Part shown: positions 1 to 64,000 of the stretch, piece by piece
How positions within the stretch are numbered: position 1 is the first letter of the stretch
Layout of the letters: each line of letters starts with the position of its first letter
NCBI GenBank assembly: GCA_016193335.1
Contig: JACPSK010000001.1
Location: 422,962-486,961 of the forward strand
Length of the DNA: 64,000 nucleotides
Reading direction: 5' to 3'
Origin: Candidatus Magasanikiibacteriota bacterium
GTDB lineage: Bacteria > Patescibacteriota > Patescibacteriia > Magasanikbacterales > UBA922
Made by a program: the position numbers and the translations under genes
Notes under the pieces: generated by a model
The model's database searches: none
What the model saw: only the letters and a program-made list of their open reading frames with translations
Told to the model about the DNA's origin: nothing

Positions 1-1975
1 AAACCGCGGACAGCTCGGACAATATCCAACGATCGGCCAAAGTCCAGGGCTCAGGTTTTGTTAGATTTTGTACCGGTTCTTCCATGTTCAAAAGCATGAA
101 ACGGGAAATATTCCACAATTTATTGGTAAAATTCCGGAATCCGGCAATTTTTTCCTCTGACAGGCGGGAATCCACTCCCGGGCTTGACCCAATAAGCAAA
201 GATAAACGAGTCGCGTCTGTGCCATATCTTTCGCACATATCCAAAGGATCAATGATATTGTCCAAAGATTTGCTCATTTTTCTGCCTTCGGCGTCGCGGA
301 CCAAGCCATGGAGATAGACTGTCTTAAACGGAATTTCTCCCAACAAAAAACCGCTCATAAGAATCATGCGAGCCACCCAGAAAAAAAGAATATCATAGCC
401 TGTTTCAAGTACGCTCGTGGGATGGTAATTCGCCAGATCATTCTGAGGTCCAGGCTCGCCCGCCTTGGGATTCACAAAATCAGGCCAGCCAAGAGGAGAA
501 AAACTAAAAAGTCCGGCGCTAAACCAGGTATCCAAGGTGTCTGGATCTTGCCCTAACTTCGCTGTGCCGCAATGCGGGCAGTTCTTTGGATCTTCAATGG
601 AGACAATCGGCTCTTTGCATTCCGGTTTGCATGCTCCCTCCCCCGCGCAGTACCAAGCCGGCACTTGATGCCCAAACCAAATCTGTCGTGAAATGCACCA
701 GTCTTCTAAATGTTCGATCCAATGAAAATATGTTTTTTCAAATCGCTCGGGCACTATATCCACTTGTTTTGATCGGACAACATGAAGCATCAATTCTTTG
801 AGAGAGGTTTCTTGGCCCGCGGCGATACCATTGATGTGAGAATGAGACATTTTGAATTTTTTATCCACATCCACCCACCATTGTTTCATGATCTGCGGCT
901 CAATTTGGCCGCCGCCGCGGCTGTTCACGGCAAGAGAATGTTCATACGTTTCGTCAACGCGGGTGAGCAGACCTTTGTGTTTTAATTTTTCCACGATCTT
1001 AGGCCTGGCTTCTAAAATATTCATTCCCGCAAATTCACCGGCCACAGACAATAATCTCCCCTCCAAGTCTATAATCTGTTGTTTGTCCAGACCATGGCGT
1101 TCGGCTATAAAAAAATCATTGTTGTCATGCCAAGGAGTAATGGTCATTACGCCACTGCCAAATTCAGGATCCACGGCTTCGTCTTTTATAACTGTAGCAA
1201 TAATAGGCCCGTTGATCCATTCACATTCAAAGGTGTCCCCTTGTTTATATTGTTTATAGCGCTCGTCATCAGGATGCATAACCACGTATTTGTCTCCGAA
1301 TTTCGTTTCCGGGCGCGCTGTTCCAATTTCAAAAGGACCATACTGAAAATAATAAAAGGGCGCTTTTTCTTCTTTTCGAAAAACTTCTATATCCGAAACA
1401 TTGGATTGCATCTTCGGATCCCAATTCACGATACGGTCGCCCCTATAAATGAGCCCCTCATCATACATGCGCTTAAATGCAGTCCTCACCGCCCGGTTTC
1501 GTTTTTCATCCAAAGAATAATACTCCCGGCTCCAATCCATGGACGTGCCCATTCGTTTGGCTTGATTTACGATGGTATCGTGCGAATTCCGCGCGTAATT
1601 TCGAACCCTCTCCAAAAATGCTTCACGACCCAGATCATGGCGGGTGCGCTTCTCTTCGTTCCACATAATTTTTTCCACCTTCTCTTGAGTAGCGATGGCC
1701 GCGTGGTCTGTGCCAGGAACCCAGAGCGTGCGGTCACCCTTCATCCGGTGATAACGTATCATCACATCTTCTATGGCAAGCATCACCGCGTGGCCTATAT
1801 GAAGCGTGCCCGTAACATTCGGCGGAGGCAAAACAATGGAAAAAGCGGGCGCGTCCTCTTTTGAAATGCCCTGCTTTACGCAAAAATCCGGATCAAAAAA
1901 TCCACTGTCTTCCCAGCGTTTGTATATATTATTTTCGTATCTTTCGGCTTCGTAGGCTTTGGGCAATTCCTTCAT
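1..1975 (-). CDS. valS: valyl-tRNA synthetase, partial (N-terminal ~658 aa; C-terminus runs off window start)
   Basis: Minus-strand translation from ATG at 1975 gives MKELPKAYEAERYEN... It contains PPPNVTGTLHIGHA (class I HIGH motif in its ValRS context) and KMSKSLDN (KMSKS) near position 260. No stop lies before position 1, so it is absent from the ORF track. Confidence 0.85.
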   Translation of the reverse strand, partial: MKELPKAYEAERYENNIYKRWEDSGFFDPDFCVKQGISKEDAPAFSIVLPPPNVTGTLHIGHAVMLAIEDVMIRYHRMKGDRTLWVPGTDHAAIATQEKVEKIMWNEEKRTRHDLGREAFLERVRNYARNSHDTIVNQAKRMGTSMDWSREYYSLDEKRNRAVRTAFKRMYDEGLIYRGDRIVNWDPKMQSNVSDIEVFRKEEKAPFYYFQYGPFEIGTARPETKFGDKYVVMHPDDERYKQYKQGDTFECEWINGPIIATVIKDEAVDPEFGSGVMTITPWHDNNDFFIAERHGLDKQQIIDLEGRLLSVAGEFAGMNILEARPKIVEKLKHKGLLTRVDETYEHSLAVNSRGGGQIEPQIMKQWWVDVDKKFKMSHSHINGIAAGQETSLKELMLHVVRSKQVDIVPERFEKTYFHWIEHLEDWCISRQIWFGHQVPAWYCAGEGACKPECKEPIVSIEDPKNCPHCGTAKLGQDPDTLDTWFSAGLFSFSPLGWPDFVNPKAGEPGPQNDLANYHPTSVLETGYDILFFWVARMILMSGFLLGEIPFKTVYLHGLVRDAEGRKMSKSLDNIIDPLDMCERYGTDATRLSLLIGSSPGVDSRLSEEKIAGFRNFTNKLWNISRFMLLNMEEPVQNLTKPEPWTLADRWILSELSAV

Positions 1976-2119
1976 AAAAAAATTCTCTCTCCTGCAAGAA
2001 CCGCAAGATGCTAAAGTTCCTGTATTGTAATTAGAGAAAGACAAAAAATCAAGCGTGGACTAAAAAAATAGGCATTTTTGTCCCCCGGACAAGGCTCCTC
2101 ATCCATAGCTCTTTTTCCT

Positions 2120-2149
2120 GTTGACAAAGCGAAAAAACACTGCTACACT
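2120..2149 (+). promoter_or_regulatory. sigma70-like promoter TTGACA-17-TACACT
   Basis: TTGACA at 2121-2126, a 17-nt spacer, then TACACT at 2144-2149. The TTG start the ORF track lists at 2121 lies inside the -35 box. Confidence 0.5.
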
Positions 2150-2186
2150 GAGCAACTATTTAAAAAATAGCAGACTTGTCTTTTTT

Positions 2187-3341
2187 ATGTCACTCCACAT
2201 ATACGAGCAGATACAAAAACAAATTGAGGGTAAAAAACATATTTTGATATGTTTTGACAAGAACAGCAAAGGCGACGCAATCGGAAGCGCCGCGGCTTTT
2301 GCGTCTTTTCTAAAACAAAAAAGCCAACGCTTTGATATTGTTTCGGCCGACTTTGCCTTGCCCAAAGAATACGAATTTTTAAAAGAGACCAAAAACATAC
2401 AAAACGCCCTAAGCAAAGCCAGAAAATGTATACTTTCCATTGACATAAAAAACACGGGCCTCAAAGAACTGAGCTATGATCTCTTGGAAAATAAACTCCG
2501 CATTTTTATTACTCCAAAGCAAGGCTCCATACATAAAGAACAGATCAGCACCGCGCAATCCGAATATGTATATGATCTCATCATTGTCCTCGACACCCCG
2601 GATCTTCTCTCGCTCGGGACGCTATACACGAACAATACCGATTTGTTTGATCGCACTCCCATCATCAATATAGATCACAAACAGTCCAACGAACATTTCG
2701 GCCACATCAATCTCGTGGACATAACCGCGAGCAGCACTGCCGAAATTGTGTTTGCCCTCCTTGGCCGCGTCAATGGAGAATACATAAACGCGGAAACGGC
2801 CACCGCCCTCCTCACCGGCATGATCGGGGGCACAAACAGTTTTAAGGCAGAAAATGTAAAAACCCAGGCCCTTTCAGCCGCAAGCGAACTGGTGCGTTTG
2901 GGAGCGGACAGAAACTATATCATCAAAAATTTGTACCGAACCAAATCCATAGCCACCTTCAAACTCTGGGGCTCGGTTTTGTCTCACCTGGAATACGACA
3001 AAAATGCAGGCCTTGTCTGGTCTCTCATCACCAGAGAAGACTTCGCGCGTTCCGGAGCTCAAGAATCGGATCTGCACGCCATCATCAAAGAGCTTATTTC
3101 AAACGCCCCTGAAGCAAAAGTAATCCTGCTTCTCCACGAACATCCGGGAAGCGCAGATGCAGGAGCGATACACGGCATCGTGGAAAGCAACGGATCTGCC
3201 GATGCTCTGGAACTTAGCAAACGCTACAAAGGATCAGGCTCTCGCCAAAGCGCTTCTTTCACTATCGAAGAAGGAAAAAACCTCAAAGAAACGGCGGACG
3301 AAGTCCTGGATTATATCCGATCCTTACTGAAAATGAGATAA
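2187..3341 (+). CDS. DHH/DHHA1 family phosphoesterase (NrnA-like); start probably ATG 2187, downstream of the promoter
   Basis: A DHH-like segment (NIDHKQSNEHFGHINLVD), a GGT motif and overall DHH-DHHA1 architecture. This is a family-level call only. Confidence 0.65.
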   Translation: MSLHIYEQIQKQIEGKKHILICFDKNSKGDAIGSAAAFASFLKQKSQRFDIVSADFALPKEYEFLKETKNIQNALSKARKCILSIDIKNTGLKELSYDLLENKLRIFITPKQGSIHKEQISTAQSEYVYDLIIVLDTPDLLSLGTLYTNNTDLFDRTPIINIDHKQSNEHFGHINLVDITASSTAEIVFALLGRVNGEYINAETATALLTGMIGGTNSFKAENVKTQALSAASELVRLGADRNYIIKNLYRTKSIATFKLWGSVLSHLEYDKNAGLVWSLITREDFARSGAQESDLHAIIKELISNAPEAKVILLLHEHPGSADAGAIHGIVESNGSADALELSKRYKGSGSRQSASFTIEEGKNLKETADEVLDYIRSLLKMR

Positions 3342-3404
3342 ACTCATAAGGAATTTTAATTTCTAATTTTTAATTTTTAGTTTTTAAACAATTTTTGATG
3401 GCTT

Positions 3405-3490
3405 ATTTTTAATTATCTAAACGAAATACCGCTATCTGAAAGATACCTTCGCAGACTTGATCATTAGAAATTAAGAGAATAGAAATTCAT
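3405..3490 (-). repeat. intergenic repeat family copy A (core attctcttaatttctaat...ggtatctttcagatagcggtatttcgttt), inverted relative to copies B and C
   Basis: The reverse complement of 3413-3487 aligns at ~85% with 9178-9263. The core is flanked by AT-rich aatttttaattt/aaattgtaaattaaaaatt tracts. Confidence 0.6.
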
Positions 3491-3520
3491 TAAAAATCAT
3501 AAATTTTAAATTAAAAATTG

Positions 3521-5098
3521 TTAAATCAAAGGTCTTCCGGTCATCTCTTTGGGCGCTTTTACTCCCAAAATAGAAAGCACAGTCGGGGCCACATCCGCGA
3601 GCATGCCCACCGGATGAAGCAAACTCAAATCTCCGTTCGGCGGATCTCCGGCAGGGCCGCTCTGTCCATGATAGGCAGAACCGACAATGAGGAGAGGCAC
3701 CGGATTGGTGCTGTGTTCTTTATCTTTCTCACCGGTTTGCAAATTGATTACTTCTTCCGCGTTTCCATGATCGGCCGTAATGATGAGCACACCACCCTTG
3801 GCCAAAATTTGTTCGGCAATCTGTCCCAGGGCCTTGTCAACGGCCTCGCATCCTTTAATGGTCGCGGCGAGATTTCCTGTATGGCCCACCATATCCGCGT
3901 TCGCGAAATTAAGCATAATCAGATCATAAGAATCTGAATCTATGGCTTTGAGTACCTGCTTGGCGATTTTCAAAGCCGACATTTCCGGTTCTTTGTCATA
4001 AGAAGATACTTTCGGAGAAGGAATAATTTTACGATCCTCACCTGGGAAAGGATCCTCAATCGTGCCATTTATGAAAAAGGTAATGTGCGCGTACTTTTCT
4101 GTTTCAGCTATATGAAATTGTTTCAAACCTTTTTTACTTATCACTTCGGCGAGACAATTCGTTACCACCACTGGCGGATATGCCACCAAAACCGGTATGT
4201 CTTTTTCGTATTCTGCCATGGTCACAAACAAAAAATCTTTTATGGTTTCCCTGTGAAATTTGGCAAAGCTCGGCAGGGCGAATGCCTCAGTAAGCTGGCG
4301 GGCTCGGTCTGGTCTGAAATTAAAAAAAATCGCCGCGTCGCCTTTTTCAATCCTCGCCACCGGCTCATCCGCTTTGCCCATGACAACCGGCACGAACTCT
4401 TCATCAAAAATTCCCTTGTCATAAGAAGCCTTTACCGCGTCTTCAGGGTCTTTGTAATATTCGTCAGAGATTCCTTCGGCCATGGCCCGATAGGCCTTTT
4501 CAATTCTATCCCAACGGTTATCTCTGTCCATGGCCCAGTATCTTCCTGAGACAGAAGCAATCTCGCCTACTTTTATTTTTTTCATTACTTTTTGAAGAGC
4601 TTTCACAAAATCAATTGCGCTCTTTTCTTGAGTGTCGCGACCGTCGAGTATGGCGTGGACAAAAACTTTTTTTATTTTCTGTTTTTTGGCAAATTCCAAA
4701 AGAGCGTATAGGTGATCTTGGGCAGCGTGCACATTCCCCGGACTCAGCAAACCTATAAAGTGTAACCGCGTTTTTTGTTCTCTTACATGTTCAGCAGCTC
4801 TTAAAAAATTTTCATTTGAAAAAAAAGATTTATCCGCGATGCTCTTATTTATTCTGGGAAAAGTTTGATAATACACGCGACCCGCGCCAATGTTCAGATG
4901 TCCGACTTCCGAGTTGCCCATTTCACCGAAAGAAAGCCCTACTTCATTTCCAGACGCGTAAAGAGTCATGGCCGGATATTCTGCCATAAATTTATCCACG
5001 TTGGGCGTGTTGGCTCTCGCGATTGCGTTGCCTTCATGATCAGGCGCTATGCCCCAACCGTCAAGAACCGCGAGAACCACTGGTTTAGGATGGTCCAT
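3521..5098 (-). CDS. gpmI: 2,3-bisphosphoglycerate-independent phosphoglycerate mutase
   Basis: MDHPKPVVLAVLDGWGIAPD..NSEVGHLNIGAGRV; full-length iPGM. The ORF could extend to 5122. Confidence 0.9.
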   Translation of the reverse strand: MDHPKPVVLAVLDGWGIAPDHEGNAIARANTPNVDKFMAEYPAMTLYASGNEVGLSFGEMGNSEVGHLNIGAGRVYYQTFPRINKSIADKSFFSNENFLRAAEHVREQKTRLHFIGLLSPGNVHAAQDHLYALLEFAKKQKIKKVFVHAILDGRDTQEKSAIDFVKALQKVMKKIKVGEIASVSGRYWAMDRDNRWDRIEKAYRAMAEGISDEYYKDPEDAVKASYDKGIFDEEFVPVVMGKADEPVARIEKGDAAIFFNFRPDRARQLTEAFALPSFAKFHRETIKDFLFVTMAEYEKDIPVLVAYPPVVVTNCLAEVISKKGLKQFHIAETEKYAHITFFINGTIEDPFPGEDRKIIPSPKVSSYDKEPEMSALKIAKQVLKAIDSDSYDLIMLNFANADMVGHTGNLAATIKGCEAVDKALGQIAEQILAKGGVLIITADHGNAEEVINLQTGEKDKEHSTNPVPLLIVGSAYHGQSGPAGDPPNGDLSLLHPVGMLADVAPTVLSILGVKAPKEMTGRPLI

Positions 5099-5198
5099 AG
5101 AAAAAACATCTTGAAAAATCAATTCCTTCTCAATAGATTTTTGAAATTTTAACTTTCAATTTATAAATTTTTAAACAATCTTAGAGAATGATCCTCGC

Positions 5199-6797
5199 TC
5201 AATATCTGCCCAAGAGAGAGGCGCCGGTCATTTCTTTCGGCTTTTTTATGTTCATCAATTGTAGCAATGTAGGAGCCACATCGGCAAGCCTCCCGGTCCT
5301 TTTGCGGCAGCGCCTGCCTTTGAGATCCTGCCTAACCACTACAAAAGGTACCATATTGGCGGTATGCTCAGTTAAAGCTTCCCCGCTTTTTTCGTCAAGC
5401 ATGGTTTCCGCGTTTCCATGATCCGCCGTGATTATCACCTGTCCATATCTTTTCAAAACCGCCTGTACCAACCGATGGACTTGTTTATCAAGAAGCCGTA
5501 TGGCTCTCTGAGCCGCCTGGATATTCCCCGTATGACCAAGCATATCGGCATTAGGAAAATTTACAGCCACAAAATCATATTCCTTTTTTCGTATGTGCTC
5601 AAGTATTCGGGACGCCACAGCGCTCGAACGCATGCCCGGATTCTGTATATACGAATATTCATCCCCGGAACGAATGAGCTCCCGTTTTTCTCCATTGATT
5701 GGCTGAGGATAGCCACCATTGATAAAATAAGTAACATGAGCGTATTTTTCTGTCTCAGATATGTACAATTGTCTATAGCTTGAACCTATGGCCTTGGCCA
5801 GGCACTCTGATATATCCGGGCTTGGAAAAGCGGTAAGCATATTGGGAAGATCCGGACCAAAATCCGTCATAGCTACAAAACGTATATCTTTGGGCCAACG
5901 TTTTCTTTTGAATGATCCTGGATTTTTTTTTGCGAAATCAGGCTGGACAAAAGCCTTGGCCAATTGCCGAGCTCTGTCGCTCCTGGCATTGAAAAAAAAC
6001 ACAGCGTCATTGTCTCCTACCGTGGCTATGGGACGCCCGGCTTTGCATATGATACTCGGCTGTATATATTCATCATTTTCACCTCGGTTGTAAGCTTCGG
6101 CTATAGCGTCTTCCGCGCTTCCGTCTTTGAGACCAGAACCCAAAACCATGGCATGGTAAGCCTTCTCGGTCCTCTCCCATAATTTATTCCGATCCATGGC
6201 GTAGAAACGTCCGATGACAGTGGCGATTTTCTCGCCATTCTTCATGCGCGCTCTCAGGTTGCTGAGATATCTAACCGAAGAATGGGGAGAAGAATCTCGT
6301 CCATCAGTAAATAAATGCAAAAAAACTTTTCTATGTTTATTCCTTCTGAAATAATCCAAAAGGGCGTAAAGATGATCTGGATGAGCATGGGCGCTCTGCC
6401 CATCAGTGAGCAAACCCATAATATGGGCGGCTGTATTGTGTTTTTGTATGTGACACAGAGCTTGGTGAAAAGCTTCATTTTTAAAAAAAGTGCCGTTTTT
6501 GATCGCTTCGGAAATCATCAGCAAATCTTGTTTAAGCACCCGACCGGCGCCGATGTTTAGATGCCCTGCTTCGGAATTTCCGGCTTGCCCGGGAAACAAA
6601 CCGACATCAACTCCGTGCGCCTTAAGACGGGCGCTGGGATAAGAACGCAGATATTCAAATATATGAGGAGCCTGCGCCGGAGTTATGGCGTTTCCTTTAC
6701 GAGTGAAATCGGCCAAGCCGAAGCCATCCAAAATAATAAAAAGAGTGAGCCGCTTTTTATTATCATCACTTATCTTTTTTTTAGTTTTTATTACCAT
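5199..6797 (-). CDS. second, divergent iPGM-family paralogue (phosphoglycerate mutase-like, alkaline-phosphatase superfamily)
   Basis: LFIILDGFGLAD..GNSEAGHLNIGAGRV and a C-terminal ADHGNAE motif. It lies in tandem with gpmI. Confidence 0.8.
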   Translation of the reverse strand: MVIKTKKKISDDNKKRLTLFIILDGFGLADFTRKGNAITPAQAPHIFEYLRSYPSARLKAHGVDVGLFPGQAGNSEAGHLNIGAGRVLKQDLLMISEAIKNGTFFKNEAFHQALCHIQKHNTAAHIMGLLTDGQSAHAHPDHLYALLDYFRRNKHRKVFLHLFTDGRDSSPHSSVRYLSNLRARMKNGEKIATVIGRFYAMDRNKLWERTEKAYHAMVLGSGLKDGSAEDAIAEAYNRGENDEYIQPSIICKAGRPIATVGDNDAVFFFNARSDRARQLAKAFVQPDFAKKNPGSFKRKRWPKDIRFVAMTDFGPDLPNMLTAFPSPDISECLAKAIGSSYRQLYISETEKYAHVTYFINGGYPQPINGEKRELIRSGDEYSYIQNPGMRSSAVASRILEHIRKKEYDFVAVNFPNADMLGHTGNIQAAQRAIRLLDKQVHRLVQAVLKRYGQVIITADHGNAETMLDEKSGEALTEHTANMVPFVVVRQDLKGRRCRKRTGRLADVAPTLLQLMNIKKPKEMTGASLLGRY

Positions 6798-6855
6798 ACA
6801 GACTATACAAGCGGGTTGCCCCGCTTTATATTATATCTTTTCCCGAATAGAATTT

Positions 6856-8112
6856 CTAAAATCCCAATTCATCCTCTATTTCCATCAGCCTATTATACTT
6901 TTCCACCCGCTCTGATCTCGAGAGCGAACCTGTTTTGATGAATTCGGCGTTCACGGCAACGGAAAGATCTGATATAAAGGTATCTGAAGTTTCTCCCGAA
7001 CGATGAGAGACTGAAATCGCGTATTTATGTTTCTGCGCCAGAGAAATCGCGTCAATCGTTTCGCTGAGTGAGCCTATTTGATTTACTTTTATAAGCACCG
7101 CGGTCGCCACATTCATTTCTATCGCTTTTTTGATGCGCTCGGTATTGGTAACGAGGAGGTCGTCACCAACGATGTGAATTTTCCCTTTAACCTGCTTGGT
7201 ACATTTCTGCCAAGCTTCCCAATCGTCTTCATCGAGCGGATCCTCGACAGAAATAATCGGATATTTTTTTATCCAAGTTTCTAGTATTGAAATGATATGG
7301 TCTGAATCGATAGCGGATTTCGCGTCGGCAAAATAATATTTCCCTTTGCGATGAAATTCACTCGCGGCCCAATCCATGGCTATCATTACTTGTTTCCCCG
7401 GCGCGTAGTCCGCTTTTCTTATCGCTTGGACAATATAACGCAGAGCTTGTTCATTATTTGTCAATTCAGGCGCAAATCCTCCCTCATCCCCCACGCCGGT
7501 CGCGAATCCTTTTGAGCGCAAAATACGGTGGAGAGCTTGGAACACCTCGGCCCCCATACGCACACGCTCAGAAAACCGGCGATTGATCGGCACAATCATG
7601 AATTCCTGAATCGAAAGCCCATTGTCCGCGTGCCGTCCGCCGTTCAAAATGTTCATGGTCGGGACCGGCATACGCCAACTCTTATACGAAAGGCCGAATG
7701 TTTGGCGAATGTGTTTGTACAAAGGCTGGCCTTTGCTCTCTGCGGCCGCTCTCGCGCAAGCAAGTGAAACGGACAAAATGGCGTTAGCGCCAAGTTTGCT
7801 TTTGTTTGGCGTTCCATCGAGCGCAAGCATGACCTTATCTATATCGCGCTGTTTTGAAGCGTCCACCCCCGCGAGCGCTTTCCTTATAAGGGTGTTTACA
7901 TTTTTTACGGCTTTCAAAACTCCCTTGCCATTGTAACGTCTCGCGCCGTCTCTCAGTTCTAAAGCTTCGTGCGTACCCGTAGAAGCTCCGCTCGGCACCG
8001 CCGCCTCCGCTTTACTGCCGTCCTGAAGGATAACCCATGTCCTCAGGCTGGGGTTGCCTCGTGAATCCAAAATTTCTCTGGCTATTATCTGTTTTATGCT
8101 TTGTGCAACCAT
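6856..8112 (-). CDS. eno: enolase
   Basis: MVAQSIKQIIAREILDSRGNPSLRT..SHRSGETSDTFISDLSVA; canonical enolase motifs. Confidence 0.95.
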   Translation of the reverse strand: MVAQSIKQIIAREILDSRGNPSLRTWVILQDGSKAEAAVPSGASTGTHEALELRDGARRYNGKGVLKAVKNVNTLIRKALAGVDASKQRDIDKVMLALDGTPNKSKLGANAILSVSLACARAAAESKGQPLYKHIRQTFGLSYKSWRMPVPTMNILNGGRHADNGLSIQEFMIVPINRRFSERVRMGAEVFQALHRILRSKGFATGVGDEGGFAPELTNNEQALRYIVQAIRKADYAPGKQVMIAMDWAASEFHRKGKYYFADAKSAIDSDHIISILETWIKKYPIISVEDPLDEDDWEAWQKCTKQVKGKIHIVGDDLLVTNTERIKKAIEMNVATAVLIKVNQIGSLSETIDAISLAQKHKYAISVSHRSGETSDTFISDLSVAVNAEFIKTGSLSRSERVEKYNRLMEIEDELGF

Positions 8113-8132
8113 AGCTTCGAAAGTTCAAACAT

Positions 8133-8981
8133 TTACTGTATTTCCAACACCACGTTCACGTTCATGCGAATTTCCATACTTCCGGAAGACACCTCCGGCG
8201 CGGCTCCTCCGCCCATTCCGGATTCCATTGAGTACAGTCTCCCATCAAGGTTTCCGGGAGACACTTCAAATTCGCTATAAGAAGCAAGGCCCAAAACTCT
8301 TACTCCAAGAGATTGAGTAAGGCCGAGCGTTTTTTCTTTTATGCGCTCCAGAGCTTTTCTACGCGCTTCTGCCACATACACTTCTTTATCATCTATAGTA
8401 AAATTCAATCCGCTTACACTGTTTGCCCCCACTTCGCCTGCCAAATTCAAAACAGCGCTTGCGTTTTCAAGATTACGAATTTTAATTTCCAATTGTTGAT
8501 TCACTTCATAACCTTTCAAAACTCTACCTTCCTTTTCCGTATAATCGTACATGGGATAAATATTATAAGCCACGGTCCTCATGTCTTTGGATTCCACCCC
8601 AAAGGCCTGCAATCTTTCTGTCAGCTTGTTCATCACCTCTGTGTTTTTTTGTTGTGATTCCGCCACTGTCTTCCCCTCTGAAATCATGCCTATAGTTGTG
8701 ACAGCGATATCCGGCCTGGCTGTAGCCGCTCCTTCGGCTTCTATGTTTATAGTCCGTTGAAGATGCTCGGCTTCCCCGATGGCCTCGTAGGTTTTGAGAT
8801 TATTTCTAATGATAGTGGCAACCCAAACGATAATATACACAAGGAGAATTCCGAGAAGTGTTACAAGCATCTTTTGAACAAAATGATTTGACCAGCAAGA
8901 AGAGGATGTCGCGCTTGGATGGCAGAGTCCACTGTTTCCACAGCAGTCTCCTTTTTTGTTTGAACTTTTTTTGACAGGCAT
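8133..8981 (-). CDS. SIMPL/DUF541 domain protein, N-terminal membrane anchor
   Basis: One TM helix (LVTLLGILLVYIIVWVATII) followed by a SIMPL-like fold (…NIEAEGAATARPDIAV…LEIKIRNLE…). It sits between eno and pgk. Confidence 0.6.
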   Translation of the reverse strand: MPVKKSSNKKGDCCGNSGLCHPSATSSSCWSNHFVQKMLVTLLGILLVYIIVWVATIIRNNLKTYEAIGEAEHLQRTINIEAEGAATARPDIAVTTIGMISEGKTVAESQQKNTEVMNKLTERLQAFGVESKDMRTVAYNIYPMYDYTEKEGRVLKGYEVNQQLEIKIRNLENASAVLNLAGEVGANSVSGLNFTIDDKEVYVAEARRKALERIKEKTLGLTQSLGVRVLGLASYSEFEVSPGNLDGRLYSMESGMGGGAAPEVSSGSMEIRMNVNVVLEIQ

Positions 8982-9177
8982 ACAGTGAAAATTTATAATT
9001 TGTAATTTGTAATTTTTAATTTAAATGATAATTTGAAAATCTTTACAGTGGCATTATACCATACAAGAAAAAAACAAGAAATCCATCATTTGTCTCAAAC
9101 ATAATCATACCAATGCGAGAGGAACTAACATTTTAATTTTTAATTTATAATTTTTATCCAATTTTCAATCTTTAAAC

Positions 9178-9263
9178 AATTTCTATTCTCTTAATTTCTA
9201 ATAGCTGAGTCTGCTATAAGGTATCTTTCAGATAGCGGTATTTCGTTTGGATCATTAGAAATT
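9178..9263 (+). repeat. intergenic repeat family copy B
   Basis: aatttctattctcttaatttctaat…aaggtatctttcagatagcggtatttcgtttggatcattagaaatt, flanked by AT-rich tracts. Confidence 0.6.
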
Positions 9264-9294
9264 ATGTCATTACAAATTGTTTAAAAATTATAAA

Positions 9295-10491
9295 TTAACG
9301 CAAAGCTTCAATCCCCGGCAGTTTTTCGCCGGACAAAAACTCAAGCATCGCTCCTCCGCCCGTTGACACCAAATCAATATATTCTGTCATGCCCGCCATA
9401 TCCATACTTTGTAAAGTTTCACCACCGCCTATCACGCCATAGGCTTTACCTTTTGAACGGGAGGCAACGAGACGAGCTACGGCCAAAGTAGCCACATCAT
9501 AAGGCTTTTGTTCAAATACTCCCATGGCGCCGTTCCATACGAGAGTCTTGGCTTGTTTTATATAAGACGCGAAAAGACGAACGGTTTTCGGCCCCATATC
9601 AAAAATCGCTTCATTTTTTTTGCAGATCAGATGCGGCTTTTTCTCAATATCCACCACTCTAAAAGAACTGCCTCGCGGATTTCCCACCACCAGGTCCAGC
9701 GGCTTAATGACTTTTTTATTTTTGCCGTAAAGCATCGCCTTCCGCGCAAGGTCTTTCTGGACCAAAGAAGCTCCCACACCATAGCCGCGGGCGTATAAAT
9801 AGGTGTTTACCAAAGCTCCTCCGAGCAATATATTTGTTACCTGAGGCAAAAGATGTTTGATAACCGGAATTTTGGTCTCAAGTTTGGCTCCGCCCAACAC
9901 AAGCACAAAAGGTCTTTTTGGCCTTTTCATCACTTTTTCCAAGCCTCTTATTTCTTTTTCCAAAAGCAAACCGGCGTAAGACGGGAGAAAACGCGTGATT
10001 CCAAGCACCGAGGCCGCGGGACGATGAGCCACCGCAAAGCCGTCGAGCACAAATATGTCGGCCAGGCTTGCGAACAGCTCTGCCAATGACTTGTCATTTT
10101 TTTCTTCTCCAGAAGAAAAACGCGTATTTTCAAGCATGGCGATTTGAGAATCTTCCAGATGATTTATTTCAAAACGCACTTTATCCGCTCGCTTCTCAGA
10201 CCAGCTCCAATTTCCCGTATTTATATATTTCACGCCCTTGCCGAGCATAATGCCAAAATGTTCGGCCACCGGAGCAGTAGAAAATGATGGCACTATTTTG
10301 CCCCCCGGCCTGCCAATATGAGTAAGCAAAATAATCTTAGCTCCTTTTTCCATTAAATACTGAACTGTGGGTAAAGATGCTTGCAAACGAGAATGATCAA
10401 GCACTCGGTTCTTCAATAGAGGTACGTTAAAATCCACTCTCAGCAAAACGCGCTTTCCCTTCAATTTTTTTAAACTTTTGATGGATTTCAT
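9295..10491 (-). CDS. pgk: phosphoglycerate kinase
   Basis: VLLRVDFNVP…; full length. Confidence 0.95.
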   Translation of the reverse strand: MKSIKSLKKLKGKRVLLRVDFNVPLLKNRVLDHSRLQASLPTVQYLMEKGAKIILLTHIGRPGGKIVPSFSTAPVAEHFGIMLGKGVKYINTGNWSWSEKRADKVRFEINHLEDSQIAMLENTRFSSGEEKNDKSLAELFASLADIFVLDGFAVAHRPAASVLGITRFLPSYAGLLLEKEIRGLEKVMKRPKRPFVLVLGGAKLETKIPVIKHLLPQVTNILLGGALVNTYLYARGYGVGASLVQKDLARKAMLYGKNKKVIKPLDLVVGNPRGSSFRVVDIEKKPHLICKKNEAIFDMGPKTVRLFASYIKQAKTLVWNGAMGVFEQKPYDVATLAVARLVASRSKGKAYGVIGGGETLQSMDMAGMTEYIDLVSTGGGAMLEFLSGEKLPGIEALR

Positions 10492-10507
10492 AGCAGGAGT
10501 CTTTTCT

Positions 10508-11536
10508 TCACTTCTTTTTTAAAGTCTTCCCTACCTTTTCAGCCATCTCCACCAGACGGTTGGCATAGCCCCATTCATTGTCATACCAAGCCAATACTTT
10601 GACCAAATTTCCTCCGACTACAAGGGTAAATTCAGCGTCTACAATGGAAGAATGGGTGTTGCCGATAAAGTCGCTGGACACCAAAGGCTCGTTTGTAACA
10701 TCAAGTATGCCTTTTAAATATGTCCGAGACGCTTTATCCAGAACCATGTTAACTTGTTCTTTGGTCACCGTTTTCTTCAAGACAAACGTGAAATCAGTAA
10801 GAGAAACCGTAATGGTGGGAACTCGAACAGACAAGCCGTCGAATTTACCAACCAAACTGGGAATCACTTTCGCAGTGGCTTTTGCCGCTCCAGTGCTGGT
10901 CGGGACCATATTTTGTGCCGCGGCGCGAGCTCTTCTCAAATCTTTGTGTGGACCGTCTTGCAAGTTTTGGTCCGCGGTATAAGAATGAATCGTGGTCAGC
11001 ATTCCCTTTTCAATGCCGAAAGAACGCTCCATGACTTCGGCCACCGGAGCAGCCGAATTGGTGGTGCAGGAAGCATTGTCTATGATCAGTTCGTCTTTAT
11101 AAGATTCGCAATTTACTCCGCGCACGTAGGTCTTTACTCCTTCGCCTTTTGCCGGAGCGGAAATGATAACCCGCTTCGCGCCTGCCGCGAGGTGAGCGGC
11201 GGCTTTTTCTTTGCTGGTAAAAACTCCGGTTGATTCTACCACCACGTCAATGCCCAATTTCCCCCATGGTAATTTTGACGGCTCTTTTTCGGCCGATGTT
11301 TTGATTTTTTTACCATCAATAATGAGATGCTCTTCATCATACTCCACACGATGAGCAAAATCTTGATACGCGGTGTCATATTTCAAGAGGTGAGCCAAGG
11401 TACGAGTATCGGTCAAATCATTTATAGCCACCACTTGGATGCCCTTTTTCTCCCAAGCCACTTTGCAAGCATGCCGCCCGATCCTTCCGAATCCATTGAT
11501 TGCGATTTTAATCATAGAATTGTTTAAAAATGTCAA
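10508..11536 (-). CDS. gap: glyceraldehyde-3-phosphate dehydrogenase
   Basis: IKIAINGFGRIGR, SCTTN (catalytic Cys) and WYDNEWGY. The start may be the internal Met at 11515. Confidence 0.95.
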   Translation of the reverse strand: MTFLNNSMIKIAINGFGRIGRHACKVAWEKKGIQVVAINDLTDTRTLAHLLKYDTAYQDFAHRVEYDEEHLIIDGKKIKTSAEKEPSKLPWGKLGIDVVVESTGVFTSKEKAAAHLAAGAKRVIISAPAKGEGVKTYVRGVNCESYKDELIIDNASCTTNSAAPVAEVMERSFGIEKGMLTTIHSYTADQNLQDGPHKDLRRARAAAQNMVPTSTGAAKATAKVIPSLVGKFDGLSVRVPTITVSLTDFTFVLKKTVTKEQVNMVLDKASRTYLKGILDVTNEPLVSSDFIGNTHSSIVDAEFTLVVGGNLVKVLAWYDNEWGYANRLVEMAEKVGKTLKKK

Positions 11537-11626
11537 AACCAGTATACCAAATCATGAATATATAATTCAACAACAGACAGACCGGGCGCAATAGATATTA
11601 CAATTTTTAATTTATGATTTTTAATC

Positions 11627-11702
11627 AATTTTTATTCTCTTAATTTCTAATGACTAAATCCGCACGGTATCTTTCGGACAAGGATATTTTGTTTAGAGGA
11701 TC
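11627..11702 (+). repeat. intergenic repeat family copy C (more diverged)
   Basis: aatttttattctcttaatttctaatgac…ggtatctttcgg…gatattttgttt, followed by aaaattgtaaattaaaaatt. Confidence 0.5.
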
Positions 11703-11750
11703 AAAATTGTAAATTAAAAATTAAAAAAGAACGGGTTTACCCGTTCTTTT

Positions 11751-12398
11751 TTATTTCAGTTGTTCGGCGACTTCGGAGACAAAATCGCATGCCTGTTTTT
11801 CTATACCCTCGCCCAGCTCATAACGCACAAAGCGACGAATACTTATTTTCTCCCCTATTTCGACCGTTTTTTCTTGCAACAATTGTTCTATGGTTTTGTC
11901 TTCATCTTTTACGAATTTTTGTTCCAGAAGACAAATCTCCTGATACCATTTTGCCAGTTTTCCTTCAAGAATTTTTTCCAACATTTCCGCCGGTTTGCCT
12001 TCATTTTTGAGTTGTTCGCGATACACGTCTTTTTCTTTTTCGATTTCTTCGGCAGATACTTCTTCTCGAGAAAGATATTTTGGAGAAGACGCGGCTATAT
12101 GCATGGCAATGTCCTGAACCAAGGCGCTGAATTGTTCATTGCGGGCCACAAAATCCGTTTCGCTATTTACTTCCACGAGCACGCCTATTTTGCCGCCGGC
12201 ATGAATATAACTCGCCACTTTGCCTTCGGCCGCTATTTTGCCCGCGCGCTTGGCAGCTTTGGCTATGCCCTTTTTCCTAAGGATTTCTACCGCCTTTTCA
12301 AAATGGCCGTTTGCCTCGTCCAAAGCCTTTTTGCAATCGAGCATCCCTGCTCCGGTTTGAGTTCTAAGTCTGGAAATATCTGAAACCTGTGTAGACAT
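11751..12398 (-). CDS. tsf: elongation factor Ts
   Basis: SRLRTQTGAGMLDCKKAL…; the start is taken at MSTQVSDISRL. Confidence 0.9.
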   Translation of the reverse strand: MSTQVSDISRLRTQTGAGMLDCKKALDEANGHFEKAVEILRKKGIAKAAKRAGKIAAEGKVASYIHAGGKIGVLVEVNSETDFVARNEQFSALVQDIAMHIAASSPKYLSREEVSAEEIEKEKDVYREQLKNEGKPAEMLEKILEGKLAKWYQEICLLEQKFVKDEDKTIEQLLQEKTVEIGEKISIRRFVRYELGEGIEKQACDFVSEVAEQLK

Positions 12399-12569
12399 AA
12401 TAGAAATACGTATTAACCACTCCACGACAATCTGCGGCAGACTGGGGAGAGCCAAATTGAAAATTGTAATTTTTGAGAAAATTAAAGTCGCGATAAGCTA
12501 CAAAATCAGAAGCATGCGAAAACTCTATTTTCTCTCCCAAAAGACGAGACGAGGAAACGGGATTGAAAT

Positions 12570-13352
12570 TTATTGATCCGAAGCCACGGCAGCTTCAGAC
12601 GGCACGGGTTCGGCGATCTTCTTCTCTTCGACTTTAGAAGACTTGCCGCTTTGCTGTTGTTTCTTTTCCCATTCTTCTTTTCCGCGCTTCACCGCTCCGG
12701 CAACCAAATTCACCAACAAAGTAATGGATTTCACCGCGTCGTCATTGGCAGGAATGACATATTCCACTTTGTCCGGATTCGCGTTGCTGTCGCAGATACC
12801 TATAATGGGTACGCCCACGCGCCGCGCTTCTGCCAAGGTTGTTTTTTCTTTCTGAACCGCGGGGAGAAACAAAGCGTCCGGCATGCGTTCCAAAGTGGAA
12901 AGACCTTCCAAGTAGGAACTCATTTTCTCAACTTGACGCGCGATCTCCAACTGTTCTTTTTTTGTGTAGAGTTCAAAAGCTCCCTGAGCCTGCTTTTCTT
13001 TGAGATCATTGTATTTTCTGATCAGTTTTCTGATTTCAGAAAAATTGGTAAGCATGCCGCCCAGCCAACGATCCACGAGGTACGGCATGCCCACTTCAAT
13101 AGCCGCTTTTTTTACGATTTCTCGAGCCTGAGCTTTGGTGGAAACAAAAAGTATCTGTTTGCCTTCGGCAGCCATTTTTTCCACGACCGCGAGCACCTCT
13201 TTGAGCTGTTCCAAAGTTTTCTCTAAATTAATAATATGGACGCCGTTACGCTCCATATATATGTATGGTTTCATTTTCGGATGCCAACGAGATACCTGAT
13301 GCCCAAAATGGGCTCCGGCCTCGAGCATGTCCACGAGACTGGGAAGATTCAT
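12570..13352 (-). CDS. rpsB: 30S ribosomal protein S2 with a charged C-terminal tail
   Basis: MLEAGAHFGHQVSRW, then a C-terminal tail EEWEKKQQQSGKSSKVEEKK. Confidence 0.9.
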   Translation of the reverse strand: MNLPSLVDMLEAGAHFGHQVSRWHPKMKPYIYMERNGVHIINLEKTLEQLKEVLAVVEKMAAEGKQILFVSTKAQAREIVKKAAIEVGMPYLVDRWLGGMLTNFSEIRKLIRKYNDLKEKQAQGAFELYTKKEQLEIARQVEKMSSYLEGLSTLERMPDALFLPAVQKEKTTLAEARRVGVPIIGICDSNANPDKVEYVIPANDDAVKSITLLVNLVAGAVKRGKEEWEKKQQQSGKSSKVEEKKIAEPVPSEAAVASDQ

Positions 13353-13520
13353 AGAAAATATTTCCTTTATCCTCCTCCATCCTGCCCGCGCGCGTCTTGG
13401 CGCTTTGGGAGGAAATAAAATGGATAGAGTGAGGGATATAAATTAAGTATGCGCAAAGTGTATAGGATACTTAAAATTTTGTCAATGCTAATGTATCAAA
13501 ACTTGAATCTTAAAATTTCA

Positions 13521-13613
13521 CAAAAGAACTGTTTCAGGAGACTGCGGAGCGCGATCTGGCGCGAGCCTGAGCGAAAATTCAGCAGAATTTTACGCGTGCT
13601 CCTGAAACAGTTA
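13521..13613. repeat. perfect 14-bp inverted repeat (aactgtttcaggag / ctcctgaaacagtt) enclosing a 65-nt GC-rich loop
   Basis: Read directly from the sequence. It lies upstream of rpsB on the minus strand, adjacent to the GC island. Confidence 0.5.
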
Positions 13614-13662
13614 TTTTGTGAAATAAAATTTTAAAATAAATAAAAACACTTAGAAATGAAGA

Positions 13663-13700
13663 AGGACGGCCACGCATCTGCGCAACCGTCCTTCCAAGGG
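13663..13700 (-). terminator. candidate intrinsic terminator for the GC-rich gene
   Basis: On the minus strand: gaaggacgg…ccgtccttc (9-bp GC stem) followed by a U-rich tract. Confidence 0.35.
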
Positions 13701-13726
13701 TAGCTTCTGCCACCCTACTCCTTACT

Positions 13727-15322
13727 TCACTTCTTTTTGTTCTTACCACCACCCTTCTTCGGGTGGTCCTCCTTGGCCGGCGCCTCGGGCGCGGGGACCT
13801 GGTCCGAGGCCGTGGGCACCTCGACCTGATCGGCCGCGGCCTCCGCCACCTCGTCGGGGACGGACGGCATGGTCTCCGCGGCATCGGCCTCGGCCGTGGG
13901 CTCCGTGGCCAGGACGACCTCGGTGGCCGGCTCCGGCGCGACGGCCATGCCCTGGTCGGCCTTGGCCACCGCCTCGTCCTCGACGACCGACGTGGGCTCC
14001 GCCACAAGGTCAGCAGACGCGACCGGCACCGCCTTCGGCTCCCGCTTGGGCTCGGGGAGGCCGAGCTTCCGGCGGACCATGCGGTCCAGCTCGGTCGAGC
14101 TCATACCCCCCGCGGCCTTACGGAAGGCCTCGGCCACCGGTTCGACCCGATCATCCGCGGGGTTCTCCTGGTGGTGCTTGGCCTGGCGCTCGGCCGCGGC
14201 CTCCTTGAGGAGGCGCGTGACATCGAGGTTCCCGAGATCCGCGTCCTCGGGGAGAGCATCGACGATGCGCCTCGCCGACTTGTTGGCGGACTTGACGGTG
14301 GGCACGCCGCCCATCCTCACCAGCCGCTCCCCGATCTCATCCACGAGTCGCTTCTTCGCCATGCGACGCGTGCGCTTGGCCTCGTCGGCCTCGGCCAGCG
14401 CCAGGAGCTCGGCACGCTCGGCCTCGATCTCCTCGCGGCTCCGCGGCCGGGGCATGCTGAAGAGCATGGCCAGCTCGGGGAGCTTGCGGGCCTCCCGAGC
14501 GATATTCATCTTCTGCGGGTCATCGGCGCTGATCTCTCGGATCTGTTCCTTGGTCATCACGCCGTGAGCCCGGAAGACCCTCTCCAGCTTGTCGAGCAGA
14601 TTCTGGAGCGTCCGAACCCGCTCCCGGTAGAGGCCGACGGCCTCGCCGGTGAGGTTCGGCTGGTCCTTCCGGAGCATGCCCTGGAGCTTGCGCATGTGCA
14701 TCTCCGTGAGGATGACGAAACGCATACCCGCGGACCACTTGGCGTTCCGCCAGACCAAGTCCGGGAAGATCCCGGCCAGCTCGGTCCGCAGGGGGTGCCC
14801 CACCTCGATGGGCCCGCGCTCCGGCGGCGGGGCGACCACGCGGGCCGTCTGTCCGCCCTCGTCCGCCAGCATGGCCGTGCCGGCCTTCGAGTGGCCGTTG
14901 CCACCGACCTTGCCCTTGGGGGTCTCGACGGCGGGCGGCGGGGCCACGGGCGCGGGCTCGGCGGGCTCCTCGTCGTCCTCGAACAGGAAGGCCATGGCCG
15001 CGGCCTGGGCCGCCTTGGCCTCGGCGATCTGCGCCTCGACGCCGCGCTTCCACTTCGTGACCATGAGGCCGCGACCCTCGGGGGTCGCGAGGAGATCCTC
15101 GGCCTTCATCGCAGCCAGACCGCGGAGGATCCGCTCGGACTTGGCCTTCGCCGCCTCGTCCTTGGCCACGGCCTGTTCGGCCTTGGCCTTCGTCGTCTTC
15201 TCCTCGATCAGCTGGACCGCGGTGGCCAGCAGCTCCTCGTTCGTGGGCTCACGGACGGTCGTGCCGTCCGACGTGAAGAAACCCGACTCGGATGCCACAA
15301 CCGCCTGCGTCTCATCGCTCAT
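13727..15322 (-). CDS. hypothetical acidic Ala/Glu/Lys/Pro-rich protein (~533 aa) in a high-GC island; no family recognised
   Basis: Continuous minus-strand ORF with G/C at nearly every third codon position. The start is taken at MSDETQAVV, and the tail ends KKGGGKNKKK. The flanks are AT-rich. Confidence 0.55.
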   Translation of the reverse strand: MSDETQAVVASESGFFTSDGTTVREPTNEELLATAVQLIEEKTTKAKAEQAVAKDEAAKAKSERILRGLAAMKAEDLLATPEGRGLMVTKWKRGVEAQIAEAKAAQAAAMAFLFEDDEEPAEPAPVAPPPAVETPKGKVGGNGHSKAGTAMLADEGGQTARVVAPPPERGPIEVGHPLRTELAGIFPDLVWRNAKWSAGMRFVILTEMHMRKLQGMLRKDQPNLTGEAVGLYRERVRTLQNLLDKLERVFRAHGVMTKEQIREISADDPQKMNIAREARKLPELAMLFSMPRPRSREEIEAERAELLALAEADEAKRTRRMAKKRLVDEIGERLVRMGGVPTVKSANKSARRIVDALPEDADLGNLDVTRLLKEAAAERQAKHHQENPADDRVEPVAEAFRKAAGGMSSTELDRMVRRKLGLPEPKREPKAVPVASADLVAEPTSVVEDEAVAKADQGMAVAPEPATEVVLATEPTAEADAAETMPSVPDEVAEAAADQVEVPTASDQVPAPEAPAKEDHPKKGGGKNKKK

Positions 15323-15497
15323 GGTCGCAATCTCCAATCGAACGCCGATGCGTTCGATATCAAAAAAATTAAGAACACACTCAAAAGCCTCGCAAACCCA
15401 AGGTACGACCCCAAGAAAGCGTGACTCGAGCCAGAGACTATAGCGAATGATAATGAATTTGTCAAGTATAGGCCTCAACAGAGCGAAAAAATCGCCC

Positions 15498-15526
15498 TTG
15501 ACAGCGAAAAAGCCGAGTGTTATACT
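15498..15526 (+). promoter_or_regulatory. consensus sigma70 promoter TTGACA-17-TATACT
   Basis: TTGACA at 15498-15503, a 17-nt spacer, then TATACT at 15521-15526, ~40 nt upstream of the rpmE ATG. Confidence 0.6.
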
Positions 15527-15564
15527 GTTTTAACTTTACTTATCTAGAATTTTGCGAGCAAAGT

Positions 15565-15933
15565 ATGAAGCAAAATATCCATCCGAAATCTCACCCCGTG
15601 GTTTTTGTGGACAGCTCTTCTCATACGGAATTTATCACCACTTCCACTTTAAGTTCAGAAAAAACCAGAGACATAGACGGCCTCACTCATTTTGTAATCC
15701 CCATAGAAATTTCTTCTGCCTCTCATCCCTTTTTCACGGGCAAACAAATCTTGGTGGACACTGCCCGGCGCGTGGAAAAATTCAAAGAAAAAATGGAAAA
15801 AGCAGTAAAGGCTTCCGGCGAGCGCAAAGGCAAAAAAGTAAAACGAGTAGCCCGCGCCAAAAAACAAGGGGATAATGAAAATGAAATTGAAAAAAAGAAA
15901 ATAGAAGAAGTAAAAGCCAAAGAAACAAAATAG
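15565..15933 (+). CDS. rpmE: 50S ribosomal protein L31 (type B-like, no Cys motif) with a Lys-rich C-terminal extension
   Basis: MKQNIHPKSHPVVF…SHPFFTGKQ, then a KK-rich tail. The track ORF from 15517 starts inside the promoter. Confidence 0.8.
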   Translation: MKQNIHPKSHPVVFVDSSSHTEFITTSTLSSEKTRDIDGLTHFVIPIEISSASHPFFTGKQILVDTARRVEKFKEKMEKAVKASGERKGKKVKRVARAKKQGDNENEIEKKKIEEVKAKETK

Positions 15934-15946
15934 CTAAGCGCAATGA

Positions 15947-15976
15947 TAAAACAGGCTTCTTTGGCCTGTTTTTGAT
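15947..15976 (+). terminator. intrinsic terminator after rpmE
   Basis: aaaacaggc-ttctttg-gcctgttttt. Confidence 0.6.
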
Positions 15977-16113
15977 TTGAGAAATGAGCCACGCCTCTTG
16001 GACTTATTTTAAAAAATGGAATCTACAAAAATACAGAACAGAATCATAATCCTTGAGCCTCTCAAAGCTTTAGACGCGAGCGAGGTCTTCTCATTCACTT
16101 TAATGGATATCCT

Positions 16114-17184
16114 ATGAACCAAAAATATCAAGAATTAAAAAATAAATTCAAGGCACTCGAAACAGAGCTGCAAAATCCGGCTCTTGTTCGGGACGGCCAA
16201 AAAATGAAAGAACTGTCTCAAGAATTCAATGAATTAAAAATAATAATGGGAAAAATACAGGCCCTCGAAAAAACCGAGAATGACCTTTCTCAAACCGCAG
16301 AACTGCTGGAGCATGAAAGCGACGCTTCTCTCAAAGAACTGGCAGAACAAGAATTAAAAACACTCGAGGAAACACAAAATATCTTGGAACAAGAGCTCTC
16401 TGAACTCTGCCGCCCCAAAGATCCTCTGGACAAAAAAAATGTAATCATGGAAATCCGGGCCGGAGCCGGAGGAGACGAAGCGGCTCTCTTTGCCGGCGAT
16501 CTTCTGCGCATGTACCTGCGCTATGCTGAAAACAAAAAATGGAAAACAGCGCTTCTGAGTGAAAATCAAATCGGCATAGGAGGCTACAAAGAAGTGATTT
16601 TTTCCATGGAAGGAAGCAATGTATTCAAAGACATGAAGTATGAAATGGGCGTCCACCGCGTGCAACGCATACCGGAAACCGAAAAATCCGGACGCGTCCA
16701 CACCTCCACGGCGAGCGTGGCCGTGCTTCCTGAAATAGAGGAAACCGAATTTGAAATCAATCCCGGCGATCTGCGCATAGACACTTTTTGCGCGGGCGGG
16801 CATGGAGGCCAGAGCGTAAACACCACTCATAGCGCAGTGCGCATTACCCATATCCCCACAAACACAGTCGTGCAATGCCAGGATGAGCGATCTCAAACTC
16901 AAAACAAATTGAAGGCTATGAATGTTCTTAGAGCCCGTCTCTACGAAATGGAAAGAGAAAAACAAAAAACAGAGCTTGATCAAAAACGAAAAAGCCAAAT
17001 CGGAAACGGAGACCGAAGCGAAAAAATACGAACTTACAATATACCCCAAGACCGCATTACCGATCACCGGATCAAAGAGAGCTGGAATAATATTCAGACT
17101 ATTTTGAACGGGAATCTGGAAAATCTCATTGAAACTTTGAGGGCGGCGGATTATAAAGATCAAAGCGATTCAGTAGACGCATAA
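16114..17184 (+). CDS. prfA: peptide chain release factor 1
   Basis: A PET (PxT) tripeptide and GGQ in [22 protein letters not shown]. Confidence 0.9.
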
Positions 17185-17205
17185 GTATTCCATTGCTCCG
17201 TATTT

Positions 17206-18135
17206 ATGCAGACAATTCAAAAACTCTTAAACCGGACAGCGAAGCGCCAGACCGAAAGGCTGGACGCGGAATTGATACTTGCTCACAGTCTCGGCAAAAC
17301 AAGAGAATGGATTATCGCTCATCCTGAGCACGCGCCACCACTTCTGGAACGCTGGCGCTTCAAGAGAAATGTTTCAAAACGAATGCACGGCCTTCCTCTC
17401 GCGTATATCACCGGGTACAAAACATTTTTCGGGCTGAATTTCGTGGTAAACAAATACACACTCATCCCAAGGCCGGAAACAGAACTCCTCGTAGAAGAGA
17501 CCCTGAATATTATAAAAACTGAATCCAAAAACATTCCAAAAAAAAACACGCTTCTTATCGATATAGGCACAGGTTCAGGCTGTATTCCCATTTCTATACT
17601 AGAGTCCATCTCAAAAACCCTTGGCAATTCAGAAAACAATCAGCGCATAGCAACGATAGCCACCGATATTTCCGGAAAAGCGCTCAAAATCGCCAAAAAA
17701 AATCAAAAAAAACATGCAACAAAGATAAAATTCATAAAACAGAATCTCCTTCCACCCGCTTCCGTGCTGGTCTCTTATCTCAAAAAAACCGATCTGATCC
17801 TCATCACAGCCAATCTCCCCTACCTCAGCGAAGAACAATGGAACTCTGAATCTTCCATAAAATATGAACCGAAAGCCGCGCTCGTGGCTCCGGACCAAGG
17901 CTTGGGATTATACAAAAATTTGTTCCGGCAGATTGTCGATGTCATCCAAAAGGATGAAACAGAATTGAAACAAAAAAAAATCTATATACTCTGTGAAATT
18001 GGTCCCTGTCAATCGGCAAGACTCACGACATATATCAAAAAAATAATCAAAAACGCGGACATTAAGATAAAAAAAGATCTCTCCGGACTCGAGCGCTGCT
18101 TCATAATTCGGATTGACAAAAAGCTTTGTTTGTGA
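17206..18135 (+). CDS. prmC: release factor glutamine N5-methyltransferase (HemK/PrmC)
   Basis: DIGTGSGCI (SAM-binding) and NLPY (NPPY-type); immediately downstream of prfA. Confidence 0.85.
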   Translation: MQTIQKLLNRTAKRQTERLDAELILAHSLGKTREWIIAHPEHAPPLLERWRFKRNVSKRMHGLPLAYITGYKTFFGLNFVVNKYTLIPRPETELLVEETLNIIKTESKNIPKKNTLLIDIGTGSGCIPISILESISKTLGNSENNQRIATIATDISGKALKIAKKNQKKHATKIKFIKQNLLPPASVLVSYLKKTDLILITANLPYLSEEQWNSESSIKYEPKAALVAPDQGLGLYKNLFRQIVDVIQKDETELKQKKIYILCEIGPCQSARLTTYIKKIIKNADIKIKKDLSGLERCFIIRIDKKLCL

Positions 18136-18173
18136 TGAGATACCCCCATTCTTTTAAAACGTGAAAGAGTGGC

Positions 18174-18560
18174 GTGAACAAGTCAAGGAGTATATTAATG
18201 AAAGCGGACAAAAAAGGCGTTATGAGTCCCTTCGTGGACGAAGGACGCATAGAGACTTGGCTGGCCCAGGAAAATCCCTCCGACGGGTTGGCGCTAAAGC
18301 TGGCGAGAATTATTTCTCGCTGGCACATGGAAGAAGGAAGACCGCTCGAGGTGGTCCTCCAAGCCATGCGCGACTATGGCGCAAAACGTCTGAGCTGGGA
18401 CAGCCTGAAACTTCGCGAGAGTCTTGAGCTTCTCGCGAATACGGGGACGCTCCGGCTTTCGGTTGCTCAAATCGAGGCCTTGGTCCGGAATGCGGCCCGC
18501 CTTCAGTCCAAACATTTGACTCAGAGGTACTCCTCTGAACCGCGTCGTCCTCGATGCTAG
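18174..18560 (+). CDS. hypothetical small protein (moderately GC-enriched)
   Basis: ORF only. It is followed by an intrinsic terminator. Confidence 0.35.
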   Translation: MNKSRSILMKADKKGVMSPFVDEGRIETWLAQENPSDGLALKLARIISRWHMEEGRPLEVVLQAMRDYGAKRLSWDSLKLRESLELLANTGTLRLSVAQIEALVRNAARLQSKHLTQRYSSEPRRPRC

Positions 18561-18618
18561 CCCGCCGGACCGCAGTAGTCAGCTCCAACGCCACTACACT
18601 CTTTCGCGTTTTACAAAA

Positions 18619-18648
18619 AATCAAGGGTTTATAAGCCCTTGATTTTAA
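18619..18648 (+). terminator. intrinsic terminator
   Basis: atcaaggg-tttataa-gcccttgat followed by tttt. Confidence 0.55.
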
Positions 18649-18796
18649 AAATCCAAAAAAAATTCTGCTACAAGACCGCCAAAAAAGTATTATAAAAACT
18701 AAAACCTTTCCAAGAGATCCCCCACCGGGGAGAATACCACAGAACTGATTAATAAAAAGTAAAACGGTTAGAGAACAAGACAAATGTCAATAAAAT

Positions 18797-19900
18797 TCAA
18801 TTCCAGACACCGGAGTCTGAGCTATAATCAAGAACAGAAATCTGGTTGAGCACCTCGATCCAAATCTTCCCGGCTTTCAAAGCAATATCTTGTCCATCTG
18901 CGTCAACCCAGCTTGTTTTAGACTCCAGAGATTCTTTGATCCATCTGCCTTCCACAACATAGCCATCCCTAAAAATCATTGCCGACCCAGCGCCTATCGT
19001 GTCCATTTCTTTGCGCCCTATGGCGTCTATGGTTTTTGTATTTACTCTTTGCACAATGACCGTGTCCGCGCTCATCACTGAGCCATCTTGATTCAAGTGG
19101 GGCTCTTTCATTTGGAAACGTTCGTATTTGCCTGTGGACGTATTATATTTCCACTCCACCGTGTATACAGGACTCCCAAAATTAATTTCAATGGAGCCGG
19201 CGCAATTCACTGCACAGGATTCTGTTTCAGAATAATGCCAGGAACTGCTGGTAAATTCTTTCTGGTCTTTGGCATATTGGTCAAAAGCTTTTTTCCAAAG
19301 CTTGCTCGAAGTATAAGTATTGTGCGGCGCCAATCTGTCCGAACTCCGCCAAAAATACCAGCCATGATAAAATTCGTTTATATCAAAAATGTCAGTTTCT
19401 GAAATACGAGAAAGAGCTTGGGGCGAACCTCCCACATGCATATACAATGGACGGCCATACTCAAGGAGCCAATCCAGATAATAGGGCCGAGCACTGCGCA
19501 CTGGCCCAACTTTATGTACCTCATCATCCAATAAATACAAAGCCATAAAACGCGGGATATTCCCTTCCACCGGCGCTTCATATACAATGCGCGCTTTATC
19601 AAGTCCGGATTGGGGCCAAGATTCAAAATGGTTTTCCACCATTATAGCCAAAACCTCCCGCTCTGTTTCATAAGCGGTAGCAACACAGACTCCGTCCAAA
19701 ACTCTCCGATGAACGCAGTCCTGAACTTCCAACGTGTCTGAAAGCGGCGCGGTATCATTATGATCTTGCGGAAAAAATCTTGCGTTTCCGTAAAATTGAT
19801 ACAAAAAATAGGCAAGCAGACACAGAGAAACAGAAACTATCAGCAGCCCAAGAGCATATACATAAGAAAGCTCGTCTTTCACTTTTTTTTCTTTCAACAC
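18797..19900 (-). CDS. DUF3048-like membrane-anchored protein (YerB-like), GTG start
   Basis: An N-terminal TM helix and a large extracytoplasmic domain. The DUF3048 assignment is from recall, at moderate confidence. Confidence 0.55.
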   Translation of the reverse strand: MLKEKKVKDELSYVYALGLLIVSVSLCLLAYFLYQFYGNARFFPQDHNDTAPLSDTLEVQDCVHRRVLDGVCVATAYETEREVLAIMVENHFESWPQSGLDKARIVYEAPVEGNIPRFMALYLLDDEVHKVGPVRSARPYYLDWLLEYGRPLYMHVGGSPQALSRISETDIFDINEFYHGWYFWRSSDRLAPHNTYTSSKLWKKAFDQYAKDQKEFTSSSWHYSETESCAVNCAGSIEINFGSPVYTVEWKYNTSTGKYERFQMKEPHLNQDGSVMSADTVIVQRVNTKTIDAIGRKEMDTIGAGSAMIFRDGYVVEGRWIKESLESKTSWVDADGQDIALKAGKIWIEVLNQISVLDYSSDSGVWN

Positions 19901-20014
19901 AGTGTGATTTTTATCCCCTCCTTTACTAAGGAGGGGGTGTAGGGTGTGGTTGTATGGAGCTTAGAGGGATATTTGTATGATGAAATCATGGGATTCTGTC
20001 TATACTAACAAATT

Positions 20015-20046
20015 ATAAGCCAAACATAAAGGCGCCGGACAAGCGG
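20015..20046 (-). terminator. intrinsic terminator downstream of rplY (bidirectional shape)
   Basis: aaaggcgccg-gacaa-gcggcgccttt. Confidence 0.5.
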
Positions 20047-20068
20047 CGCCTTTATGTTTTGTATGTAT

Positions 20069-20755
20069 TTATTTCTTTGTTTCTTTATTTGCTTCTGCTT
20101 CAGCGGGGGCTCCTTCTTCTTCAGCTTTCTTTTCTTTGCCAGCCACTTCTATCTGATCAAGACTCGCCGGTTTCACTTCTTCCATAGCCTTCAGTTGCTC
20201 TTCACTGAGCGGAGCTTCCACAGCCACAACCATGGTTTCCAAATCACCCATAATAGTGATAGTGGACGGAATCCTCAAATCTTTTACTTTAATCACATCA
20301 TTAAAAGTTTTCAAAACCGATACATCAACATCTATATGACTCACCAGATCCTTGGGCAGACATTTTATATCCACATGAGTGAGATTTTCCACCAAAGTCC
20401 CTCCAAGCTCCTTTACCGCGAGCGACTCACCCAAAATTTTAAGCTCTACCGTCGCCGTCATGGCTTCTCCCATTTTAATTTGCTTAAAATCAGCATGCAA
20501 AACTTTTCCTTTGGCAGGATCATATTGCACGTCTTGGATAAGAACTTTTACCGGCTCTTTTTCTCCCTCCACCTGAAAATCGATAAGAGTAGCTTCTCCC
20601 ATCTGATCGTAGAGTTTTTCAAATACAGAAGTCTCAATGCTTATATGCGCGGAACCCTGTCTATCTCCCCCGTATACCACCGCCGGAATAAAACCACTGG
20701 CCCGCAGTTCCGTGGGCTTTACGTCTTCCCGTCTTTTTACCGTGACTAATGCCAT
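20069..20755 (-). CDS. rplY: 50S ribosomal protein L25 / general stress protein Ctc
   Basis: An L25 N-terminal domain (RASGFIPAVVYG) plus a Ctc-type C-terminal extension ending in a charged tail. Confidence 0.85.
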   Translation of the reverse strand: MALVTVKRREDVKPTELRASGFIPAVVYGGDRQGSAHISIETSVFEKLYDQMGEATLIDFQVEGEKEPVKVLIQDVQYDPAKGKVLHADFKQIKMGEAMTATVELKILGESLAVKELGGTLVENLTHVDIKCLPKDLVSHIDVDVSVLKTFNDVIKVKDLRIPSTITIMGDLETMVVAVEAPLSEEQLKAMEEVKPASLDQIEVAGKEKKAEEEGAPAEAEANKETKK

Positions 20756-20761
20756 ATCTCT

Positions 20762-21115
20762 TTATTTATTGATAAAAAATTTAGCTAAGCTCTGGTTATG
20801 GATAACGTTATAAAATTCGAGTAATTCATCTTCACTGAGAGACCCCCTGCTCCGAGCTCGGAGCATATCTTGCCTGCTCAAATCAGTTATCATGCCCACC
20901 AAGCCCATCCCAACGAGCGTAGGACCGAGCCAGGCAAGCATAGAGTGTTTGCAATGAGGACACTGTATATGCAATAAGCTCACTTCATCTTGCCTATCAA
21001 TGAGAGTGATATCTTTATCGTGATACTCTTTCGCGCATACTCCGCAAGTCCGGAGAATCTTTGGCTGCTGAGCCGAAGACCCGAGGACGCCAACATTTGA
21101 TATGTCTTCTATCAT
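20762..21115 (-). CDS. hypothetical zinc-ribbon protein (CxxC…CxxC)
   Basis: CGVCAKEY … CPHCKHS. Confidence 0.4.
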   Translation of the reverse strand: MIEDISNVGVLGSSAQQPKILRTCGVCAKEYHDKDITLIDRQDEVSLLHIQCPHCKHSMLAWLGPTLVGMGLVGMITDLSRQDMLRARSRGSLSEDELLEFYNVIHNQSLAKFFINK

Positions 21116-21237
21116 ATATCTTGCAAAGAGTGAATAACACTATAGGCAATACGGCAAAAAATGTCAATAGGACAATCCTTCAATCCGATACCGAAACCTT
21201 ATATATTTTTAGTATACCTCAAACGTATAAAATAATC

Positions 21238-22341
21238 CTAAAATTGTGTGGACGAACGAAGCGCGCTTTGCGCTATACCAATCAACAAGCAGTTAATAAG
21301 TAAAGACGAACCCCCATAACTGACAAAAGGCAAGGTAACTCCTGTAACAGGCAGCATACCTATGGCAGCGCCTATATTTACCAAGAGCTGGAGCAAAAAC
21401 ATGAGAGCTATCCCCAAAACCGTGTAGGCGCCAAAATCACTCCGGCAGATCCGGGCGCTATGCACAAGACGCCAAAGAAGCACGGAATACACCAGCAAAA
21501 GAAGCAAAGCGCCCATAAAACCAAGTTCTTCTCCAATCACAGAAAAAATAAAGTCAGTCTGAGCCTCAGGCAAAAAATGCAATTGGCTTTGAGAACCAAA
21601 ACCAAGACCCCGGCCAAGCCATTTTCCAGACCCCACCGCGATAATTGATTGGCTTACATTATAGCCGGCGCCCAAAGGATCGCGTTCAGGATTCAAAAAT
21701 GTCAACAAACGTTCCTTCTGATAATCCTGGAAGAAAAAAAACCATCCCAATACCATGGCCAACACTACAAAACCGACCAAGGAAACAATATAGCGTTTCT
21801 TTGTTCTCGAAACCAAGAGCAAAGAAAACCAAATACCGGCGAGAATTGCCGCTGAACCGAGATCCGGCTGAGCAATGATAAGCCCAACCAAGAGAAAAGT
21901 CATAAAACCCGTGGCAAGGACAAACTGCCACCGGTCAAACCTCCGCCCCTGTCTTTCTATGCGCCAGCCCAAAAACAATATCAAAGCGAGTTTAGCAAAC
22001 TCAGCCGGCTGAAAGGAAAAGCCGGCGACACGAAACCAACCTGTTGTGCCGCGTATCGTCTGCCCAAAAAACAAAACAAGCACCAGGAGAAAAAACGCAG
22101 ACAGGTAAGCCAAAAGGGCTTGTGATTCAAAAAAGGAAATATGAACAAAACCAAGAACCAAAATAGCCAAAAAACCCAAAGACAGAGCCAAAAGCTGAGT
22201 CGGAAAAAAAATAAGATCCTCTCCCCGAGACAGATCCACGCTGTATATGGCGGCCATACCCACCATGCTCAGAATCAAGACAGCGGCCACCAATATCCAG
22301 TCGAAGCTTCGCAAACCCAATCCAATGTGTGTAGAGCGGGA
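21238..22341 (-). CDS. SEDS family peptidoglycan glycosyltransferase (RodA/FtsW)
   Basis: Polytopic; the start is taken at MSRSTHIG. Confidence 0.8.
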   Translation of the reverse strand, partial: SRSTHIGLGLRSFDWILVAAVLILSMVGMAAIYSVDLSRGEDLIFFPTQLLALSLGFLAILVLGFVHISFFESQALLAYLSAFFLLVLVLFFGQTIRGTTGWFRVAGFSFQPAEFAKLALILFLGWRIERQGRRFDRWQFVLATGFMTFLLVGLIIAQPDLGSAAILAGIWFSLLLVSRTKKRYIVSLVGFVVLAMVLGWFFFFQDYQKERLLTFLNPERDPLGAGYNVSQSIIAVGSGKWLGRGLGFGSQSQLHFLPEAQTDFIFSVIGEELGFMGALLLLLVYSVLLWRLVHSARICRSDFGAYTVLGIALMFLLQLLVNIGAAIGMLPVTGVTLPFVSYGGSSLLINCLLIGIAQSALRSSTQF

Positions 22342-22387
22342 CATGAAAAAAAGACAAATGTCGTGTTGTTGTAACCGCGTCACTCCG

Positions 22388-23320
22388 CTACAAGCCGGGC
22401 GGTATGTAAACGTTTGTATCAAATATATCGAGTTCAGGCAATACTTCAAGCTCGGTTACTCGCAAAGATTCGGCCAAAGATTTAATTTCCACTTTACGCG
22501 TTTCTCCGCTTTTAAAGCGATCTATCTCCACGCGGGCAATCCCCACCGGTGTTCTGTTATCTTTATACATAACATAAAAATAGGGCTGCCAATAACCGTA
22601 CACGCTATTATTCTTGATATCGAAACTGACCGTATGGACAAAAATGCCTTCGCTCTTCCGAGCGGGAAGAAACTCAAAGCTGTTGACTTCAAAATTGACG
22701 CGTTCTTGGATGTATGCCACAGGATTTGAAACCGCATGAGGGTCTATCCTTTGCCATTTTATGTCCAAAATTTCAACTCGAAGTCCGCTCGGATAACTGG
22801 CGGCTGTTTCTCCCAAACGAGTCATCACCAGTTCGCTGAGCGGCAGTACGAGAATATTTCCAGTCCCCGTCTTCCCTCCGCTGTAAAAAAATTGATAGCT
22901 CACCAGGGCTTTCCATATTCTGTTTGGGTTGCTCACCCGAGCGGCGAAATCATATTTTCCGGGACCGTCATCAAAAACCGCCACACTCTTAATCTCCAAA
23001 TCTCTGGGCGCGCTACGAGCCAGATAGCGCTGTGTCTCGGCGTTTGGACGGGTTAAATCGTAGAGGAGCTGTTCGGTGCGAGTGTAATCGAAAAAAAAAT
23101 ATTTGCCCCATCCATATATATTAAAAGTAACCAAAAAAACGTTGAGAGTCACCAAAAACCAAACCAGGGTTTTTCCAAGCCTTGTTTGGTGTTTTAGATA
23201 CCATTCTGCCAGGGTCAAGCTTCTATTGCTAAAAGTGCCGCTCGTGTCGAGGTATTCTTTCAAATTCGGTTTTTTACGCGCCCCTTCTTCTTTTTTCTTA
23301 AACAAAAAATTCTCAAGCAT
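22388..23320 (-). CDS. hypothetical membrane-anchored protein
   Basis: ORF with one N-terminal TM helix (LVWFLVTLNVFLVTF). No family recognised. Confidence 0.4.
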   Translation of the reverse strand: MLENFLFKKKEEGARKKPNLKEYLDTSGTFSNRSLTLAEWYLKHQTRLGKTLVWFLVTLNVFLVTFNIYGWGKYFFFDYTRTEQLLYDLTRPNAETQRYLARSAPRDLEIKSVAVFDDGPGKYDFAARVSNPNRIWKALVSYQFFYSGGKTGTGNILVLPLSELVMTRLGETAASYPSGLRVEILDIKWQRIDPHAVSNPVAYIQERVNFEVNSFEFLPARKSEGIFVHTVSFDIKNNSVYGYWQPYFYVMYKDNRTPVGIARVEIDRFKSGETRKVEIKSLAESLRVTELEVLPELDIFDTNVYIPPGL

Positions 23321-23361
23321 ATGCGTACAGTATACCAGAAAGGCAAGGAAGCATTAAGACC

Positions 23362-25577
<2,216 letters not shown>

Positions 25578-25656
25578 AATATTTCCATTCCATTGCATGG
25601 AAGCCTTTGCTTAACATTCAATGGAATGGAAGAGTTCGTATTGGCGAACTCTTTAA

Positions 25657-25992
25657 TCAAGGGCTTGCGGCCGCGGTCTCCTCGAGAGGGGGCCCGCAGA
25701 CCAACACCTGCGTGCCGTAGCTCATGCGGCGCGCGGAGCCCTCATCGAGACCATTGCAGGCCAAGGTGTGAGGCAAGGTAGCCCCCCGGGACCGGTACTG
25801 GTCCACTCGGGTGGCAACCCGCTCCCCGTCGGTCAGACGGACATTCTCCTCGATCACTCGCCAGGAGTTGGGGATCTCTTGGCGAGGAGCCTCAACGGGC
25901 TCTGCGATGGCCCCCCTCCAGGCGAGGACCGCCCAAACCCAAACACCTACAATACAAAGTCCGAAAACGAACCAGCCAATCAATCTCTTCAT
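25657..25992 (-). CDS. hypothetical small protein with an N-terminal signal/anchor, in a GC-rich island
   Basis: MKRLIGWFVFGLCIVGVWVWAVLA…. There is a GGAGAG RBS 4 nt before the ATG, and third codon positions are G/C-rich. The 3' end runs through a NotI-SacII-XhoI-ApaI site cluster. Confidence 0.45.
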   Translation of the reverse strand: MKRLIGWFVFGLCIVGVWVWAVLAWRGAIAEPVEAPRQEIPNSWRVIEENVRLTDGERVATRVDQYRSRGATLPHTLACNGLDEGSARRMSYGTQVLVCGPPLEETAAASP

Positions 25993-26087
25993 GTGCCTCT
26001 CCTATGTTGCCCTCATACATTCTCGCAAGAATACATAAAGGCCACATAGGATACAAAAACAACTCAACATAGCATATTTATCCACTT

Positions 26088-26103
26088 TTGTCAAGCTTGA
26101 CAA
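26088..26103. promoter_or_regulatory. perfect 16-bp palindrome TTGTCAAGCTTGACAA overlapping the -35 of the secE-nusG promoter; candidate operator
   Basis: Read directly. TATAAT lies at 26109-26114 and TATAGT at 26120-26125. A DnaA-box-like tttatccac lies at 26077-26085. Confidence 0.4.
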
Positions 26104-26167
26104 TATCATATAATGAAGCTATAGTGTAAGCATCAATCGGCCACAGGCCGTTTTTAAATACAAAAAT

Positions 26168-26359
26168 ATGGCTTTATTCGGCAAAATTTCTCTTTATCTT
26201 AAAGAATCGATCTTAGAGCTCAAAAAAGTGGTCTGGCCGAGCAGAACACAGACCATCAACCTTTCTATAGTGGTAATCGCCATGAGCATAGGCGTGGCTG
26301 TATTTTTTGCGGTTCTCGACAATGTATTTAATCTGGGAGTTGAATATCTGATCAAATAA
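26168..26359 (+). CDS. secE: preprotein translocase subunit SecE
   Basis: 63 aa with a single TM helix; immediately upstream of nusG-rplK. Confidence 0.8.
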   Translation: MALFGKISLYLKESILELKKVVWPSRTQTINLSIVVIAMSIGVAVFFAVLDNVFNLGVEYLIK

Positions 26360-26410
26360 GACCAGCCTCTGGACGCTTGGCGCGGCCCGGCTTCCGAATC
26401 CTATAAAACT

Positions 26411-26956
26411 ATGGCAAAACAAAACCCAAACTTAGGCAAACGCTGGTACGTGATTCACACGTATAGCGGTTACGAAGAAAACGTAAAACAAAACCTGGAA
26501 CAGCGCATCGAATCTTTTGATATGCAGCACAAAATTTTCAGTGTTTTGGTTCCCAAAGAAAAAAAGATAAAGATAAAAAACGGGAAACGGACTTCTGTGG
26601 AAGAAAAAATATTCCCCGGCTACGTGCTGGTGGAAATGATTGTAACCGACGACTCTTGGTACGTGGTCCGAAACACTCCCAATGTAACTGGTTTCGTGGG
26701 CGCCGGCACGGTTCCAACTCCCATTGACTTAAAAGAAGTTCAATCTCTGATGGAAAGAATGACTGCGGAAGAACCCACGCACAAGATAGATGTGGAAGTG
26801 AATTCCCCTGTCCGTATCAGTGACGGCCCTTTCAAAAATTTTGAAGGCAAAGTGAGCGCTGTTGATGAAAATAGAGGCAAAATAAAAGTGATGGTAAACA
26901 TGTTCGGACGAGAAACACCGGTGGAGCTTGATGCTTTGCAAGTAAAAAAAATATAA
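26411..26956 (+). CDS. nusG: transcription termination/antitermination factor NusG
   Basis: RWYVIHTYSGYEENV (NGN) and a KOW-type C-terminus. Confidence 0.9.
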   Translation: MAKQNPNLGKRWYVIHTYSGYEENVKQNLEQRIESFDMQHKIFSVLVPKEKKIKIKNGKRTSVEEKIFPGYVLVEMIVTDDSWYVVRNTPNVTGFVGAGTVPTPIDLKEVQSLMERMTAEEPTHKIDVEVNSPVRISDGPFKNFEGKVSAVDENRGKIKVMVNMFGRETPVELDALQVKKI

Positions 26957-27085
26957 GATGGGTTCAAACTAAATGAGGCGGATGGATCCCCTGGGGATCG
27001 CTTCTCTTCCGCTCTCAACAAAAGCTACCCTTAATTATCATAATAGTGACTATTAACACCGATCAAATATCGCTACACAAAAAAT

Positions 27086-27511
27086 ATGGCAAAAAAACTG
27101 ACAACTCAAATTAAATTGCAAATTACCGGCGGAGCGGCCAACCCGGCGCCTCCGGTAGGACCGGCTTTGGGCCAGCATGGGCTCAACATTCAAGATTTCT
27201 GCGGCAAGTTCAACAGCGCGACCGCCGACCGCAAGGGCGAGATCGTTCCCGTGGTTATCAATGTCTATGATGATAGAACTTTTGATTTCATCACCAAAGT
27301 CGCGCCGGCCAGCGAACTTATAAAACAAGCCGCTGGAATAAAAAAAGGCGCGGGGAATCCGCTCAAAGATAAAGTGGGATCGATCAACAAAAAACAATTG
27401 CGCGAAATCGCGGAGAAAAAAATGTCCGACCTCAACGCCCATGATGTGGAAGCGGCTATGAAAAGTATCGCCGGAACAGCGCGTCAGATGGGCGTAAAAG
27501 TGGAAGAATAA
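27086..27511 (+). CDS. rplK: 50S ribosomal protein L11
   Basis: [32 protein letters not shown]. Confidence 0.95.
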
Positions 27512-27678
27512 ACAGGGCCTTGTGGGTCATGGATTCATCACCAAGCAGATCTTGCATGAGCAGGGCCTTAAAAAGGTCCTGTTTTTTGTACAAGTCTATC
27601 CCCCGGCTTGGCTTTCCGCCTTTTGCCCTTTTTGATATAATCCAGCCGCTCTCGCACCCATATTTTAACAATTTTTAT

Positions 27679-28695
27679 ATGCTCAAAAACAAACCGATCT
27701 GCGCGATGTACAACAGCCTGACTCCGGATCTTTCGGGATATATCAAAAAAAAACTTCCCGCCGTGTCTTTCCAGGTTTTTAGCGAGGCCATAAACAAAAA
27801 AAACATTTTGAGACGAACCGAAATTTTGGGCATTTTCGTAGACTCCAAAATAGACAAAGCGGTATTTTCACAAATGCCGTCTCTGCGTTTTATCGCAACT
27901 TTTTCTACCGGTTTTGACCACATAGACCTCAAAGAAGCCCAAAAACGCGGTGTGATTGTCTCCAATGTGCCCAAGTACGGCGAACAAACCGTGGCCCAAC
28001 ATGCCCTGGCTCTCATGCTTGCACTTTCGAGAAAACTTTTTCAATCCGTAAAGAGGGTGAAAGAAGGAGTTTATGATTTCCACGGTCTGAGAGGTTTTGA
28101 CATGGAGGGAAAAACAATAGGCATTATAGGCACGGGAAATATAGGCATTCAACTCATCAAGATGCTCCGAGGGTTTGACCTGCGCGTGCTTGCTTATGAT
28201 GTAAAAAAAAACATGAAAGCCGCGAAAGAATACAAATTCGCTTATACGTCTTTTGAAAAACTCTTATCCGAATCCGACATCATCTCTTTTCATGCTCCCT
28301 TGCTTGAATCAACATATCATTTGATACACAAACAAAATATCAAAAAACTTAAAAAGGGGGTCATTATCATAAACACGGCTCGAGGCGGGCTTATAGACCC
28401 GGAAGCTCTGCTATTGGGATTGGAGCAAGGGAAAATCGCGGGAGCGGGCCTTGATGTTTTGGAAGAAGAAGACGCTTTGCGCGATGCCGAACGACTTATA
28501 TACAGCGAGCATAAAGACAGACTCATCCGCACCAGTCTTATGAACAATCTACTTATAGACCATCCGAACACTATTGTAACGCCTCACAATGCTTTCAACA
28601 GCCATGAGTCTGTGAAACGTATTCTCGATACCTCGGCAGAAAATATATGCGCCTTTATGAAAGGCAAGCCCCAGAATCAAGTTTTGGTGTCTTAG
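27679..28695 (+). CDS. D-isomer-specific 2-hydroxyacid dehydrogenase (D-lactate dehydrogenase-like)
   Basis: GIIGTGNIG (NAD-binding) and a catalytic His (TPHNAF). The start is uncertain (27679 or 27706). It is inserted between rplK and rplA. Confidence 0.8.
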   Translation: MLKNKPICAMYNSLTPDLSGYIKKKLPAVSFQVFSEAINKKNILRRTEILGIFVDSKIDKAVFSQMPSLRFIATFSTGFDHIDLKEAQKRGVIVSNVPKYGEQTVAQHALALMLALSRKLFQSVKRVKEGVYDFHGLRGFDMEGKTIGIIGTGNIGIQLIKMLRGFDLRVLAYDVKKNMKAAKEYKFAYTSFEKLLSESDIISFHAPLLESTYHLIHKQNIKKLKKGVIIINTARGGLIDPEALLLGLEQGKIAGAGLDVLEEEDALRDAERLIYSEHKDRLIRTSLMNNLLIDHPNTIVTPHNAFNSHESVKRILDTSAENICAFMKGKPQNQVLVS

Positions 28696-28719
28696 GCAGT
28701 GCGCTCTCTAAAATGCGCC

Positions 28720-28748
28720 TTGACAGGGGCCGACATATCGGGTATAAA
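28720..28748 (+). promoter_or_regulatory. promoter TTGACA-17-TATAAA for rplA; the structured leader that follows (28757-28837) may be an L1 autoregulatory site
   Basis: Motif read from the sequence. The leader contains agtgggacctcgaccactcgagggttatcaccact with nested inverted repeats. Confidence 0.45.
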
Positions 28749-28837
28749 TATAGCTGTTTTATCTTAGTGGGACCTCGACCACTCGAGGGTTATCACCACT
28801 CAAGGCGTCCCAAAAAAAGACGTCTGAAAATACAGAT

Positions 28838-29518
28838 ATGTCAAAACGGATGAAAGACCTAAGGACCAAGGTCGACAAAACAAAGGTCTATACGCTCGAT
28901 GAAGCCCTGCGATTGGTTAAAGAAACCAGCAATGTGAAATTCGACGCCAGTGTGGAAGTACACGTACGTCTGGGCATCAACACCAAAAAAAGCGACCAAC
29001 AAATTCGATCCACCGTAAGTCTGCCCAGTGGCAGCGGCAAAACGAAACGCGTCGCCGCCTTTGTGGGCCCAAACGACGAAAAAATGGCCAAAGAAGCCGG
29101 AGCGGATAGAGTGCTTGGAGAAGAGGATATAAAGACCCTAAAAGACGGAGCGAAAATCGATTTCGACGTAGCGGTGGCCACTCCTGAAATGATGCCAAAA
29201 CTGGCGATGGCGGCCAAAATACTCGGCCCCAAAGGTCTGATGCCGAACCCAAAAACAGAGACCGTAGGGACAGACATAAAAAAAATGGTAGAAAGCCTTA
29301 AAAAAGGGAAACTCGCTTTCAAAAATGATGAGGGCGGCAATGTGCATGTGGCTATAGGTAAAGTAAGTTTTAATGAAAACGCCCTGAAAGAAAACTACAC
29401 CGCCTTCATGGATGTATTGAAAAAAATAAAACCAAGTTCAAGCAAAGGAATCTATATCAAACAGGTGTATCTGACCACTTCAATGGGGCCGAGCATAAAA
29501 ATGGAAAAACCCGAATAA
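28838..29518 (+). CDS. rplA: 50S ribosomal protein L1
   Basis: Full-length L1. There is no rplJ/rplL/rpoB downstream. Confidence 0.95.
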   Translation: MSKRMKDLRTKVDKTKVYTLDEALRLVKETSNVKFDASVEVHVRLGINTKKSDQQIRSTVSLPSGSGKTKRVAAFVGPNDEKMAKEAGADRVLGEEDIKTLKDGAKIDFDVAVATPEMMPKLAMAAKILGPKGLMPNPKTETVGTDIKKMVESLKKGKLAFKNDEGGNVHVAIGKVSFNENALKENYTAFMDVLKKIKPSSSKGIYIKQVYLTTSMGPSIKMEKPE

Positions 29519-29523
29519 ACCAC

Positions 29524-29556
29524 AAAAAATCCTCTTAAATAAGAGGATTTTTTAAT
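29524..29556 (+). terminator. intrinsic terminator after rplA
   Basis: atcctctta-aa-taagaggat followed by tttttt. Confidence 0.6.
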
Positions 29557-29600
29557 TTGCCTCGCTTGTTCTTTTTTGATATACTTTTTTTATAATTTCT

Positions 29601-30068
29601 ATGGTCCAACATCGCACAAACTATATATCTTGGGATGAATGTTTCATGCGCATGGCGCATGTGATTGCCGAACGTTCCAAAGACCCATCCACTCAGGCGG
29701 GGGCCGTAGTAGCCAATCAAAGAAACGTGGTATTGGGGCTGGGATACAACGGCTTCCCGAGAGGCATACCGGAAGATCAATTTCCATGGGAACGAGAAGG
29801 AAGTCTGGTAAACACAAAATACGCCTATGTCTGTCACGCCGAAGAAAACGCGATATACAATTCAAACAATACCACGGCAGACTGTAAAATCTATTGTACC
29901 TTGTTCCCCTGCAACGAATGCGCCAAAACCATAATCCAAAACGGCATACGAGAAGTTATCTACGAAAGCGACAAATACCATGATATCGAAGCTTTTGTGG
30001 CCTCCCGCCGTTTATTCGACGCGGCCGGTATCAACTACAGACAATATCAATCCGAGTGGACACCATAA
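29601..30068 (+). CDS. dCMP deaminase (cytidine/deoxycytidylate deaminase family)
   Basis: HAEENAI and PCNECAK (zinc-binding). Confidence 0.85.
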   Translation: MVQHRTNYISWDECFMRMAHVIAERSKDPSTQAGAVVANQRNVVLGLGYNGFPRGIPEDQFPWEREGSLVNTKYAYVCHAEENAIYNSNNTTADCKIYCTLFPCNECAKTIIQNGIREVIYESDKYHDIEAFVASRRLFDAAGINYRQYQSEWTP

Positions 30069-30166
30069 ACAGGGTCAAGCTCGGCACGAAACATAATCAG
30101 TACAAACACCCGGGCATCTTTGATTAGAGCCCATCTCAAAAATCCGACACGATAAGACAAACATAC

Positions 30167-30721
30167 ATGCAAAAAATAATCATAGGCATTGCTGGTGAAA
30201 TGGCATCGGGCAAAACAACCATAACCGAGTATTTAAAAAAAAAATACAACGCGAGCACGTTTAGATTTTCAGATATTTTAAGAGACGTTCTCAAAAGAAT
30301 CTGGGTAGAACCGAACCGGAGCAATCTTCAAGATCTTTCCACCTTTTTACGCGGTCGTTTTGGAGAAGATCTCTTGTCAAAAGTGCTGGCCAAGGACGTC
30401 CGCGAATCCAAGGCAGCTTTCATTATCACCGAAGGCATCAGACGCCCGAGCGACATTGTATATTTGAAAAAAAACAAACATTTTTATCTTATAGCTCTCG
30501 AAGCCGATGAACGCACGCGCTTTGAACGCATCAGCGCGCGTTCGGAAAATCCGGACGATCAAAACAAGACATGGAAAGCTTTCAAAAAAGAGGGCGAACA
30601 AGAATCCGAACAAAAAATCAGAAGAGTTATGAAAGAAGCGGACTTCACTATAGACAACAACGGAAATCTGAAATCTTTATACGAGCAAACCAAAAAAATC
30701 GTCTCAAGCATAATGCGCTAA
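30167..30721 (+). CDS. P-loop nucleoside/nucleotide kinase (dNK/CoaE-like); specific substrate not assignable
   Basis: Walker A motif GEMASGKTT; lies between the dCMP deaminase and dut. Confidence 0.55.
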   Translation: MQKIIIGIAGEMASGKTTITEYLKKKYNASTFRFSDILRDVLKRIWVEPNRSNLQDLSTFLRGRFGEDLLSKVLAKDVRESKAAFIITEGIRRPSDIVYLKKNKHFYLIALEADERTRFERISARSENPDDQNKTWKAFKKEGEQESEQKIRRVMKEADFTIDNNGNLKSLYEQTKKIVSSIMR

Positions 30722-30750
30722 GCAAAAATCAAAAACATAATGGAAATCGT

Positions 30751-31182
30751 ATGCGAGTAAAAATTAAACGAGTCGATTCGAGTTTGCCCTTACCCGAATA
30801 TCATACCGAAGGATCGGTGGCATTTGACATCTATACCAGAGAAGAAACCACTATAGAGCCCCATTCATTTGCCGTTGTACCCGGCAACTTTATCTTAGAA
30901 ACTCCGCCCGGCCATATGCTGGTGATAGCCGCCCGATCAAGTTCAGCGAAGAAAAAGGGGCTCAGCATGAGAAACGGCATAGGAATAATAGACCAGGATT
31001 ATTGCGGCAATGAGGACGAGATACATATCATGCTCCAAAATTTAACGTCTGATCCTGTAAGCGTAAGCCGGGGAGAACGCCTGGCACAGGGCGTATTCGT
31101 GAAGATAGAAAAAGCCGATTGGCAAGAAGTGGATAGTATGGCAAAAACCAACAGAGGCGGTTTTGGAAGCACCGGTTCATAA
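30751..31182 (+). CDS. dut: dUTP diphosphatase
   Basis: ARSSSA, GIIDQDYCG and RGGFGSTG. The start is taken at MRVKIKR, not the upstream in-frame ORF. Confidence 0.9.
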   Translation: MRVKIKRVDSSLPLPEYHTEGSVAFDIYTREETTIEPHSFAVVPGNFILETPPGHMLVIAARSSSAKKKGLSMRNGIGIIDQDYCGNEDEIHIMLQNLTSDPVSVSRGERLAQGVFVKIEKADWQEVDSMAKTNRGGFGSTGS

Positions 31183-31188
31183 CTTTGT

Positions 31189-31362
31189 ATGACAAAATAT
31201 ATCACAAACATTATGCGGATTTTTGCCAAGGCCTTTGATCGTTTTCAAAAAAAAGACCTGGAAATCAAACGCGAAGCTCGCGCCATTTATGAACAAGAGA
31301 TACAAAATACTGAAAAACAAAATCTCGAACATATTAGAAAAAAAATAGACTCTTTATCTTAA
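31189..31362 (+). CDS. possible 57-aa small protein (below the track threshold)
   Basis: ATG…TAA ORF read by hand (MTKYITNIMRIFAKAFDRFQKKDLEIKREARAIYEQEIQNTEKQNLEHIRKKIDSLS). Confidence 0.25.
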   Translation: MTKYITNIMRIFAKAFDRFQKKDLEIKREARAIYEQEIQNTEKQNLEHIRKKIDSLS

Positions 31363-31372
31363 CCAAACATGT

Positions 31373-33991
31373 ATGGCAGCACTTTTCAGAAGAAGGGAAT
31401 CTGTACCAGAACCGCATACTGAACCAGCCGAGAACGATGGCGGAGATTTCGACGCGGACACAAAAAAATGGTTCGCGGAATTTGAGGGTGATAATCCGTA
31501 TGCCAAACCGGGCATGATGGCCAAAGTAGCCGCGTCGGACAGAGCAGACGCAGAATACAGGGCAAGAATGAAGGCTCCTGAACCAAAAAAAATGCGCGAG
31601 CCAAACAGACTGGCCAAATTTTTGGGCCTGGGAGTCTTGAGAAATTGGGAAAAAGAAGCTGCGTGGCTTGAAGAGCAGGAAAAGATGAACAGAGAAACAG
31701 CGGAACGCATAGCCGCTGAGCATACGGTGGAACAAAATCTTAAAAGGGCCGGCGAAGAGGCCGAAGAGACTCAAGCGGCCCTAAGACAAGCTCAAGGTAA
31801 GGCTGGTGAAGGAACCCCCGGGGCTCTGCGCCTCCGTGTATTATCTGGGGAAGCAAGACAAAATAAAAGAGCTCTAACATTTGCGGCCAGGAATGCCAGG
31901 GCAGAGCTTAGAATGGTAAGACCGGTAGACCCCAAAAGCGTCCCCGAGAAACGTATTCAAGAGCTTCTCGACGAGGCTGAAGACGAAGATACACTTTCCT
32001 ACGGCCAAGACGGGCATATGCCTTTTGAGTCTTCAGGACAAAAACCAAAAGCAGAAGATACTCAACAAGCCAACGCAGAAAACGCCGAAGACCCAGCTCT
32101 GGAAACTGTAAAAGCAGAGCTCTTGGCCATGTTTAAGGCGGAAGAAAACGAAGGTGTGCATCCTGAAGTCTTGGCAGACGATATAGTAAAGAGTGATTTT
32201 GTGCTTGGGGATCCTGAGCAGGCTCTCAAAGCTCTCTCTGATACCATTAGTGGACTCAAAAAAGGATTGCTAAAAAGAGGCATACGCGTAAGTGAGGAAG
32301 GCACCGTACTTCTTGATAAAGGATCCACGCGAGAAAAGCATCGGGAATATGAAAAACACAGAAAAACAGTGGATTGGCTGCAGGCTCTGATACTTGCGAA
32401 GGAGAAACTGGAGGCTAAGCAAGATACAGATGTGGCGGCTGGTGAAGATGACGATGACCAGCAAGAAAATCAAAATGCAGAATCAGATAATGCAAGAACA
32501 AGCGACAGAAAAAGTGAGGAAACTGAAGAGGGCGAAGGCGCGGAAAAAACTCTAACAGCAGAAGATCTCCTCGCGCAGATTGACATGGACGGAGAGCTCG
32601 TGGATGTGGTGCACCAACTGGCAAAGTTCGACGCATTGGACACTTCCAACACCGCAGGCCGACACCATGTTGATGATCTAATTGCCGAATTAAAAATAGA
32701 TCTTGAAGACCAAGGATATGAATTCGATGAAACAGGAGCAATAAAGCTTGATGATGAATCGAACCCAGTAACCGGAATAAAATACAAAAATCCCGATGAT
32801 AAAGGAAAAATAAAACTTCTACAAGGCTTATACGAAATGAGAGAACTCGAATCTTCTTCTCGCAAACAAAACGACGCCGTGGGATACGGCGAAGGCCAAG
32901 AATTTCCTTTTGATTCTTCCACTCCGGAAGAATATATAGGAAAAGAAGCGGACGAAGACGTTAAAAGACTCGCCTTGCGGATAAAAAACATGAAAAAAAT
33001 ATCAAATCCGCATGAAGGTCTTAAACGCAGGATCGCGGAGTTGCAGGGAGAACTGAGAGATTTAAAAAAAGGCAAAAAGAAAAAAACAGACCCGGAAAAA
33101 CCTCAAGCTACCCTTCACGAACAAACAGATATAGCAAGAGATGGAGAAGATGGAAACAGACCTTCAGAACTTGCGCCAGACCTGTCTGTTGAAAACGCTC
33201 AAGGAGACCATACGGAAGAAGACCCGAAAGAAATTGCTCTACGAAAGGTAAAAGCAGAGCTCTTGGCCATGTTTAAGGATGGGGATAATGAAGGCGTGCA
33301 TCCTGAAGTATTGGCAGGCGATATATTGGACAGTGATTTTATGCTAGAGGATCCCAAACTCGCGCTTGAGGCAGTGTCTGACTCAATTAGTGGTCTGAAA
33401 GATGGTCTCTTGAAAAGAGGCATACGAGTAAGTGACGAAGGAGCTGTCCTGCTTGATAAAGGATCTACCCGCGAACAAAACCCGAAGCACGAAAAACACA
33501 GAAAAACAATAGATTGGTTACAGGCTTTTATTAAGGTAAAAGAAAAACTAGAAAGACAATTGCAAAATCAAAACGACAAAGCCACAGCCTACGGCGAAGA
33601 CGGAGAAATGCCTTTCGAATCTCCAAAACTAAGCTTAGACGAGCGGATAAAACGGCTTACTCTGCGCGTAGAAACCATGAAAAAAATAACAAAGAAACCA
33701 CATGAAGGTCTTAAACGCAGGATCGCGGAATTGGAAGAGAGATTGGAAGCACTCAAAATGAAAAAAACAAAAGAAAAAGAAACCCAAGAACCTAAATCAG
33801 AACTTGCAGGCCGCCAAAAACCCCGAAGTACAAAGAAAGACGATATCCGAGCTCTTGGAGAAGAAATACAAAAATTGGATATCGAAGAGTTGGCCGAACG
33901 GCATAGAAACCCGCGGCGTGCCTTAGTCAGACAAAGCGGACCAAAAAGAGGGGCAGATGGAGACAAGGATACGCTTAAAAAAGCGGCCTGA
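31373..33991 (+). CDS. hypothetical 872-aa acidic, charge-rich protein with internal ~107-aa and ~60-aa repeats
   Basis: Two ~320-bp DNA repeats (32095-32415 and 33235-33555, ~80% identical), plus PHEGLKRRIAEL-containing repeats. No signal peptide and no family recognised. Confidence 0.6.
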   Translation: MAALFRRRESVPEPHTEPAENDGGDFDADTKKWFAEFEGDNPYAKPGMMAKVAASDRADAEYRARMKAPEPKKMREPNRLAKFLGLGVLRNWEKEAAWLEEQEKMNRETAERIAAEHTVEQNLKRAGEEAEETQAALRQAQGKAGEGTPGALRLRVLSGEARQNKRALTFAARNARAELRMVRPVDPKSVPEKRIQELLDEAEDEDTLSYGQDGHMPFESSGQKPKAEDTQQANAENAEDPALETVKAELLAMFKAEENEGVHPEVLADDIVKSDFVLGDPEQALKALSDTISGLKKGLLKRGIRVSEEGTVLLDKGSTREKHREYEKHRKTVDWLQALILAKEKLEAKQDTDVAAGEDDDDQQENQNAESDNARTSDRKSEETEEGEGAEKTLTAEDLLAQIDMDGELVDVVHQLAKFDALDTSNTAGRHHVDDLIAELKIDLEDQGYEFDETGAIKLDDESNPVTGIKYKNPDDKGKIKLLQGLYEMRELESSSRKQNDAVGYGEGQEFPFDSSTPEEYIGKEADEDVKRLALRIKNMKKISNPHEGLKRRIAELQGELRDLKKGKKKKTDPEKPQATLHEQTDIARDGEDGNRPSELAPDLSVENAQGDHTEEDPKEIALRKVKAELLAMFKDGDNEGVHPEVLAGDILDSDFMLEDPKLALEAVSDSISGLKDGLLKRGIRVSDEGAVLLDKGSTREQNPKHEKHRKTIDWLQAFIKVKEKLERQLQNQNDKATAYGEDGEMPFESPKLSLDERIKRLTLRVETMKKITKKPHEGLKRRIAELEERLEALKMKKTKEKETQEPKSELAGRQKPRSTKKDDIRALGEEIQKLDIEELAERHRNPRRALVRQSGPKRGADGDKDTLKKAA

Positions 33992-34002
33992 AATTTTATA
34001 TT

Positions 34003-34875
34003 ATGAGAGCGTATCTCGATATAGTCGACAAAATTTTAAAAGAAGGAAAAGAAAAAAAAGACAGAACAGGCGTGGGCACCCTGGCCGTGGCCGGAGCCAT
34101 GTTTGAGCATGACATGGCAAAAGGTTTTCCTCTTCTCAGCACCAAAAAAATGCCTTTTAAAATCATAGCCACTGAACTTGAATTTTTCATAAAAGGCATC
34201 ACAGACAAACAGTGGCTGCAAGAGCGGGGCAACCATATTTGGGACGAATGGGCGCATCCCAAAAAAGCTCCTTATGGACATGACGAAGCATCAAGAAAAC
34301 GGATGGCCGAAGAAAGAGATTTGGGAGCGGTGTATGGTTTTCAATGGCGGCATTACAATGCTCTATACCAAAATTATGATTCCGATTACTCGGGCCAGGG
34401 AGTGGACCAGCTCAGATACGTAACAGACACGCTCAAAAAAAATCCAAACGACAGACGCATGATCGTATGCGCATGGAATCCTTCCATGCTCAATGAGATG
34501 GCTTTGCCGCCTTGCCACTTTGTGTTTCAGGTGACCGTAATAGAAAACCGATTGAATCTTATGTGGAACCAACGTTCGGTGGATCTTATGCTCGGTCTGC
34601 CCTTTAACATAGCAAGCTATGCTTTATTACTACATCTTCTGGCAAAAGACGCTGGCCTAAAAGAAGGCAGACTCGTTGGCTTCTTGGGCGATGTACATAT
34701 ATATCTCAATCACATTGAGGGAGCCAAAGAACAACTTTCAAGGGACCCTGGGACACATCCCCTCTGTTCAATTGAAACCCAGCCTTTTACTTCGATATTC
34801 GACTGGCAAGCAGAGCATACAAAACAAATCGGGTACACCAGCTATCCAAAAATCAGCTTTGAAATAGCGATATAA
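34003..34875 (+). CDS. thyA: thymidylate synthase
   Basis: RTGVGTLAVAG, a catalytic Cys (PPCH) and DLMLGLPFNIASYALL. Confidence 0.95.
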   Translation: MRAYLDIVDKILKEGKEKKDRTGVGTLAVAGAMFEHDMAKGFPLLSTKKMPFKIIATELEFFIKGITDKQWLQERGNHIWDEWAHPKKAPYGHDEASRKRMAEERDLGAVYGFQWRHYNALYQNYDSDYSGQGVDQLRYVTDTLKKNPNDRRMIVCAWNPSMLNEMALPPCHFVFQVTVIENRLNLMWNQRSVDLMLGLPFNIASYALLLHLLAKDAGLKEGRLVGFLGDVHIYLNHIEGAKEQLSRDPGTHPLCSIETQPFTSIFDWQAEHTKQIGYTSYPKISFEIAI

Positions 34876-34877
34876 AT

Positions 34878-35351
34878 ATGTCCATATCTCTCATCGCGGC
34901 TGTGTCCAAAAATAATTGCATCGGAAAAAATGGCGAGCTCCCTTGGCATATTCCCGAAGATATGAAGCATTTTAAAGAAAAAACAATGGACACTGTGGTT
35001 ATAATGGGTAGAAAAACCTGGGAATCCATACCCGAAAAATTCAGGCCTCTCAAAGGACGCAAAAATGTTGTTATTACCAGACAAGATCAATATCCTGCTC
35101 CGCTTGGAGTGGAGATACACCATAGTCTGGACAAGGCTTTGGAAGCTCACCGAAATGAAAAAATTGCCATTATCGGCGGCGGCCAAATGTATGATCTGAG
35201 TATTGATAAAGCAAATCTGCTCTATATCACTCATGTGGACCGTGTAGTGGAAGGAGACACCTTTTTCCCTGATATTGACAAGAATGCGTGGAGAGAGACA
35301 GAGCGAGAAAACAGAGAAGGATTTTCCTTTGTAACATATGAAAGAATATGA
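34878..35351 (+). CDS. folA: dihydrofolate reductase
   Basis: ISLIAAVSKNNCIGKNGELPW, VIMGRKTW and IIGGGQMY. Confidence 0.9.
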   Translation: MSISLIAAVSKNNCIGKNGELPWHIPEDMKHFKEKTMDTVVIMGRKTWESIPEKFRPLKGRKNVVITRQDQYPAPLGVEIHHSLDKALEAHRNEKIAIIGGGQMYDLSIDKANLLYITHVDRVVEGDTFFPDIDKNAWRETERENREGFSFVTYERI

Positions 35352-36025
35352 AAGGATTGTTCATCATGATAGAAGGGACGGACGGCTCAGGAAAAACCGT
35401 TCAGACCGAACTTCTCAGCGAACGCATCAAAAAAAACGGCCGCCGCGTTGAATTGATCAGTTTCCCTCAATACGGAAAACGCAGCGCCGCTCTTGTGGAA
35501 GATTATTTAACCGGTAAATTCGGCAAAGCCGAAGAAGTGGGGCCTTACCGCGCCTCTATTTTTTATGCTTGCGACCGCTACGCCGCGAGCGAACAGATAC
35601 GACAATGGATCAGAGAAGGATCAATTGTCATAGCAAACCGTTATGTGGCCTCAAATTTAGGCCACCAAGGCGGGAAAATTAAAGATAAAAAAGAGCGGAG
35701 GCGTTATTACGAATGGGATTATCATATAGAATATGATATTTTCAAAATCCCTAAGCCTGACGTCAATATCATATTGCATGTCACGCCCGAAATATCTCAG
35801 TCGCTCGTGGATAAAAAAGAAGCCCGCGCCTATCTGAAAGGAAAAAAGAGAGACATCCACGAAGAAGATCTCGAACACCTGGAAGACGCGGAACAAGCGT
35901 ATTTGGAGATAGCAAAATTGTTCCCTGAATTCAAACTCATTGAATGCGTGGAGTCCGGCTCCATACTTCCCGTTGAGCGCGTACAAGAACATATTTGGGA
36001 TTACGTACGCCCATATATCGAGTAA
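35348..36025 (+). CDS. tmk: thymidylate kinase
   Basis: FIMIEGTDGSGKTVQ. It overlaps folA by 4 nt. Confidence 0.9.
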   Translation: MKGLFIMIEGTDGSGKTVQTELLSERIKKNGRRVELISFPQYGKRSAALVEDYLTGKFGKAEEVGPYRASIFYACDRYAASEQIRQWIREGSIVIANRYVASNLGHQGGKIKDKKERRRYYEWDYHIEYDIFKIPKPDVNIILHVTPEISQSLVDKKEARAYLKGKKRDIHEEDLEHLEDAEQAYLEIAKLFPEFKLIECVESGSILPVERVQEHIWDYVRPYIE

Positions 36026-36096
36026 AAATACCGTCGTTTTATTGTTGGAGCAGACCATCTGTGCTATACTAAGAATACTTATATTTATAAAATCCT

Positions 36097-36873
36097 ATGC
36101 TTATAACAGCACGCGATTTGGTGATACAGAGTTTCCTCCTGTACAAAAAACATTGGAAACTCATGTTTCAATTTTTGGGGCTTCTCTTTATCCCCTACTC
36201 CGTACTCGGAGTTTTGGGAAGCATTATCAAGCCGGTTGTAAGCCAAAGTTCAAGCTCTCTAGTATCAGCCGGTTTCGGAGTTGGGTACACGGTGCTCGTG
36301 GTCATTGCTTCAATTATCGGTTTTTGGATTTCAATAGCTTTGACAAAAGCAATAGCTGAAATCTACAGAAATGAAAAAGAGCAGCCCAAAACAAGCGAAG
36401 AACTCGCCGATGCCAAACCTTTTGTATGGCCGGCTATATTGGCCATTGTTCTTGGAGCTCTGGCCATAATAGGTGGCTTTTTATTATTAATAATACCAGG
36501 GGTTATATTGGCGCTTTGGTTCATCTTCTCCATCGAAGCAGTCATTCTAGACGGAAGAAAATCTCCGAAAGAAGCTCTCAAAGCAAGCCGGGAACTCTCT
36601 AGGGGCCGCTTTTGGGCGGTGCTTTGGAGATTGGTGGCGCCTTGGATCGTTTTTGGACTCATAGCTTTTATACCACAGCAATTATTAAAAATAATGCTTG
36701 TCCTTATAAAACAAAATATCGCGCTCGGGTCTTTCGAATATTTCATCAGTATGAACGCTCTGCAGATATTGCTTATCATCGTAAGCCTCTTGCTTACTCC
36801 GCTTACGGTATGCGCCAAAACCATTTTGTATCTCGAACTCCGAGATACTCAGCTTCCAAAATTAAAAAAATGA
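36097..36873 (+). CDS. hypothetical polytopic membrane protein
   Basis: Multiple hydrophobic helices. Similar in architecture to the protein encoded at 58887..59879. Confidence 0.45.
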   Translation: MLITARDLVIQSFLLYKKHWKLMFQFLGLLFIPYSVLGVLGSIIKPVVSQSSSSLVSAGFGVGYTVLVVIASIIGFWISIALTKAIAEIYRNEKEQPKTSEELADAKPFVWPAILAIVLGALAIIGGFLLLIIPGVILALWFIFSIEAVILDGRKSPKEALKASRELSRGRFWAVLWRLVAPWIVFGLIAFIPQQLLKIMLVLIKQNIALGSFEYFISMNALQILLIIVSLLLTPLTVCAKTILYLELRDTQLPKLKK

Positions 36874-36913
36874 AAAAAGAATGGTAACCATGCAACGCGC
36901 AAAAAATACCATA

Positions 36914-36939
36914 CAAAAAACCGCTCAGGCGGTTTTTTA
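36914..36939 (+). terminator. intrinsic terminator
   Basis: aaaaaaccgc-tcag-gcggtttttt. Confidence 0.6.
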
Positions 36940-37052
36940 CATATCTGAGGATCTCTTGCAATTCCGCTCTTTTCATCCAAAAGTCTTCGTGTTACCATAC
37001 ATACGCCTTTTGTCCGAATTTGATCTGAATTCAGGGGGAATTTACTTTTGAA

Positions 37053-38639
37053 ATGAGCCCTAATATGAAAACTATGGAAACACAATACACTACTATTATA
37101 GGCATGGAGGTCCATGTTGAGCTCAAAACTGAAAGCAAAATGTTTTGTTCCTGCAAAAACACTCCTGACTCGGGAGAACCCAATAGCTCTATTTGCGAAA
37201 TCTGCACGGCTCAGCCCGGCAGTCTTCCGGTCCCGAACCGAAAAGCAGTGGAATGGACTGTCCTTATTGGCCGAAGCCTTGGCTGTACTATTCGCGAAAT
37301 TTCCAAATTCGACCGGAAGCATTATTTTTATCCTGATCTGCCAAAAGGCTATCAAATATCACAGTACGACGAACCGATCGCCGAACAAGGAAAGATCGAA
37401 CTCTCATTTCCTGTTGAAGAAAACATACGGCCGAACGCCAAGATAGGCATCCACAGGGTTCATCTCGAAGAAGACACAGCGAAATTACTGCACAACAATA
37501 AGAAAGAAACTCTCGTGGATTTCAATAGAGCGGGAACGCCTCTCGTGGAAATCGTTACTGATCCTGATTTCAAAACAGCCGTAGAAGCCAAAACCTATTG
37601 TCAGGAATTACAAATGATCATGCGCTACTTAAAAGTGAGCGACGCTGACATGGAAAAAGGGCATATGCGCTGTGAAGCCAATGTTTCAGTCCAAAAAGCC
37701 GGAACATTCGAGATTGTAGACGGAATAGTGAGAGCTCTGGGAGACCATAAACTCAACAATAAAGTGGAATTGAAAAACATAAATTCATTCAGAGCCGTGG
37801 AGCGCGCGATTGATTATGAGATAGCTCGACAAATCTCCCTGCTAGAACAAAAAAAAACCTGGGAACAGCAGACGCGAGGCTGGGACGAAGACAAACAAGA
37901 AACCGTATTGCAACGCGTTAAAGAAAATGCCGAGGATTATAGATATTTCCCCGAACCGGACATCCCGCCTTTTCACCCGGCCACCATGGGTGCAGAGAAT
38001 CCTTTGCCAGAACTCCCCCAAGCCCGCAGAGCTCGTTTTCATGAAGAATTCGGTTTTTCTTACGCGAATTCCAAACTCCTGAGTGCAGATCCTCGTTGGG
38101 CCGATTTTACCGAACAAGTCATGACAGAAATGGTAGACTGGCTCTACTCTCTCCCTGAAATGAAAAAAGAAACCAGCGACGAAATCCGAGAAAATAAAAA
38201 AAATAAAATCGCCCGTCTGGCCGGCGGATGGCTAACCAGCAAATTGATGGGTTTCATGAATGAACGCAAAATTGATATTAAAATACTAAAAATAAAACCT
38301 GAAAACTTCGCCGAATTGATAGCCTTGATATACGCCGAACGGGTCAATTCCACCAATGCCCAAAAAATCCTCATCGAAATGCTGGACTCCGGGGTTGATT
38401 CAGATCCTTCTCACATTATGGAAGAAAAAGGCTACGGACAAGTCTCAGACGAGGTGACGATTGAAAATCTGGTCAAAGAAGTGATACAAAACTATCCAAA
38501 ACAAGTTGAAGAATTCAAATCCGGGAAAGAGCCTGTGTTGAAATTCCTTGTGGGCATGGCAATGAAGGCCACGGAAGGCAGCGCTGATCCGAAAATAGTG
38601 GAAAAAAAACTCAGAGAGAAGCTACAAGATCTTATATAA
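37053..38639 (+). CDS. gatB: aspartyl/glutamyl-tRNA amidotransferase subunit B
   Basis: IGMEVHVEL and VDFNRAGTPLVEIV; a C-terminal GatB/YqeY domain. The start may be 37074. Confidence 0.9.
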   Translation: MSPNMKTMETQYTTIIGMEVHVELKTESKMFCSCKNTPDSGEPNSSICEICTAQPGSLPVPNRKAVEWTVLIGRSLGCTIREISKFDRKHYFYPDLPKGYQISQYDEPIAEQGKIELSFPVEENIRPNAKIGIHRVHLEEDTAKLLHNNKKETLVDFNRAGTPLVEIVTDPDFKTAVEAKTYCQELQMIMRYLKVSDADMEKGHMRCEANVSVQKAGTFEIVDGIVRALGDHKLNNKVELKNINSFRAVERAIDYEIARQISLLEQKKTWEQQTRGWDEDKQETVLQRVKENAEDYRYFPEPDIPPFHPATMGAENPLPELPQARRARFHEEFGFSYANSKLLSADPRWADFTEQVMTEMVDWLYSLPEMKKETSDEIRENKKNKIARLAGGWLTSKLMGFMNERKIDIKILKIKPENFAELIALIYAERVNSTNAQKILIEMLDSGVDSDPSHIMEEKGYGQVSDEVTIENLVKEVIQNYPKQVEEFKSGKEPVLKFLVGMAMKATEGSADPKIVEKKLREKLQDLI

Positions 38640-38663
38640 ATAAATTTCGACAAATAATATCTT

Positions 38664-40103
38664 ATGAGACGTCGTGAATTCTTAAAAGGATTAGGGGCCG
38701 GAGCAGCTACTCTATTTTTTACTGGTGACAAAGATAACAAACCAACTCCAGCGCCAATGGAGTCCGAAACCGAGAATGAGAGAGAAAGACCTTTTAGTTA
38801 CAGTGACTTTCTGGAAGGACGCCCTGAATTTTCAAAAAACGCGGCATTGTCTGAACGCGTAGAACAAGCATGGGGAGACGGCACGGCCCTGCTCGATTAT
38901 GTGGCTGATCGCATTCCAGCTGTCATGTCCATTGATTTCCCAAAATCCAAACCTATCAACGAGCTCCTACGCAAAAATTATCCGAAAGTCGTCCCTAACA
39001 TTTTTCTGCAAGACCAGGCTGAAAATGAACTAAGACAAATAGGCCAATGGCTCAGTCTCCTCGCACATATTGCTGGCGCAGAAAGACCATACACGCCAAA
39101 GCTTGTGGACCAGGTGCTTGATTATCTCTACCAAAATAGGGGAACGGGCTTGGCTGATAGAAGTGAAAGTCACATCATGTCGCTCGAAGGCGAACTCGCT
39201 GAACATGCGCCGCAAGACTCTCGCCTACTGTCTCTCATCGAGCAAAGATACAAACAAGGAATTTCAAGCTCTTCGGGTAGTAATGACGACAGTGTTTGGC
39301 ACACAGAGGACGCCAGATTTCCAAGCACACCAGAATTAAGCTGGCTTATGGCCACAGCCGCTCGTTTGCATATGGGGTATGATGAAAAAAAATTTCGTTT
39401 AGTAGAAGAACTCGCTTACGACTTTGATACTGAAGGCAGACAAATATTCAATAACCGAATACCCGAAGTACAGGCATCACCACGAGATTTGGCTGAAGTG
39501 GCATTATACTATATGACTCCTCCAAAAAGTGAGTCAGATCGGCGACGTATTACCATGTCCGGAAATTGGGGCTTTATTGAACATGGCGCCCACGTTGTCC
39601 ATGGAGGACTGCTTCTTTTAGGAACTTACCAAAAAGAAATGGCTGATCGTGATCCTGAACTGCTCAAAAATTTACGCGCTCAGACTTACGAATCGATAAA
39701 AGAGATACTTTTCTATCGTCATTCAGACTCTATTAAAGACAAAAATAAACCTAACCAACAACGAGCGCACGAAGATTACCTCTACGGCGGCCACTTACTG
39801 CAAGCCGTGCTTGATGAACAAGCTGGCGCTATTTTTGAGATACAGGGTGAATTTTTCACCGCTCAGCAAGTCTATACCAAATACGGATCAGAGATTGCAG
39901 AACATGCGGAAAAAATAACAAAAAGTGAAAAACCTGTCACAGACTATGACGCGCTTGATGTATTAGCCACCATCGCAGATCTAGCCGCAAGCGACCTCAG
40001 ACCTGTCGTAGAACACAGCACAGCATCAAAAAGTTCGGTACCTTTTTATGTCGGCCACACCATAGCCGGGCTCAATAGATTAAGGGAAATTATAAAAAAA
40101 TAA
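38664..40103 (+). CDS. hypothetical secreted protein with a twin-arginine signal
   Basis: MRRREFLKGLGAGAATLFF (an RRxFLK Tat motif). No domain recognised. Confidence 0.5.
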   Translation: MRRREFLKGLGAGAATLFFTGDKDNKPTPAPMESETENERERPFSYSDFLEGRPEFSKNAALSERVEQAWGDGTALLDYVADRIPAVMSIDFPKSKPINELLRKNYPKVVPNIFLQDQAENELRQIGQWLSLLAHIAGAERPYTPKLVDQVLDYLYQNRGTGLADRSESHIMSLEGELAEHAPQDSRLLSLIEQRYKQGISSSSGSNDDSVWHTEDARFPSTPELSWLMATAARLHMGYDEKKFRLVEELAYDFDTEGRQIFNNRIPEVQASPRDLAEVALYYMTPPKSESDRRRITMSGNWGFIEHGAHVVHGGLLLLGTYQKEMADRDPELLKNLRAQTYESIKEILFYRHSDSIKDKNKPNQQRAHEDYLYGGHLLQAVLDEQAGAIFEIQGEFFTAQQVYTKYGSEIAEHAEKITKSEKPVTDYDALDVLATIADLAASDLRPVVEHSTASKSSVPFYVGHTIAGLNRLREIIKK

Positions 40104-40166
40104 ATTCAATATTTTATTTTATATGACGAAGCGACCCTGCGCAAGGATCGCTTTCTGTTTGCCCCC

Positions 40167-41105
40167 CTATTTTCGGCCGGCTTCAAAATCCAAGATCCAC
40201 TCGTTCGCCTCGGTGAACCTCTCGTAGAGCCAGGTCTTGATGGCCAGCTGATCTTCCGCCTCATCCGGCAGAACGCCAGGCGGCTCCACCAGCTCAAAAC
40301 GCACGAGAGCGCGAGTGCCCCCGTCTTGTGCTTTTCGAGCCAGCATATCCCAAGATTCGGTTTCACCATCCGGCTCAAGGCCGGGAGAAAACGCGGTGCT
40401 CATAAAGACCACCTGGGCTCCCGGAACCCCGCGGATCAAGGCCTGCGTCCCCCGGTAAGAAGGCGCGAGAGTCCGAAGGCTTTTTAGACTCAACAAAGGA
40501 TACCCCATGCCATGAAAGAAACGCAGGGCATCGGCGCGGCGGCCTCGGAAAGGCCTGCTCCTATCCGGAAAGAGCATAAAGAGCGGCGCCCGCTCACCAT
40601 TCAGGTTCGCAAGCCCTGCTTTGATAGCCGAGACCGCGGAGTCGCCCTTGCGCTTGCGGATAAACATGCCGCGAGCCAGCTTGACTCCAATGGCGAGCGG
40701 TATTGCTTGCCAGCGGTGCTTGGCGTCCGCCACCACGCGGGGCACCTTGCCACCGAACAAGTCAAGGATGTGTTCCACCATCCCCGGGATCACAGAGGTA
40801 AAGGGATGCGGGCCAATAAGCAGAATAGGTCGTTCATGGTCTATTCCCTCAAGACCCTGTGTCTCCCTTTCAACTTTCAAACCAAGGGATGGATAGCACT
40901 CCTTCATGGTCTCGACAATCCAGGACCGTACATAGGGCGCCATTTCCTTGCCCCTGATCCAAACCGCCCACAAAGCCCGCGCAAAAACCCAGCGGGTCAA
41001 AATCACCAACGCGCGCCACAAAATGCGTTTGCCGGAAACAAAATCAGGCGTTTTGCTCATCTCAGCCATGTTGCGTCCCTCCGTGTTTCCTATTTCTTCT
41101 ACCAT
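40167..41105 (-). CDS. hypothetical protein in a GC-rich island; weak acyltransferase-like resemblance (…LFPDRSRPF…)
   Basis: G/C-rich third codon positions. The family call is tentative only. Confidence 0.4.
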   Translation of the reverse strand: MVEEIGNTEGRNMAEMSKTPDFVSGKRILWRALVILTRWVFARALWAVWIRGKEMAPYVRSWIVETMKECYPSLGLKVERETQGLEGIDHERPILLIGPHPFTSVIPGMVEHILDLFGGKVPRVVADAKHRWQAIPLAIGVKLARGMFIRKRKGDSAVSAIKAGLANLNGERAPLFMLFPDRSRPFRGRRADALRFFHGMGYPLLSLKSLRTLAPSYRGTQALIRGVPGAQVVFMSTAFSPGLEPDGETESWDMLARKAQDGGTRALVRFELVEPPGVLPDEAEDQLAIKTWLYERFTEANEWILDFEAGRK

Positions 41106-41169
41106 TTTCAGAGTTCTGTGTCAATCGCTCTTGCTTATTTGTTTGTATTTGTTCGATTCATTTATAAAA

Positions 41170-41245
41170 CAAAAACCACCCTCGTCCGATCTACATAATT
41201 ATTATTATGAATATCGGACGTTTGAGGGTGGTTTTGATTTCTCCT
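41170..41245 (-). terminator. long hairpin terminator (aaccaccctcgtccgat…atcggacg…gagggtggtt) followed by tttttgtttt on the minus strand
   Basis: ~17-bp stem with a 22-nt loop, read directly. Confidence 0.5.
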
Positions 41246-41313
41246 GAGACAGCAGGACTCGAGCGTCGCGCAATTGCGCTTCGCGAGTTCTGCCGCCTAG
41301 TCAGGAAGCCTCT

Positions 41314-41694
41314 CTAGACCAGGTAGAGCACAGTGATCACCACCATGGCCACACCGATGAGAATGAGAACCAGGCCTTCGATGGCCTGGAGCCAGCGATC
41401 CTCCGCGGAACGCTCGATACTCCCGATGTCGTCGTCGATGTACTGGGACCGCTCGGTCACGGCCCTTTCGATCTCAAAAACTCCCAGGAAGAAAATCAGG
41501 CCTCCGGGGAGGCCAAGGAACATACTCGCCACCTGGCGAGCAATCCCCCAGTAACTCTCAGGAGGGGTGTACCGCGCGGCCAGGTACATCAGGCCGCTTA
41601 CAATGAAGGTCAGCAGGGTACCGAAGAACAGGAAGGCGAAGGCCGCCTCCCAAAGGGCCGCGGCCCTCTTCTTCAATTCGTCCAAAAAAAACAT
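41314..41694 (-). CDS. hypothetical small membrane protein in a GC-rich island
   Basis: Three predicted TM helices, and an AGGAAA RBS 6 nt before the ATG. Confidence 0.45.
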   Translation of the reverse strand: MFFLDELKKRAAALWEAAFAFLFFGTLLTFIVSGLMYLAARYTPPESYWGIARQVASMFLGLPGGLIFFLGVFEIERAVTERSQYIDDDIGSIERSAEDRWLQAIEGLVLILIGVAMVVITVLYLV

Positions 41695-41975
41695 GGTGGC
41701 TTTCCTTTCACAGTTTCACACGGGGGACACCTCTCTTTTTAGAAATTTTCCTAAAAAAGGAGCTGGCCCCTTCACAAGGTGTGAAGGAAAAAGTAAAAAA
41801 TGATCCTACTTTCTAATAAGTTAACGAATGAGTATAGCACAAAAATGGGCTTTTGTCAATCTTCTGTACCAAAAAACCCTTATTTAAGAGCTTTTTTATT
41901 CATTTGAAAAATCATCGGCTATACACACCAAAACACTTGAAAGCCAAAACCAAACCATGCTACAATAAACTAAAT

Positions 41976-43046
41976 ATGCGTGAAAAATCAGACATAACCG
42001 ATACAAAAAAATGGGGATCCGAAACCACCCGAAATGGGTGGTTTTTTATTGAACAGGGTTCAAAATTAAAAAATACAGAGTCTTGGAATCTAAGACAGCA
42101 ATTTCTTGAAACGATAAAACAAAAAGGCGGCTGGGTAAACTGCCACGCGCACATGGACAAGGCTTTTTATATTTCCAGACAAAGACTGCAAAAAGCGGGT
42201 TTGGATATGGCACAAAAATGGAGAATGAGTGATGATACAAAAAAGAAAGATACTCAGGAAGACGTTGAACATAGAATTAGAAAAGTCCTGGATATTATGA
42301 TAGCCCAAGGTGCGCGGCATGCGGCAACCTTTATAGACGCCTACGAGGCGATGGGGCACAGAGCTATAGACGCGGCTCTGAAGGTGCGGAAACTCTACAA
42401 AGATAAAATAACACTGACTCTGATCTCGCATCCGCTCGGCGGCCTCTTGGACAAAAAATCACAACGCCTGTACATGGAAATTACCGAGAAAGCCGACATC
42501 GCCGGGGGTCTGCCATCTTATGATAGGCCTTATGACGCAAAAAATTTTGATATCCTGTTCAGCATCGCACGGCATTTAAATAAGCCTCTGCACATTCATA
42601 TAGATCAAGAAAATAATCCCCATGAGCGGGACTCTGAAAAACTCGTGTATTACACAAAAAAGTACAAATACGAACATAGAGTAACTGCAATCCACGTCAT
42701 TTCCCTCTCATCCCAGAGTGAATCGTATCGAAAAAAAATCTATAGACAATTCGCCAAGCTTGGCATTTCGGTGATCGTCTGCCCTTCCGCGGCCATCAAT
42801 ATGCGCCAACTTGAGAACTATGAAGCGCCGGTACATAATTCAATAGCCAATGTACCTGAGATGCTCGAAGCCGGAGTGTTGGTAGGTCTGGGAGTGGACA
42901 ATATATGCGATTTCTACAATCCCTTCGGAGACGCGGATCTCTGGTTTGAAAGCCGCTTGCTCATGGATGCCTGCCGTTATTATGACTTTGATCGAATGAT
43001 AGATATATGCACTGAAAATGGAAAAAAAATTCTTGAAATAAAATAA
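41976..43046 (+). CDS. amidohydrolase-superfamily metal-dependent hydrolase (cytosine-deaminase-like)
   Basis: VNCHAHMDKAF (an HxHxD metal motif). A promoter TTGAAA-18-TACAAT ends 9 nt before the ATG. Confidence 0.65.
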   Translation: MREKSDITDTKKWGSETTRNGWFFIEQGSKLKNTESWNLRQQFLETIKQKGGWVNCHAHMDKAFYISRQRLQKAGLDMAQKWRMSDDTKKKDTQEDVEHRIRKVLDIMIAQGARHAATFIDAYEAMGHRAIDAALKVRKLYKDKITLTLISHPLGGLLDKKSQRLYMEITEKADIAGGLPSYDRPYDAKNFDILFSIARHLNKPLHIHIDQENNPHERDSEKLVYYTKKYKYEHRVTAIHVISLSSQSESYRKKIYRQFAKLGISVIVCPSAAINMRQLENYEAPVHNSIANVPEMLEAGVLVGLGVDNICDFYNPFGDADLWFESRLLMDACRYYDFDRMIDICTENGKKILEIK

Positions 43047-43130
43047 ACCAGGCCGGCTTGTCCAGCCATCACATCGGACTTAATTAAAAATTGTAAATTA
43101 AAAATTAAAAATTATTAATCATTATCTTCT

Positions 43131-44747
43131 ATGAAAGAACAAAGTACCTACACGCATATCGCCTCTTACGAGCCCAAGGATCCGAGCGAAGTAAAACGAG
43201 TGGTGCTCCTCTACTCCGGCGGACTCGATACTTCGGTAATGCTCAAATGGATTCAAGACAGATACCACGCGGAAGTGATAGCTCTTTGCTTGGACATTGG
43301 CCAGCTTGCCGATGACCTGGAATTTATAAAACAAAAGGCGCTTAAACTTGGCGCGATCAAAGCCATTGTGCTCGATTGCAAAGACGAATTCGCTGACAAA
43401 TATATTTCCCGGGCTATAAAAGCCAACGCCTGCTACCAGGGAGACTACCACCTCAGCACGCCCATCGGCAGACCTCTTCTCGCCAAAAAAGCGGTGCAAA
43501 TCGCTTTTGAAGAAAAAGCCGACACGATAGCCCACGGCTGTACGGGCAAAGGCAATGATCAGGTCCGCTTGGAAGGCACCGCCGTTACGCTCAATCCGGA
43601 CATCAAAATTATCGCCCCTGTCCGCGAATGGGGCATGGGGAGAGACGAAGAAATAGCTTACGCGGAAAAACACGGTATTCCCATAAGCCATAGCGCAAGC
43701 AAGCCCTACAGCCATGATGACAATATGTGGGGCGTAACCAGCGAAGGCGGAGAAATAGAAAATCCGGAACTCATCCCGCCCCTCGAAAATATTCTTGAAA
43801 TAAGCACTCCGCCCAAAAAAGCTCCGGATCAGGAAGAATTGGTACATCTCGAATTTGTAAAGGGCCTACCAGTTTCTCTCAATGGAGAACAAATGAAACT
43901 GAGCGAATTGGTCATACGGCTCAATCGCTTGGCCGGCAAACATGGGGTGGGAATCGTGCACCATCTGGAAGACAGGGTGGTGGGTTTGAAAGTTCGAGGC
44001 TTGTACGAACAGCCCGCGGCTCATGTCATTATCAAAGCACATAAAGAACTGGAAAAATACGTCTGTACCCGGCATGAAAACAAATTCAAAGAATTGGTAG
44101 ACCAAGAATGGGCATACCTGTGCTACGGAGCGCTTTGGTACGAACCGCTCATGAAAAATCTTTCCGGTTTTATAGACACGGTGAATGAAAAAGTAAATGG
44201 CACGGTAACCCTAAGACTGTACAAAGGAAATTGCGACGTGGTGGCTCTCAAAACTCCTGATGCCCTGTTTGACGAAAAACTGGCCACCTTCAATAAAAAC
44301 GATTTGTTCAATCAAAATGCCTCACCCGGTTTCATTGAGCTGTGGACTTTGCAAATGAAGATGGCTCGACAGACCAAAAAAAATATCCTGTTTACGGTGA
44401 GCGGAGCAAAAAAACAAGAATTACTTCAAAGTATGCGAGACTTGCAAAAATTAAATTGCATATTGTACGCCACCAAACATACCAGCGAATTTATGGAACA
44501 GCATGACATCGTCAACAAACTGGTGCACAAAATTTCAACCCAAGAAAGGCCGAACATTGAAACGCTCATGCGAGAACGCCGTTTTGACCTTATCATCAAT
44601 ATACCTTCTCCAGAAGGAAACGGAGAACAAAAAACCGATGGGGAAAGAATGCGAGAACTGGCCGTGGAGCACAATGTCCCTCTCGTCACTGACGTGGATG
44701 TGGCCAAAAGCATGGTGGAAAAACTCAAACAAATATACGAACGCTAA
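43131..44747 (+). CDS. argG: argininosuccinate synthase fused to a C-terminal MGS-like (CarB C-terminal type) domain
   Basis: N-terminal part: VLLYSGGLDTSV…AHGCTGKGNDQVR (ArgG). The C-terminal ~130 aa (ILFTVSGAKKQELLQ…LYATKHTSEF…DLIINIPS…) resembles a methylglyoxal-synthase-like domain. Confidence 0.8.
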   Translation: MKEQSTYTHIASYEPKDPSEVKRVVLLYSGGLDTSVMLKWIQDRYHAEVIALCLDIGQLADDLEFIKQKALKLGAIKAIVLDCKDEFADKYISRAIKANACYQGDYHLSTPIGRPLLAKKAVQIAFEEKADTIAHGCTGKGNDQVRLEGTAVTLNPDIKIIAPVREWGMGRDEEIAYAEKHGIPISHSASKPYSHDDNMWGVTSEGGEIENPELIPPLENILEISTPPKKAPDQEELVHLEFVKGLPVSLNGEQMKLSELVIRLNRLAGKHGVGIVHHLEDRVVGLKVRGLYEQPAAHVIIKAHKELEKYVCTRHENKFKELVDQEWAYLCYGALWYEPLMKNLSGFIDTVNEKVNGTVTLRLYKGNCDVVALKTPDALFDEKLATFNKNDLFNQNASPGFIELWTLQMKMARQTKKNILFTVSGAKKQELLQSMRDLQKLNCILYATKHTSEFMEQHDIVNKLVHKISTQERPNIETLMRERRFDLIINIPSPEGNGEQKTDGERMRELAVEHNVPLVTDVDVAKSMVEKLKQIYER

Positions 44748-44765
44748 AAAGACGGCATAATTTTT

Positions 44766-45689
44766 ATGAGTAAACCGAATATTTCGGTATCTTTCGCAGG
44801 CATAACACTAAGGAACCCAACTATCTTGGCTTCCGGCATTTTGGGAGTGACAAAATCTTCCCTAAAGTACGTAATAAAACACGGAGCCGGAGCCTGCGTG
44901 ATCAAATCAATAAGCCTTGAACCGAGAAGCGGCCATAGGGCACCCAATATGCATCCCGTGGAAGGAGGATTTTTGAACGCGGTCGGTTATTCCAATCCCG
45001 GCTTGGAAGAAGCAAAACGAGAATTTTTACATCTATCAGACCTGCGAGCTCCGGTGATAGCGAGCATCATAGGAAAAGACGCTGAAGAATTTGCCAAAAA
45101 TGCTGAACTTTTTTTGAGCGATGAATTCGCAGCCGTGGAAGCTGTACTGTCTTGCCCACACACACCCGGATACGGGACTCTCGCAGGCCAAGGCAGTCCG
45201 GAAGCTACTGAAAAAATTACCAAAGCGATTAGAGCAAAAACCAAACTGCCTTTATTTATAAAATTATCCCCTCAGAGCGAACCAATCTCAGAAGTCGCGA
45301 AAGCGGCGGAAGCCGGCGGAGCGGATGGCATCACGGCGATCAACACCGCGGGCCCGGGAATGTATATAGACATAAAAACACGAGCGTCTGTGTTACATTT
45401 TGGCATGGGAGGACTTTCAGGACCGGCGTTGAGGCCCATTGCCGTGCGATGCGTTTATGATATATACAAGTCAGTAAAAATTCCCATAATAGGAGTAGGC
45501 GGCATCCAATCCGGAAGAGATGCCATAGAAATGATGATGGCAGGGGCGCAGGCCGTACAGATCGGAACCGGAATTTATTACAAAGGCATTGACGTGTTTA
45601 AGCAAGTTACGGACGAGATAAAAATATTTATGGAAGAAGAGGGCATAAAAAAACTTTCAGAAATAGTCGGGGCAGCACATAAAAAATAG
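44766..45689 (+). CDS. pyrD: dihydroorotate dehydrogenase catalytic subunit (class 1B)
   Basis: LRNPTILASG…; an FMN-binding TIM barrel. Confidence 0.9.
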   Translation: MSKPNISVSFAGITLRNPTILASGILGVTKSSLKYVIKHGAGACVIKSISLEPRSGHRAPNMHPVEGGFLNAVGYSNPGLEEAKREFLHLSDLRAPVIASIIGKDAEEFAKNAELFLSDEFAAVEAVLSCPHTPGYGTLAGQGSPEATEKITKAIRAKTKLPLFIKLSPQSEPISEVAKAAEAGGADGITAINTAGPGMYIDIKTRASVLHFGMGGLSGPALRPIAVRCVYDIYKSVKIPIIGVGGIQSGRDAIEMMMAGAQAVQIGTGIYYKGIDVFKQVTDEIKIFMEEEGIKKLSEIVGAAHKK

Positions 45690-45710
45690 AATAGCTTTCT
45701 GACGCGGAGT

Positions 45711-45822
45711 TGCCTACTTATCCCTTTATAACATATTTTTATGAATCCTGCGGAGTCAGCTCGCTTCGCTCTCGCATTCATCCTTAGGCTTTCTAAAATA
45801 TGTTATAAAGGATAGGTTCCCG
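45711..45822. repeat. ~105-bp palindromic element, copy 1 (terminal inverted repeats atccctttataacatatttt / aaaatatgttataaaggat)
   Basis: Homologous to 62121-62232 along its whole length, including the cgcttcgctctcgca core. Confidence 0.6.
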
Positions 45823-45850
45823 GATTTATATAATGCATAATATCCGGACT

Positions 45851-45949
45851 GAAGCTTCGTACATAATGTTTTTTACAATGGCAACTGTTTGAGTCCGGCT
45901 TCGGCCGGGCGAGTTTTGCCATTGTAAAAAACATTATGTACGAAGCTTC
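45851..45949. repeat. perfect 34-bp inverted repeat flanking a 31-nt loop that contains a ccggc-UUCG-gccgg hairpin
   Basis: The arms are 45851-45884 and 45916-45949, exact reverse complements. The right arm contains the first ATG of the pyrK ORF. Confidence 0.6.
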
Positions 45950-45974
45950 TCCAACAAAATCCCCTATAAATTAT

Positions 45975-46805
45975 ATGAAAGACATACTGCCTGATGTGCA
46001 AAAAACCCTGCCCATCAAAAATATCACGAACGAAAATCCGCATGTAAAAACCTTTTGGTTTGAACATACTCTGCACTCCAAACCGGGTCAATTTGTGATG
46101 CTCTGGATTCCCGGCCTGGACCAAAAACCCTTTTCAATTTCTTATGATTATGGAGACAAATTCGGTTTGTCCATATTTTCGGTGGGTCCTCTGAGCTCTG
46201 TATTGTTTAATACCACAAAGGTTGGGGACAAGATTGGAATCACCGGCCCTTATGGAAAATCATTTTCAACCGGAAAGCACAAACACTACATTGCCGTTGG
46301 CGGAGGATACGGGTCGGGGCCTCTCGGATTTCTGGCTGAAATTTTGGAAAACACGGGCGTCACCCTTGACTTCTGCGTAGGGGCCAAAAACAAGGATTTA
46401 CTTCTTTTTGAAGAGCGAGCAGCAAGACTTTCTCATGTTAGCGTGCATGTGGCGACAGACGACGGTTCCAAAGGACACAAAGGATACGTTACAGAATTGC
46501 TTGAAGATATATTAAAAAAAAGAAAAGATAAAAAAGACATCATCGTTTCGGCTTGCGGCCCTGAGCTTATGGAAAAAACGGTTCTTGATCTTGCGAACGC
46601 GTATGACGTCAACTGTGAGCTGAGCATCGAACGTTATATGAAATGCGGTTTCGGAATCTGTGGACAATGCTCGGTGGATCCACTTGGTATTCCTTTATGC
46701 ACAGAAGGCCCGGTGCTTTCAAAAGATACGGCGAACAAGCTGACTGAATTCGGAGCTTATCACCGGAATAAATGCGGGGGAAAAGAATATTACAAACCAT
46801 CATAA
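45975..46805 (+). CDS. pyrK: dihydroorotate dehydrogenase electron-transfer subunit
   Basis: An FAD/NAD-binding domain and a C-terminal 2Fe-2S cluster motif (CGFGICGQCSVD). The start is taken at MKDILPD, outside the hairpin. Confidence 0.85.
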   Translation: MKDILPDVQKTLPIKNITNENPHVKTFWFEHTLHSKPGQFVMLWIPGLDQKPFSISYDYGDKFGLSIFSVGPLSSVLFNTTKVGDKIGITGPYGKSFSTGKHKHYIAVGGGYGSGPLGFLAEILENTGVTLDFCVGAKNKDLLLFEERAARLSHVSVHVATDDGSKGHKGYVTELLEDILKKRKDKKDIIVSACGPELMEKTVLDLANAYDVNCELSIERYMKCGFGICGQCSVDPLGIPLCTEGPVLSKDTANKLTEFGAYHRNKCGGKEYYKPS

Positions 46806-46822
46806 ATTTTGTTCTACTATCT

Positions 46823-47443
46823 ATGAATAATGTAATACAAATTCTCATTTCTGTGGGCGCCATTATGCCTAATGATCATTTTGTGGGTACTTCCGGCAGG
46901 CATCTTGAAGCTTACATAAACAAAGACGCTTTGTATCCTCATACCAAAGAGACTTCCCTTATCGGAGCTTATTTCGCCGAGGCACACAAAGGACTGGACA
47001 TACACCTGGTAGCAGGCCCCGCCATGGGTGGGATTATTCTTTCACAATGGACTGCCCGACATCTTTCTGAACTAAAAGAAAAAGAAATTCTTAGCGTCTA
47101 TGCTGAAAAAAAAGAAGGAGTCTTAACCTTAACCCGAGGTTATGACGCGCTGGTAAAAGGTAAAAATGTGCTTGTGGTTGAAGATCTCACCACCACGGGA
47201 GGATCGCTTGCCGCCGTGATAGACTTAGTCAAAAAAGCCGGGGGCTCTGTGCTCGCGGCGTCTGTAATGGTAAATAGAGATCCTGAATATGTGTCTGAAT
47301 CCAGTTTCGGAGTGCCATTCACAAGTCTCGCCGAATACAGAACCCCATCCTACACGGCCGAAGAATGCCCCATGTGCAAGCAAAATATGCCCATCAATCT
47401 GTCTCTCGGCCATGGAGCAAAATTCCTCGCGGAAAAAAAATAA
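46823..47443 (+). CDS. pyrE: orotate phosphoribosyltransferase
   Basis: VLVVEDLTTTGGS (PRPP-binding). Confidence 0.8.
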   Translation: MNNVIQILISVGAIMPNDHFVGTSGRHLEAYINKDALYPHTKETSLIGAYFAEAHKGLDIHLVAGPAMGGIILSQWTARHLSELKEKEILSVYAEKKEGVLTLTRGYDALVKGKNVLVVEDLTTTGGSLAAVIDLVKKAGGSVLAASVMVNRDPEYVSESSFGVPFTSLAEYRTPSYTAEECPMCKQNMPINLSLGHGAKFLAEKK

Positions 47444-47458
47444 TCTCATACATCATAT

Positions 47459-48242
47459 GCCCAGTTACTCCGAGCGATCAAAACTTTGTCCCAACCCAAC
47501 CGCCAAAGCTCTCTTGGAACTCATGGAACAAAAGGAGAGCAACCTTTGCGTGGCCGCGGATCTTTTGAACAAACAAGAAATACTAAACCTTACTGACAAC
47601 ATAGGAGCAGAAATTTGTGTGCTCAAAACGCATATAGATATTGTGGAAGATTTTGACAATGAATTTATTATCGAACTCCAACGGCTTTCGGAAAAACATA
47701 ATTTTTTTATTTTTGAGGACAGAAAATTCGCGGACATCGGCAACACGGTCGTTCATCAATACCAAAACGGAATCTATCACATCGCTGACTGGGCCCACAT
47801 CACCAACGCTCACAGCATACCCGGGCCCGGGATCATAGAAGGACTCAAAAAAGTAGGCCTGCCCAAAGGTAGAGCTCTTTTGCTTCTTGCGGAAATGAGT
47901 TCAGAAGGAAATCTTGCACAAGGCGCATATACAGAAAAAACCATCAAGATGGCGGAACAACATAGAGATTTTGTGATTGGTTTCATCAACACCAAAACGA
48001 TTTCCAAAAATTCGTCTTTTATCAATTTTAGTCCCGGTGTCCAGTTCAAAACAAAATCAGACAGTCTGAAACAAAATTATCAGGACCCTGAAGAAGCCAT
48101 TCTGCGGGGATCAGACATTATTATAGTAGGCCGCGGTATCTATGCTTCGGCAGACCCTGTCCAATCCGCGCAAAATTATAGAAAAAAGGCCTGGGGGGCC
48201 TACAAGAAACGCGAATCTTTACAAATCAATCCAAATCCTTGA
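47459..48242 (+). CDS. pyrF: orotidine-5'-phosphate decarboxylase, eukaryote-like (URA3-type)
   Basis: LCVAADL, and IFEDRKFADIGNTV…IADWAHITNAH, which closely matches the yeast URA3 / human UMPS ODCase motif. Confidence 0.9.
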
Positions 48243-48898
48243 TCAATTTTTTGAAATCTTTATAGTCTTCGTAACTTATCTTTCCTTCTTTGTGAGCTTT
48301 GTAAAATTTCCCCCTCATTTTTAACCTATCTTTTCTGTTGATGGCTTCTCCCGTACGTTTGTACTTCAAAGTATTCTCAAGTGTGTCTTGAAACAGTTTT
48401 CTATCAGCCATTGAAACATTTTTGTACGTTGCCCGCTTCGTACGTATCAAATTACCCAATCTCATTCGGTACCCGGTAGGTCCGGTTTTCCTCATACTTC
48501 CGCCCGTGCCAACATGGAATCCTTTTTTTTGGTGTTTGGCCGCTTCTGCGGCAGCCTCTTCTTGGCGTTTTTTTATGAGGCGACGCACAAAACTATAGCG
48601 CCGGTAATCAGCTGCTTCATCAGGTTCATCTACTTGATTGACGCTATGCTGGGGCCTTGTCTCTTGGTCGCCTTGCGACATACTATCACCCAGATGAGAG
48701 GCAGAAGTGCTTGGCCTGCCGCCCGGCAGATTGCCGCTCATAACCCGGCTCATGGACACGGCCGCGCTTTCCCTTTCCTTTCTCTGTTCTAATTTTGAAA
48801 CAGAAAAATCTTGAGCATGCTCCATGCCCAAATTTTGAGGAGCCAAAGGGACTGAAGGCCCGATTTTAGGTAAAACAGGAGGAAGATTGTCAGACATA
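48226..48898 (-). CDS. hypothetical basic protein
   Basis: ORF only. The start is taken at MSDNLPP. Confidence 0.35.
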
Positions 48899-48916
48899 TA
48901 GTACACTTTAAGTATA

Positions 48917-49849
48917 TCAAGTCTCCAAAAACTCCTCAACCAACTTCTCGCAGTCTTCATAAGAATCCACCCAGTGGATCCGCGTGTCCCTTTTGAACCA
49001 AGTCATCTGCCTCCTCGCGAAACGTCTTGTATCCCGCTTCAAAATTTCCACGGCCTCGGCCAAGCCCAGGCCGGTTTCGAAGTAATCTTTGAACTGTCTG
49101 TATCCTATGCCATTCATGCTTGAAAGCTCCCAGCCGTACTTTTGGGAAATCAATTTTTGAATTTCATTCAAAAGACCTTTTTCAATCATGGTATCAACTC
49201 GTTCAGAAATCCGCGCGTGCAAGACTTCTCTCGCTACTTTCGGGGCTATCTGCAAGACATCGAACAGAGCTTCTCCTTTCTGTTTTTGATCTGAAAATGA
49301 AGCTCCGCTTAAAATACAAACTTCAAGAGCACGGACTACGCGGCGCTTATTGCGCTGATCTATGTTCGAAGCAGCCTGAGGATCCATTCTTTTAAGCAAA
49401 TCAATGAGTTCTTCATTGGTTTTTTCTCCCAGACTTTCGCGCAATGTCGTGTTGCCCGGTACCTTTGGTATGCTAAAATTATCAACTATAGAATTGATAT
49501 AAAGACCGGTGCCACCAACCAAAATCGGAACTTTTTTTGACCTCTGAACCGAGCGAATATGTTTTATGGCCTTGTCTTTAAATTCAGCCACGGAAAAATG
49601 TTTTCCAGGATCCAAAAAATCAATCAAATAATGGGGTATACCCTCCACATAATAGGCTCCTTTCAAACCGTTTCGCCTCCATTCACCCTTGGCCTTGGCT
49701 GTGCCGATATCCATTTTTTTGTAAATCTGTCTCGAATCCGCTGAAATAATTCTTCCATCGAATTTTTGAGCAAGCCCAAGGCTCCAGGGGGTTTTGCCAC
49801 TGGCCGTAGGGCCAAGAATAACGATGAGTTTGGGCAATTTTTTCTTCAT
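48917..49849 (-). CDS. miaA: tRNA dimethylallyltransferase
   Basis: IVILGPTASGKT…ISADSRQIY. Confidence 0.9.
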   Translation of the reverse strand: MKKKLPKLIVILGPTASGKTPWSLGLAQKFDGRIISADSRQIYKKMDIGTAKAKGEWRRNGLKGAYYVEGIPHYLIDFLDPGKHFSVAEFKDKAIKHIRSVQRSKKVPILVGGTGLYINSIVDNFSIPKVPGNTTLRESLGEKTNEELIDLLKRMDPQAASNIDQRNKRRVVRALEVCILSGASFSDQKQKGEALFDVLQIAPKVAREVLHARISERVDTMIEKGLLNEIQKLISQKYGWELSSMNGIGYRQFKDYFETGLGLAEAVEILKRDTRRFARRQMTWFKRDTRIHWVDSYEDCEKLVEEFLET

Positions 49850-49915
49850 ACAAGAGTCCCCATTTTTTTAGAAACACGAATCAATCCGCCGATCGTCGAT
49901 TTTATCATGCGTTAA

Positions 49916-51280
49916 TTATGAGAGGGATTTATATTTCTTTCCCCACAAAACCCATTCTTCACAGCGTTCAAGCAGAATCGGAATCATTTTCCCCACATCG
50001 CTTTCATCCCCCTGAAAATGCGCCCGCTTCATCTCCCTTGAATTTCCTTTACACCAGCCATTATCATGCTGGTCTACCAAAACACTCGCCACAGTTCCCT
50101 TGTATGCCTGATTTTTCTCGAGCGCCCGCTTCTCCATGAGATTCTGCAAAATCCACCATCTCCTTTTTTTCTCTTCTTTTGAAACGGTATCTTGAAAGAC
50201 TTTGTATGAAACCGTGCCGCTCCGAGGTGAATATTGGGCATTATACGATATGTCAAAATCACAGCGTTGATACAAACTCACGGTATCTTGAAACATGGCC
50301 TCGGTCTCTCCGCAAAATCCCACTATAATATCAGTCCCTATGGCCATGGCCGGGTGCTTTTCTCTGATACGATCCACGGTTTGGATATAATATTCTCGGT
50401 CATGGCGCCTGTTCATCTTTTTGAGTATTTCATCATTGCCGGATTGCACCGGCAAATGAATATAATTTACTTGTTTCGGAAGCCCGAGCGCGTCTACGGC
50501 TTCCTCGTCCATGTACAAGGGATGAGGCGCGGTAAAATGAACCCGGTCTATGCCGGGTATCTGATTTATTTCCCAAAGAAGCTTCGCAAAATCATTTCGC
50601 GAGTATGGATTGGCAGAAGAAAAATGCCGCGGATCAGGAGCGATATAGTGATTTACAATCTGTCCGAGCAGGGTTATTTCCAGACATCCCTTGTCCGCGA
50701 GTTCACGAATTTCATCAAGGATATCTCTCAGACTCCTATTTTGTTCCAGCCCACGAGAAAAGGGAACCACGCAATAGGTACAAAAATGATTGCAGCCTGT
50801 CTGTATAGTGACAAAAGCCTGAAAGGATTTTTGGTAACTTGGACGCAATTGGAGATAATCTTTTTCTATATTCTCCATTGAGCGCAAATTCGGATTCAAC
50901 TCTGAAAGCCATTTGGGGAGATACACCATGTCTTTGGTGGGAAAATACAAATCAACTCCATTTAATTTTGCTTTCATTTTGCCATCTTTATCTCTTCCCG
51001 GCATACAGCCAGTGACGCAGACGATAAGGTCCGGTTTATTTTTTTTATACTCCAAAAATTTCTGACTAAGCCCATATATCCTGTCTTCGGCGCTTTTTCG
51101 GACAGAACAGCTATTCATAACAATCAAATCGGCCATTCCCGGATTTTCTGTTTTATTCATGTCAAGGCCGAGCAAAATAGACTCCAAGCGTTCTGAGTCG
51201 TTTTTGTTCATCTGACAACCCAAAGTGATGATATGATATTGGAGCTCGGGCTTTGTTTCCATTTTTTGATCTGTTGTCAT
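49916..51280 (-). CDS. miaB: tRNA-i6A37 methylthiotransferase (radical SAM)
   Basis: CNHFCTYC (radical SAM) and an N-terminal MTTase domain (ITLGCQMN). The start is taken at MTTDQK. Confidence 0.9.
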   Translation of the reverse strand: MTTDQKMETKPELQYHIITLGCQMNKNDSERLESILLGLDMNKTENPGMADLIVMNSCSVRKSAEDRIYGLSQKFLEYKKNKPDLIVCVTGCMPGRDKDGKMKAKLNGVDLYFPTKDMVYLPKWLSELNPNLRSMENIEKDYLQLRPSYQKSFQAFVTIQTGCNHFCTYCVVPFSRGLEQNRSLRDILDEIRELADKGCLEITLLGQIVNHYIAPDPRHFSSANPYSRNDFAKLLWEINQIPGIDRVHFTAPHPLYMDEEAVDALGLPKQVNYIHLPVQSGNDEILKKMNRRHDREYYIQTVDRIREKHPAMAIGTDIIVGFCGETEAMFQDTVSLYQRCDFDISYNAQYSPRSGTVSYKVFQDTVSKEEKKRRWWILQNLMEKRALEKNQAYKGTVASVLVDQHDNGWCKGNSREMKRAHFQGDESDVGKMIPILLERCEEWVLWGKKYKSLS

Positions 51281-51341
51281 AGACTTAAAAGTCCTCGGAG
51301 TATAGCGAGAGAATAACAAAAAATCAAGGTTCCCGAGCGTA

Positions 51342-51370
51342 TTGACCGAAAAAAAAATTTACCATATACT
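51342..51370 (+). promoter_or_regulatory. orphan strong promoter TTGACC-17-TATACT followed by ~250 nt without a convincing ORF; candidate sRNA or long 5' leader
   Basis: Motif read directly. The track ORF at 51342 starts inside the -35. Confidence 0.35.
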
Positions 51371-51624
51371 TCTACGGCGGTTCTTTAAGAATTTTTGTGA
51401 CTGCGACTTCTGCCCCAGAATCTCAATAATCGGATGCACATGGAGCTATCTTCAAACAAAAACAACTCTTTCGGGGGGAAATTTTAAAATCGAGGAATAC
51501 AGACGTATGGGAACACTATTCGGAAATATCTGCTACTACCGCCTTAACCCAAATAATTTTGAACGATCCTAGAGATTAAAGATTTCAAATTGTTTAAAAA
51601 TTGTAAATTAAAAAAATTTAAATT

Positions 51625-52191
51625 ATGTCTACTTTCCCACACGAAGGACTCCCCGTACAGCCACTACAAAACGAAGACCAAAAACATCCCCAAAGACGTC
51701 ATCTGAGAGCTGTAACCGATCCGGATGAAACAGAAACTCAAAGCAGGGAAGCACTGCTCAGACAGAGGCGAGAGCTTCTCGAGAGAAAAGCGCAAATAGA
51801 ACGCGATTTTGCTAGCCAGATAGCGGCACTGAACGAAGAGTTAAAAACAGTAAACGACTCCATATTGGGCATTTCGGATACGCATAATTCGGGAGTCCGC
51901 AATCGCAAACGCGAAAAGGCACTTGAGGCATACGCAAGAAGCCCTGAATCTCTCATTGAGCATTGTATAATAACAATCACACTGAGACGCACGGACATAG
52001 AACGTTACCAAAGTATGCTCGCTGGAGAACGAAAACGCCAAATAAGCGAAAAAGACAGGCAAGCTTTGACAGATGAAAAAATCGAAGCAAACATCAAGAC
52101 GCTCCAAGAAGATATAGATAGAGCCTGGGACCGAATTAAAGAAATAAGCTCAAACATAAATGAATCCGAAAGAGAACAAAAGGTCGCCTGA
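51625..52191 (+). CDS. hypothetical coiled-coil protein
   Basis: ORF rich in heptad-like E/K/R. It is preceded by an aaattgtaaattaaaaa motif. Confidence 0.4.
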   Translation: MSTFPHEGLPVQPLQNEDQKHPQRRHLRAVTDPDETETQSREALLRQRRELLERKAQIERDFASQIAALNEELKTVNDSILGISDTHNSGVRNRKREKALEAYARSPESLIEHCIITITLRRTDIERYQSMLAGERKRQISEKDRQALTDEKIEANIKTLQEDIDRAWDRIKEISSNINESEREQKVA

Positions 52192-52294
52192 GCGCAGAAC
52201 CCAATTCTTTGTTCGATGATGATAAAATACCTAAAGCCCATAAAAACACAACGCGCTCAGCCGGTTGCTGAGCGCTCATTCCTCCTTCTCGTTG

Positions 52295-52666
52295 TCATCC
52301 TTCCCCCGCCTCGGTGCGAGACAGCCAGGTCTCCGCGTCGTTGCTATGTCTTATCAGCATACCGCCGAGCAAGGATGCTTCCACGGCTTCATCGGCCGAG
52401 AAGACGAGCAAAACCGCTCCCGGCAGAACCGCTTCCTCGGAGGCCACATAGACCTCTAAGTCTTCGGGGGGGAACCCTTTTCCTCTCATATCTTCAAGGA
52501 GCAAATCTATCCAGATAATCTCCGCGGCCCGGAGAATCCAGGCCAGCTCGCCTGACTCCGAACGGCTCTCACAGAGAACCTGGATCTCAAACTTGCCCAC
52601 CTCGGGGCGCTCAATACAACGGACCACCAAAGGCGGCCCCAAAACCACAACTCCTGCGTTCCGCAT
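52295..52666 (-). CDS. hypothetical small acidic protein (GC-rich)
   Basis: ORF with G/C-rich codons. A hairpin gcgctcagc-cggtt-gctgagcgc lies downstream. Confidence 0.35.
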   Translation of the reverse strand: MRNAGVVVLGPPLVVRCIERPEVGKFEIQVLCESRSESGELAWILRAAEIIWIDLLLEDMRGKGFPPEDLEVYVASEEAVLPGAVLLVFSADEAVEASLLGGMLIRHSNDAETWLSRTEAGEG

Positions 52667-52735
52667 TTGCCGTCTCCTTTAGTGTTCCGAATATAGGACT
52701 CTACTGTAATAGGGACGACTTGTCAAGTAGGGGGG

Positions 52736-52939
52736 TACGGATAGCACGGATCTACAGATCAACAGATAATACAAACAGTGCATTATTGTGGGGTGTGATA
52801 CAAAATAGATAACTTTGATCTGGGAATCCGTAGATCAGTAGATCCGTGCTATTTTACAGGTCAACGAGTAATTCAAATGGTGGATTATGTAGAATGTGAT
52901 TTGGAAATCCGTAGATCAGTAGATCCGTACTATCCGTAC
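52736..52939. repeat. three copies of a ~26-32-bp GATC-rich motif (…atccgtagatcagtagatccgtRctat…): one inverted (52736-52761) and two direct (52826-52857, 52905-52939)
   Basis: Read directly, in a 310-bp non-coding region between divergent genes. Confidence 0.55.
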
Positions 52940-52998
52940 TTTACAATAGACAAAAAAACTGCTATACTAAGGGTAATTTATATTTCTTCTTTTCATAT

Positions 52999-53754
52999 AT
53001 GGGTGAAACAAGCAGATTCGCCGCGGAACCCGGGCTGAGAAAGCCAAGCGAACCGAAGCATGATGATCATGCGATTAGTCCTGGCGAAGAAGAGTGGTTC
53101 GAAACGCGCACAGACCTTCCCTATCCCACTGACCCTCAAGAAACACGGACCATGGTAGATTGGGATGGCACCGACATCGGGAGCCCCAAAGAGAGCGGTC
53201 AACTGCGCGACGACAGACCACGATCAAAGCTAGAACGGAGAAAACGATACAGCCAAGAAGAGGCTGATGTTTTGGTTGGCGACTTGGCTTCTGTGGCCGC
53301 GGAGTTAAAACAAGAACCGCAAGCCGCTTCTGACACAAAACCAAGAGCCGGGCAAAATAAGGACGTTTCTTCAACTAGCCTCAAAGAGGTCGGCATTAAA
53401 CTCGAAGTCCTCGGAAACAATCTCAATCTTCTGAAGAGACTCCAATCCATGCCGGATGATAACGCTGAAAAACAATTACACCTGCGGCAGATGGGCTTTC
53501 CCAACAATTTAGAACTTGAGACACGAATTGATCAGGTGCAAAAACAAATCATGGAAGCGCAGGAACACAGAAATTTTCTTGAAATTGCTCCTCCCACTGA
53601 TTACGAAAAGGAACATGGCAATACTGGCTTCGACCAGGCGGCATGGTTCGCCGATGAAGATGAAGCGCCACGAGTAGTCGAACGCATACTGCGTGAAAAA
53701 GGAGAACAACAACTAGAGCCGGAAGACTTTGATGAGATGAATGAAAGACTCTAA
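52999..53754 (+). CDS. hypothetical acidic protein
   Basis: ORF only. Confidence 0.4.
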   Translation: MGETSRFAAEPGLRKPSEPKHDDHAISPGEEEWFETRTDLPYPTDPQETRTMVDWDGTDIGSPKESGQLRDDRPRSKLERRKRYSQEEADVLVGDLASVAAELKQEPQAASDTKPRAGQNKDVSSTSLKEVGIKLEVLGNNLNLLKRLQSMPDDNAEKQLHLRQMGFPNNLELETRIDQVQKQIMEAQEHRNFLEIAPPTDYEKEHGNTGFDQAAWFADEDEAPRVVERILREKGEQQLEPEDFDEMNERL

Positions 53755-53773
53755 AAATTAATCGCAACATTTT

Positions 53774-53800
53774 AAAAACACCCGGAAGACGGGTGTTTTT
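53774..53800. terminator. bidirectional intrinsic terminator (aacacccg-gaaga-cgggtgtt flanked by A and T tracts)
   Basis: Lies between convergent genes. Confidence 0.6.
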
Positions 53801-53835
53801 ATGTAACATTAAAGCTCAAATTCGAAATTCTTTTG

Positions 53836-55584
53836 TCATTTAACTCTATTCTGAATTTCTTTCTGGAGCCTGGCCACAAATTCTTTTTTGGAAATCATTT
53901 CCTGGTCTGCTTGCCCCCGGAACCGTATGTTCCAATCCTTGCCGCTGATTTCGTTTTCCCCCACTACCACAATGTATGGAATTTTTTGTTTCGTGGCTTT
54001 GCGAATTTTTTTGCCCACGGTCTCGTCTGTACTGTCCACTTGAACGCGAATGTTTTGCGCTTTCAATTCATCGGCGAACCGCTTTGCTCCATCCGCATGT
54101 TTGTCATTGGACACGGGAATAAAATGGACTTGCACGGGCGACAGCCACAAAGGAAAATTGCCTGCCGTGTGCTCTATGTACACGGACAAAAACCGCTCTA
54201 TGGAGCCCATCAGCGCGAAATGAACCATAACCGGTGTTTTATCTTCTCCGTCTTTGTCCGTATAGGTCAAGCCAAAACGAGCCGGCTGTACAAAATCAAG
54301 CTGTGGAGTGGCCACCTGCCATTCGCGGCCAATCGCGTCCAAGGCCATGAAATCTATCTTCGGGCCGTAAAAAGCCGCTTCTCCAAAGGCCTCGTAATAA
54401 TCAAGTTCATTTTTCTTTGCTATATCAAGAATGATACTCTCGGCTTTGTCCCATAACGCCGCTTCTCCCAAATATTTTTCCGGCTGAGCTTTATCCCGAT
54501 ACGACAAACGCGCGCGGAGCTTCATACCAATGGTTCCATAAAACTCTTTTACCACTTTTATGAGAGCCCCATATACTTCTTCAATTTGTTCGGGCGTGCA
54601 AAAGGTGTGGCTGTCGTCCTGGGTTATCGAACGCACGCGGGAAAGCCCCAGTAATTCTCCGGCCTTTTCATCGCGGTAAATCGTGGTCGTTTCCATAAAT
54701 TTAAGCGGCAAATCACGGTAACTCCGAGGTTCTGACGCGTATATCTGCTGATGATGCGGACAATTCATGGGTTTCATTACCATTTGATCATCCGTTTCCT
54801 GGCTCTTTACCAAAAATAATTCAGCGCCGAATTTGGCCCAATGTCCGGAGGTTTCGTATAATTCTTTTTTCGTGATATGCGGAATCCAGACTCTCTGATA
54901 TCCGATCCCAACGCGCAAATCTTCCGAATAACGAGTGAGTTCGTCGCGGAGTACGGTTCCTTTTGGAGTAAATAAGGGGAGACCGGAGCCTACCATTTCC
55001 GAAAAAGTAAAAAGTCCCAATTCTTTTCCGAGTTTCCGATGATCGCGCTTTTTAGCTTCTTCGAGCATGTTTATATAAGCATCCAACTCCTCTTTAGTCG
55101 GGAAACAGGTTCCATAAATTCTGGTCAGCATCTGGTTTTTTTCATCCCCGCGCCAGTAGGCCCCCGCGACCGACAAAAGCTTGAAATGCTTCATGTCCTG
55201 ATAAGGTTTCTCGCAATGCCCGCCTTTGCAAAGGTCCACAAAATTTCCCGGATCATTGATCGTTATTTTTTTGCCCTTTTTGGCGAATTCCTCAAGAAGT
55301 TCCAATTTATAAGGATTATCCTGAAAGAGCATCCTTGCTTCATCAAGATCCACCTCTTTATGTTCGAAAAATTTCCAACTCCTTACGATTTCACGCATTT
55401 TTTCTTCAATTTTTGGAAGATCATTTTCTGAAATTTTTACCCTGCCAAAATCAAAATCCTGATAAAATCCATCTTCAATAGAAGGCCCAATAGCGTTATG
55501 GGTCCCCGGCCACAATTCTTTAACAGTCTTGGCGAGCAAATGGGCGCAGGAATGACGGAGATTGTTGAGATGTTCTGAATTCAT
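53836..55584 (-). CDS. thrS: threonyl-tRNA synthetase
   Basis: HSCAHLLA (editing domain), class II motifs, and a C-terminal anticodon-binding domain. Confidence 0.95.
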   Translation of the reverse strand: MNSEHLNNLRHSCAHLLAKTVKELWPGTHNAIGPSIEDGFYQDFDFGRVKISENDLPKIEEKMREIVRSWKFFEHKEVDLDEARMLFQDNPYKLELLEEFAKKGKKITINDPGNFVDLCKGGHCEKPYQDMKHFKLLSVAGAYWRGDEKNQMLTRIYGTCFPTKEELDAYINMLEEAKKRDHRKLGKELGLFTFSEMVGSGLPLFTPKGTVLRDELTRYSEDLRVGIGYQRVWIPHITKKELYETSGHWAKFGAELFLVKSQETDDQMVMKPMNCPHHQQIYASEPRSYRDLPLKFMETTTIYRDEKAGELLGLSRVRSITQDDSHTFCTPEQIEEVYGALIKVVKEFYGTIGMKLRARLSYRDKAQPEKYLGEAALWDKAESIILDIAKKNELDYYEAFGEAAFYGPKIDFMALDAIGREWQVATPQLDFVQPARFGLTYTDKDGEDKTPVMVHFALMGSIERFLSVYIEHTAGNFPLWLSPVQVHFIPVSNDKHADGAKRFADELKAQNIRVQVDSTDETVGKKIRKATKQKIPYIVVVGENEISGKDWNIRFRGQADQEMISKKEFVARLQKEIQNRVK

Positions 55585-55925
55585 ACAAAAAATATATAAA
55601 GGTTTTATACCTGTATTATCTCCTCAGCTCGGAAATGGAAAAACTACCATTTTTCCATTTCGCTCGCCTACGTCGATAATAAAAACCCCGATACGCTTCT
55701 CTGCACGACGCATAGAGACGTATCGGGGCCCTAAATTTTTAGGACGGTTCCACCCGACATTTTACTTATATGGCATGTCCCGACACTCCCGAAGTGGTGC
55801 CTGGCGCTGTCTCTGAAGATGGCTCTCAATGTTGCCATCTCTCCCTGTCAGAGATTGTTACGCTGGACTGGTTTCGGTTCAAACGTGTCAACATAAACAT
55901 TACTCCAGCTCAAAATCCTTGTCAA
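55585..55925 (-). promoter_or_regulatory. thrS promoter (TTGACA-17-TAATGT, 55897-55925) plus a ~310-nt leader with a T-box-like core and terminator; candidate T-box riboswitch
   Basis: The minus-strand leader contains aaaatgtcGGGTGGaACCGtcc (T-box consensus AGGGTGGnACCGCG), followed by a ccccgatacg…cgtatcgggg hairpin and then TTTTT. Confidence 0.45.
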
Positions 55926-55938
55926 GCGCTCTAAAATC

Positions 55939-57090
55939 TTATTCAACTTGGCGTAAAACAATCTGCACATGATCTCCCACATGGGGCACGGTGCGATTCC
56001 ACAAGGGTCTAAAATTCGTATCCACGCTCTGCACATGATCAAGAGAAAGCAAATACCTTCGCACTTCATCTTCTGTTTTTCCAAAAAACATGATTTTTTG
56101 AAGATCTTTGCTGTTTGGATCAAGAGTCGCCAGAGCGCTAAAAGAAACTTCGAGCGTAGCTTCCCATTTTTCTACATTGTAATCACCCAAGGCCGCCGAA
56201 GGTTCGAGATCACTTGATTGTATCATTTCATTGGAATCCACGATTTGTTTTCCAAGCATGGTAAGAGCTTGGGACTTCAGTTCGGCCTCATCGTACAGTA
56301 CGCCAAGGGCAGTGGCTCTGCCCTTCAATGTAAAGGAATCTGTTTCAGTTCCCACTTCGACATCTGATTCCACAAGCTTTTGAATCAATGAAACGAGTAC
56401 CTTCTTGTCTGGAAACTTTTCTTTGAAAAGTGTTTCCGCCTTTTTCTTTAACTCTTCTTCTACCAGTACAGACGCGGAATCTATGTCCTCTTTACTGACT
56501 ATGCCCACCTGTTTGATCCCACCGGACATGGATTCCAAACTTTTGGCGTATATAACTTTTTGCAAAGTCTGATTAAGACCAGGAATAATAAAATCACCAG
56601 GGGGGATATCACCGCTTGGTCCCGACTGATCCGCGTATACTTCCGCCTCAATGGAGGAAGCGGCCGGAACCAAAACGCGCTGTTTTAGTCTAAATAAAAC
56701 TTGATCTTTATTCAAAAGACGGGTGGTGGCGACGAGGGGCTGGTCCGCGGATCCATCATTATACAAGGTTACCCGTCCGGATGCTATGCCGTTTTCTTCG
56801 CGAACACCTTTTGGTTTAGCCGTTTGCTCGTCGGTCACCACGGTACTGGTAACAAACCCGGATACAGGGCTTGCTTTTACTTCTTCCAACCTTCCCAGAC
56901 TGACGGAAAAATGAGTTTCCACTGGCTCCGGCTTAGTCGTTACCGTGATAGTAGCCCGTTTTGATGACATAAAAACAATCAGAGCGAGTAAAATTATGGT
57001 AAGCACCAAAAAAGATAAGGCAACGAATTTATAAAATCGAACAGGCTGTCCCAGGGGATCATTTATCTGGCCTCTTTTCTTATGAACCAT
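55939..57090 (-). CDS. hypothetical membrane-anchored protein, possibly pilus-associated
   Basis: An N-terminal TM helix; immediately downstream of the pilB-like gene on the same strand. Confidence 0.4.
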   Translation of the reverse strand: MVHKKRGQINDPLGQPVRFYKFVALSFLVLTIILLALIVFMSSKRATITVTTKPEPVETHFSVSLGRLEEVKASPVSGFVTSTVVTDEQTAKPKGVREENGIASGRVTLYNDGSADQPLVATTRLLNKDQVLFRLKQRVLVPAASSIEAEVYADQSGPSGDIPPGDFIIPGLNQTLQKVIYAKSLESMSGGIKQVGIVSKEDIDSASVLVEEELKKKAETLFKEKFPDKKVLVSLIQKLVESDVEVGTETDSFTLKGRATALGVLYDEAELKSQALTMLGKQIVDSNEMIQSSDLEPSAALGDYNVEKWEATLEVSFSALATLDPNSKDLQKIMFFGKTEDEVRRYLLSLDHVQSVDTNFRPLWNRTVPHVGDHVQIVLRQVE

Positions 57091-57107
57091 ACGAAAAAGG
57101 AAAAAAA

Positions 57108-58856
57108 TCATTCAATAACCCTAAATATTTCTTCAAGACTCGTTACTCCGGCGAGCGCTTTCAATATTCCGTCTTGAACCATGCTCAACATGCCATTTTC
57201 CTTGGCAATGGCCGCAACTTCAAATTCGGTTACCACGCCGGATGAAAAAGCGGCTTCTATTTTTTCATCCACTTTAAGCAATTCAAATATTCCTATTCGT
57301 CCTTTGTACCCCAAACCACTGCACTCTTTGCAAGCTTGAGGAAGATAGAAAAACAAATTTTCAAGAGACGGAATCTTGTCCCTTTCAGGCAATTGCGATA
57401 GATGATGCATTACTTTTTCTCGGAGACCAGATTCAAACGACTCTAATGATACCTTTTTTTTGCAAGTTTTACAAATTTTCCGCACCAAGCGCTGGCCTAT
57501 AAGGAGATTAAGTGCGGCACTCAGCAAAAAAGGCTTGGCGCCGATGGATAATAACCTCGGTATGGCCCCTGCCGCTGTGTTGGTGTGAACGGTTGAAAGC
57601 AAGAGATGCCCGGTCAGCGCGGCCTGCACAGCGATATCCGCAGTTTCGAGATCTCGTATTTCACCAACCATTACGATATCCGGATCTTGTCTCAAAAGAG
57701 CGCGGAGTCCTTTGGCAAAGGTATAATCTTTGTCCCGATCTATTTGACTCTGGTTAACACCGGCCAAGCGATATTCCACCGGATCTTCCAAAGTAATTAT
57801 TTTGACATCCGGCTTATTCAAAATACGCAAAATCGCGTACAAACTGGTGCTCTTCCCGCTCCCAGTAGGGCCGGTGGCGATTATCATCCCGTTTGGGCGC
57901 GCTATTTCCTGTTTGATAATATCAAGCCTATAGCCAACCAGACCGAGCTCATCCAAAGTAATCCCCTTTTCACTTTGTCTCAAAAGACGCATCACTACGC
58001 TCTCTCCGTGCATGGTGGGAATAATGGATACACGAACATCCACTTCCCCTCCCTCGGCCTTTATGGTAAATCTTCCGTCCTGCGGCTTGTCCGTTATATT
58101 TATTTTTAAGGAAGCAATCAATTTGATGCGAGAAAGTAATTTCTTGGGAGCTTCTTTAGGCAATTCTGCCACATCATGCAGGATGCCGTCTATCCTAAGA
58201 CGAACCATTACTCTGTTCTCTTCATTTTCAATGTGAAGGTCAGAAGCGTCTAATTTTAAACCCGCCGCCAAAATAATAGTGAGGATGTCAGTAGTCTGTT
58301 TAAGATGCAAAGCTTCCTCAACGCCCTCAAAATTGTGTATATCGGCTTTTACGGATTCGATATCAGTGGCTTCAATTTCAAGATTCTTGCTGATAGGTTT
58401 GATGATGGGCAAGGTATTGTACAAATTCAAAACATGAGCAAAGCTCGCTTCTGAAATAATATACAGAGCTCCTTGAGCATGATTGCGCTCTTCTATTTCA
58501 TGAACGAGTTCGTCCACTTCATCATTGTCAGGATCCAAGGTTCCTATTCTAAACTCATCCGGCGTTATAAAAAAACAAATACTTCGCAAACGCTTCGCTC
58601 TTTCAAGATCTATTTGGCGCAAAGCTTCCTGGCTGATCGGAAATTTTTCCAAATTAATATAAGGATACGCCCCGCCCAAATCTTCGGCTGTCCGTTTTGT
58701 CTCCACTTCAAGCTCATGTCTCTTTATTTGAGCCATCTTTTTGGTGAAACGTTCTTCAGTGTCTTTGGAAGCCACCGAAAGGCCGGAATGACTTTGAGCA
58801 GGATTCTTTCCTTTCTTGCCAGACAACAAATCATCAATAGAAGGGAGAACACTCAT
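57108..58856 (-). CDS. type IV pilus / type II secretion assembly ATPase (PilB/GspE family)
   Basis: Walker A motif GPTGSGKST; Asp box, Walker B and His box (…VGEIRDLETA…TGHLLLSTVHTN…); a C-terminal tetracysteine (CKTCKK…CKEC). Confidence 0.85.
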   Translation of the reverse strand: MSVLPSIDDLLSGKKGKNPAQSHSGLSVASKDTEERFTKKMAQIKRHELEVETKRTAEDLGGAYPYINLEKFPISQEALRQIDLERAKRLRSICFFITPDEFRIGTLDPDNDEVDELVHEIEERNHAQGALYIISEASFAHVLNLYNTLPIIKPISKNLEIEATDIESVKADIHNFEGVEEALHLKQTTDILTIILAAGLKLDASDLHIENEENRVMVRLRIDGILHDVAELPKEAPKKLLSRIKLIASLKINITDKPQDGRFTIKAEGGEVDVRVSIIPTMHGESVVMRLLRQSEKGITLDELGLVGYRLDIIKQEIARPNGMIIATGPTGSGKSTSLYAILRILNKPDVKIITLEDPVEYRLAGVNQSQIDRDKDYTFAKGLRALLRQDPDIVMVGEIRDLETADIAVQAALTGHLLLSTVHTNTAAGAIPRLLSIGAKPFLLSAALNLLIGQRLVRKICKTCKKKVSLESFESGLREKVMHHLSQLPERDKIPSLENLFFYLPQACKECSGLGYKGRIGIFELLKVDEKIEAAFSSGVVTEFEVAAIAKENGMLSMVQDGILKALAGVTSLEEIFRVIE

Positions 58857-58886
58857 AACTATAAACAAATTAAGCCAGACAAAAAT

Positions 58887-59879
58887 CTAAGCCGAAAGAC
58901 GCATCCAGTGCAATACACGACTTTTTATTCCGTTTTTGTGCATCTTCACGAACAAAAAAGTCCAGACATTTATGACAAACACAGTAAAAATGCTCCATAA
59001 TAAAATGACAGAGAAAAGGAAAAGCCCATACCCCACGAACACTCCTATTTTGAACACCGCGAGACTGGCAAAAGCCTGAGCGAAAAAAGTGCCGAGCAAA
59101 ACCGGAAGCAAAAATAAATACACCAAAGCACCCATAGCAAGCACTAGCATCGCTACGTTGGCCGCAAGAAGCAAAAAACCCACTTCAAAAGAAACCACCC
59201 AGTGGCTAATAAATAATTTCCATGCCGAAGACAGAGCTCGCCAGAACGGATATTCTTCCACCACCACATAGGACGCCGCATACACAAGCAAAAAAGAAAC
59301 GACCAAGCCCACCAGAGAAGACAAAATAAAAATCATGAAAAATAACACAATATCAAATCCCGAAGGTTCTACCAAGGCATTCACGGTGGACCACAATACG
59401 GCCAAGGCCATGAGAATAAAAACGAATTTTCTCGCGAGATTTAATGAAAGAAGACGCCAGAAATGACTCACTCCTTTGTGCCAGGCTTCTGCATCGTCTG
59501 GAAAGGATGATTGCCGTTTGGCATACTGAGCCGCGCTATACACTATTGCACCCTGGGACACCACAGCAGCGAAGAGCAAAGCAAAAGCCAAACCAAAAAC
59601 AATAAGCAACATCCATACAAACCACAGCCAACCGTCTGCACCCCAATGCGAAGAATTAAAAAATTGGCTCCAGGCATCAGGACTTAAAAAAAATACAATA
59701 TATGACCACAGGCCTCCCGCACGGACGCTGCTCGAGGCCAGGGCTACTTTCGCAAGCAATTCAACCACGCCGAGCTGCCCGAGCAGCATAGCAAAAAGAC
59801 CAAAAGCCCAGAGGCCCTTGTGTTGCCAGGCGAGTTTGGAGCTCGATCGCAGAGCATCACGGTAAAGGGGTGTTTTCAT
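58887..59879 (-). CDS. hypothetical polytopic membrane protein
   Basis: Eight or more hydrophobic segments. Confidence 0.45.
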   Translation of the reverse strand: MKTPLYRDALRSSSKLAWQHKGLWAFGLFAMLLGQLGVVELLAKVALASSSVRAGGLWSYIVFFLSPDAWSQFFNSSHWGADGWLWFVWMLLIVFGLAFALLFAAVVSQGAIVYSAAQYAKRQSSFPDDAEAWHKGVSHFWRLLSLNLARKFVFILMALAVLWSTVNALVEPSGFDIVLFFMIFILSSLVGLVVSFLLVYAASYVVVEEYPFWRALSSAWKLFISHWVVSFEVGFLLLAANVAMLVLAMGALVYLFLLPVLLGTFFAQAFASLAVFKIGVFVGYGLFLFSVILLWSIFTVFVINVWTFLFVKMHKNGIKSRVLHWMRLSA

Positions 59880-60013
59880 AGATATTTAATTTAAAAATAG
59901 TCAACTCAAAATAAATTAATATTTAATAAATAGTAGTATACCATACTTTTCTTCGTATTACATGAAAAATGATACCAGGCTTTGTATCTAGAGGCCATGC
60001 TCTCTGCTCAAAA

Positions 60014-60040
60014 CAAAAACCCTGGTTAGGGGTTTTTGTC
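60014..60040 (-). terminator. intrinsic terminator downstream of ftsH
   Basis: aaaaaccc-tggtta-gggttttt. Confidence 0.55.
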
Positions 60041-60063
60041 ATAACTGCATTTTTATTTTTGTC

Positions 60064-61968
60064 TCAGGCTTGTTTTCCTGTTTCTGGCAAAGAAGACAGG
60101 GTCTTGGCTGAATCTGGTAAAGCAGGTTTTGTTTCAATCGCTTCTCCGTTCATAACTTTCAAGAATTCACTGCGTTCCACGGTTTCTTTCTCAAGCAAAA
60201 CTTTTACAAGACGTTCAAGCTCGGAAGCACGTTCACGCAAAACTTTTTCCGCGCGGTTTTTCGCTTCTTCTAGAAAATGATCAATTTCCATGTCTATAAG
60301 TTCAGCGGTTTTTTCGCTGTAATTTTTCTTTTGATGGATTTCTTCTGCCAAAAAAATCAATCCTTCATTTTCTCCATACAAGCGGGGGCCCAATTTTTCG
60401 CTCATGGCATAGCGCATCACCATGCTGGTGGCGGTTTCCGTGGCGTTTTTCAAATCGCTCGAAGGCCCGGTGCTTAAAAATTCATCCCCATACTGCTTCT
60501 TTTCTATCACATAACCGCCCAACATCATGGCAAGATCATCCTTGAACTTTGCCAAAGTCCTATATCTGATATCTTCGTCCGGGACACTCAAGGTATAACC
60601 TCCTGCCATTCCTCTCCCGATAATGGATACTTTTCTCACCGGGTCGCAGTGCTCAAGAAAATGCCCCACCACTGCATGACCAGCCTCGTGATAAGCGGTC
60701 ATTTCTCTATCTTTTTGCGTCATGACTCTTGATTTCTTTTCAGGACCGAGCATGACCTTTTCTATGCTTTCCAAGATAAGATCATTATGAATTTCTTTCA
60801 CTTCTTTTCTCACCGCCAGAATGGCGGCCTCGTTGAGCAAATTGGCCAAGTCTGCTCCTGCGAAACCCGGAGTACGCTCGGCTATTTCTCGAAGTGAGAC
60901 ATCGGACCCAAGGGGCTTATTTCCCGCGTGCACCTGCAAAATCTTTTCTCTGTCGTCTATGTCTGGCAAGTCTATCACCACTCTTCTGTCAAAACGGCCC
61001 GGTCTCAGCAAGGCCTTATCAAGAACATCAGGGCGGTTCGTGGCGGCCATCACAATGACTCCGATATTCGGATCAAAGCCATCCATTTCAACGAGGATCT
61101 GATTCAAAGTCTGTTCCCGCTCGTCATGAGAACCTCCCAGTCCTGATCCGCGTTTTCTTCCCACCGCGTCTATTTCATCTATAAAAACAATGGCCGGCGC
61201 CGCTTTTTTTGCCTTGTTAAAAAGATCTCTGACTCTGCTCGCGCCCACCCCAACGAACATTTCCACAAATTCCGATCCGCTGATATGAAAAAAAGGCACG
61301 TTCGCTTCTCCTGCAACCGCTTTGGCGAGCAAAGTCTTGCCTGTGCCAGGCGAGCCCATCAATAGAACACCTTTGGGAATTTTTGCCCCCATGTCAGTGA
61401 ACTTTTTCGGATGTTTCAAAAATTCGACTATTTCTTCCAATTCTTCCTTCGCTTCTTTGGCGCCAGCCACATCCGCAAAGGTCTTTTTATTTTTGTCATC
61501 TTGTTCGGCTTCTCTTGCTTTGCTTTGACCAAATCCCATTGCTCTGTTGTTTACACCCTGTACTTGTCTGCTCATAAAAAATATAAGGCCCAAAATGAGC
61601 AAGACCGGCAGAAGATACGGCGCTATGACGCTCACCCAAAAAGCAAAACCACTTTCCTGTTTTACCATTACTCCCACTTGCTGCAATTTCTCCGGATTCA
61701 CCCCATAATTATCCATCAGTTCGGAAAACGATTGCCCCGGTTCTTTTTTTACTTTCTGTTTAGGCGCTTCTTCATCATTAAGAGTAATCTGAAGTGTATC
61801 TCCCCGCACCTCCACATTCTTAACTTTTCCTTGGTCTATTTCACTTATCAATACATTGATGCCTATTTCCGTTGGCTCTTCGGTGCTGAATTTCGAAAAA
61901 CTCAGCAGAGCGGCTATAAGCAAAAGAGATAGCACGATAACTCCGAATTTTTTGATAAAATCTTTCAT
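60064..61968 (-). CDS. ftsH: ATP-dependent zinc metalloprotease FtsH
   Basis: Two N-terminal TM helices, an AAA domain ([13 protein letters not shown]) and a zinc motif (HEAGHAVV). Confidence 0.95.
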
Positions 61969-62073
61969 AATATAAATATGATTACAGACAAATATAGATG
62001 GGTCCCCATAATAACTGTGCGTCTATAATGTTGACCAAGTATAGGGAATGAAACGATACTTGTCAATCTTGAA

Positions 62074-62105
62074 GAGAAAAACCGGCTTTCTGGCCGGTTT
62101 TTCTC
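62074..62105 (-). terminator. intrinsic terminator downstream of rpsA
   Basis: gagaaaaaccgg-ctttct-ggccggtttttctc. Confidence 0.55.
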
Positions 62106-62120
62106 TAGTGATTGTGGAAA

Positions 62121-62232
62121 TGTGAAAGCCTATCCCTTCATAACATATTTTAAAAATCCTACGGAAGTCATCCCGCTTCGCTCTCGCACTCGTCCTCCGG
62201 CTTTTTAAAATATGTTATGAAGGGATAGGCGT
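62121..62232. repeat. ~105-bp palindromic element, copy 2 (perfect 24-bp terminal inverted repeat gcctatcccttcataacatatttt / aaaatatgttatgaagggataggc)
   Basis: Aligned by eye to copy 1; the core cgcttcgctctcgca is conserved. Confidence 0.6.
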
Positions 62233-62269
62233 CGAAATGTGTTGTTCCCATCCTCTATTTTTTCAGTTT

Positions 62270-63538
62270 TCAGACTGCGGCTTCTACACCATCCTCTGCT
62301 GTCTTCTCCATAGAAGGAAGAATTTCATCTGGAGGGTTCAGAGACTCTCCGACCGTTTCTGTCCGCTGTTTCTTTGAAACTTCCGCGTCTGGAGTCTCTC
62401 CTATGGATTCGTCTTTCCTCCGAGCTCTTCCTTTAACACCTTCTAACTTCAAACCCAAACGATGTTCAGCAGGCTCTATGGACAAAATCTCAAATTTTCT
62501 CTTTTCACCTACAGAAAATTGGCTCAAAAAACCTTGGCTATCTCCAATCGGTTTATCCGAGAGATCTGATATATGAGCCAGCCCATGTATCTCTTCGTCA
62601 AGACGCACCATAAGACCAAAGGCTTCCACTTTGTGAATTTCACCCTCTATAATCTGTCCGACCTTGTATCGCTCTTTCGCCTGTTTCCACGGATCGTCTA
62701 TCAGACGCTTCAAAGACAAATAAATTTTTGACTTGTTCAAATCTATGATCTGGGCTTTTACTTTATCTCCTATTTTCAAAATATCTTTGGGGTGATCTAT
62801 GCGCTGCCAAACGATCTCAGAGATATGAATCAAGCCTTCCAAACCATCGCCAAACTTCATAAACGCACCGAAAGGAGTAAGGGCCCCTATGGCGCCTTCT
62901 ACCACATCCCCGATTTTGTAAGATTCAAGGATACTCTTTTGTTCATCCTCCCACACGGCCTTTTCCGAGAGGATCAATTTTCCTTCTTCCGGGTTGGCGT
63001 CTAGGATTTTTACTTTGATGGCCGTATCGACAAATTGTTTGAGATGATCCAAAATTCTGTTCTTGTCTCCTCCCGGGACTCTTGGATAATGTTCAGGGCT
63101 GAGCTGAGAAACAGGCAAAAAACCGTTTACCGCATCCACCTGCAAGAGTAAGCCGCCTTTATTGGCTTGAATCACGCGCGCGGAAACAATTTTGGATTCT
63201 TTTTTGGATTCAAGCATCCTATCCCATACCAGTTTGTGTCCTGCTATGCGGAAAGACAGCTCCATTTCTCCGTTTTCGTTTTCTTCTTCTACAACGGTTG
63301 CTTCCACTTGATCCCCCACTTTAACCTCGGAAAACTCTTTAGACTCATTAAACAACTCTTCTCCCCGCACGACACCTATAATCATGCCATTTATATCCAC
63401 TCGAACCTCGCCCTTATCTATGGAAATAACCACGCCTTTTACCAAGTCACCTACCAGGGGAATCTTGGAAAAATAATCTTTAAGTAGTTCCCCAAAATCT
63501 TGAGGATTGGGGACTTTGGCGGCTGAATCGTCTGACAT
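62270..63538 (-). CDS. rpsA: 30S ribosomal protein S1 (four S1 domains, short form)
   Basis: Repeated S1 OB-fold motifs (GxVxG…). The start is taken at MSDDSAAK. Confidence 0.8.
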   Translation of the reverse strand: MSDDSAAKVPNPQDFGELLKDYFSKIPLVGDLVKGVVISIDKGEVRVDINGMIIGVVRGEELFNESKEFSEVKVGDQVEATVVEEENENGEMELSFRIAGHKLVWDRMLESKKESKIVSARVIQANKGGLLLQVDAVNGFLPVSQLSPEHYPRVPGGDKNRILDHLKQFVDTAIKVKILDANPEEGKLILSEKAVWEDEQKSILESYKIGDVVEGAIGALTPFGAFMKFGDGLEGLIHISEIVWQRIDHPKDILKIGDKVKAQIIDLNKSKIYLSLKRLIDDPWKQAKERYKVGQIIEGEIHKVEAFGLMVRLDEEIHGLAHISDLSDKPIGDSQGFLSQFSVGEKRKFEILSIEPAEHRLGLKLEGVKGRARRKDESIGETPDAEVSKKQRTETVGESLNPPDEILPSMEKTAEDGVEAAV

Positions 63539-63882
63539 ATATATCTTTATTCTGAGACAGACACATAAGCTATCTGTCTTTCTTAACCGAGTATAAAACC
63601 CAGTTACCCGATTAGGGGCTAAATTAAAGTCCAACTACTATAGCAAAGCGAGGGCGCAAATGCAAGACCTCCAACCAAGCTCCGCCACTCATCTCCACTC
63701 TTGCGCCAAGGCGAAGTTTGGGCTATAATAGGCTGGTATAATGAGTTTTATTTTGCTTTTGTCTTCCTCCTCTAAAGAAACCAAAGGGCAACGAAAAGCA
63801 GTGTCTTTGGGCTCTCTTGACCGAACAAAAAAATAAAGACGTAAAATACTTCATAAATCATTTCTTTGAAAGGAACTAAGCT

Positions 63883-64000
63883 ATGCATATATCGTGGCTC
63901 GGAAGGACCGCCTTTAAAATACAGGCAAAAACAAATGAAGGAGACATCAATATCCTCATAGACCCTTATAAAATGGAAATCGGCTCCTGCCCAAGAAATC
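63883..64000 (+). CDS. possible MBL-fold metal-dependent hydrolase, N-terminal fragment (runs off the window)
   Basis: MHISWLGRTAFKIQAK…ILIDPY resembles the N-terminus of UPF0173/MBL-fold proteins. Confidence 0.35.
   Translation, partial: MHISWLGRTAFKIQAKTNEGDINILIDPYKMEIGSCPRN

Follow-up and report, generated by a model that had tools for sequence, protein, structure and literature searches.

An argininosuccinate synthase fused to a CarB-type allosteric domain pairs with an amidohydrolase in patescibacterial pyrimidine operons and suggests a citrulline-fed entry into pyrimidine synthesis

Results and Discussion

Organization of the pyrimidine operon

The window (the whole stretch of 64,000 nucleotides analyzed here) carries a pyrimidine operon on its forward strand. 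The operon opens with an amidohydrolase gene, referred to below as AH (41976–43046; 356 residues as annotated, with a conserved core of ∼323 residues from about residue 34), followed by a gene that joins argininosuccinate synthase (ArgG) to a methylglyoxal synthase-like (MGS) domain, referred to below as ArgG-MGS (43131–44747). After a gap of only 18 bp comes pyrD, encoding a class 1B-type dihydroorotate dehydrogenase (DHOD) catalytic subunit (44766–45689; Pfam DHO_dh, 244 bits), and then pyrK for the DHOD electron-transfer subunit (45936–46805; Pfam DHODB_Fe-S_bind and NAD_binding_1), pyrE for orotate phosphoribosyltransferase (46823–47443; Pfam Pribosyltran), and pyrF for OMP decarboxylase (47457–48242; Pfam OMPdecase, 198 bits). 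The start of pyrE was set by length agreement with relatives (206 residues, as in the homolog at locus L004) and that of pyrF by homology (261 residues). The start of pyrK is uncertain; a 34-bp perfect hairpin encloses its first ATG (45936), and the next ATG follows at 45975. A candidate operon promoter (41937–41966, forward strand), identified by consensus match only (10/12 in a consensus scan), consists of TTGAAA, an 18-nt spacer, and TACAAT with a TG before the -10 element, and ends 10 bp before the AH start.

These Pfam assignments agree with the neighbors named in a preliminary description of this DNA, and the pyrimidine neighborhood is both real and conserved (see below). That description had also noted the lack of carA/carB, argH, and pyrB, which holds over all 64 kb: no carA, carB, pyrB, pyrC-type DHOase, or argH was found anywhere in the window, AspA is likewise not present in it, and neither an Rfam family nor a tRNA was detected there.

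A canonical ArgG core in a genuine fusion

The ArgG-MGS reading frame runs uninterrupted from ATG to TAA (538 residues plus stop) and joins ArgG (residues 20–416) in frame to a CarB-type MGS-like domain (residues ∼416–538). Three Pfam domains were recognized, namely Arginosuc_synth (PF00764; residues 23–184, 222 bits), Arginosuc_syn_C (PF20979; residues 193–411, 238 bits), and MGS (PF02142; residues 430–520, 60–64 bits against a gathering cutoff of 24.1), the last confirming by profile the MGS-like fold that had been proposed for the C-terminal part. A search for the same fusion in other genomes recovered all three domains in 119 of the best 120 clusters (clustered at 90% identity; 59–100% identity, ∼530–545 residues, many independent assemblies), and a single ORF encodes both parts in the 92 loci that were fetched; in both sets, the carriers are essentially all Patescibacteria. 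An unusual architecture alone might speak for an artifact in which a missed stop, a frameshift, or a chimeric assembly tied ArgG to a carB fragment. We consider the chance of this negligible, as the fusion is common to these clusters and loci, several independent contigs encode an identical protein, and the tail has a conservation pattern of its own; the read-through or sequencing error that had been raised as a concern is thereby excluded.

An AF2 monomer model of ArgG-MGS (pLDDT 80.9, pTM 0.71) showed low confidence in the segment connecting ArgG to the module (residues 381–414). In a fold search with this model, the fusion architecture was absent from solved structures: chains of the ArgG superfamily (ArgG, nitrile synthetase) ranked first, with ArgG chains spanning only ∼390–400 residues of the model, and CPS chains came next. 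We found no literature on an ArgG-MGS fusion or on ArgG in pyrimidine synthesis.

The catalytic core (43188–44378), over which the equivalog model PRK00509 aligned from residue 20 to 416, comprises the N-type ATP pyrophosphatase P-loop SGGLDTS (residues 29–35), a HGCTGKGNDQVR motif, the synthetase C-terminal domain, and a C-terminal helix. It scored 521 bits with the argG equivalog PRK00509 (cutoff 334) and 468 bits with TIGR00032 (cutoff 268), and it aligned over its full length to the ArgG structures of Legionella pneumophila (6XNQ, 362 bits) and Thermus thermophilus (1J1Z/1KOR, 355 bits), with ∼43–44% identity to canonical ArgG (EC 6.3.4.5) in the structural alignment. Among the T. thermophilus positions that we take, from structures and UniProt annotation, to be citrulline and aspartate ligands (Y84, T116, N120, D121, R124, S173, S182, E258, and Y270), all are identical in ArgG-MGS except S182, which is Thr. 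The P-loop is kept, as is every ligand of citrulline, aspartate, and ATP, and the reading of the first ∼415 residues as a canonical ArgG is upheld by equivalog score, structural alignment, and substrate-binding residues alike. Judged by its sequence, ArgG-MGS is a catalytically canonical argininosuccinate synthase; urea and carbamate were set aside as alternative substrates, given the intact ligands for the amino acid part of citrulline. Unlike canonical ArgG, it carries ∼125 extra C-terminal residues, which form the CarB-type domain, and it lies in a pyrimidine operon rather than among arg genes.

The tail is a CarB-type allosteric domain

The tail (44376–44744; residues ∼416–538) belongs to the same Pfam family as the allosteric domains of Escherichia coli CarB (residues 937–1073; 1CE8, with IMP) and human CPS1 (the NAG-binding domain, 2YVQ), and its sequence identifies it as a CarB-type allosteric domain rather than a generic MGS fold. 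The tail alone matched NCBIfam CarB models (PRK05294) at profile positions 928–1048 of 1058 (E = 1e-15), whereas the methylglyoxal synthase (MgsA) models TIGR00160 and PRK05234 reached only E-values of 0.016–0.024 and 14–15 bits against cutoffs of 84–147, and MgsA activity was therefore rejected. A family profile of the tail found the human CPS1 allosteric domain (2yvq, 8.5e-16) and E. coli CarB residues 944–1044 (4.9e-9) in the PDB, and it reached up to 128 bits on some CarB tails.

The putative effector-site residues of the tail are K428, T448, T451, K467, N490, D503, R508, and T520. All of these but R508 are invariant or nearly so in the tail alignment and coincide with E. coli CarB Lys954, Thr974, Thr977, Lys993, Asn1015, Asp1025, and Thr1042; equivalents of Ser948 and Arg1030 are conserved as well. 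The roles of Lys954, Thr974, Asn1015, and Asp1025 are those seen in the IMP complex. For Thr977, Lys993, Ser948, and Thr1042, effector-site roles (UMP/IMP, ornithine) have been described in E. coli CarB, whose allosteric domain stands at the crossroad of arginine and pyrimidine synthesis (PMC6245113). By sequence comparison, the tail retains the residues for the UMP/IMP phosphate and ribose, as well as the ornithine-binding Thr of the E. coli domain. The preliminary description had compared the tail to the CarB C terminus, and the Pfam, NCBIfam, and PDB matches and the coincidence of its invariant columns with the CarB effector site bear this out.

Several features set the tail apart from CarB. 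Thr1016/Thr1017 of the E. coli protein are replaced by Ile/Pro, the carbamoyl-phosphate-domain residues that complete the CarB ornithine site do not exist in ArgG-MGS, and no CPSase synthetase domain was found in the ArgG-MGS protein or in the 64-kb window, making this a CarB-type domain and not a CarB. Instead of sitting on CPSase synthetase domains, the module occurs in four contexts within the same clusters, being fused to ArgG, to AH, or to an AsnRS-core/AsnA-like protein (encoded at 4694–6190 of L044) or forming a protein of ∼145 residues by itself, and the effector-site residues are kept in all four. Furthermore, CPR CarBs encoded in the same operon as ArgG-MGS retain their own MGS domain. 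The tail is therefore a duplicated module. The term "salvaged" in the preliminary description does not hold in general, and derivation from a lost CarB was rejected.

AH belongs to a distinct family related to AtzC and CodA

AH is, by sequence and model comparisons, a mononuclear subtype III amidohydrolase of the CodA/AtzC clade. In the PDB, its family profile best matched AtzC (1.9e-39) and CodA (5e-39) and found no DHOase at E ≤ 10. The fold neighbors of its AF2 model (pLDDT 90.2) were cytosine deaminases and AtzC (TMq 0.70–0.78), the nearest being cytosine and 5-methylcytosine deaminases, whereas E. coli DHOase ranked 44th (TMq 0.38). AH is thus not a CPR version of PyrC, which is also excluded by the coexistence of a true DHOase with AH at loci L103 and L104.

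The AH metal ligands H57, H59, H208, and D308, as well as H240, are conserved, so that AH shares the barrel, the mononuclear metal ligands, and the catalytic His with both AtzC and CodA. The AtzC active site comprises a metal site (His60, His62, His217, and Asp303) together with His249, Lys65, Asn304, Trp309, Gln160, and His219 (PMC4577212). AH conserves this metal site, His249, Lys65 (K62), and Asn304 (N309), and it has a Tyr (Y314) in the aromatic lid position of Trp309; it differs from AtzC in having Leu for Gln160 and Asp for His219. The substrate and catalytic residues Gln156, Glu217, and Asp314 of CodA are replaced by Leu154, Gln211, and Asn309, and cytosine deaminase NCBIfam models scored 101–106 bits against cutoffs of 403–483, so that a cytosine deaminase assignment was rejected. 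AH is also ∼80–100 residues shorter than CodA and AtzC (a core of ∼323 residues versus 401–423), and it has an invariant Asp210–Gln211 pair and an invariant Lys81–Trp82 lid of its own. His208 is nearly invariant; invariance of the adjoining Ile209 and Glu212-Asn-Asn-Pro is confined to close relatives. Together with its match to NCBIfam NF005365 (PRK06886, "hypothetical protein"; 352 bits, cutoff 340), these features indicate, at the sequence level, a family that resembles the AtzC/CodA clade but is distinct from it, namely PRK06886.

ArgG-MGS and AH form a conserved cassette

ArgG-MGS and AH constitute a two-gene cassette that is conserved across many CPR lineages and heads pyrimidine operons. 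Of 43 evaluable nonidentical loci, 41 have either AH or AH447, a second deaminase-type amidohydrolase resembling 8-oxoguanine deaminase, no more than 6 kb from ArgG-MGS, usually with pyrD next; in 28 of the 43, AH lies within 500 bp. Of the 28 loci whose flanks extend 4 kb or more in each direction, 16 have pyrD no farther than 10 kb away. Loci with AH447 (Roizmanbacteria type) often have no pyrD nearby. Moreover, the MGS module is fused to the N terminus of AH in five representative clusters (P0247, P0249, P0259, P0268, and P0274); these MGS-AH proteins keep a remnant of the ArgG C-terminal helix, and their gene adjoins pyrD. Far from the bystander implied by the preliminary description, AH (counted with AH447) accompanies the fusion more constantly than any other gene and is itself MGS-bearing in some lineages.

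Three operon states were observed. At L103 and L104, the order is CBS, ArgG-MGS, AH, carA, carB, pyrB, pyrC, pyrD; L105 has the same operon without the cassette, with the canonical genes only; and in most loci, including L079 and the present window, the cassette is followed by pyrD without carAB, pyrB, or pyrC. For comparison, a Bacillus-type pyrimidine operon has the order pyrB-pyrC-carA-carB-pyrK-pyrD-pyrF-pyrE. Searches with a validated positive control covered the window and the ±10 kb around the cassette at L001–L102 and detected neither PyrB/OTC (by phmmer with a validated PyrB sequence) nor a PyrC-type DHOase nor CarA, except for carA/carB at L057 and L081. In the loci lacking PyrB, PyrC-type DHOase, and CarA over this range, pyrD, pyrK, pyrE, and pyrF remain intact. 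Compared with the canonical entry (carA-carB-pyrB-pyrC), the cassette stands immediately before carA or pyrD, and the allosteric domain on its first enzyme is that of CarB; it differs in using other enzymes, and it coexists with the canonical entry at L103/L104.

Other genes recur around the cassette. A DDAH/arginine-dihydrolase-like hydrolase is present in 5 of 28 loci, aspartate ammonia-lyase also recurs, and the neighborhoods include uridine kinase, UPRT, dCMP deaminase, thyA, and tmk. ArgH proper, scoring above the TIGR00838 cutoff, occurs inside ∼8 clusters and is absent from most, and no ArgF/OTC was found in any flank.

A possible citrulline-dependent entry into pyrimidine synthesis

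The CodA/AtzC clade hydrolyzes C–N bonds at amidine or guanidine carbons, and AtzC (N-isopropylammelide isopropylaminohydrolase) provides the precedent of an alkylamine being split hydrolytically from a guanidine-like carbon. We propose, at a little less than an even chance, that the cassette provides a citrulline-dependent entry into pyrimidine synthesis in which the MGS domain gives nucleotide feedback. ArgG-MGS would convert citrulline, aspartate, and ATP to argininosuccinate, the expected product because the ArgG site is canonical; the citrulline could be scavenged or derived from arginine-type guanidines by the DDAH-like hydrolase often in the cluster. A metal-bound hydroxide in AH would then attack the guanidino carbon and expel the ornithine Nδ amine, in the same class of reaction as the expulsion of isopropylamine by AtzC, to yield N-carbamoyl-aspartate, or dihydroorotate directly if cyclic argininosuccinate were the substrate. 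PyrD/K, PyrE, and PyrF would complete the route to UMP. In net terms, aspartate would receive the citrulline ureido group, and carbamoyl phosphate, ATCase, and (possibly) DHOase would be dispensed with; the carbamoyl donor would be citrulline, via argininosuccinate, in place of carbamoyl phosphate. Through the CarB-type domain, UMP-type nucleotides and possibly ornithine would control this alternative first step, as they do the canonical step through CarB. In some lineages, the cassette coexists with carA-carB-pyrB-pyrC; in most, including the present window, it would be the only operon-encoded source of the PyrD substrate. The stronger form of this proposal, that ArgG-MGS and PRK06886-type AH make up an undescribed de novo route under CarB-type feedback control that bypasses CPS and ATCase and perhaps DHOase, is offered more tentatively still.

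We favor the citrulline entry because (i) AH or AH447 is linked to ArgG-MGS in 41/43 loci and pyrD is close in 16/28, (ii) MGS-AH fusions beside pyrD provide Rosetta-stone evidence, (iii) the three operon states are what alternative ways into a single pathway would be expected to produce, (iv) the intact pyrD/K/E/F genes need a source of dihydroorotate and PyrB/OTC, PyrC-type DHOase, and CarA were not found nearby, (v) AH is of the CodA/AtzC clade, with the AtzC-type Lys65, Asn304, and aromatic lid and without the CodA-specific residues, (vi) the MGS effector-site residues are conserved in all four contexts, (vii) suppliers of both ArgG substrates, namely the DDAH/arginine-dihydrolase-like hydrolase and aspartate ammonia-lyase, recur in the clusters, and (viii) hydrolysis of argininosuccinate between the ornithine nitrogen and the guanidino carbon would, from the structures, give exactly ornithine and N-carbamoyl-aspartate. 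Argininosuccinate is a candidate AH substrate, suggested by gene context and clade. Several observations count against this entry. ArgH gives argininosuccinate a conventional fate in ∼8 clusters; the ATP cost would equal that of carbamoyl-phosphate synthesis; a carbamoyl-aspartate product would still need a DHOase, and none was identified in the cassette-only operons; AH departs from AtzC at Gln160 and His219; and pyrD is often missing near AH447. Furthermore, L103 and L104 hold complete carAB-pyrB-pyrC alongside the cassette, so that it is dispensable where the canonical route is present. These two loci refute a strict replacement of carAB/pyrB/pyrC in CarB-less genomes, weakening the proposal to an alternative entry.

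Arginine/pyrimidine cross-regulation, as the preliminary description had it, could account for the fusion, yet the gene context argues no less strongly for metabolic entry into the pyrimidine pathway by the ArgG-MGS/AH pair. In its fuller form, ArgG-MGS would serve conventional arginine synthesis from scavenged citrulline via ArgH, with the CarB-type domain as cross-pathway allostery and AH in a separate pyrimidine role. We judge this somewhat less likely than the citrulline entry, of which it is the main rival: the equivalog-level ArgG, the true ArgH inside ∼8 clusters, the arginine/pyrimidine crossroad position of the E. coli domain (PMC6245113), and the coexistence of pyrB and pyrC with the cassette at L103/L104 would all fit, whereas the 64-kb window and most clusters have no ArgH and no flank has ArgF/OTC. 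It also leaves unexplained the near-obligate AH linkage, the MGS-AH fusions with their ArgG helix remnant, the gene order just before pyrD, and the feed for PyrD-F in cassette-only operons. A reversed ArgH/ArgG reaction with AspA, as an ATP-conserving arginine deimination, was set aside, since it does not account for AH or the pyrD linkage and since the window contains neither ArgH nor AspA.

The recurrence of the module on ArgG, AH, and the AsnRS-core/AsnA-like protein and as a stand-alone protein in the same clusters, like the low-confidence connecting segment of the monomer model, would also suit a domain that mainly docks or oligomerizes, assembling ArgG, AH, and other aspartate-using enzymes instead of sensing a ligand; in E. 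coli CPS, the allosteric domains contribute to tetramer contacts. This appears improbable, as the invariants across the four contexts are CarB ligand-binding residues and not a surface patch. Docking and sensing are not mutually exclusive. Less probable again is that AH is a pyrimidine-salvage deaminase (of cytosine, 5-methylcytosine, or isocytosine type) whose adjacency to ArgG-MGS reflects general clustering of nucleotide genes. Its nearest folds, the salvage genes in the neighborhoods, and the resemblance of AH447 to 8-oxoguanine/isocytosine deaminases point that way; against it stand the replaced CodA residues, a linkage to ArgG-MGS far tighter than that to any salvage gene, and the fusions of AH with an ArgG-derived module.

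Implications for pyrimidine supply in CPR bacteria

Few pathways in biology are considered as invariant as de novo pyrimidine synthesis, and the usual statement about CPR bacteria is that they have it only in part or not at all. The present cassette suggests an unrecognized citrulline-fed route into this pathway in a tiny-genome CPR/Patescibacteria bacterium. If the citrulline entry is correct, it would explain UMP synthesis in organisms that have pyrD-E-F but no carAB/pyrB/pyrC, link their supply of pyrimidines to arginine or citrulline from the host, and extend the amidohydrolase superfamily by a new reaction, that of an argininosuccinate ornithine-hydrolase; the cassette would then be the only way to make pyrimidines in many reduced CPR genomes. 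Whether or not the pathway idea is right, the CarB allosteric domain emerges as a portable module, carried on at least three different aspartate-related enzymes in CPR bacteria. ArgG-MGS proteins are currently annotated merely as "argininosuccinate synthase," an annotation from which automated reconstructions score a partial arginine pathway.

ArgG-MGS is an argininosuccinate synthase with a putative CarB-type sensor

The ORF at 43131-44747 (+) is intact and encodes a 538-aa product, ArgG-MGS, in which, as proposed in the preliminary description, a canonical argininosuccinate synthase (ArgG) and a methylglyoxal-synthase-like (MGS) domain share one reading frame. Pfam places ArgG at residues 23-184 and 193-411 and the MGS-like domain at 430-520 (60 bits; gathering cutoff, 24), and the protein is an equivalog-level ArgG in NCBIfam (PRK00509, 521 bits; cutoff, 334). 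Among solved structures, the core is closest to the ArgG enzymes of L. pneumophila and T. thermophilus, which align with it end to end, and the positions that we take to be the ATP, citrulline, and aspartate ligands of the T. thermophilus enzyme are all kept, with one Ser-to-Thr change. The AF2 model (pLDDT 80.9, pTM 0.71) comprises two confident domains with a low-confidence connecting segment (381-414); no PDB entry joins ArgG and MGS domains.

The fusion is not an artefact, since (i) the identical protein is present on several independent contigs, (ii) the same three domains, at ∼530-545 aa, occur in 119 of the 120 best 90%-identity clusters, and (iii) ArgG and MGS lie within a single ORF in 92 fetched loci. 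The read-through considered earlier is thereby dismissed, and the fusion is found in other genomes. By source name, the family spans Patescibacteria/CPR, including Moran-, Roizman-, Torok-, and Parcubacteria among others; the few contigs labelled otherwise are all 3-4 kb fragments. In public records the protein goes by the name "argininosuccinate synthase", and full-text literature searches found no paper on the fusion. It can be described as an ArgG onto which a CarB-type sensor domain has been transplanted.

The tail aligns with positions 928-1048 of the 1058-position NCBIfam CarB model; we rejected its assignment as a methylglyoxal synthase, for which the NCBIfam family models reach only E ∼0.02. 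With a mean identity to the query of 47%, versus 75% for the core, it is the faster-diverging part, yet it retains discrete invariant columns, namely Lys954, Thr974, Thr977, Lys993, Asn1015, Asp1025, Arg1030, and Thr1042 in E. coli CarB numbering, with Ser or Thr at the Ser948 position. A profile of 28 tails matches the allosteric domain of human CPS1 (8.5e-16) and residues 944-1044 of E. coli CarB (4.9e-9); in bits, CarB tails score up to 128 among the CPR-CarB search matches (124 for the Peregrinibacteria representative P0510), and the E. coli tail scores 43. The CarB allosteric domain holds the IMP binding site; its Thr977 and Lys993 are crucial for UMP to bind and to inhibit, the Ser948Phe change removes the response to UMP and IMP, and Thr1042 binds the ornithine carboxylate (PMC6245113). 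Judged by its residues, the tail belongs to the CarB allosteric type and has an intact putative effector site.

An AtzC/CodA-type amidohydrolase is the constant partner

Species-representative genomes of the window's relatives, contig look-ups, and 80 metagenomic loci yielded 75 non-identical ArgG-MGS loci, 43 of them with at least 1.2 kb on both sides. An amidohydrolase, AH (41976-43046 in the window), lies within 500 bp of ArgG-MGS in 28 of these 43 and within 6 kb in 37; a 447-aa deaminase-type amidohydrolase, AH447, whose closest relative is 8-oxoguanine deaminase, fills its slot in another four, and only two have neither. AH is the constant partner of ArgG-MGS. Outside Magasanikbacteria the genes usually run ArgG-MGS, AH, pyrD; within that group, the window's own, the order is AH, ArgG-MGS, pyrD, pyrK, pyrE, pyrF, in agreement with the neighbors first described for the window. 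Unbiased clustering of flanking ORFs recovered a divergent pyrE family in 24 loci and a type-2 pyrF family in 23.

AH, recorded publicly as "amidohydrolase family protein", scores just above the cutoff of NCBIfam PRK06886 ("hypothetical protein"), and we found no full-text paper linking PRK06886-type amidohydrolases with ArgG, or ArgG with pyrimidine synthesis. Its family profile lies nearest AtzC (1.9e-39) and CodA (5e-39) and does not retrieve dihydroorotases, hydantoinases, or allantoinases at a cutoff as loose as E≤10. The AF2 model (pLDDT 90.2) superposes on cytosine/5-methylcytosine deaminases and AtzC with TMq 0.70-0.78, E. coli DHOase ranking 44th (TMq 0.38). AH retains the ligands of a mononuclear metal site as well as the catalytic His. 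CodA residues Gln156, Glu217, and Asp314 are replaced by Leu, Gln, and Asn, whereas Lys65, Asn304, and the aromatic lid residue of AtzC are common to AH. AtzC, of the same AtzC/CodA clade, releases isopropylamine by hydrolysis at a guanidine-type carbon of a ring.

Roizmanbacteria-type loci (L006 7133-9843; L063 10441 onward) carry ArgG-MGS followed by the 447-aa 8-oxoguanine-deaminase-like protein, a 454-aa protein that matches neither Pfam nor NCBIfam, and weak pyrE-like and UPRT-like genes downstream, with no pyrD nearby; in L006 a DDAH-like gene also follows ArgG-MGS, ahead of the deaminase-like gene. A small CBS-pair protein directly precedes ArgG-MGS in L103 (979-1452), L104 (5532-6029), and L079 (3061-3675), and lies upstream of carA in L105, which has neither ArgG-MGS nor AH (the cassette). 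It is a candidate for an additional regulatory component.

The cassette and the canonical entry coexist or alternate

A CPR CarB query showed CarB to be common in some CPR lineages, with its own MGS domain kept in nearly all matches listed. The L103 and L104 operons read CBS, ArgG-MGS, AH, carA, carB, pyrB, pyrC(DHOase), pyrD, continuing in L104 with pyrF, pyrE, upp, and pyrG; L105, a related locus, has this operon minus ArgG-MGS and AH. From the coexistence in L103 and L104 it follows that AH is not the PyrC of CPR and that the cassette, being compatible with the canonical entry, is no outright replacement of carAB, pyrB, and pyrC. Nor is the tail a salvaged CarB remnant, as had been supposed, since CarB stands beside the cassette and CarBs keep their own MGS domains.

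Flanks were searched with CPR PyrB, PyrC, CarA, and CarB and with E. coli PyrB (sequence exact against 1ekx), a positive control that finds CPR PyrBs at ∼1e-62 to 1e-69. None was found in the 64-kb window, nor was ArgH, which upholds the absences of carA/carB, pyrB, and argH noted initially. In L001-L102, over the ±10 kb around the cassette, these probes found only carA and carB in L057 and L081, fragments of L104- and L103-type operons; the only other CarB there is an ordinary one in a Bacteroidota locus (L020). The three operon states, with both entries, the canonical one only, or the cassette only, are what one would expect if a single pathway can be entered in alternative ways.

Between pyrB and pyrC, L105 encodes a fumarate-reductase/succinate-dehydrogenase-like flavoprotein (FAD_binding_2, Succ_DH_flav_C) and a Fer2_3 iron-sulfur protein (14157-16486), followed by an aspartase-like lyase; the fetched region has no DHO_dh gene, and the pair may be a different dihydroorotate oxidizing system.

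The MGS module on other proteins

Querying a 50%-identity representative library with AH returned five representatives of ∼480 aa with an MGS domain N-terminal to AH (P0247, P0249, P0259, P0268, and P0274). At their N termini, part of the C-terminal helix of ArgG survives ("IELLKLNLKLA" versus "IELWTLQMKMA"), which implies that a gene pair in the order ArgG-MGS, AH was split and then re-fused. One such gene (L101 9245-10699) adjoins pyrD, with no ArgG within 10 kb. MGS is also joined to an AsnRS-core domain resembling archaeal asparagine-synthetase-A in proteins of ∼500 aa (L044 4694-6190; L042 7171-8682 (-); L071 7198-8712 (-); L037 10509-11294); the L044 gene lies between AH and pyrD, and speculatively its product could be an ATP-dependent (β-carboxyl adenylating) ring-closing enzyme. 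Stand-alone CarB-type MGS proteins of ∼145 aa are encoded between AH and pyrD (L067 11388-11840) or nearby (L042 6739-7167 (-)).

A possible new entry into pyrimidine synthesis

We consider it quite possible, though short of probable, that the cassette is a new entry into a textbook pathway, de novo pyrimidine synthesis. ArgG-MGS would form argininosuccinate, and hydrolysis of its ornithine-N to guanidino-C bond would give ornithine and N-carbamoyl-aspartate, the PyrB product. The six-membered cyclic anhydride of argininosuccinate forms readily and, if it is the substrate, would give dihydroorotate, the product of PyrC and substrate of PyrD. By analogy with its clade's reaction class, AH would act by AtzC-like metal-hydroxide attack with an amine as leaving group. 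A DDAH/arginine-dihydrolase-like hydrolase and aspartate ammonia-lyase recur in the clusters and could supply citrulline and aspartate, respectively; alternatively, the DDAH-like protein itself could cleave a substituted guanidine. CarB's UMP/IMP/ornithine sensor makes sense on ArgG if the branch has ArgG as its first committed enzyme, and L104 would then have this sensor on CarB and ArgG alike, the enzymes of its two entries. Should the AH product be carbamoyl-aspartate, the pathway would still lack an assigned DHOase; nearby pyrD is often missing from AH447-type loci, which counts against the pathway, and the cassette's place beside pyrB and pyrC makes it dispensable where the canonical route is present.

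Under the main rival, citrulline is turned into arginine in the usual way, with cross-pathway allostery, and AH does something unrelated. This reading accounts for the true ArgH (TIGR00838, above cutoff) inside ∼8 clusters, where argininosuccinate has a conventional fate; we judge it rather unlikely, and it leaves the AH linkage, the MGS-AH fusions, and the orphan pyrD-F genes unexplained. That the MGS module serves docking only is weaker still and improbable: predicted effector residues are kept in all four contexts (ArgG, AH, AsnA-like, and stand-alone), which argues for a portable ligand-sensing module. Also weaker than the main rival, and the most improbable, is a role for AH, with its deaminase-like fold, as a salvage deaminase.

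The window operon and its surroundings

A promoter-like site precedes AH, the gene spacings from AH on are 84, 18, 246, 17, and 13 bp, and there is no strong + strand terminator-like site, all of which is consistent with one operon from AH through pyrF. The pyrD-pyrK spacer contains two perfect hairpins (100% complementary), at 45723-45811 (17-nt arms) and 45851-45949 (34-nt arms), and folds as RNA at -112 kcal/mol (z = -10.9 versus shuffles); the 34-bp stem includes the first pyrK ATG (45936). No second copy of the arm sequence exists in the window. This spacer holds a different, imperfect 43-nt inverted repeat in L033 and no inverted repeat in L004, L014, or L027. An attenuator, a processing site, and a small mobile element are candidates for the hairpins.

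Upstream of the cassette, 38664-40103 (+) encodes a 479-aa protein that has a twin-arginine-like signal (MRRREFLKGLGAGAATLFF) and belongs to no Pfam family; L001, a near-identical contig, conserves it in its place between gatB and the cassette. It is followed by 40167-41105 (-), a gene that likewise belongs to no family and lies in a 51% GC stretch. Tandem cofactor-independent phosphoglycerate mutase paralogues (3521-5122 (-) and 5199-6797 (-)) lie beside enolase, pgk, and gap. A 583-aa Ala/Glu-rich ORF without a Pfam match (13727-15478 (-)) sits in a block of 60% GC (GC3 ∼0.88), versus 44% for the genome, and looks horizontally acquired.

Follow-up and report, generated by a model that had tools for sequence, protein, structure and literature searches.

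A ~103-bp palindromic repeat at two intergenic sites of a Magasanikbacteria genome is probably a MITE-like mobile element

One Candidatus Magasanikbacteria genome carries the same ~103-bp palindrome at two places, between the pyrimidine-biosynthesis genes pyrD and pyrK and between the genes for an S1-domain protein and FtsH, which raises the question of whether the repeat is an RNA kept for its fold, a binding site or a piece of mobile DNA. Genomes of Candidate Phyla Radiation (CPR) bacteria are tiny and thought to be poor in mobile DNA, and small mobile repeats have hardly been described in them. A full-text literature search combining MITEs and CPR returned no relevant paper, and a 2024 review of MITEs makes no mention of CPR bacteria (PMC10969869). 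The window, i.e. the whole 64-kb stretch of DNA that was analysed, comes from a metagenome-assembled genome of the Patescibacteria/CPR whose proteins include MBI2989958.1 and MBI2989973.1 on a contig of 686,675 bp; the same strain is found in GCA_964404105.1, 100% identical over 13.3 kb.

The sequence-only reading had placed two copies at 45711-45822 and 62121-62232 with a 15-mer common to their cores, and both copies proved real, with slightly revised coordinates.

45716-45817, + strand: copy 1, 102 nt; left arm ACTTATCCCTTTATAACATATTTT, right arm without one G, core with CTGCGGAG and CGCTTCGCTCTCGCA
62128-62230, + strand: copy 2, 103 nt; perfect 29-bp arms GCCTATCCCTTCATAACATATTTTAAAAA, GC-rich core

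The copies are 16.4 kb apart, each in intergenic DNA, and their global alignment yielded 86 identical positions among 101 aligned (85%) with three single-base gap columns, while a repeat scan reported them as a two-copy family through an ungapped repeat of 80% identity (45719-45811 and 62131-62223). In the window, an nhmmer profile built from both scored each at E ~1e-33. The copies are similar up to the very ends of the inverted repeats and no further, and the palindrome of copy 1 extends from 45712 if a 4-nt insertion is allowed. The shared 15-mer is CGCTTCGCTCTCGCA, whose exact matches are confined to the two copies; a 21-mer of the arm was also found in these two only, with no chance matches expected from shuffles.

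The terminal inverted repeats are AT-rich (28% GC) and enclose a GC-rich core (55-64%) of 45-55 nt, and because this core is not palindromic the element has polarity. The arms of copy 2 span 32 nt at 97% complementarity with a perfect run of 29, in keeping with the perfect stem reported earlier, and the single-base bulge described in copy 1 was borne out as well, the ~24-bp arms of that copy having one T/G mismatch and a bulge caused by the G missing from the right arm (AAGGATA versus AAGGGATA). Either strand is predicted to fold into a single long stem-loop, with energies for the two strands of -50.4 and -53.1 kcal/mol in copy 2 (z -9.6 and -8.3) and of -33.8 and -31.5 kcal/mol in copy 1. All six reading frames of the element contain stop codons, and concatenated six-frame peptides of both copies had no match at E <= 1 among 5.8 billion proteins. 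Searches of Rfam 15 gave zero matches at gathering thresholds, the permissive mode returning only generic plant miRNA hairpin models at 16-34 bits versus cut-offs of 100 bits.

Of the 23 pairs in the terminal helix, 19 are identical in both copies, two have changed on one side only, both giving G-U on the + strand, and two have changed on both sides. One of the latter, U-A to C-G, is the T-to-C change of the left arm matched by A-to-G in the right that the sequence-only reading had pointed out, and the other is a second double change at the outermost pair, A-U in copy 1 and G-C in copy 2. A rough simulation put the chance that two right-arm substitutions mirror left-arm ones at P ~0.003, and since such mirroring is improbable by chance, the substitutions show, as judged from the two sequences, that the arms co-evolve. 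Co-evolving arms would follow from selection on an RNA fold, from repair or gene conversion within a DNA hairpin, or from two slightly different masters, with homogenisation of DNA-hairpin arms or descent from two master copies explaining them equally well; the paired change therefore supports a hairpin without pointing to RNA in particular. Thus, of the earlier argument that compensatory change implies selection on a folded RNA or DNA hairpin, the co-evolution of the arms holds, but the step to RNA was too strong in view of the equally good DNA causes, of the opposite orientation of the host genes at the two loci, and of a covariation control in which 102 of 500 shuffles scored as well, two sequences giving such a control no power.

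Both loci were then compared with their counterparts in related genomes, the flanking genes named earlier (pyrD and a 34-bp hairpin at copy 1, S1 protein and FtsH at copy 2) being in agreement with Pfam. On the + strand, the order at copy 1 is argG with an MGS-like domain, pyrD (44766-45689), copy 1, the 34-bp hairpin, an intact gene for a pyrK-type subunit with its most likely start at 45977, and a phosphoribosyltransferase gene (Pfam). The first of these, an argininosuccinate synthase gene (43131-44747, +) with the MGS-like domain at the C-terminal end of its product, is itself a member of this pyrimidine gene cluster. The pyrD-pyrK spacing is 287 nt here; in the Logan contig of the closest relative (L029, pyrD 90% identical) pyrD (875-1789) and pyrK (1786-2613) overlap by 4 nt (ATGA), and in a second relative (L030, pyrD 77% identical) the spacer is 21 nt. 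The sequence shared with L029 breaks off after ...CAT (45680) and continues from ATATGAA (45975), both junctions being read by eye, and the DNA in between contains more than the element.

45681-45974, + strand: extra block of ~294 bp absent from L029, holding copy 1, a small CCGGAT/ATCCGG hairpin and the 34-bp hairpin
45851-45949, no strand assigned: perfect 34-bp hairpin with a 31-nt loop and an apical CCGGC-TTCG-GCCGG, found by the inverted-repeat scan

The final two codons of pyrD and its stop come from the extra block, and the 34-bp hairpin, although sharing the block with copy 1, falls outside the repeat family of the element.

At copy 2, the order on the - strand is the S1-domain protein gene, copy 2, a terminator-like hairpin, a promoter-like site and ftsH (start 61968), with copy 2 placed between the S1 stop codon (62270-62272) and the terminator-like hairpin of the S1 gene.

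62080-62107, - strand: terminator-like hairpin of the S1 gene, AAAACCGGC..GCCGGTTTT followed by a T-run, read directly and not called by the consensus scan
62038-62066, - strand: promoter-like site of ftsH, TTGACA-17-TATACT (11/12), found by the consensus scan, downstream of the terminator
62114-62124, + strand: left member of a direct repeat, GTGGAAATGTG, a candidate target-site duplication separated from copy 2 by AAA
62231-62241, + strand: right member of the direct repeat, GTCGAAATGTG, directly abutting copy 2

The order S1, ftsH, a 328-aa gene, T2SSE ... ThrRS is conserved in the relative L051 (S1 76% identical), which has an equivalent terminator; its S1-ftsH spacer consists of 126 nt, i.e. 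stop, 21 nt, terminator, TTGACA/TATAAT promoter and ftsH, as against 301 nt here. A further relative, L036 (77% identical), has a different palindromic element of 147 nt in the same spacer, and the spacers are not alignable. The sequence-only reading had seen no obvious target-site duplication, which is right for copy 1, whose flanks give at best a 7/9 direct-repeat match (shuffle p = 0.32), but not quite for copy 2, where the direct repeat matches at 10 of 11 positions (shuffle p 0.001-0.0025) with a 3-nt offset on the left. With the element, AAA and one repeat removed, ~46 nt remain between the S1 stop and the terminator, and if the 11-bp duplication is true, the empty site of copy 2 would have been GTGGAAATGTG joined directly to TTGTTCCC.

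Taken together, we regard the element as probably a non-autonomous, MITE-like mobile DNA element of ~103 bp, belonging to a family restricted to this Magasanikbacteria lineage that looks like one not described before. It is short (102 and 103 nt, within the <500 bp of MITEs) and non-coding, its ends are defined by terminal inverted repeats of 29 bp in copy 2 and 24 bp plus one bulge in copy 1, and the equivalent sites of related genomes (L029, L030 and L051) are empty, with approximate junctions; because these relatives are only 76-90% identical in protein, the exact pre-insertion sequences are not reconstructable. In size, arm length and intergenic position, in the AT-richness of its arms and in the high stability of its fold, it agrees with what is described for prokaryotic MITEs (PMC10969869). 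A short progenitor would have been copied into at least two intergenic sites, presumably by a transposase acting in trans on the inverted repeats and encoded elsewhere in the genome or now lost, one insertion falling between the translationally coupled pyrD and pyrK and the other between the S1 stop and its terminator. Both copies would now be fixed, probably as passengers, and would be co-transcribed with their host genes as a long stem-loop whichever strand is read, and this structure may, as an incidental effect, influence how the mRNA is processed or how stable it is, in the manner of Correia, ERIC and RUP elements. Complementarity of the arms would persist through correction of hairpin mismatches or selection against them.

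Further copies, a parent element and mobility genes were sought at several scales. The nhmmer profile detected no credible third copy in the window, its one marginal match (6918-6984) being rejected for lying inside the enolase gene, and none was present in the 77.5 kb available for this strain, i.e. the window with 7.8 kb on its left (L047) and 5.7 kb on its right (L041). A covariance model built from both copies found only those two in 116 kb (window, 13.5 kb of additional same-strain sequence and 38 kb from relatives). Scans for exact arms through 185,579 species genomes (596 Gb), JGI metagenomes and IMG/VR gave, on inspection by eye and by script, chance single-arm matches only, none accompanied by the core or a second arm; as the scans require an exact 19-20-mer, they would not detect diverged copies. 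A blastn search of copy 2 against plasmids and phages gave nothing. An autonomous parent would be an ORF bounded by GCCTATCCCTTCATAACATATTTT in inverted orientation, and no cognate insertion sequence or transposase with matching ends emerged from the window or from the arm scans of genome, metagenome and viral collections. For accepted bacterial MITEs the cognate autonomous element is often missing. The recognisable genes of the window are housekeeping genes, about a dozen ORFs have no Pfam match, and no transposase, integrase, Y1/RAYT enzyme or reverse transcriptase was detected by Pfam among the window ORFs. In the Logan contigs carrying this strain (~8 samples), both copies are unchanged without presence/absence polymorphism, and an exact FtsH look-up for polymorphism among samples returned no record. 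These contigs, assembled at k=31, all break at the same place, inside the hairpins of the element and the neighbouring 34-bp hairpin, because inverted repeats disrupt assembly at this k.

Such an element might also have spread as a selfish palindrome without a classical cut-and-paste DDE transposase, through a single-strand hairpin intermediate of the IS200/IS605 or RAYT kind or through recombination, which we consider unlikely. Homogenised arms are as expected of a hairpin intermediate, the window has no transposase, the direct repeats are inconsistent between copies 1 and 2, and small-genome relatives carry many unrelated long hairpins; both copies also point the same way along the chromosome, on a single replichore where the GC skew is monotonic, but for two copies this has a 50% chance. 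However, the ends of REP and IS200/605 elements consist of short imperfect hairpins in subterminal position, marked by conserved tetranucleotides, rather than of a single 100-nt foldback, no Y1/RAYT gene was seen in the window, and the 10/11 flanking repeat of copy 2 resembles the footprint of a staggered cut.

A structured RNA under selection for its fold, either a hairpin stabilising or processing mRNA in cis or a small RNA, duplicated or recruited at two loci, appears rather unlikely to us. Each strand has a very stable fold, and in both copies each of the 34 predicted pairs is a standard one, the two double-sided changes being accompanied by several one-sided changes that preserve pairing as G-U, and the improbability of mirrored substitutions counts here as well. 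Both copies also lie in probably transcribed DNA, one in an intercistronic spacer and one in a 3'UTR upstream of the terminator, and of the two strands at each locus, the one presumed to be transcribed has the slightly better fold. Nevertheless, both copies are on the + strand while the host genes are on + at copy 1 and on - at copy 2, so that the copies face opposite ways relative to local transcription, the asymmetric core is read as complementary sequences, and the two loci cannot yield the same RNA from it. Neither a promoter nor a terminator of the element's own was found, Rfam offers no match, and the covariation control is powerless at n = 2 with 19 of the 23 stem pairs invariant. Moreover, relatives in which these genes are retained lack the element at the corresponding sites, so it does not belong to the conserved regulatory make-up of these operons.

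It is highly improbable that the two loci carry duplicates of a site for protein binding or recombination, for instance an operator pair, an att site or an attC-like site: the arms are long and perfectly symmetric and contain ATAAC and GTTAT, which by direct reading faintly resemble attC R''/R' boxes, but these do not fit RYYYAAC/GTTRRRY, no integrase, cassette array or regulator is nearby, the host loci are functionally unrelated (pyrimidine synthesis versus S1/FtsH), and relatives lack the element at the same loci. Readings as attC, retron, CRISPR or omega-RNA were rejected since partner genes and defining motifs are lacking.

Among known elements, prokaryotic MITEs (PMC10969869, PMC3184786) share with the present one a length <500 bp, inverted repeats of up to ~30 bp with AT-rich arms, a non-coding, intergenic nature, a transcript predicted to fold into a stable stem-loop, a flanking direct repeat (at one copy here) and absence from the equivalent sites of relatives; they differ in that the present element has so far shown two copies and a clear direct repeat at one of them only, and has no known parent insertion sequence. 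RUP and Correia are the closest counterparts in architecture and the Rickettsia palindromic elements the closest in genomic setting. RUP (107 bp, pneumococcus) and Correia/CREE/nemis (~105-155 bp with 26-bp inverted repeats, Neisseria) approach the element in size and arm length and likewise insert in intergenic or intercistronic DNA, including within operons, but form families of tens to hundreds of copies, as against two seen here. No sequence similarity between their termini and the element is known. RUP and Correia duplicate TA, whereas the candidate duplication of the element is ~8-11 bp; a TA duplication was considered, with TA at both ends, and rejected, since each copy has complementary trinucleotides just outside it (GCC/GGC and ACT/GGT) and the TA is thus better read as part of the arm. 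Co-transcribed RUP/Correia hairpins can undergo RNase III cleavage or alter mRNA stability (PMC10969869), and a comparable effect on mRNA would likely be a side-effect of the present element.

The Rickettsia palindromic elements are likewise palindromes of ~100-150 bp found in a reduced genome; a lineage has several families unrelated to one another, no transposase has been identified for them, and their insertion into essential loci is tolerated. They have no sequence relationship to the element and often lie in frame inside protein-coding genes, whereas both copies here are intergenic, though the block around copy 1 rewrote the end of pyrD. REP/BIME sequences resemble the element as repeated extragenic palindromes in transcribed intergenic DNA, but REPs are imperfect GC-rich palindromes of 20-40 nt with a conserved 5' tetranucleotide, present in hundreds of copies and clusters of alternating orientation together with a RAYT gene, none of which is seen in the window. 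Where the sequence-only reading had left the choice between a MITE-like and a REP/BIME-type repeat, the empty sites of relatives and the direct repeat of copy 2 speak for the former, and the latter was rejected on account of the 100-nt foldback, the 24-29-bp arms, two isolated, unclustered + copies and no RAYT gene in the window by Pfam.

The related CPR genomes have long-hairpin intergenic elements of their own (L036:2065-2211; L051:8177-8310 and 488-573; L053:19977-20057) with arms of 25-34 nt and 88-100% complementarity, whose sequences are unrelated to the element, that of L053 being of the TGTCATTCCCGCGAAGGCGGGAATCC type. Unrelated long-hairpin elements in each related CPR genome are as expected for lineage-specific mobile families. 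Within the window, 13515-13624 forms a 110-nt hairpin with 26-nt arms (96% complementary) and a GC-rich core, which has CTGCGGAG just inside the left arm as in copy 1. This octamer occurs four times in 116 kb, three of these within long-hairpin elements that are otherwise unrelated (45748 in copy 1, 13542 in the 13515-13624 hairpin, and L036:2156) and the fourth in gyrA (L041:4113), for a post hoc binomial P of ~3e-6; copy 2 has CTACGGAAG where copy 1 has CTGCGGAG, and TCGC is repeated in several hairpin cores. Beyond short matches of 9-16 nt, Smith-Waterman comparisons of the element with the other hairpins were not significant against shuffles. The sharing of CTGCGGAG could reflect a common core module of CPR hairpin elements or could be coincidence. 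As a wider conjecture that we hold to be quite improbable, the element, 13515-13624, L036:2065-2211 and perhaps 45851-45949 and L051:8177-8310 would form one Patescibacteria-specific superfamily with interchangeable AT-rich arms and a shared GC-rich core (CTGCGGAG plus repeated TCGC), this module being recognised by a common host or mobile factor or acting as an RNA motif, and its members being able to invade even translationally coupled essential operons.

Several other features were noted on the way. A second, unrelated intergenic repeat family of ~150-180 nt is present at 3340-3545 (-), 9125-9305 (+) and 11590-11760 (+), while 43060-43140 and 51565-51630 hold partial copies. Its well-conserved core, AATTTCTATTCTCTTAATTTCTAATG...AAGGTATCTTTCAGATAGCGGTATTTCGTTTAGAT, is framed by AT-rich inverted flanks; the family is located between genes for glycolysis and EF-Ts and has no Rfam match. 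In 52735-52939, upstream of the ORF 52999-53754, ATCCGTAGATCAGTAGATCCGT(G/A)CTAT occurs three times, once inverted and twice direct, 81 nt apart, which could be an operator-like or iteron-like array. A 583-aa ORF (13727-15478, -) without Pfam match is located in a 60%-GC stretch of a 44%-GC genome and contains many GGCCTTGGCC-type repeats. A D-2-hydroxyacid dehydrogenase gene (27520-28695, +) lies between the genes for ribosomal proteins L11 and L1, which are normally adjacent, and the gyrA of L053 contains an intein.

For the biology of this genome, the MITE-like reading means that such an element is tolerated inside a pyrimidine-biosynthesis operon, where a 4-nt gene overlap has become a 287-nt hairpin-rich spacer and the end of pyrD has been rewritten, and that the 3'UTR of the S1 gene accommodates a second copy. 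Hairpins that break k=31 Logan assemblies are also relevant to the fragmentation of CPR genome assemblies. Beyond these points the element is of an ordinary kind, and its value is mainly as a record of MITE-like insertions within essential operons of a CPR genome.

What the first reader, a model, noticed from the sequence alone, without database searches (positions are those of the whole stretch)
45851..45949. Perfect 34-bp inverted repeat with a UUCG-capped inner hairpin immediately upstream of pyrK
The arms gaagcttcgtacataatgttttttacaatggcaa (45851-45884) and ttgccattgtaaaaaacattatgtacgaagcttc (45916-45949) are exact reverse complements. The 31-nt loop itself folds as ccggc-UUCG-gccgg, a textbook hyper-stable tetraloop. 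A 34-bp perfect stem is far beyond what a terminator needs. The right arm contains the first ATG of the annotated pyrK ORF, so the true start is probably the next Met at 45975. A long dsRNA stem of this kind would be an RNase III substrate. It could also be an attenuator or anti-terminator for pyrK-pyrE-pyrF. The loop (gagtccggcttcggccgggcgag) is only vaguely reminiscent of the PyrR-binding loop. Alternatively it could be a DNA-level cruciform or the end of a small mobile element.
Basis: seen in the sequence. Interest (0 to 1): 0.6.

Follow-up and report, generated by a model that had tools for sequence, protein, structure and literature searches.

The report
Young palindromic insertion splitting pyrD-pyrK
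The perfect 34-bp hairpin is real, but it is a recent piece of non-coding palindromic DNA inserted between two normally overlapping pyrimidine genes of one uncultured groundwater bacterium; it is not a conserved pyrimidine regulator and is fairly ordinary.

Summary
Arms 45851-45884 and 45916-45949 are exact reverse complements. The 31-nt centre folds as a cUUCGg-capped mini-hairpin (RNA MFE -69.3 kcal/mol, z = -12.4). Independent k=31 assemblies from nine sequencing runs break exactly at the arm, so the repeat is not an assembly artefact.

The host is a Candidatus Magasanikbacteria (CPR) MAG. I examined six relatives. In four, including the closest (pyrK 84%, pyrD 90% identical), pyrD and pyrK overlap or lie 2 nt apart. 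The other two carry small genes between them, not a hairpin. The window instead has a 285-nt spacer made of three stacked hairpins. One of them belongs to a repeat family with a second copy at 62128-62230, which is flanked by an 8-bp direct repeat.

So the element is a lineage-specific insertion, most likely a low-copy MITE/REP-like palindrome. No Rfam or PyrR match and no U-tract were found, and there is no conservation, so the attenuator reading is not supported.

MITE membership is unproven. I found no second copy in the window, GTDB representatives, JGI metagenomes, IMG/VR, phages or plasmids, and there is no target-site duplication. RNase III cleavage of the co-transcribed stem is plausible but untested.

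The parts
45851..45884 (.). Left arm of the perfect 34-nt inverted repeat. Its outer 8 nt, GAAGCTTC, are themselves palindromic.
   Evidence: Logan contigs end at 45880/45884.
45885..45915 (.). 31-nt centre. The inner hairpin UCCGGC-UUCG-GCCGGG lies at 45894-45909, with 9 unpaired nt on the left and 6 on the right.
   Evidence: The exact 14-mer CCGGCTTCGGCCGG is unique in the window.
45916..45949 (.). Right arm. It contains the spurious upstream ATG at 45936.
   Evidence: A Logan contig starts at 45920.
45682..45971 (+). About 290 nt present in the window but absent from the closest relative. They are inserted between ...CACAT and ATATGAA.... They provide the new pyrD end (AAA AAA TAG) and a 25-nt unstructured A/T-rich leader for pyrK.
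   Evidence: Junction comparison with L011, L022, L023 and L014.
45714..45818 (.). Family-B palindromic repeat, copy 1 (17-nt perfect arms 45723-45739 / 45795-45811). It is the first hairpin of the spacer.
   Evidence: 85% identical to 62131-62223.
45820..45847 (.). Small second hairpin (CCCGGAT...ATCCGGA) between the family-B copy and the focal element.
   Evidence: fold; single copy.
44766..45689 (+). pyrD (class 1B dihydroorotate dehydrogenase catalytic subunit). Its C-terminus changed from ...H-I* in the relative to ...H-K-K* here.
45975..46805 (+). pyrK (electron-transfer subunit), with the true start at 45975.
62128..62230 (.). Family-B palindromic repeat, copy 2 (32-nt arms, 97%). It is flanked by the 8-bp direct repeat GAAATGTG at 62117-62124 and 62234-62241. 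This shows that palindromic elements have transposed in this genome.

Best explanation
The 99-bp element is a young, non-coding palindromic insertion. It is most likely a low-copy MITE/REP-like mobile palindrome. It landed in the formerly overlapping pyrD/pyrK junction of one Candidatus Magasanikbacteria lineage, next to an earlier palindromic repeat (family B). Shown: it is real; it is absent from the orthologous junction in every relative examined; the spacer is a stack of three hairpin modules; one of those modules is a dispersed repeat whose other copy has a flanking 8-bp direct repeat; the genome carries several other palindromic intergenic repeats of roughly 100-200 nt; and pyrK starts at 45975, 25 nt beyond the stem. 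Inferred: the pyr genes are still transcribed as one unit, because the other gaps are 13-18 nt and no promoter- or terminator-like site is called on the + strand of the spacer. The element would therefore be transcribed and fold into a 34-bp perfect dsRNA stem. That stem breaks pyrD-pyrK translational coupling. By analogy with Correia and ERIC elements, it probably serves as an RNase III cleavage site or a 3'-end-protecting structure, so the pyrD and pyrK-pyrE-pyrF segments of the mRNA could differ in stability. This would be a by-product of the insertion, not a dedicated pyrimidine sensor.
For: Reality. Derived insertion: the closest relative, L011, has pyrD and pyrK overlapping at ATATGA. 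L014, L022 and L023 have an overlap or a 2-nt gap within the same pyrC-like/argG-MGS/pyrD/pyrK/pyrE/pyrF synteny. The spacer is not a relic of the extra genes seen in L012. Mobile-palindrome context: family B has 2 copies at 85% identity, and copy 2 is flanked by an 8-bp direct repeat. Family A has at least 3 full copies, and there are further single long inverted repeats at 13515-13624 and 52735-52939. Relatives' loci (37 kb) hold no perfect inverted repeat of 18 nt or more. Youth: the arms are 34/34 identical although the lineage has diverged 10-16% in protein from its closest relative. Not a known RNA. Operon continuity: gaps of 18/285/17/13 nt and no promoter or terminator call on the + strand in the spacer. 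The pyrK leader is typical of this genome, which does not use Shine-Dalgarno sequences. Precedent for RNase III processing of transcribed MITE hairpins, and for copy numbers as low as 1 per genome: PMC10969869, PMC2649163.
Against: No second copy was found anywhere: not in the window at up to 3 mismatches or by short-word blastn, nor in GTDB species representatives, JGI metagenomes, IMG/VR, phages or plasmids. There is no target-site duplication of 3 nt or more. No transposase was found among the window proteins scanned. There is no significant similarity to family B or the other palindromes. Only 64 kb of a contig of at least 687 kb could be searched, and the source genome is apparently not in the DNA collections, so copy number is effectively untested. 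Transcription and RNase III cleavage are inferred only.
Confidence: 0.55

Rival explanations
1. De novo inverted duplication. A pre-existing spacer already ended in the small GC hairpin (CCGGC-UUCG-GCCGG). During replication the nascent strand folded back or switched template there and copied 34 nt of the opposite strand. That would create a perfect, single-copy palindrome without any transposase.
For: Everything a MITE should have beyond its inverted repeat is missing: no other copy, no target-site duplication and no related IS. The arms are perfect, as expected for a templated copy, and the small stable hairpin sits roughly at the centre.
Against: The inner hairpin is not exactly central (9 versus 6 unpaired nt). 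The unique 65 nt still need a source, because the ancestral junction had no spacer. The same genome shows dispersed palindromic repeats of similar size, one copy with a flanking direct repeat, so a mobilisation route exists.
Confidence: 0.2
2. Selected cis-regulatory RNA of the pyr operon. Whatever its origin, the stem has been kept because it works as an RNase III processing site, a transcript stabiliser or a transcriptional pause, and it sets the pyrD : pyrK-pyrE-pyrF expression ratio.
For: A perfect 34-bp stem with a cUUCGg cap is an extremely stable RNA. It sits inside an otherwise compact operon. The same sequence is found in nine runs, including one run (SRR4343435) whose accession lies well outside the SRR121134xx series. 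Correia elements provide a precedent (PMC2649163, PMC10969869).
Against: Conservation does not extend beyond one population. Relatives with the same operon do without it. Covariation cannot be assessed, and perfect arms are equally explained by youth.
Confidence: 0.12
3. Pyrimidine-responsive attenuator or anti-terminator (PyrR-type or similar).
For: Its position is immediately upstream of pyrK-pyrE-pyrF.
Against: There is no PyrR (RF00515) or other Rfam match, even at E<=10. No U-tract follows either the long stem or the inner hairpin, and no terminator-like site is called. No alternative terminator/antiterminator pairing appears in the fold. The element is absent from all relatives.
Confidence: 0.03
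4. DNA-level site: a cruciform or a protein or recombinase recognition site such as an origin, a nick site or an attachment site.
For: The single-stranded DNA fold is also very stable, and the termini GAAGCTTC are themselves palindromic.
Against: No recombinase, relaxase or replication gene lies nearby. GAAGCTTC is not significantly enriched: 4 observed against 1.65 expected, with 8 of 100 shuffles reaching 4 or more. There is no skew change at the site. A 31-nt spacer disfavours cruciform extrusion from duplex DNA (established knowledge).
Confidence: 0.05
5. Assembly artefact (a chimeric fold-back join).
For: Perfect palindromes can arise from chimeric reads, and the 31-nt centre is seen only in the MAG assembly.
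Against: Both junctions are seen independently, left flank to arm in nine runs and arm to right flank in one Logan contig. The contig breaks fall exactly at the k-1 boundaries expected for a genuine inverted repeat.
Confidence: 0.02

Closest known systems
Correia repeat-enclosed elements (CREE / nemis) of Neisseria
   Same: Non-coding palindromic elements of about 100-155 bp with long terminal inverted repeats. They are inserted in intergenic regions and within operons and are co-transcribed into long hairpins. RNase III cleaves or binds those hairpins, which alters expression of adjacent genes (PMC2649163, PMC10969869).
   Different: Correia elements are present in tens to hundreds of copies, create a TA target duplication, and carry an IHF site and promoter motifs. 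Here only one copy is seen, there is no duplication, there is no sequence similarity, and the arms are perfect and longer (34 nt).
ERIC/IRU, RUP and REP/BIME-type bacterial intergenic palindromes
   Same: Small imperfect palindromes that accumulate between genes of one operon and often stack side by side, as BIMEs do. The three-hairpin spacer here looks similar. When transcribed, they affect mRNA decay (PMC10969869, PMC2229807).
   Different: Those families are defined by many dispersed copies and a consensus sequence.
Family-B palindromic repeat of this same genome (45714-45818 and 62128-62230)
   Same: Same size class (about 103 nt), with long A/T-rich arms around a G+C-richer core. It is intergenic, and one copy lies directly beside the focal element.
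   Different: There is no significant sequence similarity to the focal element in Smith-Waterman tests against shuffles, with p between 0.06 and 0.97 across comparisons. Copy 2 of family B is flanked by an 8-bp direct repeat, whereas the focal element has none.
PyrR-binding attenuators of Firmicutes pyr operons (Rfam RF00515)
   Same: An RNA hairpin in a pyr operon leader or intercistronic region.
   Different: There is no match to the covariance model, no terminator/antiterminator alternative, no U-tract, and no conservation in relatives.

Membership tests
MITE (miniature inverted-repeat transposable element) | Terminal inverted repeats | tested here: met
   34-nt perfect inverted repeats that reach the very ends of the palindrome.
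MITE (miniature inverted-repeat transposable element) | Small size and no coding capacity | tested here: met
   99 bp. Stops occur in two of the three + strand frames within 14 codons and in the third after 24 codons (read from the sequence). The only ORF start is the non-conserved ATG at 45936.
MITE (miniature inverted-repeat transposable element) | Presence/absence polymorphism at orthologous sites (evidence of insertion) | tested here: met
   Absent from the pyrD-pyrK junction of L011, L014, L022 and L023, where the genes overlap or are 2 nt apart. This shows that the whole 290-nt spacer is derived. It does not show the 99-bp unit moving on its own.
MITE (miniature inverted-repeat transposable element) | Target-site duplication flanking the element | tested here: not met
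   No flanking direct repeat of 3 nt or more, allowing +/-4 nt boundary shifts. Some transposase families make none, so this weakens the claim without excluding it.
MITE (miniature inverted-repeat transposable element) | Multiple dispersed copies in the genome | tested here: inconclusive
   Single copy in the 64-kb window. No matches in GTDB representatives, JGI metagenomes, IMG/VR, phages or plasmids. The source genome itself (contig of 686,675 bp) is not in the DNA collections and could not be scanned.
MITE (miniature inverted-repeat transposable element) | A parent IS or transposase with matching termini | not testable with these tools
   No transposase domain in the window proteins scanned against Pfam. 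The rest of the genome is unavailable.
PyrR-dependent pyr attenuator (RF00515) | Match to the PyrR binding-loop covariance model | tested here: not met
   No hit at gathering score or at E<=10 on 45600-46050.
PyrR-dependent pyr attenuator (RF00515) | Intrinsic terminator downstream, with a competing antiterminator | tested here: not met
   No terminator-like site in the spacer. The stem is followed by UCUCCAACAAAAUCCCC. The fold shows three independent hairpins and no alternative pairing.
Intrinsic (Rho-independent) terminator | G+C-rich stem immediately followed by a U-tract | tested here: not met
   The long stem is A/U-rich and has no U-tract after it. The inner GC hairpin is followed by CGAG before UUUU.
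RNase III substrate | About 20 bp or more of uninterrupted dsRNA in a transcribed region | tested here: inconclusive
   A 34-bp perfect stem is predicted. Transcription across it is inferred from operon compactness. Neither the presence of rnc in the genome nor cleavage could be tested.

The most novel reading that the evidence does not exclude
Palindromic modules of roughly 100-200 nt (long A/T-rich arms around a small G+C-rich hairpin core) are seen here as families A and B, the singles at 13515 and 52735, and the focal element. They could form a CPR-specific class of mobile 'operon punctuation'. In these Shine-Dalgarno-less, streamlined genomes, such modules would be repeatedly exapted as RNase III or processing sites that uncouple translationally coupled genes. 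The focal element would then be a newly born, still perfect example caught just after insertion.
Probability: 0.07. Interest if true: 0.5.

Novelty: new member of a known kind. Interest (0 to 1): 0.22.

Why it matters
The practical value is annotation hygiene. The pyrK start should be 45975, not the ATG inside the stem, and Logan-type gene calls on the broken contig pick the wrong one. Perfect inverted repeats of 31 nt or more systematically break k=31 assemblies at this locus.

There is also a small biological point. CPR/Patescibacteria genomes are usually described as streamlined and poor in mobile DNA. This 64-kb stretch nevertheless holds at least three kinds of palindromic intergenic repeats and a freshly split, formerly overlapping gene pair. 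I found no paper on such repeats in CPR in the held library. If the stem is processed by RNase III, it would be a natural experiment on uncoupling the two subunits of one enzyme (PyrD-PyrK). None of this changes current understanding of pyrimidine regulation.

Tried and rejected
1. Kinship between the focal element and family B or the 13515 element. By eye both seemed to share CTG..GAGTC..GCTTCG..CG in the core and CATAA..TTTT in the arms. Smith-Waterman scores against 2000 shuffles were not significant: F-B1 p=0.97, F-B2 p=0.26, F-E13 p=0.04 uncorrected, and all loop-only and arm-only comparisons p>=0.06. Rejected.

2. Exact arm searches all returned zero: a 22-mer in GTDB representatives, a 24-mer in JGI metagenomes and a 23-mer in IMG/VR.

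3. The termini-only pattern GAAGCTTCGTAC-N60-90-GTACGAAGCTTC gave 0 hits in GTDB and IMG/VR and 6 in JGI. On inspection these are unrelated. Five contigs of Ga0307489 carry repeated copies of the 16-nt palindrome GTACGAAGCTTCGTAC, and one contig (L020) has a different 31-nt perfect inverted repeat.

4. blastn of the whole spacer against phages and plasmids found nothing.

5. The spacer as a relic of the two genes found between pyrD and pyrK in L012: tblastn gave nothing significant.

6. Retrieving the 686-kb NCBI contig to scan the rest of the genome. Exact-protein look-ups for the 276-aa pyrK, for P0001 and for the S1-domain gene at 62270-63634 were not on record. The pyrD look-up listed one contig in the 0.2-1 Mb size class but returned only Logan loci.

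7. Promoter inside the element: no sigma-70-like site on the + strand of the spacer.

8. Rfam in permissive mode returned only sub-threshold plant miRNA-precursor models, that is, generic long hairpins.

Full report
**1. The observation**

The sequence at 45851-45949 is as described. It has a 34-nt left arm (GAAGCTTCGTACATAATGTTTTTTACAATGGCAA), a 31-nt centre and an exactly complementary right arm. The 34-mer has no other match in the window at up to 3 mismatches, and none of 100 dinucleotide-preserving shuffles produced a match.

As RNA, the 111-nt stretch folds into the full 34-bp stem plus an inner UCCGGC-UUCG-GCCGGG hairpin. The MFE is -69.3 kcal/mol against -24.0 +/- 3.6 for shuffles, z = -12.4. 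As DNA it gives -44.2 kcal/mol, z = -12.0.

The repeat is not an artefact of one assembly. I looked up the exact pyrD protein in public assemblies and got nine Logan contigs from nine runs. All of them end at 45880 or 45884. The one Logan contig carrying pyrK starts at 45920. These are exactly the positions where a k=31 de Bruijn graph must branch at a perfect inverted repeat longer than k. Both flank-arm junctions are therefore independently confirmed. The 31-nt centre is seen only in the window assembly.

**2. Context**

The flanking genes are pyrD (44766-45689) and pyrK, followed by pyrE and pyrF. A pyrC-like amidohydrolase and an argG-MGS fusion lie upstream.

The best pyrK hit is an NCBI protein of a Candidatus Magasanikbacteria (CPR/Patescibacteria) MAG. 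It is 276 aa long, which corresponds to a start at 45975. Homologue N-termini align to MKDI... at 45975, and the 13 residues encoded from the ATG at 45936 have no counterpart in close relatives.

Genes in this genome lack Shine-Dalgarno motifs and have A/T-rich leaders. The 25 nt between the stem and the ATG look like any other leader here.

**3. The spacer is a lineage-specific insertion**

In the closest relative available (L011; PyrK 84% and PyrD 90% identical), pyrD and pyrK overlap at ATATGA. In L014, L022 and L023 (64-69% identical) the two genes overlap or are 2 nt apart. L022 and L023 keep the full synteny pyrC-like/argG-MGS/pyrD/pyrK/pyrE/pyrF/.../miaA. Two other relatives have one or two small genes between pyrD and pyrK, and the window spacer shows no trace of these.

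In the window the operon gaps are 18, 285, 17 and 13 nt. About 290 nt (45682-45971) sit between ...CACAT and ATATGAA.... They replace the last pyrD codon and supply a new stop (H-I* has become H-K-K*).

**4. The spacer is a stack of palindromes, and the genome carries others**

The spacer folds into three independent hairpins. The first (45714-45818) has a second, 85%-identical copy at 62128-62230. That copy is flanked by the 8-bp direct repeat GAAATGTG, which is the mark of a transposed element. I call this family B.

The window also holds an A/T-rich palindromic family A, with full copies at about 3354-3530, 9130-9300 and 11598-11726 plus fragments. Single long inverted repeats lie at 13515-13624 and 52735-52939. 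These elements occur in convergent, divergent and tandem intergenic regions. By contrast, 37 kb of relatives' loci contain no perfect inverted repeat of 18 nt or more.

**5. What the focal element is not**

- No Rfam family reaches its gathering score anywhere in the window. A permissive search of 45600-46050 returns only sub-threshold generic-hairpin models and no PyrR element.
- No terminator-like site is called in the spacer, and no U-tract follows either stem.
- No promoter-like site is called on the + strand of the spacer.
- The element has no significant similarity to family B or the other palindromes.
- No transposase or recombinase domain was found in the window proteins scanned.

**6. 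Copy number**

This is the weak point. I found no further copy in the window, in GTDB species representatives, in JGI metagenomes, in IMG/VR, or in phages and plasmids.

A termini-only pattern did hit six JGI contigs, but inspection shows they are unrelated sequences that happen to carry GTACGAAGCTTCGTAC palindromes.

The source genome itself appears to be absent from the DNA collections, and I could not retrieve the rest of its 687-kb contig. Genome-wide copy number therefore remains untested. There is also no target-site duplication.

**7. Most likely explanation**

The element is a young, non-coding palindromic insertion. I rate a low-copy MITE/REP-like mobile palindrome as most likely (about 0.55). 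The reasons are that it arrived in a junction that was ancestrally spacer-free, that it sits beside a repeat whose other copy bears the mark of transposition, and that the genome holds several such elements. Reviews note prokaryotic MITE families with as few as one copy per genome (PMC10969869).

The main rival (about 0.2) is a de novo inverted duplication nucleated at the small GC hairpin. It explains the perfect arms, the single copy and the missing duplication equally well.

On function, the pyr genes are probably still one transcription unit, so the element should be transcribed into a 34-bp dsRNA stem. This is inferred and not shown. The stem abolishes pyrD-pyrK translational coupling. 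By analogy with Correia elements (PMC2649163, PMC10969869), it is a plausible RNase III site or 3'-end protector. The evidence does not support a dedicated pyrimidine-sensing attenuator.

**8. Novelty and verdict**

This is a new, orphan example of a well-known kind of bacterial sequence, the palindromic intergenic insertion. It lies in a lineage where such elements appear little described: I found no paper on such repeats in CPR in the held library.

- Observation: confirmed.
The start codon and the mobile or DNA-level alternative hold; the attenuator reading does not.
- Interest: low to moderate, 0.22.

Noticed in passing
window 3354-3530, 9130-9300, 11598-11726; fragments at 51570-51625, 43083-43125, 8990-9022, 5146-5182: An A/T-rich palindromic repeat family ('family A', about 130-175 nt, copies 73-81% identical, some inverted) occupies several intergenic regions around the glycolysis and tsf/rpsB genes.
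   Followed up: partly
window 62117-62241: The second copy of the family-B palindrome (62128-62230, 32-nt arms) is flanked by the 8-bp direct repeat GAAATGTG, a likely target-site duplication. It lies next to a bidirectional terminator-like hairpin at about 62072-62100.
   Followed up: partly
window 13515-13624 and 52735-52939: Two further single-copy long inverted repeats. One has 26-nt arms at 96% around a 58-nt core. The other is a composite of three GTACGGATAGCACGGATCTACAGATC-type arms spanning 205 nt in a divergent intergenic region.
   Followed up: no
window-wide gene starts (30 genes sampled): Almost no gene has a Shine-Dalgarno-like motif within 20 nt of its start, and leaders are A/T-rich. 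This genome seems to initiate translation without SD pairing.
   Followed up: partly
window 43131-44747; also L022 468-2078 and L023 468-2084: Argininosuccinate synthase is fused to a C-terminal MGS-like domain. The fusion sits inside the pyrimidine operon between a pyrC-like amidohydrolase and pyrD, and this arrangement is conserved in relatives.
   Followed up: no
window 45880/45884 and 45920 (ends of L001-L010): Logan k=31 contigs break exactly k-1 bases into the palindrome on both sides. On the broken contig the gene caller picked the ATG inside the stem (the 289-aa product P0121), which is a wrong start.
   Followed up: yes
L015-L019 (JGI Ga0307489 contigs): An unrelated organism carries many copies of the 16-nt palindrome GTACGAAGCTTCGTAC and related GTACGAGCTCGTAC motifs, clustered within about 100 nt on at least five contigs.
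   Followed up: no
L020 2677-2782 (OGLG01003840.1): A different perfect 31-nt inverted repeat (CGTCGGAGGAAGCTTCGTACTGGCCGGTGTG ... its complement) with a 44-nt centre. It shares only the 12-nt search motif with the focal element.
   Followed up: no
window 3521-5122 and 5199-6797: Two tandem paralogues of cofactor-independent phosphoglycerate mutase lie next to enolase.
   Followed up: no
window 31373-33991 and 13727-15478: Two large ORFs (872 aa and 583 aa) have no Pfam match at E<=1e-5.
   Followed up: no

Follow-up and report, generated by a model that had tools for sequence, protein, structure and literature searches.

The spacer at positions 52667-52998 (332 bp) separates two divergently transcribed genes, which correspond to the NCBI entries HYY51_02120 and HYY51_02125 on a 686,675-bp MAG contig. 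The window, by which we mean the whole 64-kb stretch of DNA that was analysed, is a housekeeping stretch of the chromosome of an uncultured groundwater member of Candidatus Magasanikbacteria (Candidate Phyla Radiation, CPR). Pfam annotation covered essentially every window ORF of at least 120 aa, plus small ORFs, and revealed genes for glycolysis, ribosomal proteins, gyrB, nusG, pyrimidine and thymidylate synthesis, miaA/miaB, thrS, a PilB-type ATPase and ftsH. Among the same ORFs, none was annotated as dnaA, as a recombinase, as a recognisable transcription factor or as a Dam-type methylase, and the sole methyltransferase assigned in the window is PrmC. Neither tRNAs nor Rfam families were detected anywhere across the window.

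Some genes in the window depart from the composition of the genome, which has a GC content of about 44% and GC3 values of 0.46-0.50 for housekeeping genes. An orphan gene of 531 aa at 13727-15322 (-) reaches a GC content of 0.70 and a GC3 of 0.92, is served by its own strong promoter (TTGACA-17-TATAGT at about 15466..15438 (-)), and is identical in a second MAG, GCA_964404105.1. Its product has no match in Pfam, PADLOC or PHROGs, and the gene seems to have been acquired recently from a donor of high GC content. Another gene, at 40167-41105 (-), encodes a basic protein of 312 aa without a family match (GC 0.57, GC3 0.65). Together with the gene on the left of the spacer (52295-52666), it suggests that compositionally foreign orphan genes are scattered in the chromosome. 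Elsewhere in the window, two paralogs of cofactor-independent phosphoglycerate mutase (iPGM) lie adjacent to each other in tandem, at 3521-5122 (-) and 5199-6797 (-). There are also two copies of an AT-rich intergenic element of about 130 nt (3354-3494 and 9140-9290; roughly 79-85% identical), both of which sit 3' of glycolytic genes and carry terminal inverted repeats (TTAATTTCTAAT...ATTAGAAATTAA) and runs of a TTTTAAT heptad. This element looks MITE- or REP-like, and its motif is unrelated to the one in the spacer.

The two genes that flank the spacer match their description in the original prediction, which had been made from the letters of the DNA, in that they are divergent, with a GC-rich gene on the left (GC 0.58, GC3 0.66) and a gene for an acidic protein on the right. 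The predicted isoelectric points are 4.37 for the left product (123 aa) and 4.69 for the right product (251 aa). Searches of Pfam, NCBIfam, PADLOC and PHROGs matched neither protein. Even when 1.84 billion representatives were searched exhaustively with HMMER, the 123-aa family came to only two members, and homolog and profile searches brought the 251-aa family to only three known members. Likewise, a protein-based search for related loci in metagenome and genome collections found none. AlphaFold2 returned an unreliable model for the 123-aa protein (pLDDT 44) and was confident for the 251-aa protein only over a helical hairpin at residues 128-196. No DNA-binding fold is present in either model, the first of which has to be read at that pLDDT of 44.

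Among the sequences recovered, the only diverged version of the locus is L018, a 2.5-kb contig from run SRR22387949. Its thrS gene is 83.6% identical to that of the window at the nucleotide level (about 16% divergence), and its 123-aa protein is 72% identical in amino acids. Differences between the two versions of the 123-aa gene fall on codon positions in the order 3 > 1 > 2 (42/29/13), from which it follows that this ORF is truly coding. The gene also has a perfect AAGGAG ribosome-binding site 7 nt ahead of its ATG. A strong hairpin, GGGCCGCC-TTT-GGTGGTCC, is located at 52621-52639 (-) within codons 9-15 of this gene, and L018 has the same sequence there. Between the promoter and about codon 50, the two lineages share 86-94% nucleotide identity with few synonymous changes. 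We considered a special nucleotide constraint on the 5' half of the gene and dropped the idea, given that the sliding identity of 0.86-0.94 does not exceed that of the best thrS stretches. The 251-aa gene lacks a recognisable Shine-Dalgarno sequence ahead of its start at 52999 in both lineages, and the leader predicted for it measures only some 24 nt. In contig L003 (SRR4343435), the same gene is longer than in the window by 24 nt inserted in frame at about position 53573, which gives a product of 259 rather than 251 aa. The extra residues match a stretch that is present in homolog P0004 and is a gap in the window protein, and on this comparison the window strain probably carries an 8-aa deletion.

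Each of the two genes is preceded by a predicted sigma70-like promoter (see the table for coordinates and hexamers). The leftward promoter is followed by the AAGGAG site and the ATG of the 123-aa gene. The promoters are arranged back-to-back with about 213 bp from -35 to -35, and all three repeat copies described below lie in the interval between them. Because the copies are transcribed by neither promoter, they are expected to act as DNA rather than as RNA. An RNA element was considered and rejected: Rfam gave no match in the spacer at the gathering score or at E values up to 1, and the repeats are upstream of both predicted start sites.

Table. Features of the spacer and its flanking genes (positions are those of the window).
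Feature	Position	Strand	Basis and description
Left putative target gene, HYY51_02120	52295..52666	-	ORF; 123-aa acidic orphan, GC-rich
Leftward predicted sigma70-like promoter	52698..52726	-	-35 TTGACA 52726..52721, 17-nt spacer, -10 TAGAGT 52703..52698; 10/12 consensus
Copy A, left arm of inverted repeat	52735..52767	-	Inverted-repeat pairs, pattern matches, sequence
Interior segment between arms, about 140 bp, opposite orientation in L018	52768..52906	.	Semi-global alignment
Copy B, middle, within interior segment, oriented as C	52816..52852	+	Direct-repeat family, 92% vs C
Copy C, right arm of inverted repeat	52897..52939	+	Direct/inverted repeats, Tandem Repeats Finder, pattern matches
Rightward predicted sigma70-like promoter	52940..52968	+	-35 TTTACA 52940-52945, 17-nt spacer, TG-extended -10 TATACT 52963-52968; 10/12 consensus
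Right putative target gene, HYY51_02125	52999..53754	+	ORF; 251-aa acidic orphan, largely disordered + coiled-coil

The spacer holds three copies of a composite motif, each of which consists of three to five contiguous, non-palindromic octamers with the consensus ATCCGTAG and a best-kept core of GTAGATCCGT, or ATCCGTA. Read toward the left promoter, copy A is composed of the units ATCTGTTG ATCTGTAG ATCCGTGC t ATCCGTAC. Copy B reads (ATCTGGGA) ATCCGTAG ATCAGTAG ATCCGTGC t and is then followed by TTTACA, and copy C reads (ATTTGGAA) ATCCGTAG ATCAGTAG ATCCGTAC t ATCCGTAC. The last octamer unit of the array is preceded by a 1-bp phase shift. Tandem Repeats Finder independently reports a period of 8 with 3.9 copies of ATCCGTAG at 52907-52938. 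The proposal that each copy is itself an octamer tandem is borne out.

The repeats are also real and non-random, as had been claimed. The 22-mer ATCCGTAGATCAGTAGATCCGT, with up to three mismatches, matches three times in the window against 0.00 expected from 100 shuffles, and the two-octamer pattern ATCNGTANATCNGTA, with up to one mismatch, matches six times against 0.17 expected, with all six matches in the spacer. The two direct copies had been placed at 52826-52857 and 52905-52939, about 79 bp apart. Both elements exist, and their coordinates are corrected here to 52816-52852 and 52897-52933, a pair of 37 nt that is 92% identical with 81 bp from start to start. The third, inverted copy is present as well, and its extent is corrected to 52735-52767. 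This copy pairs with 52907-52939 over 33 nt (88%) and also with 52826-52852 over 27 nt (89%). The arms formed by A and C are 139 nt apart and share identical runs of 10 nt at most. With only two direct copies and one inverted copy, and with no cas genes among the Pfam matches, the earlier dismissal of a CRISPR array was correct.

The positions of the outer copies relative to the promoters, and the inverted interior described below, had no place in the original prediction. Copy A lies upstream of the left -35 hexamer at a distance of 8 nt, copy C abuts the right -35 hexamer (0 nt), and the two have equal polarity in that each points toward its own promoter. Copies A and C therefore lie directly upstream of the two -35 boxes of a divergent promoter region, which supports the earlier suggestion of an operator-like layout.

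Seven GATC sites are located in the spacer (52749, 52757, 52817, 52833, 52841, 52914 and 52922), in line with the earlier count of at least seven in 200 bp. This is the highest count per 200 bp in the window, where the next best is 5, whereas the window as a whole has about as many GATC sites as expected (258 versus 243). The tetramer arises at the octamer junctions (...TAG/ATC...). One proposal is that such a region serves as a set of replication-origin iterons or as a Dam/GATC epigenetic switch like E. coli pap or agn43, to which both the GATC density and the presence of copies in direct as well as inverted orientation between divergent genes would lend themselves. However, GATC is not a conserved feature: the L018 spacer keeps the octamer core and has only three GATC sites, none of them in its A copy, and the window encodes no Dam-like methyltransferase. 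An origin is opposed by the lack of DnaA boxes in the spacer (they occur at chance level across the window), by the absence of a dnaA or rep gene from the window, and by a GC skew with no turning point at the spacer. In addition, blastn gave no plasmid or phage similarity, and the copies, at 81-92 bp apart, are neither tandem nor helically phased, with core-to-core spacings of 81, 92 and 173 bp that are not whole helical turns. Both forms of this proposal are therefore extremely improbable. The original prediction had been right to set an origin aside, and its emphasis on GATC and Dam and its likeness to iterons are not upheld.

Same-species Logan contigs from 12 runs match the window over kilobases at an identity of 99.7% or higher. 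The spacer is spanned by 16 locus records from 10 of these runs, all of them 100% identical to the window over kilobases, in the same orientation and with no contig breaks at the arms, and the second MAG, GCA_964404105.1, is likewise identical to the window. These contigs represent one clone and thus provide no independent evidence. The start of one record, L016, was examined as a possible variant junction and rejected as an assembly artefact, as its positions 1-19 are the Nextera/Tn5 mosaic-end adapter AGATGTGTATAAGAGACAG.

No further copies of the motif are present in the 64-kb window outside the spacer or in the 4.8 kb beyond the window. The 20-mer GATCNGTAGATCCGTRCTAT gave 0 matches in GTDB species genomes, IMG/VR and JGI metagenomes, collections from which the source species is evidently absent. 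These results bear on whether the region might be the remnant of a small mobile element, be it a MITE or transposon ends brought next to each other, with transposase-binding repeats in sub-terminal position, that was inserted between pre-existing promoters in a common ancestor. Terminal inverted repeats of 33 nt do bound a 205-bp unit (52735-52939) with an internal sub-terminal copy, the single-stranded DNA is predicted to fold well below shuffles (z = -4.7), and another MITE-like repeat exists elsewhere in the genome. Against this, the unit is single-copy in the 64 kb and the additional 4.8 kb, and the 20-mer search of the three collections was empty. Furthermore, neither lineage has a target-site duplication at the borders, no transposase is encoded nearby, and the unit occupies the same position in both lineages. 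We regard such an origin as very unlikely.

Both promoters are kept in L018, with the same hexamers in the same place (TTGACA-18-TAGAGT and TTTACA-17-TATACT). Its spacer is 267 bp long rather than 332 bp and differs by several indels. In this single comparison, L018 also holds three repeat copies and keeps the ATCCGTA / GTAGATYCGT core. Copy A is partly kept (TACGGATGCTACGAATCTACAGA), and the outer part of copy C is kept as ATCCGTTGATCCGTAC, 3 nt before TTTACA. The counterpart of copy B, GGTCCGGGAATTCGTAGATCCGC, is oriented as A and not as C. An outermost ATCCGTA unit accompanies 4/4 promoters across the two lineages, and the distance from the last such unit to the -35 hexamer is 9 nt in the window versus 7 nt in L018 on the left, and 1 nt versus 4 nt on the right. 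The arms are much more degenerate in L018 than in the window. By a hand count on the flipped alignment with this one relative, the repeat copies are about 76-79% conserved and the intervening spacer about 67%.

The reversed orientation of copy B is part of a larger rearrangement, which is the one surprising feature of the locus relative to its sole relative. When the interior segment is aligned semi-globally with the interior of L018, the score is 33.5 in the flipped orientation and 3.0 in the forward orientation, and 1000 shuffles gave a mean of 3.6, a standard deviation of 1.9 and a maximum of 13. Similarly, the global score for the whole spacer rises from 67 to 103-105 on flipping, with the breakpoints placed anywhere inside the arms. 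The flipped alignment includes about 60 nt of unique, non-repeat spacer that adjoins copy A in the window and copy C in L018, and independent duplications therefore cannot explain the arrangement. Identical repeat stretches are shorter than 31 nt in both assemblies, which we take to be the k-mer size of the assembler, and misassembly is thus an unlikely source of the difference. Since the lineages of the window and of L018 parted, the segment bracketed by the A/C inverted repeat has been inverted one or more times.

The original prediction had named a local slippage duplication as the outcome if neither further copies nor conservation in relatives could be found. No other copies were found in the 64 kb plus 4.8 kb or in the three public collections, but the three-copy architecture is kept in L018. 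The region is therefore more than a simple slippage duplication of recent origin. A broader version of the idea would treat the region as non-functional debris that local duplication, slippage and rearrangement driven by palindromes left in a rapidly evolving island of orphan genes of foreign composition. The octamer arrays would then have arisen by slippage, copy B by duplication of copy C, and the inversion when the template switched from one inverted copy to another. The island is indeed compositionally atypical (GC3 of 0.66 versus 0.46-0.50 for housekeeping genes) and restricted to two lineages, several indels distinguish those lineages, the repeats exceed the spacer around them in conservation by only a small margin, and no further copies exist in the sequence searched. 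However, a long spacer and a three-copy layout have persisted over a thrS nucleotide divergence of about 16%. CPR genomes are streamlined, which also counts against the retention of debris. Likewise, random duplication would not be expected to place A and C symmetrically at two -35 boxes with matched polarity. An outermost ATCCGTA unit is also kept beside every one of the promoters compared. We therefore consider it unlikely that the region is debris.

The inversion itself invites a different explanation, the main rival to the favored one, namely that the region is an inverton or a three-site, shufflon-like switch in which A, C and perhaps B would be recombination sites for a site-specific recombinase encoded elsewhere. 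A flip of about 140 bp would then reassign the two same-orientation copies, which face the right promoter here and the left promoter in L018, and thereby toggle both orphan genes. Like fimS, hin and the polysaccharide promoters of Bacteroides, the locus has inverted repeats, here imperfect ones of 33 nt, that bracket a short intergenic segment upstream of genes. Its 139 bp fall in the usual size range, as more than 75% of the invertons found by PhaseFinder are shorter than 300 bases (PMC11602134). Both orientations exist in nature, one per lineage, with breakpoints that map inside the arms. Moreover, copies B and C resemble each other (92% over 37 nt, flanks included) more closely than either resembles its own ortholog. 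Recombination or gene conversion among the copies would produce such a pattern, and the variable distance between arm and -35 hexamer would be immaterial to a recombination site.

Other observations weigh against a programmed switch. No recombinase gene was found in the 64-kb window, in the extra 4.8 kb or on the L018 contig. Both conserved promoters are outside the arms, and a consensus scan of the interior segment found no promoter in either lineage, which leaves copy B as its only directional feature. The arms are 88% identical, with the short identical runs noted above, and are still more degenerate in L018. Known invertases use palindromic core sites, to which tandem-octamer arms bear little resemblance. 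The putative target proteins look cytoplasmic and are not the surface structures that are typically phase-variable. A single orientation in the 16 records is a further, weak objection, as they come from a single clonal population and an assembler retains the majority state. Taking these points together, we doubt that the region is a recombinase-driven switch. The specific form in which outer promoters are fixed and a flipping third copy moves a tandem pair of sites between them, which would make a true DNA-inversion switch of an unusual kind in a CPR bacterium, also seems improbable. If correct, it would act as a toggle between two genes and not as an ON/OFF flip of a promoter. A full-text literature search found no paper linking invertons with CPR/Patescibacteria.

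In the reading that we favor, a divergent, lineage-restricted gene pair shares the spacer as its control region, with an operator array for a regulator encoded elsewhere and with the inversion as a by-product of inverted sites. We estimate the probability of this reading at roughly 0.45. Under this model, a sequence-specific DNA-binding protein would bind the octamer arrays cooperatively, as ribbon-helix-helix (RHH) proteins do on contiguous repeats of 7-8 bp, and would co-regulate both promoters from about -36 to -76. The interior of about 140 bp may have inverted because the outer sites form an inverted repeat, an event that would be tolerated with all three sites kept. Several observations are consistent with such a role, and no other reading explains as many of the features. 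The region is non-coding. The motif is strongly non-random, confined to the spacer within 64 kb and built with an internal period of 8. Copies A and C have matched polarity, with gaps of 8 and 0 nt, respectively, to the -35 hexamers. Both promoters and the proximal ATCCGTA unit are conserved in L018, where three copies are kept despite the indels and the inversion.

Other observations sit less comfortably with an operator array. The window encodes no recognisable transcription factor, and the flanking proteins are acidic and have no DNA-binding fold. No second motif locus emerged from the 64 kb plus 4.8 kb or from the three public collections, and hence these sequences offer no evidence for a regulon. 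The distance from the proximal unit to the -35 hexamer shifts by 2-3 bp between lineages, which would be awkward for an activator that contacts RNA polymerase. The comparison also involves a single independent relative, and the core spacings are not integral helical turns. Our estimate stays below one half because the binder was not found and the flanking proteins make poor candidates for it, because the conservation of the repeats is only slightly above that of the rest of the spacer, and because the readable genome amounts to 64 kb plus 4.8 kb.

Regardless of mechanism, the spacer contains a real and well-defined set of cis-elements before two orphan genes, for which an operator function is the best supported idea and iteron and Dam functions are unsupported. 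To our knowledge, almost nothing is known about transcriptional control in CPR/Patescibacteria, and a delimited motif set that is tied to two defined promoters could serve as concrete bait for finding a regulator. Should both orientations of the interior segment occur within a population, the locus would document phase variation through inversion of DNA in an ultra-small episymbiont, and its architecture would be an atypical one. Otherwise, it would be an ordinary lineage-specific operator region before two orphan genes.

The locus can be compared with several known systems. It differs from established invertons in the placement of its promoters outside the arms, in the lack of an identified recombinase, in its imperfect arms made of tandem octamers, and in the single orientation seen in assemblies of the window strain. 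PMC11602134 itself keeps ordinary 'inverted-repeat promoters' apart from true invertons. It resembles divergent promoter regions with shared operators in having back-to-back promoters with repeated sites between them that could serve both. In the classic examples the regulator is one of the divergent genes, whereas both products here are acidic orphans. Other parallels come from RHH proteins that recognise contiguous short repeats at promoters. MetJ uses 8-bp met boxes, and the tetramer boxes used by ParG recur with a period of 8 bp. Omega/ParB of pSM19035, likewise an RHH protein, binds 7-bp WATCACW heptads, with one dimer per heptad and with high affinity only on adjacent repeats (PMC9499535). 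Its sites are contiguous, non-palindromic repeats in either orientation that overlap promoters (PMC9499535). The array in the spacer is unlike these sites in its unrelated unit sequence, in the 1-bp phase shift before its last unit and in its location upstream of the -35 hexamers rather than overlapping them, and no RHH protein, ParA or other binder was found for it. The likeness to omega/ParB, which we adopt as a working model and not as a claim of membership, consists of non-palindromic units of 7-8 bp joined head-to-tail without a gap, three to five per site, in either orientation, with several sites per control region and all of them at promoters.
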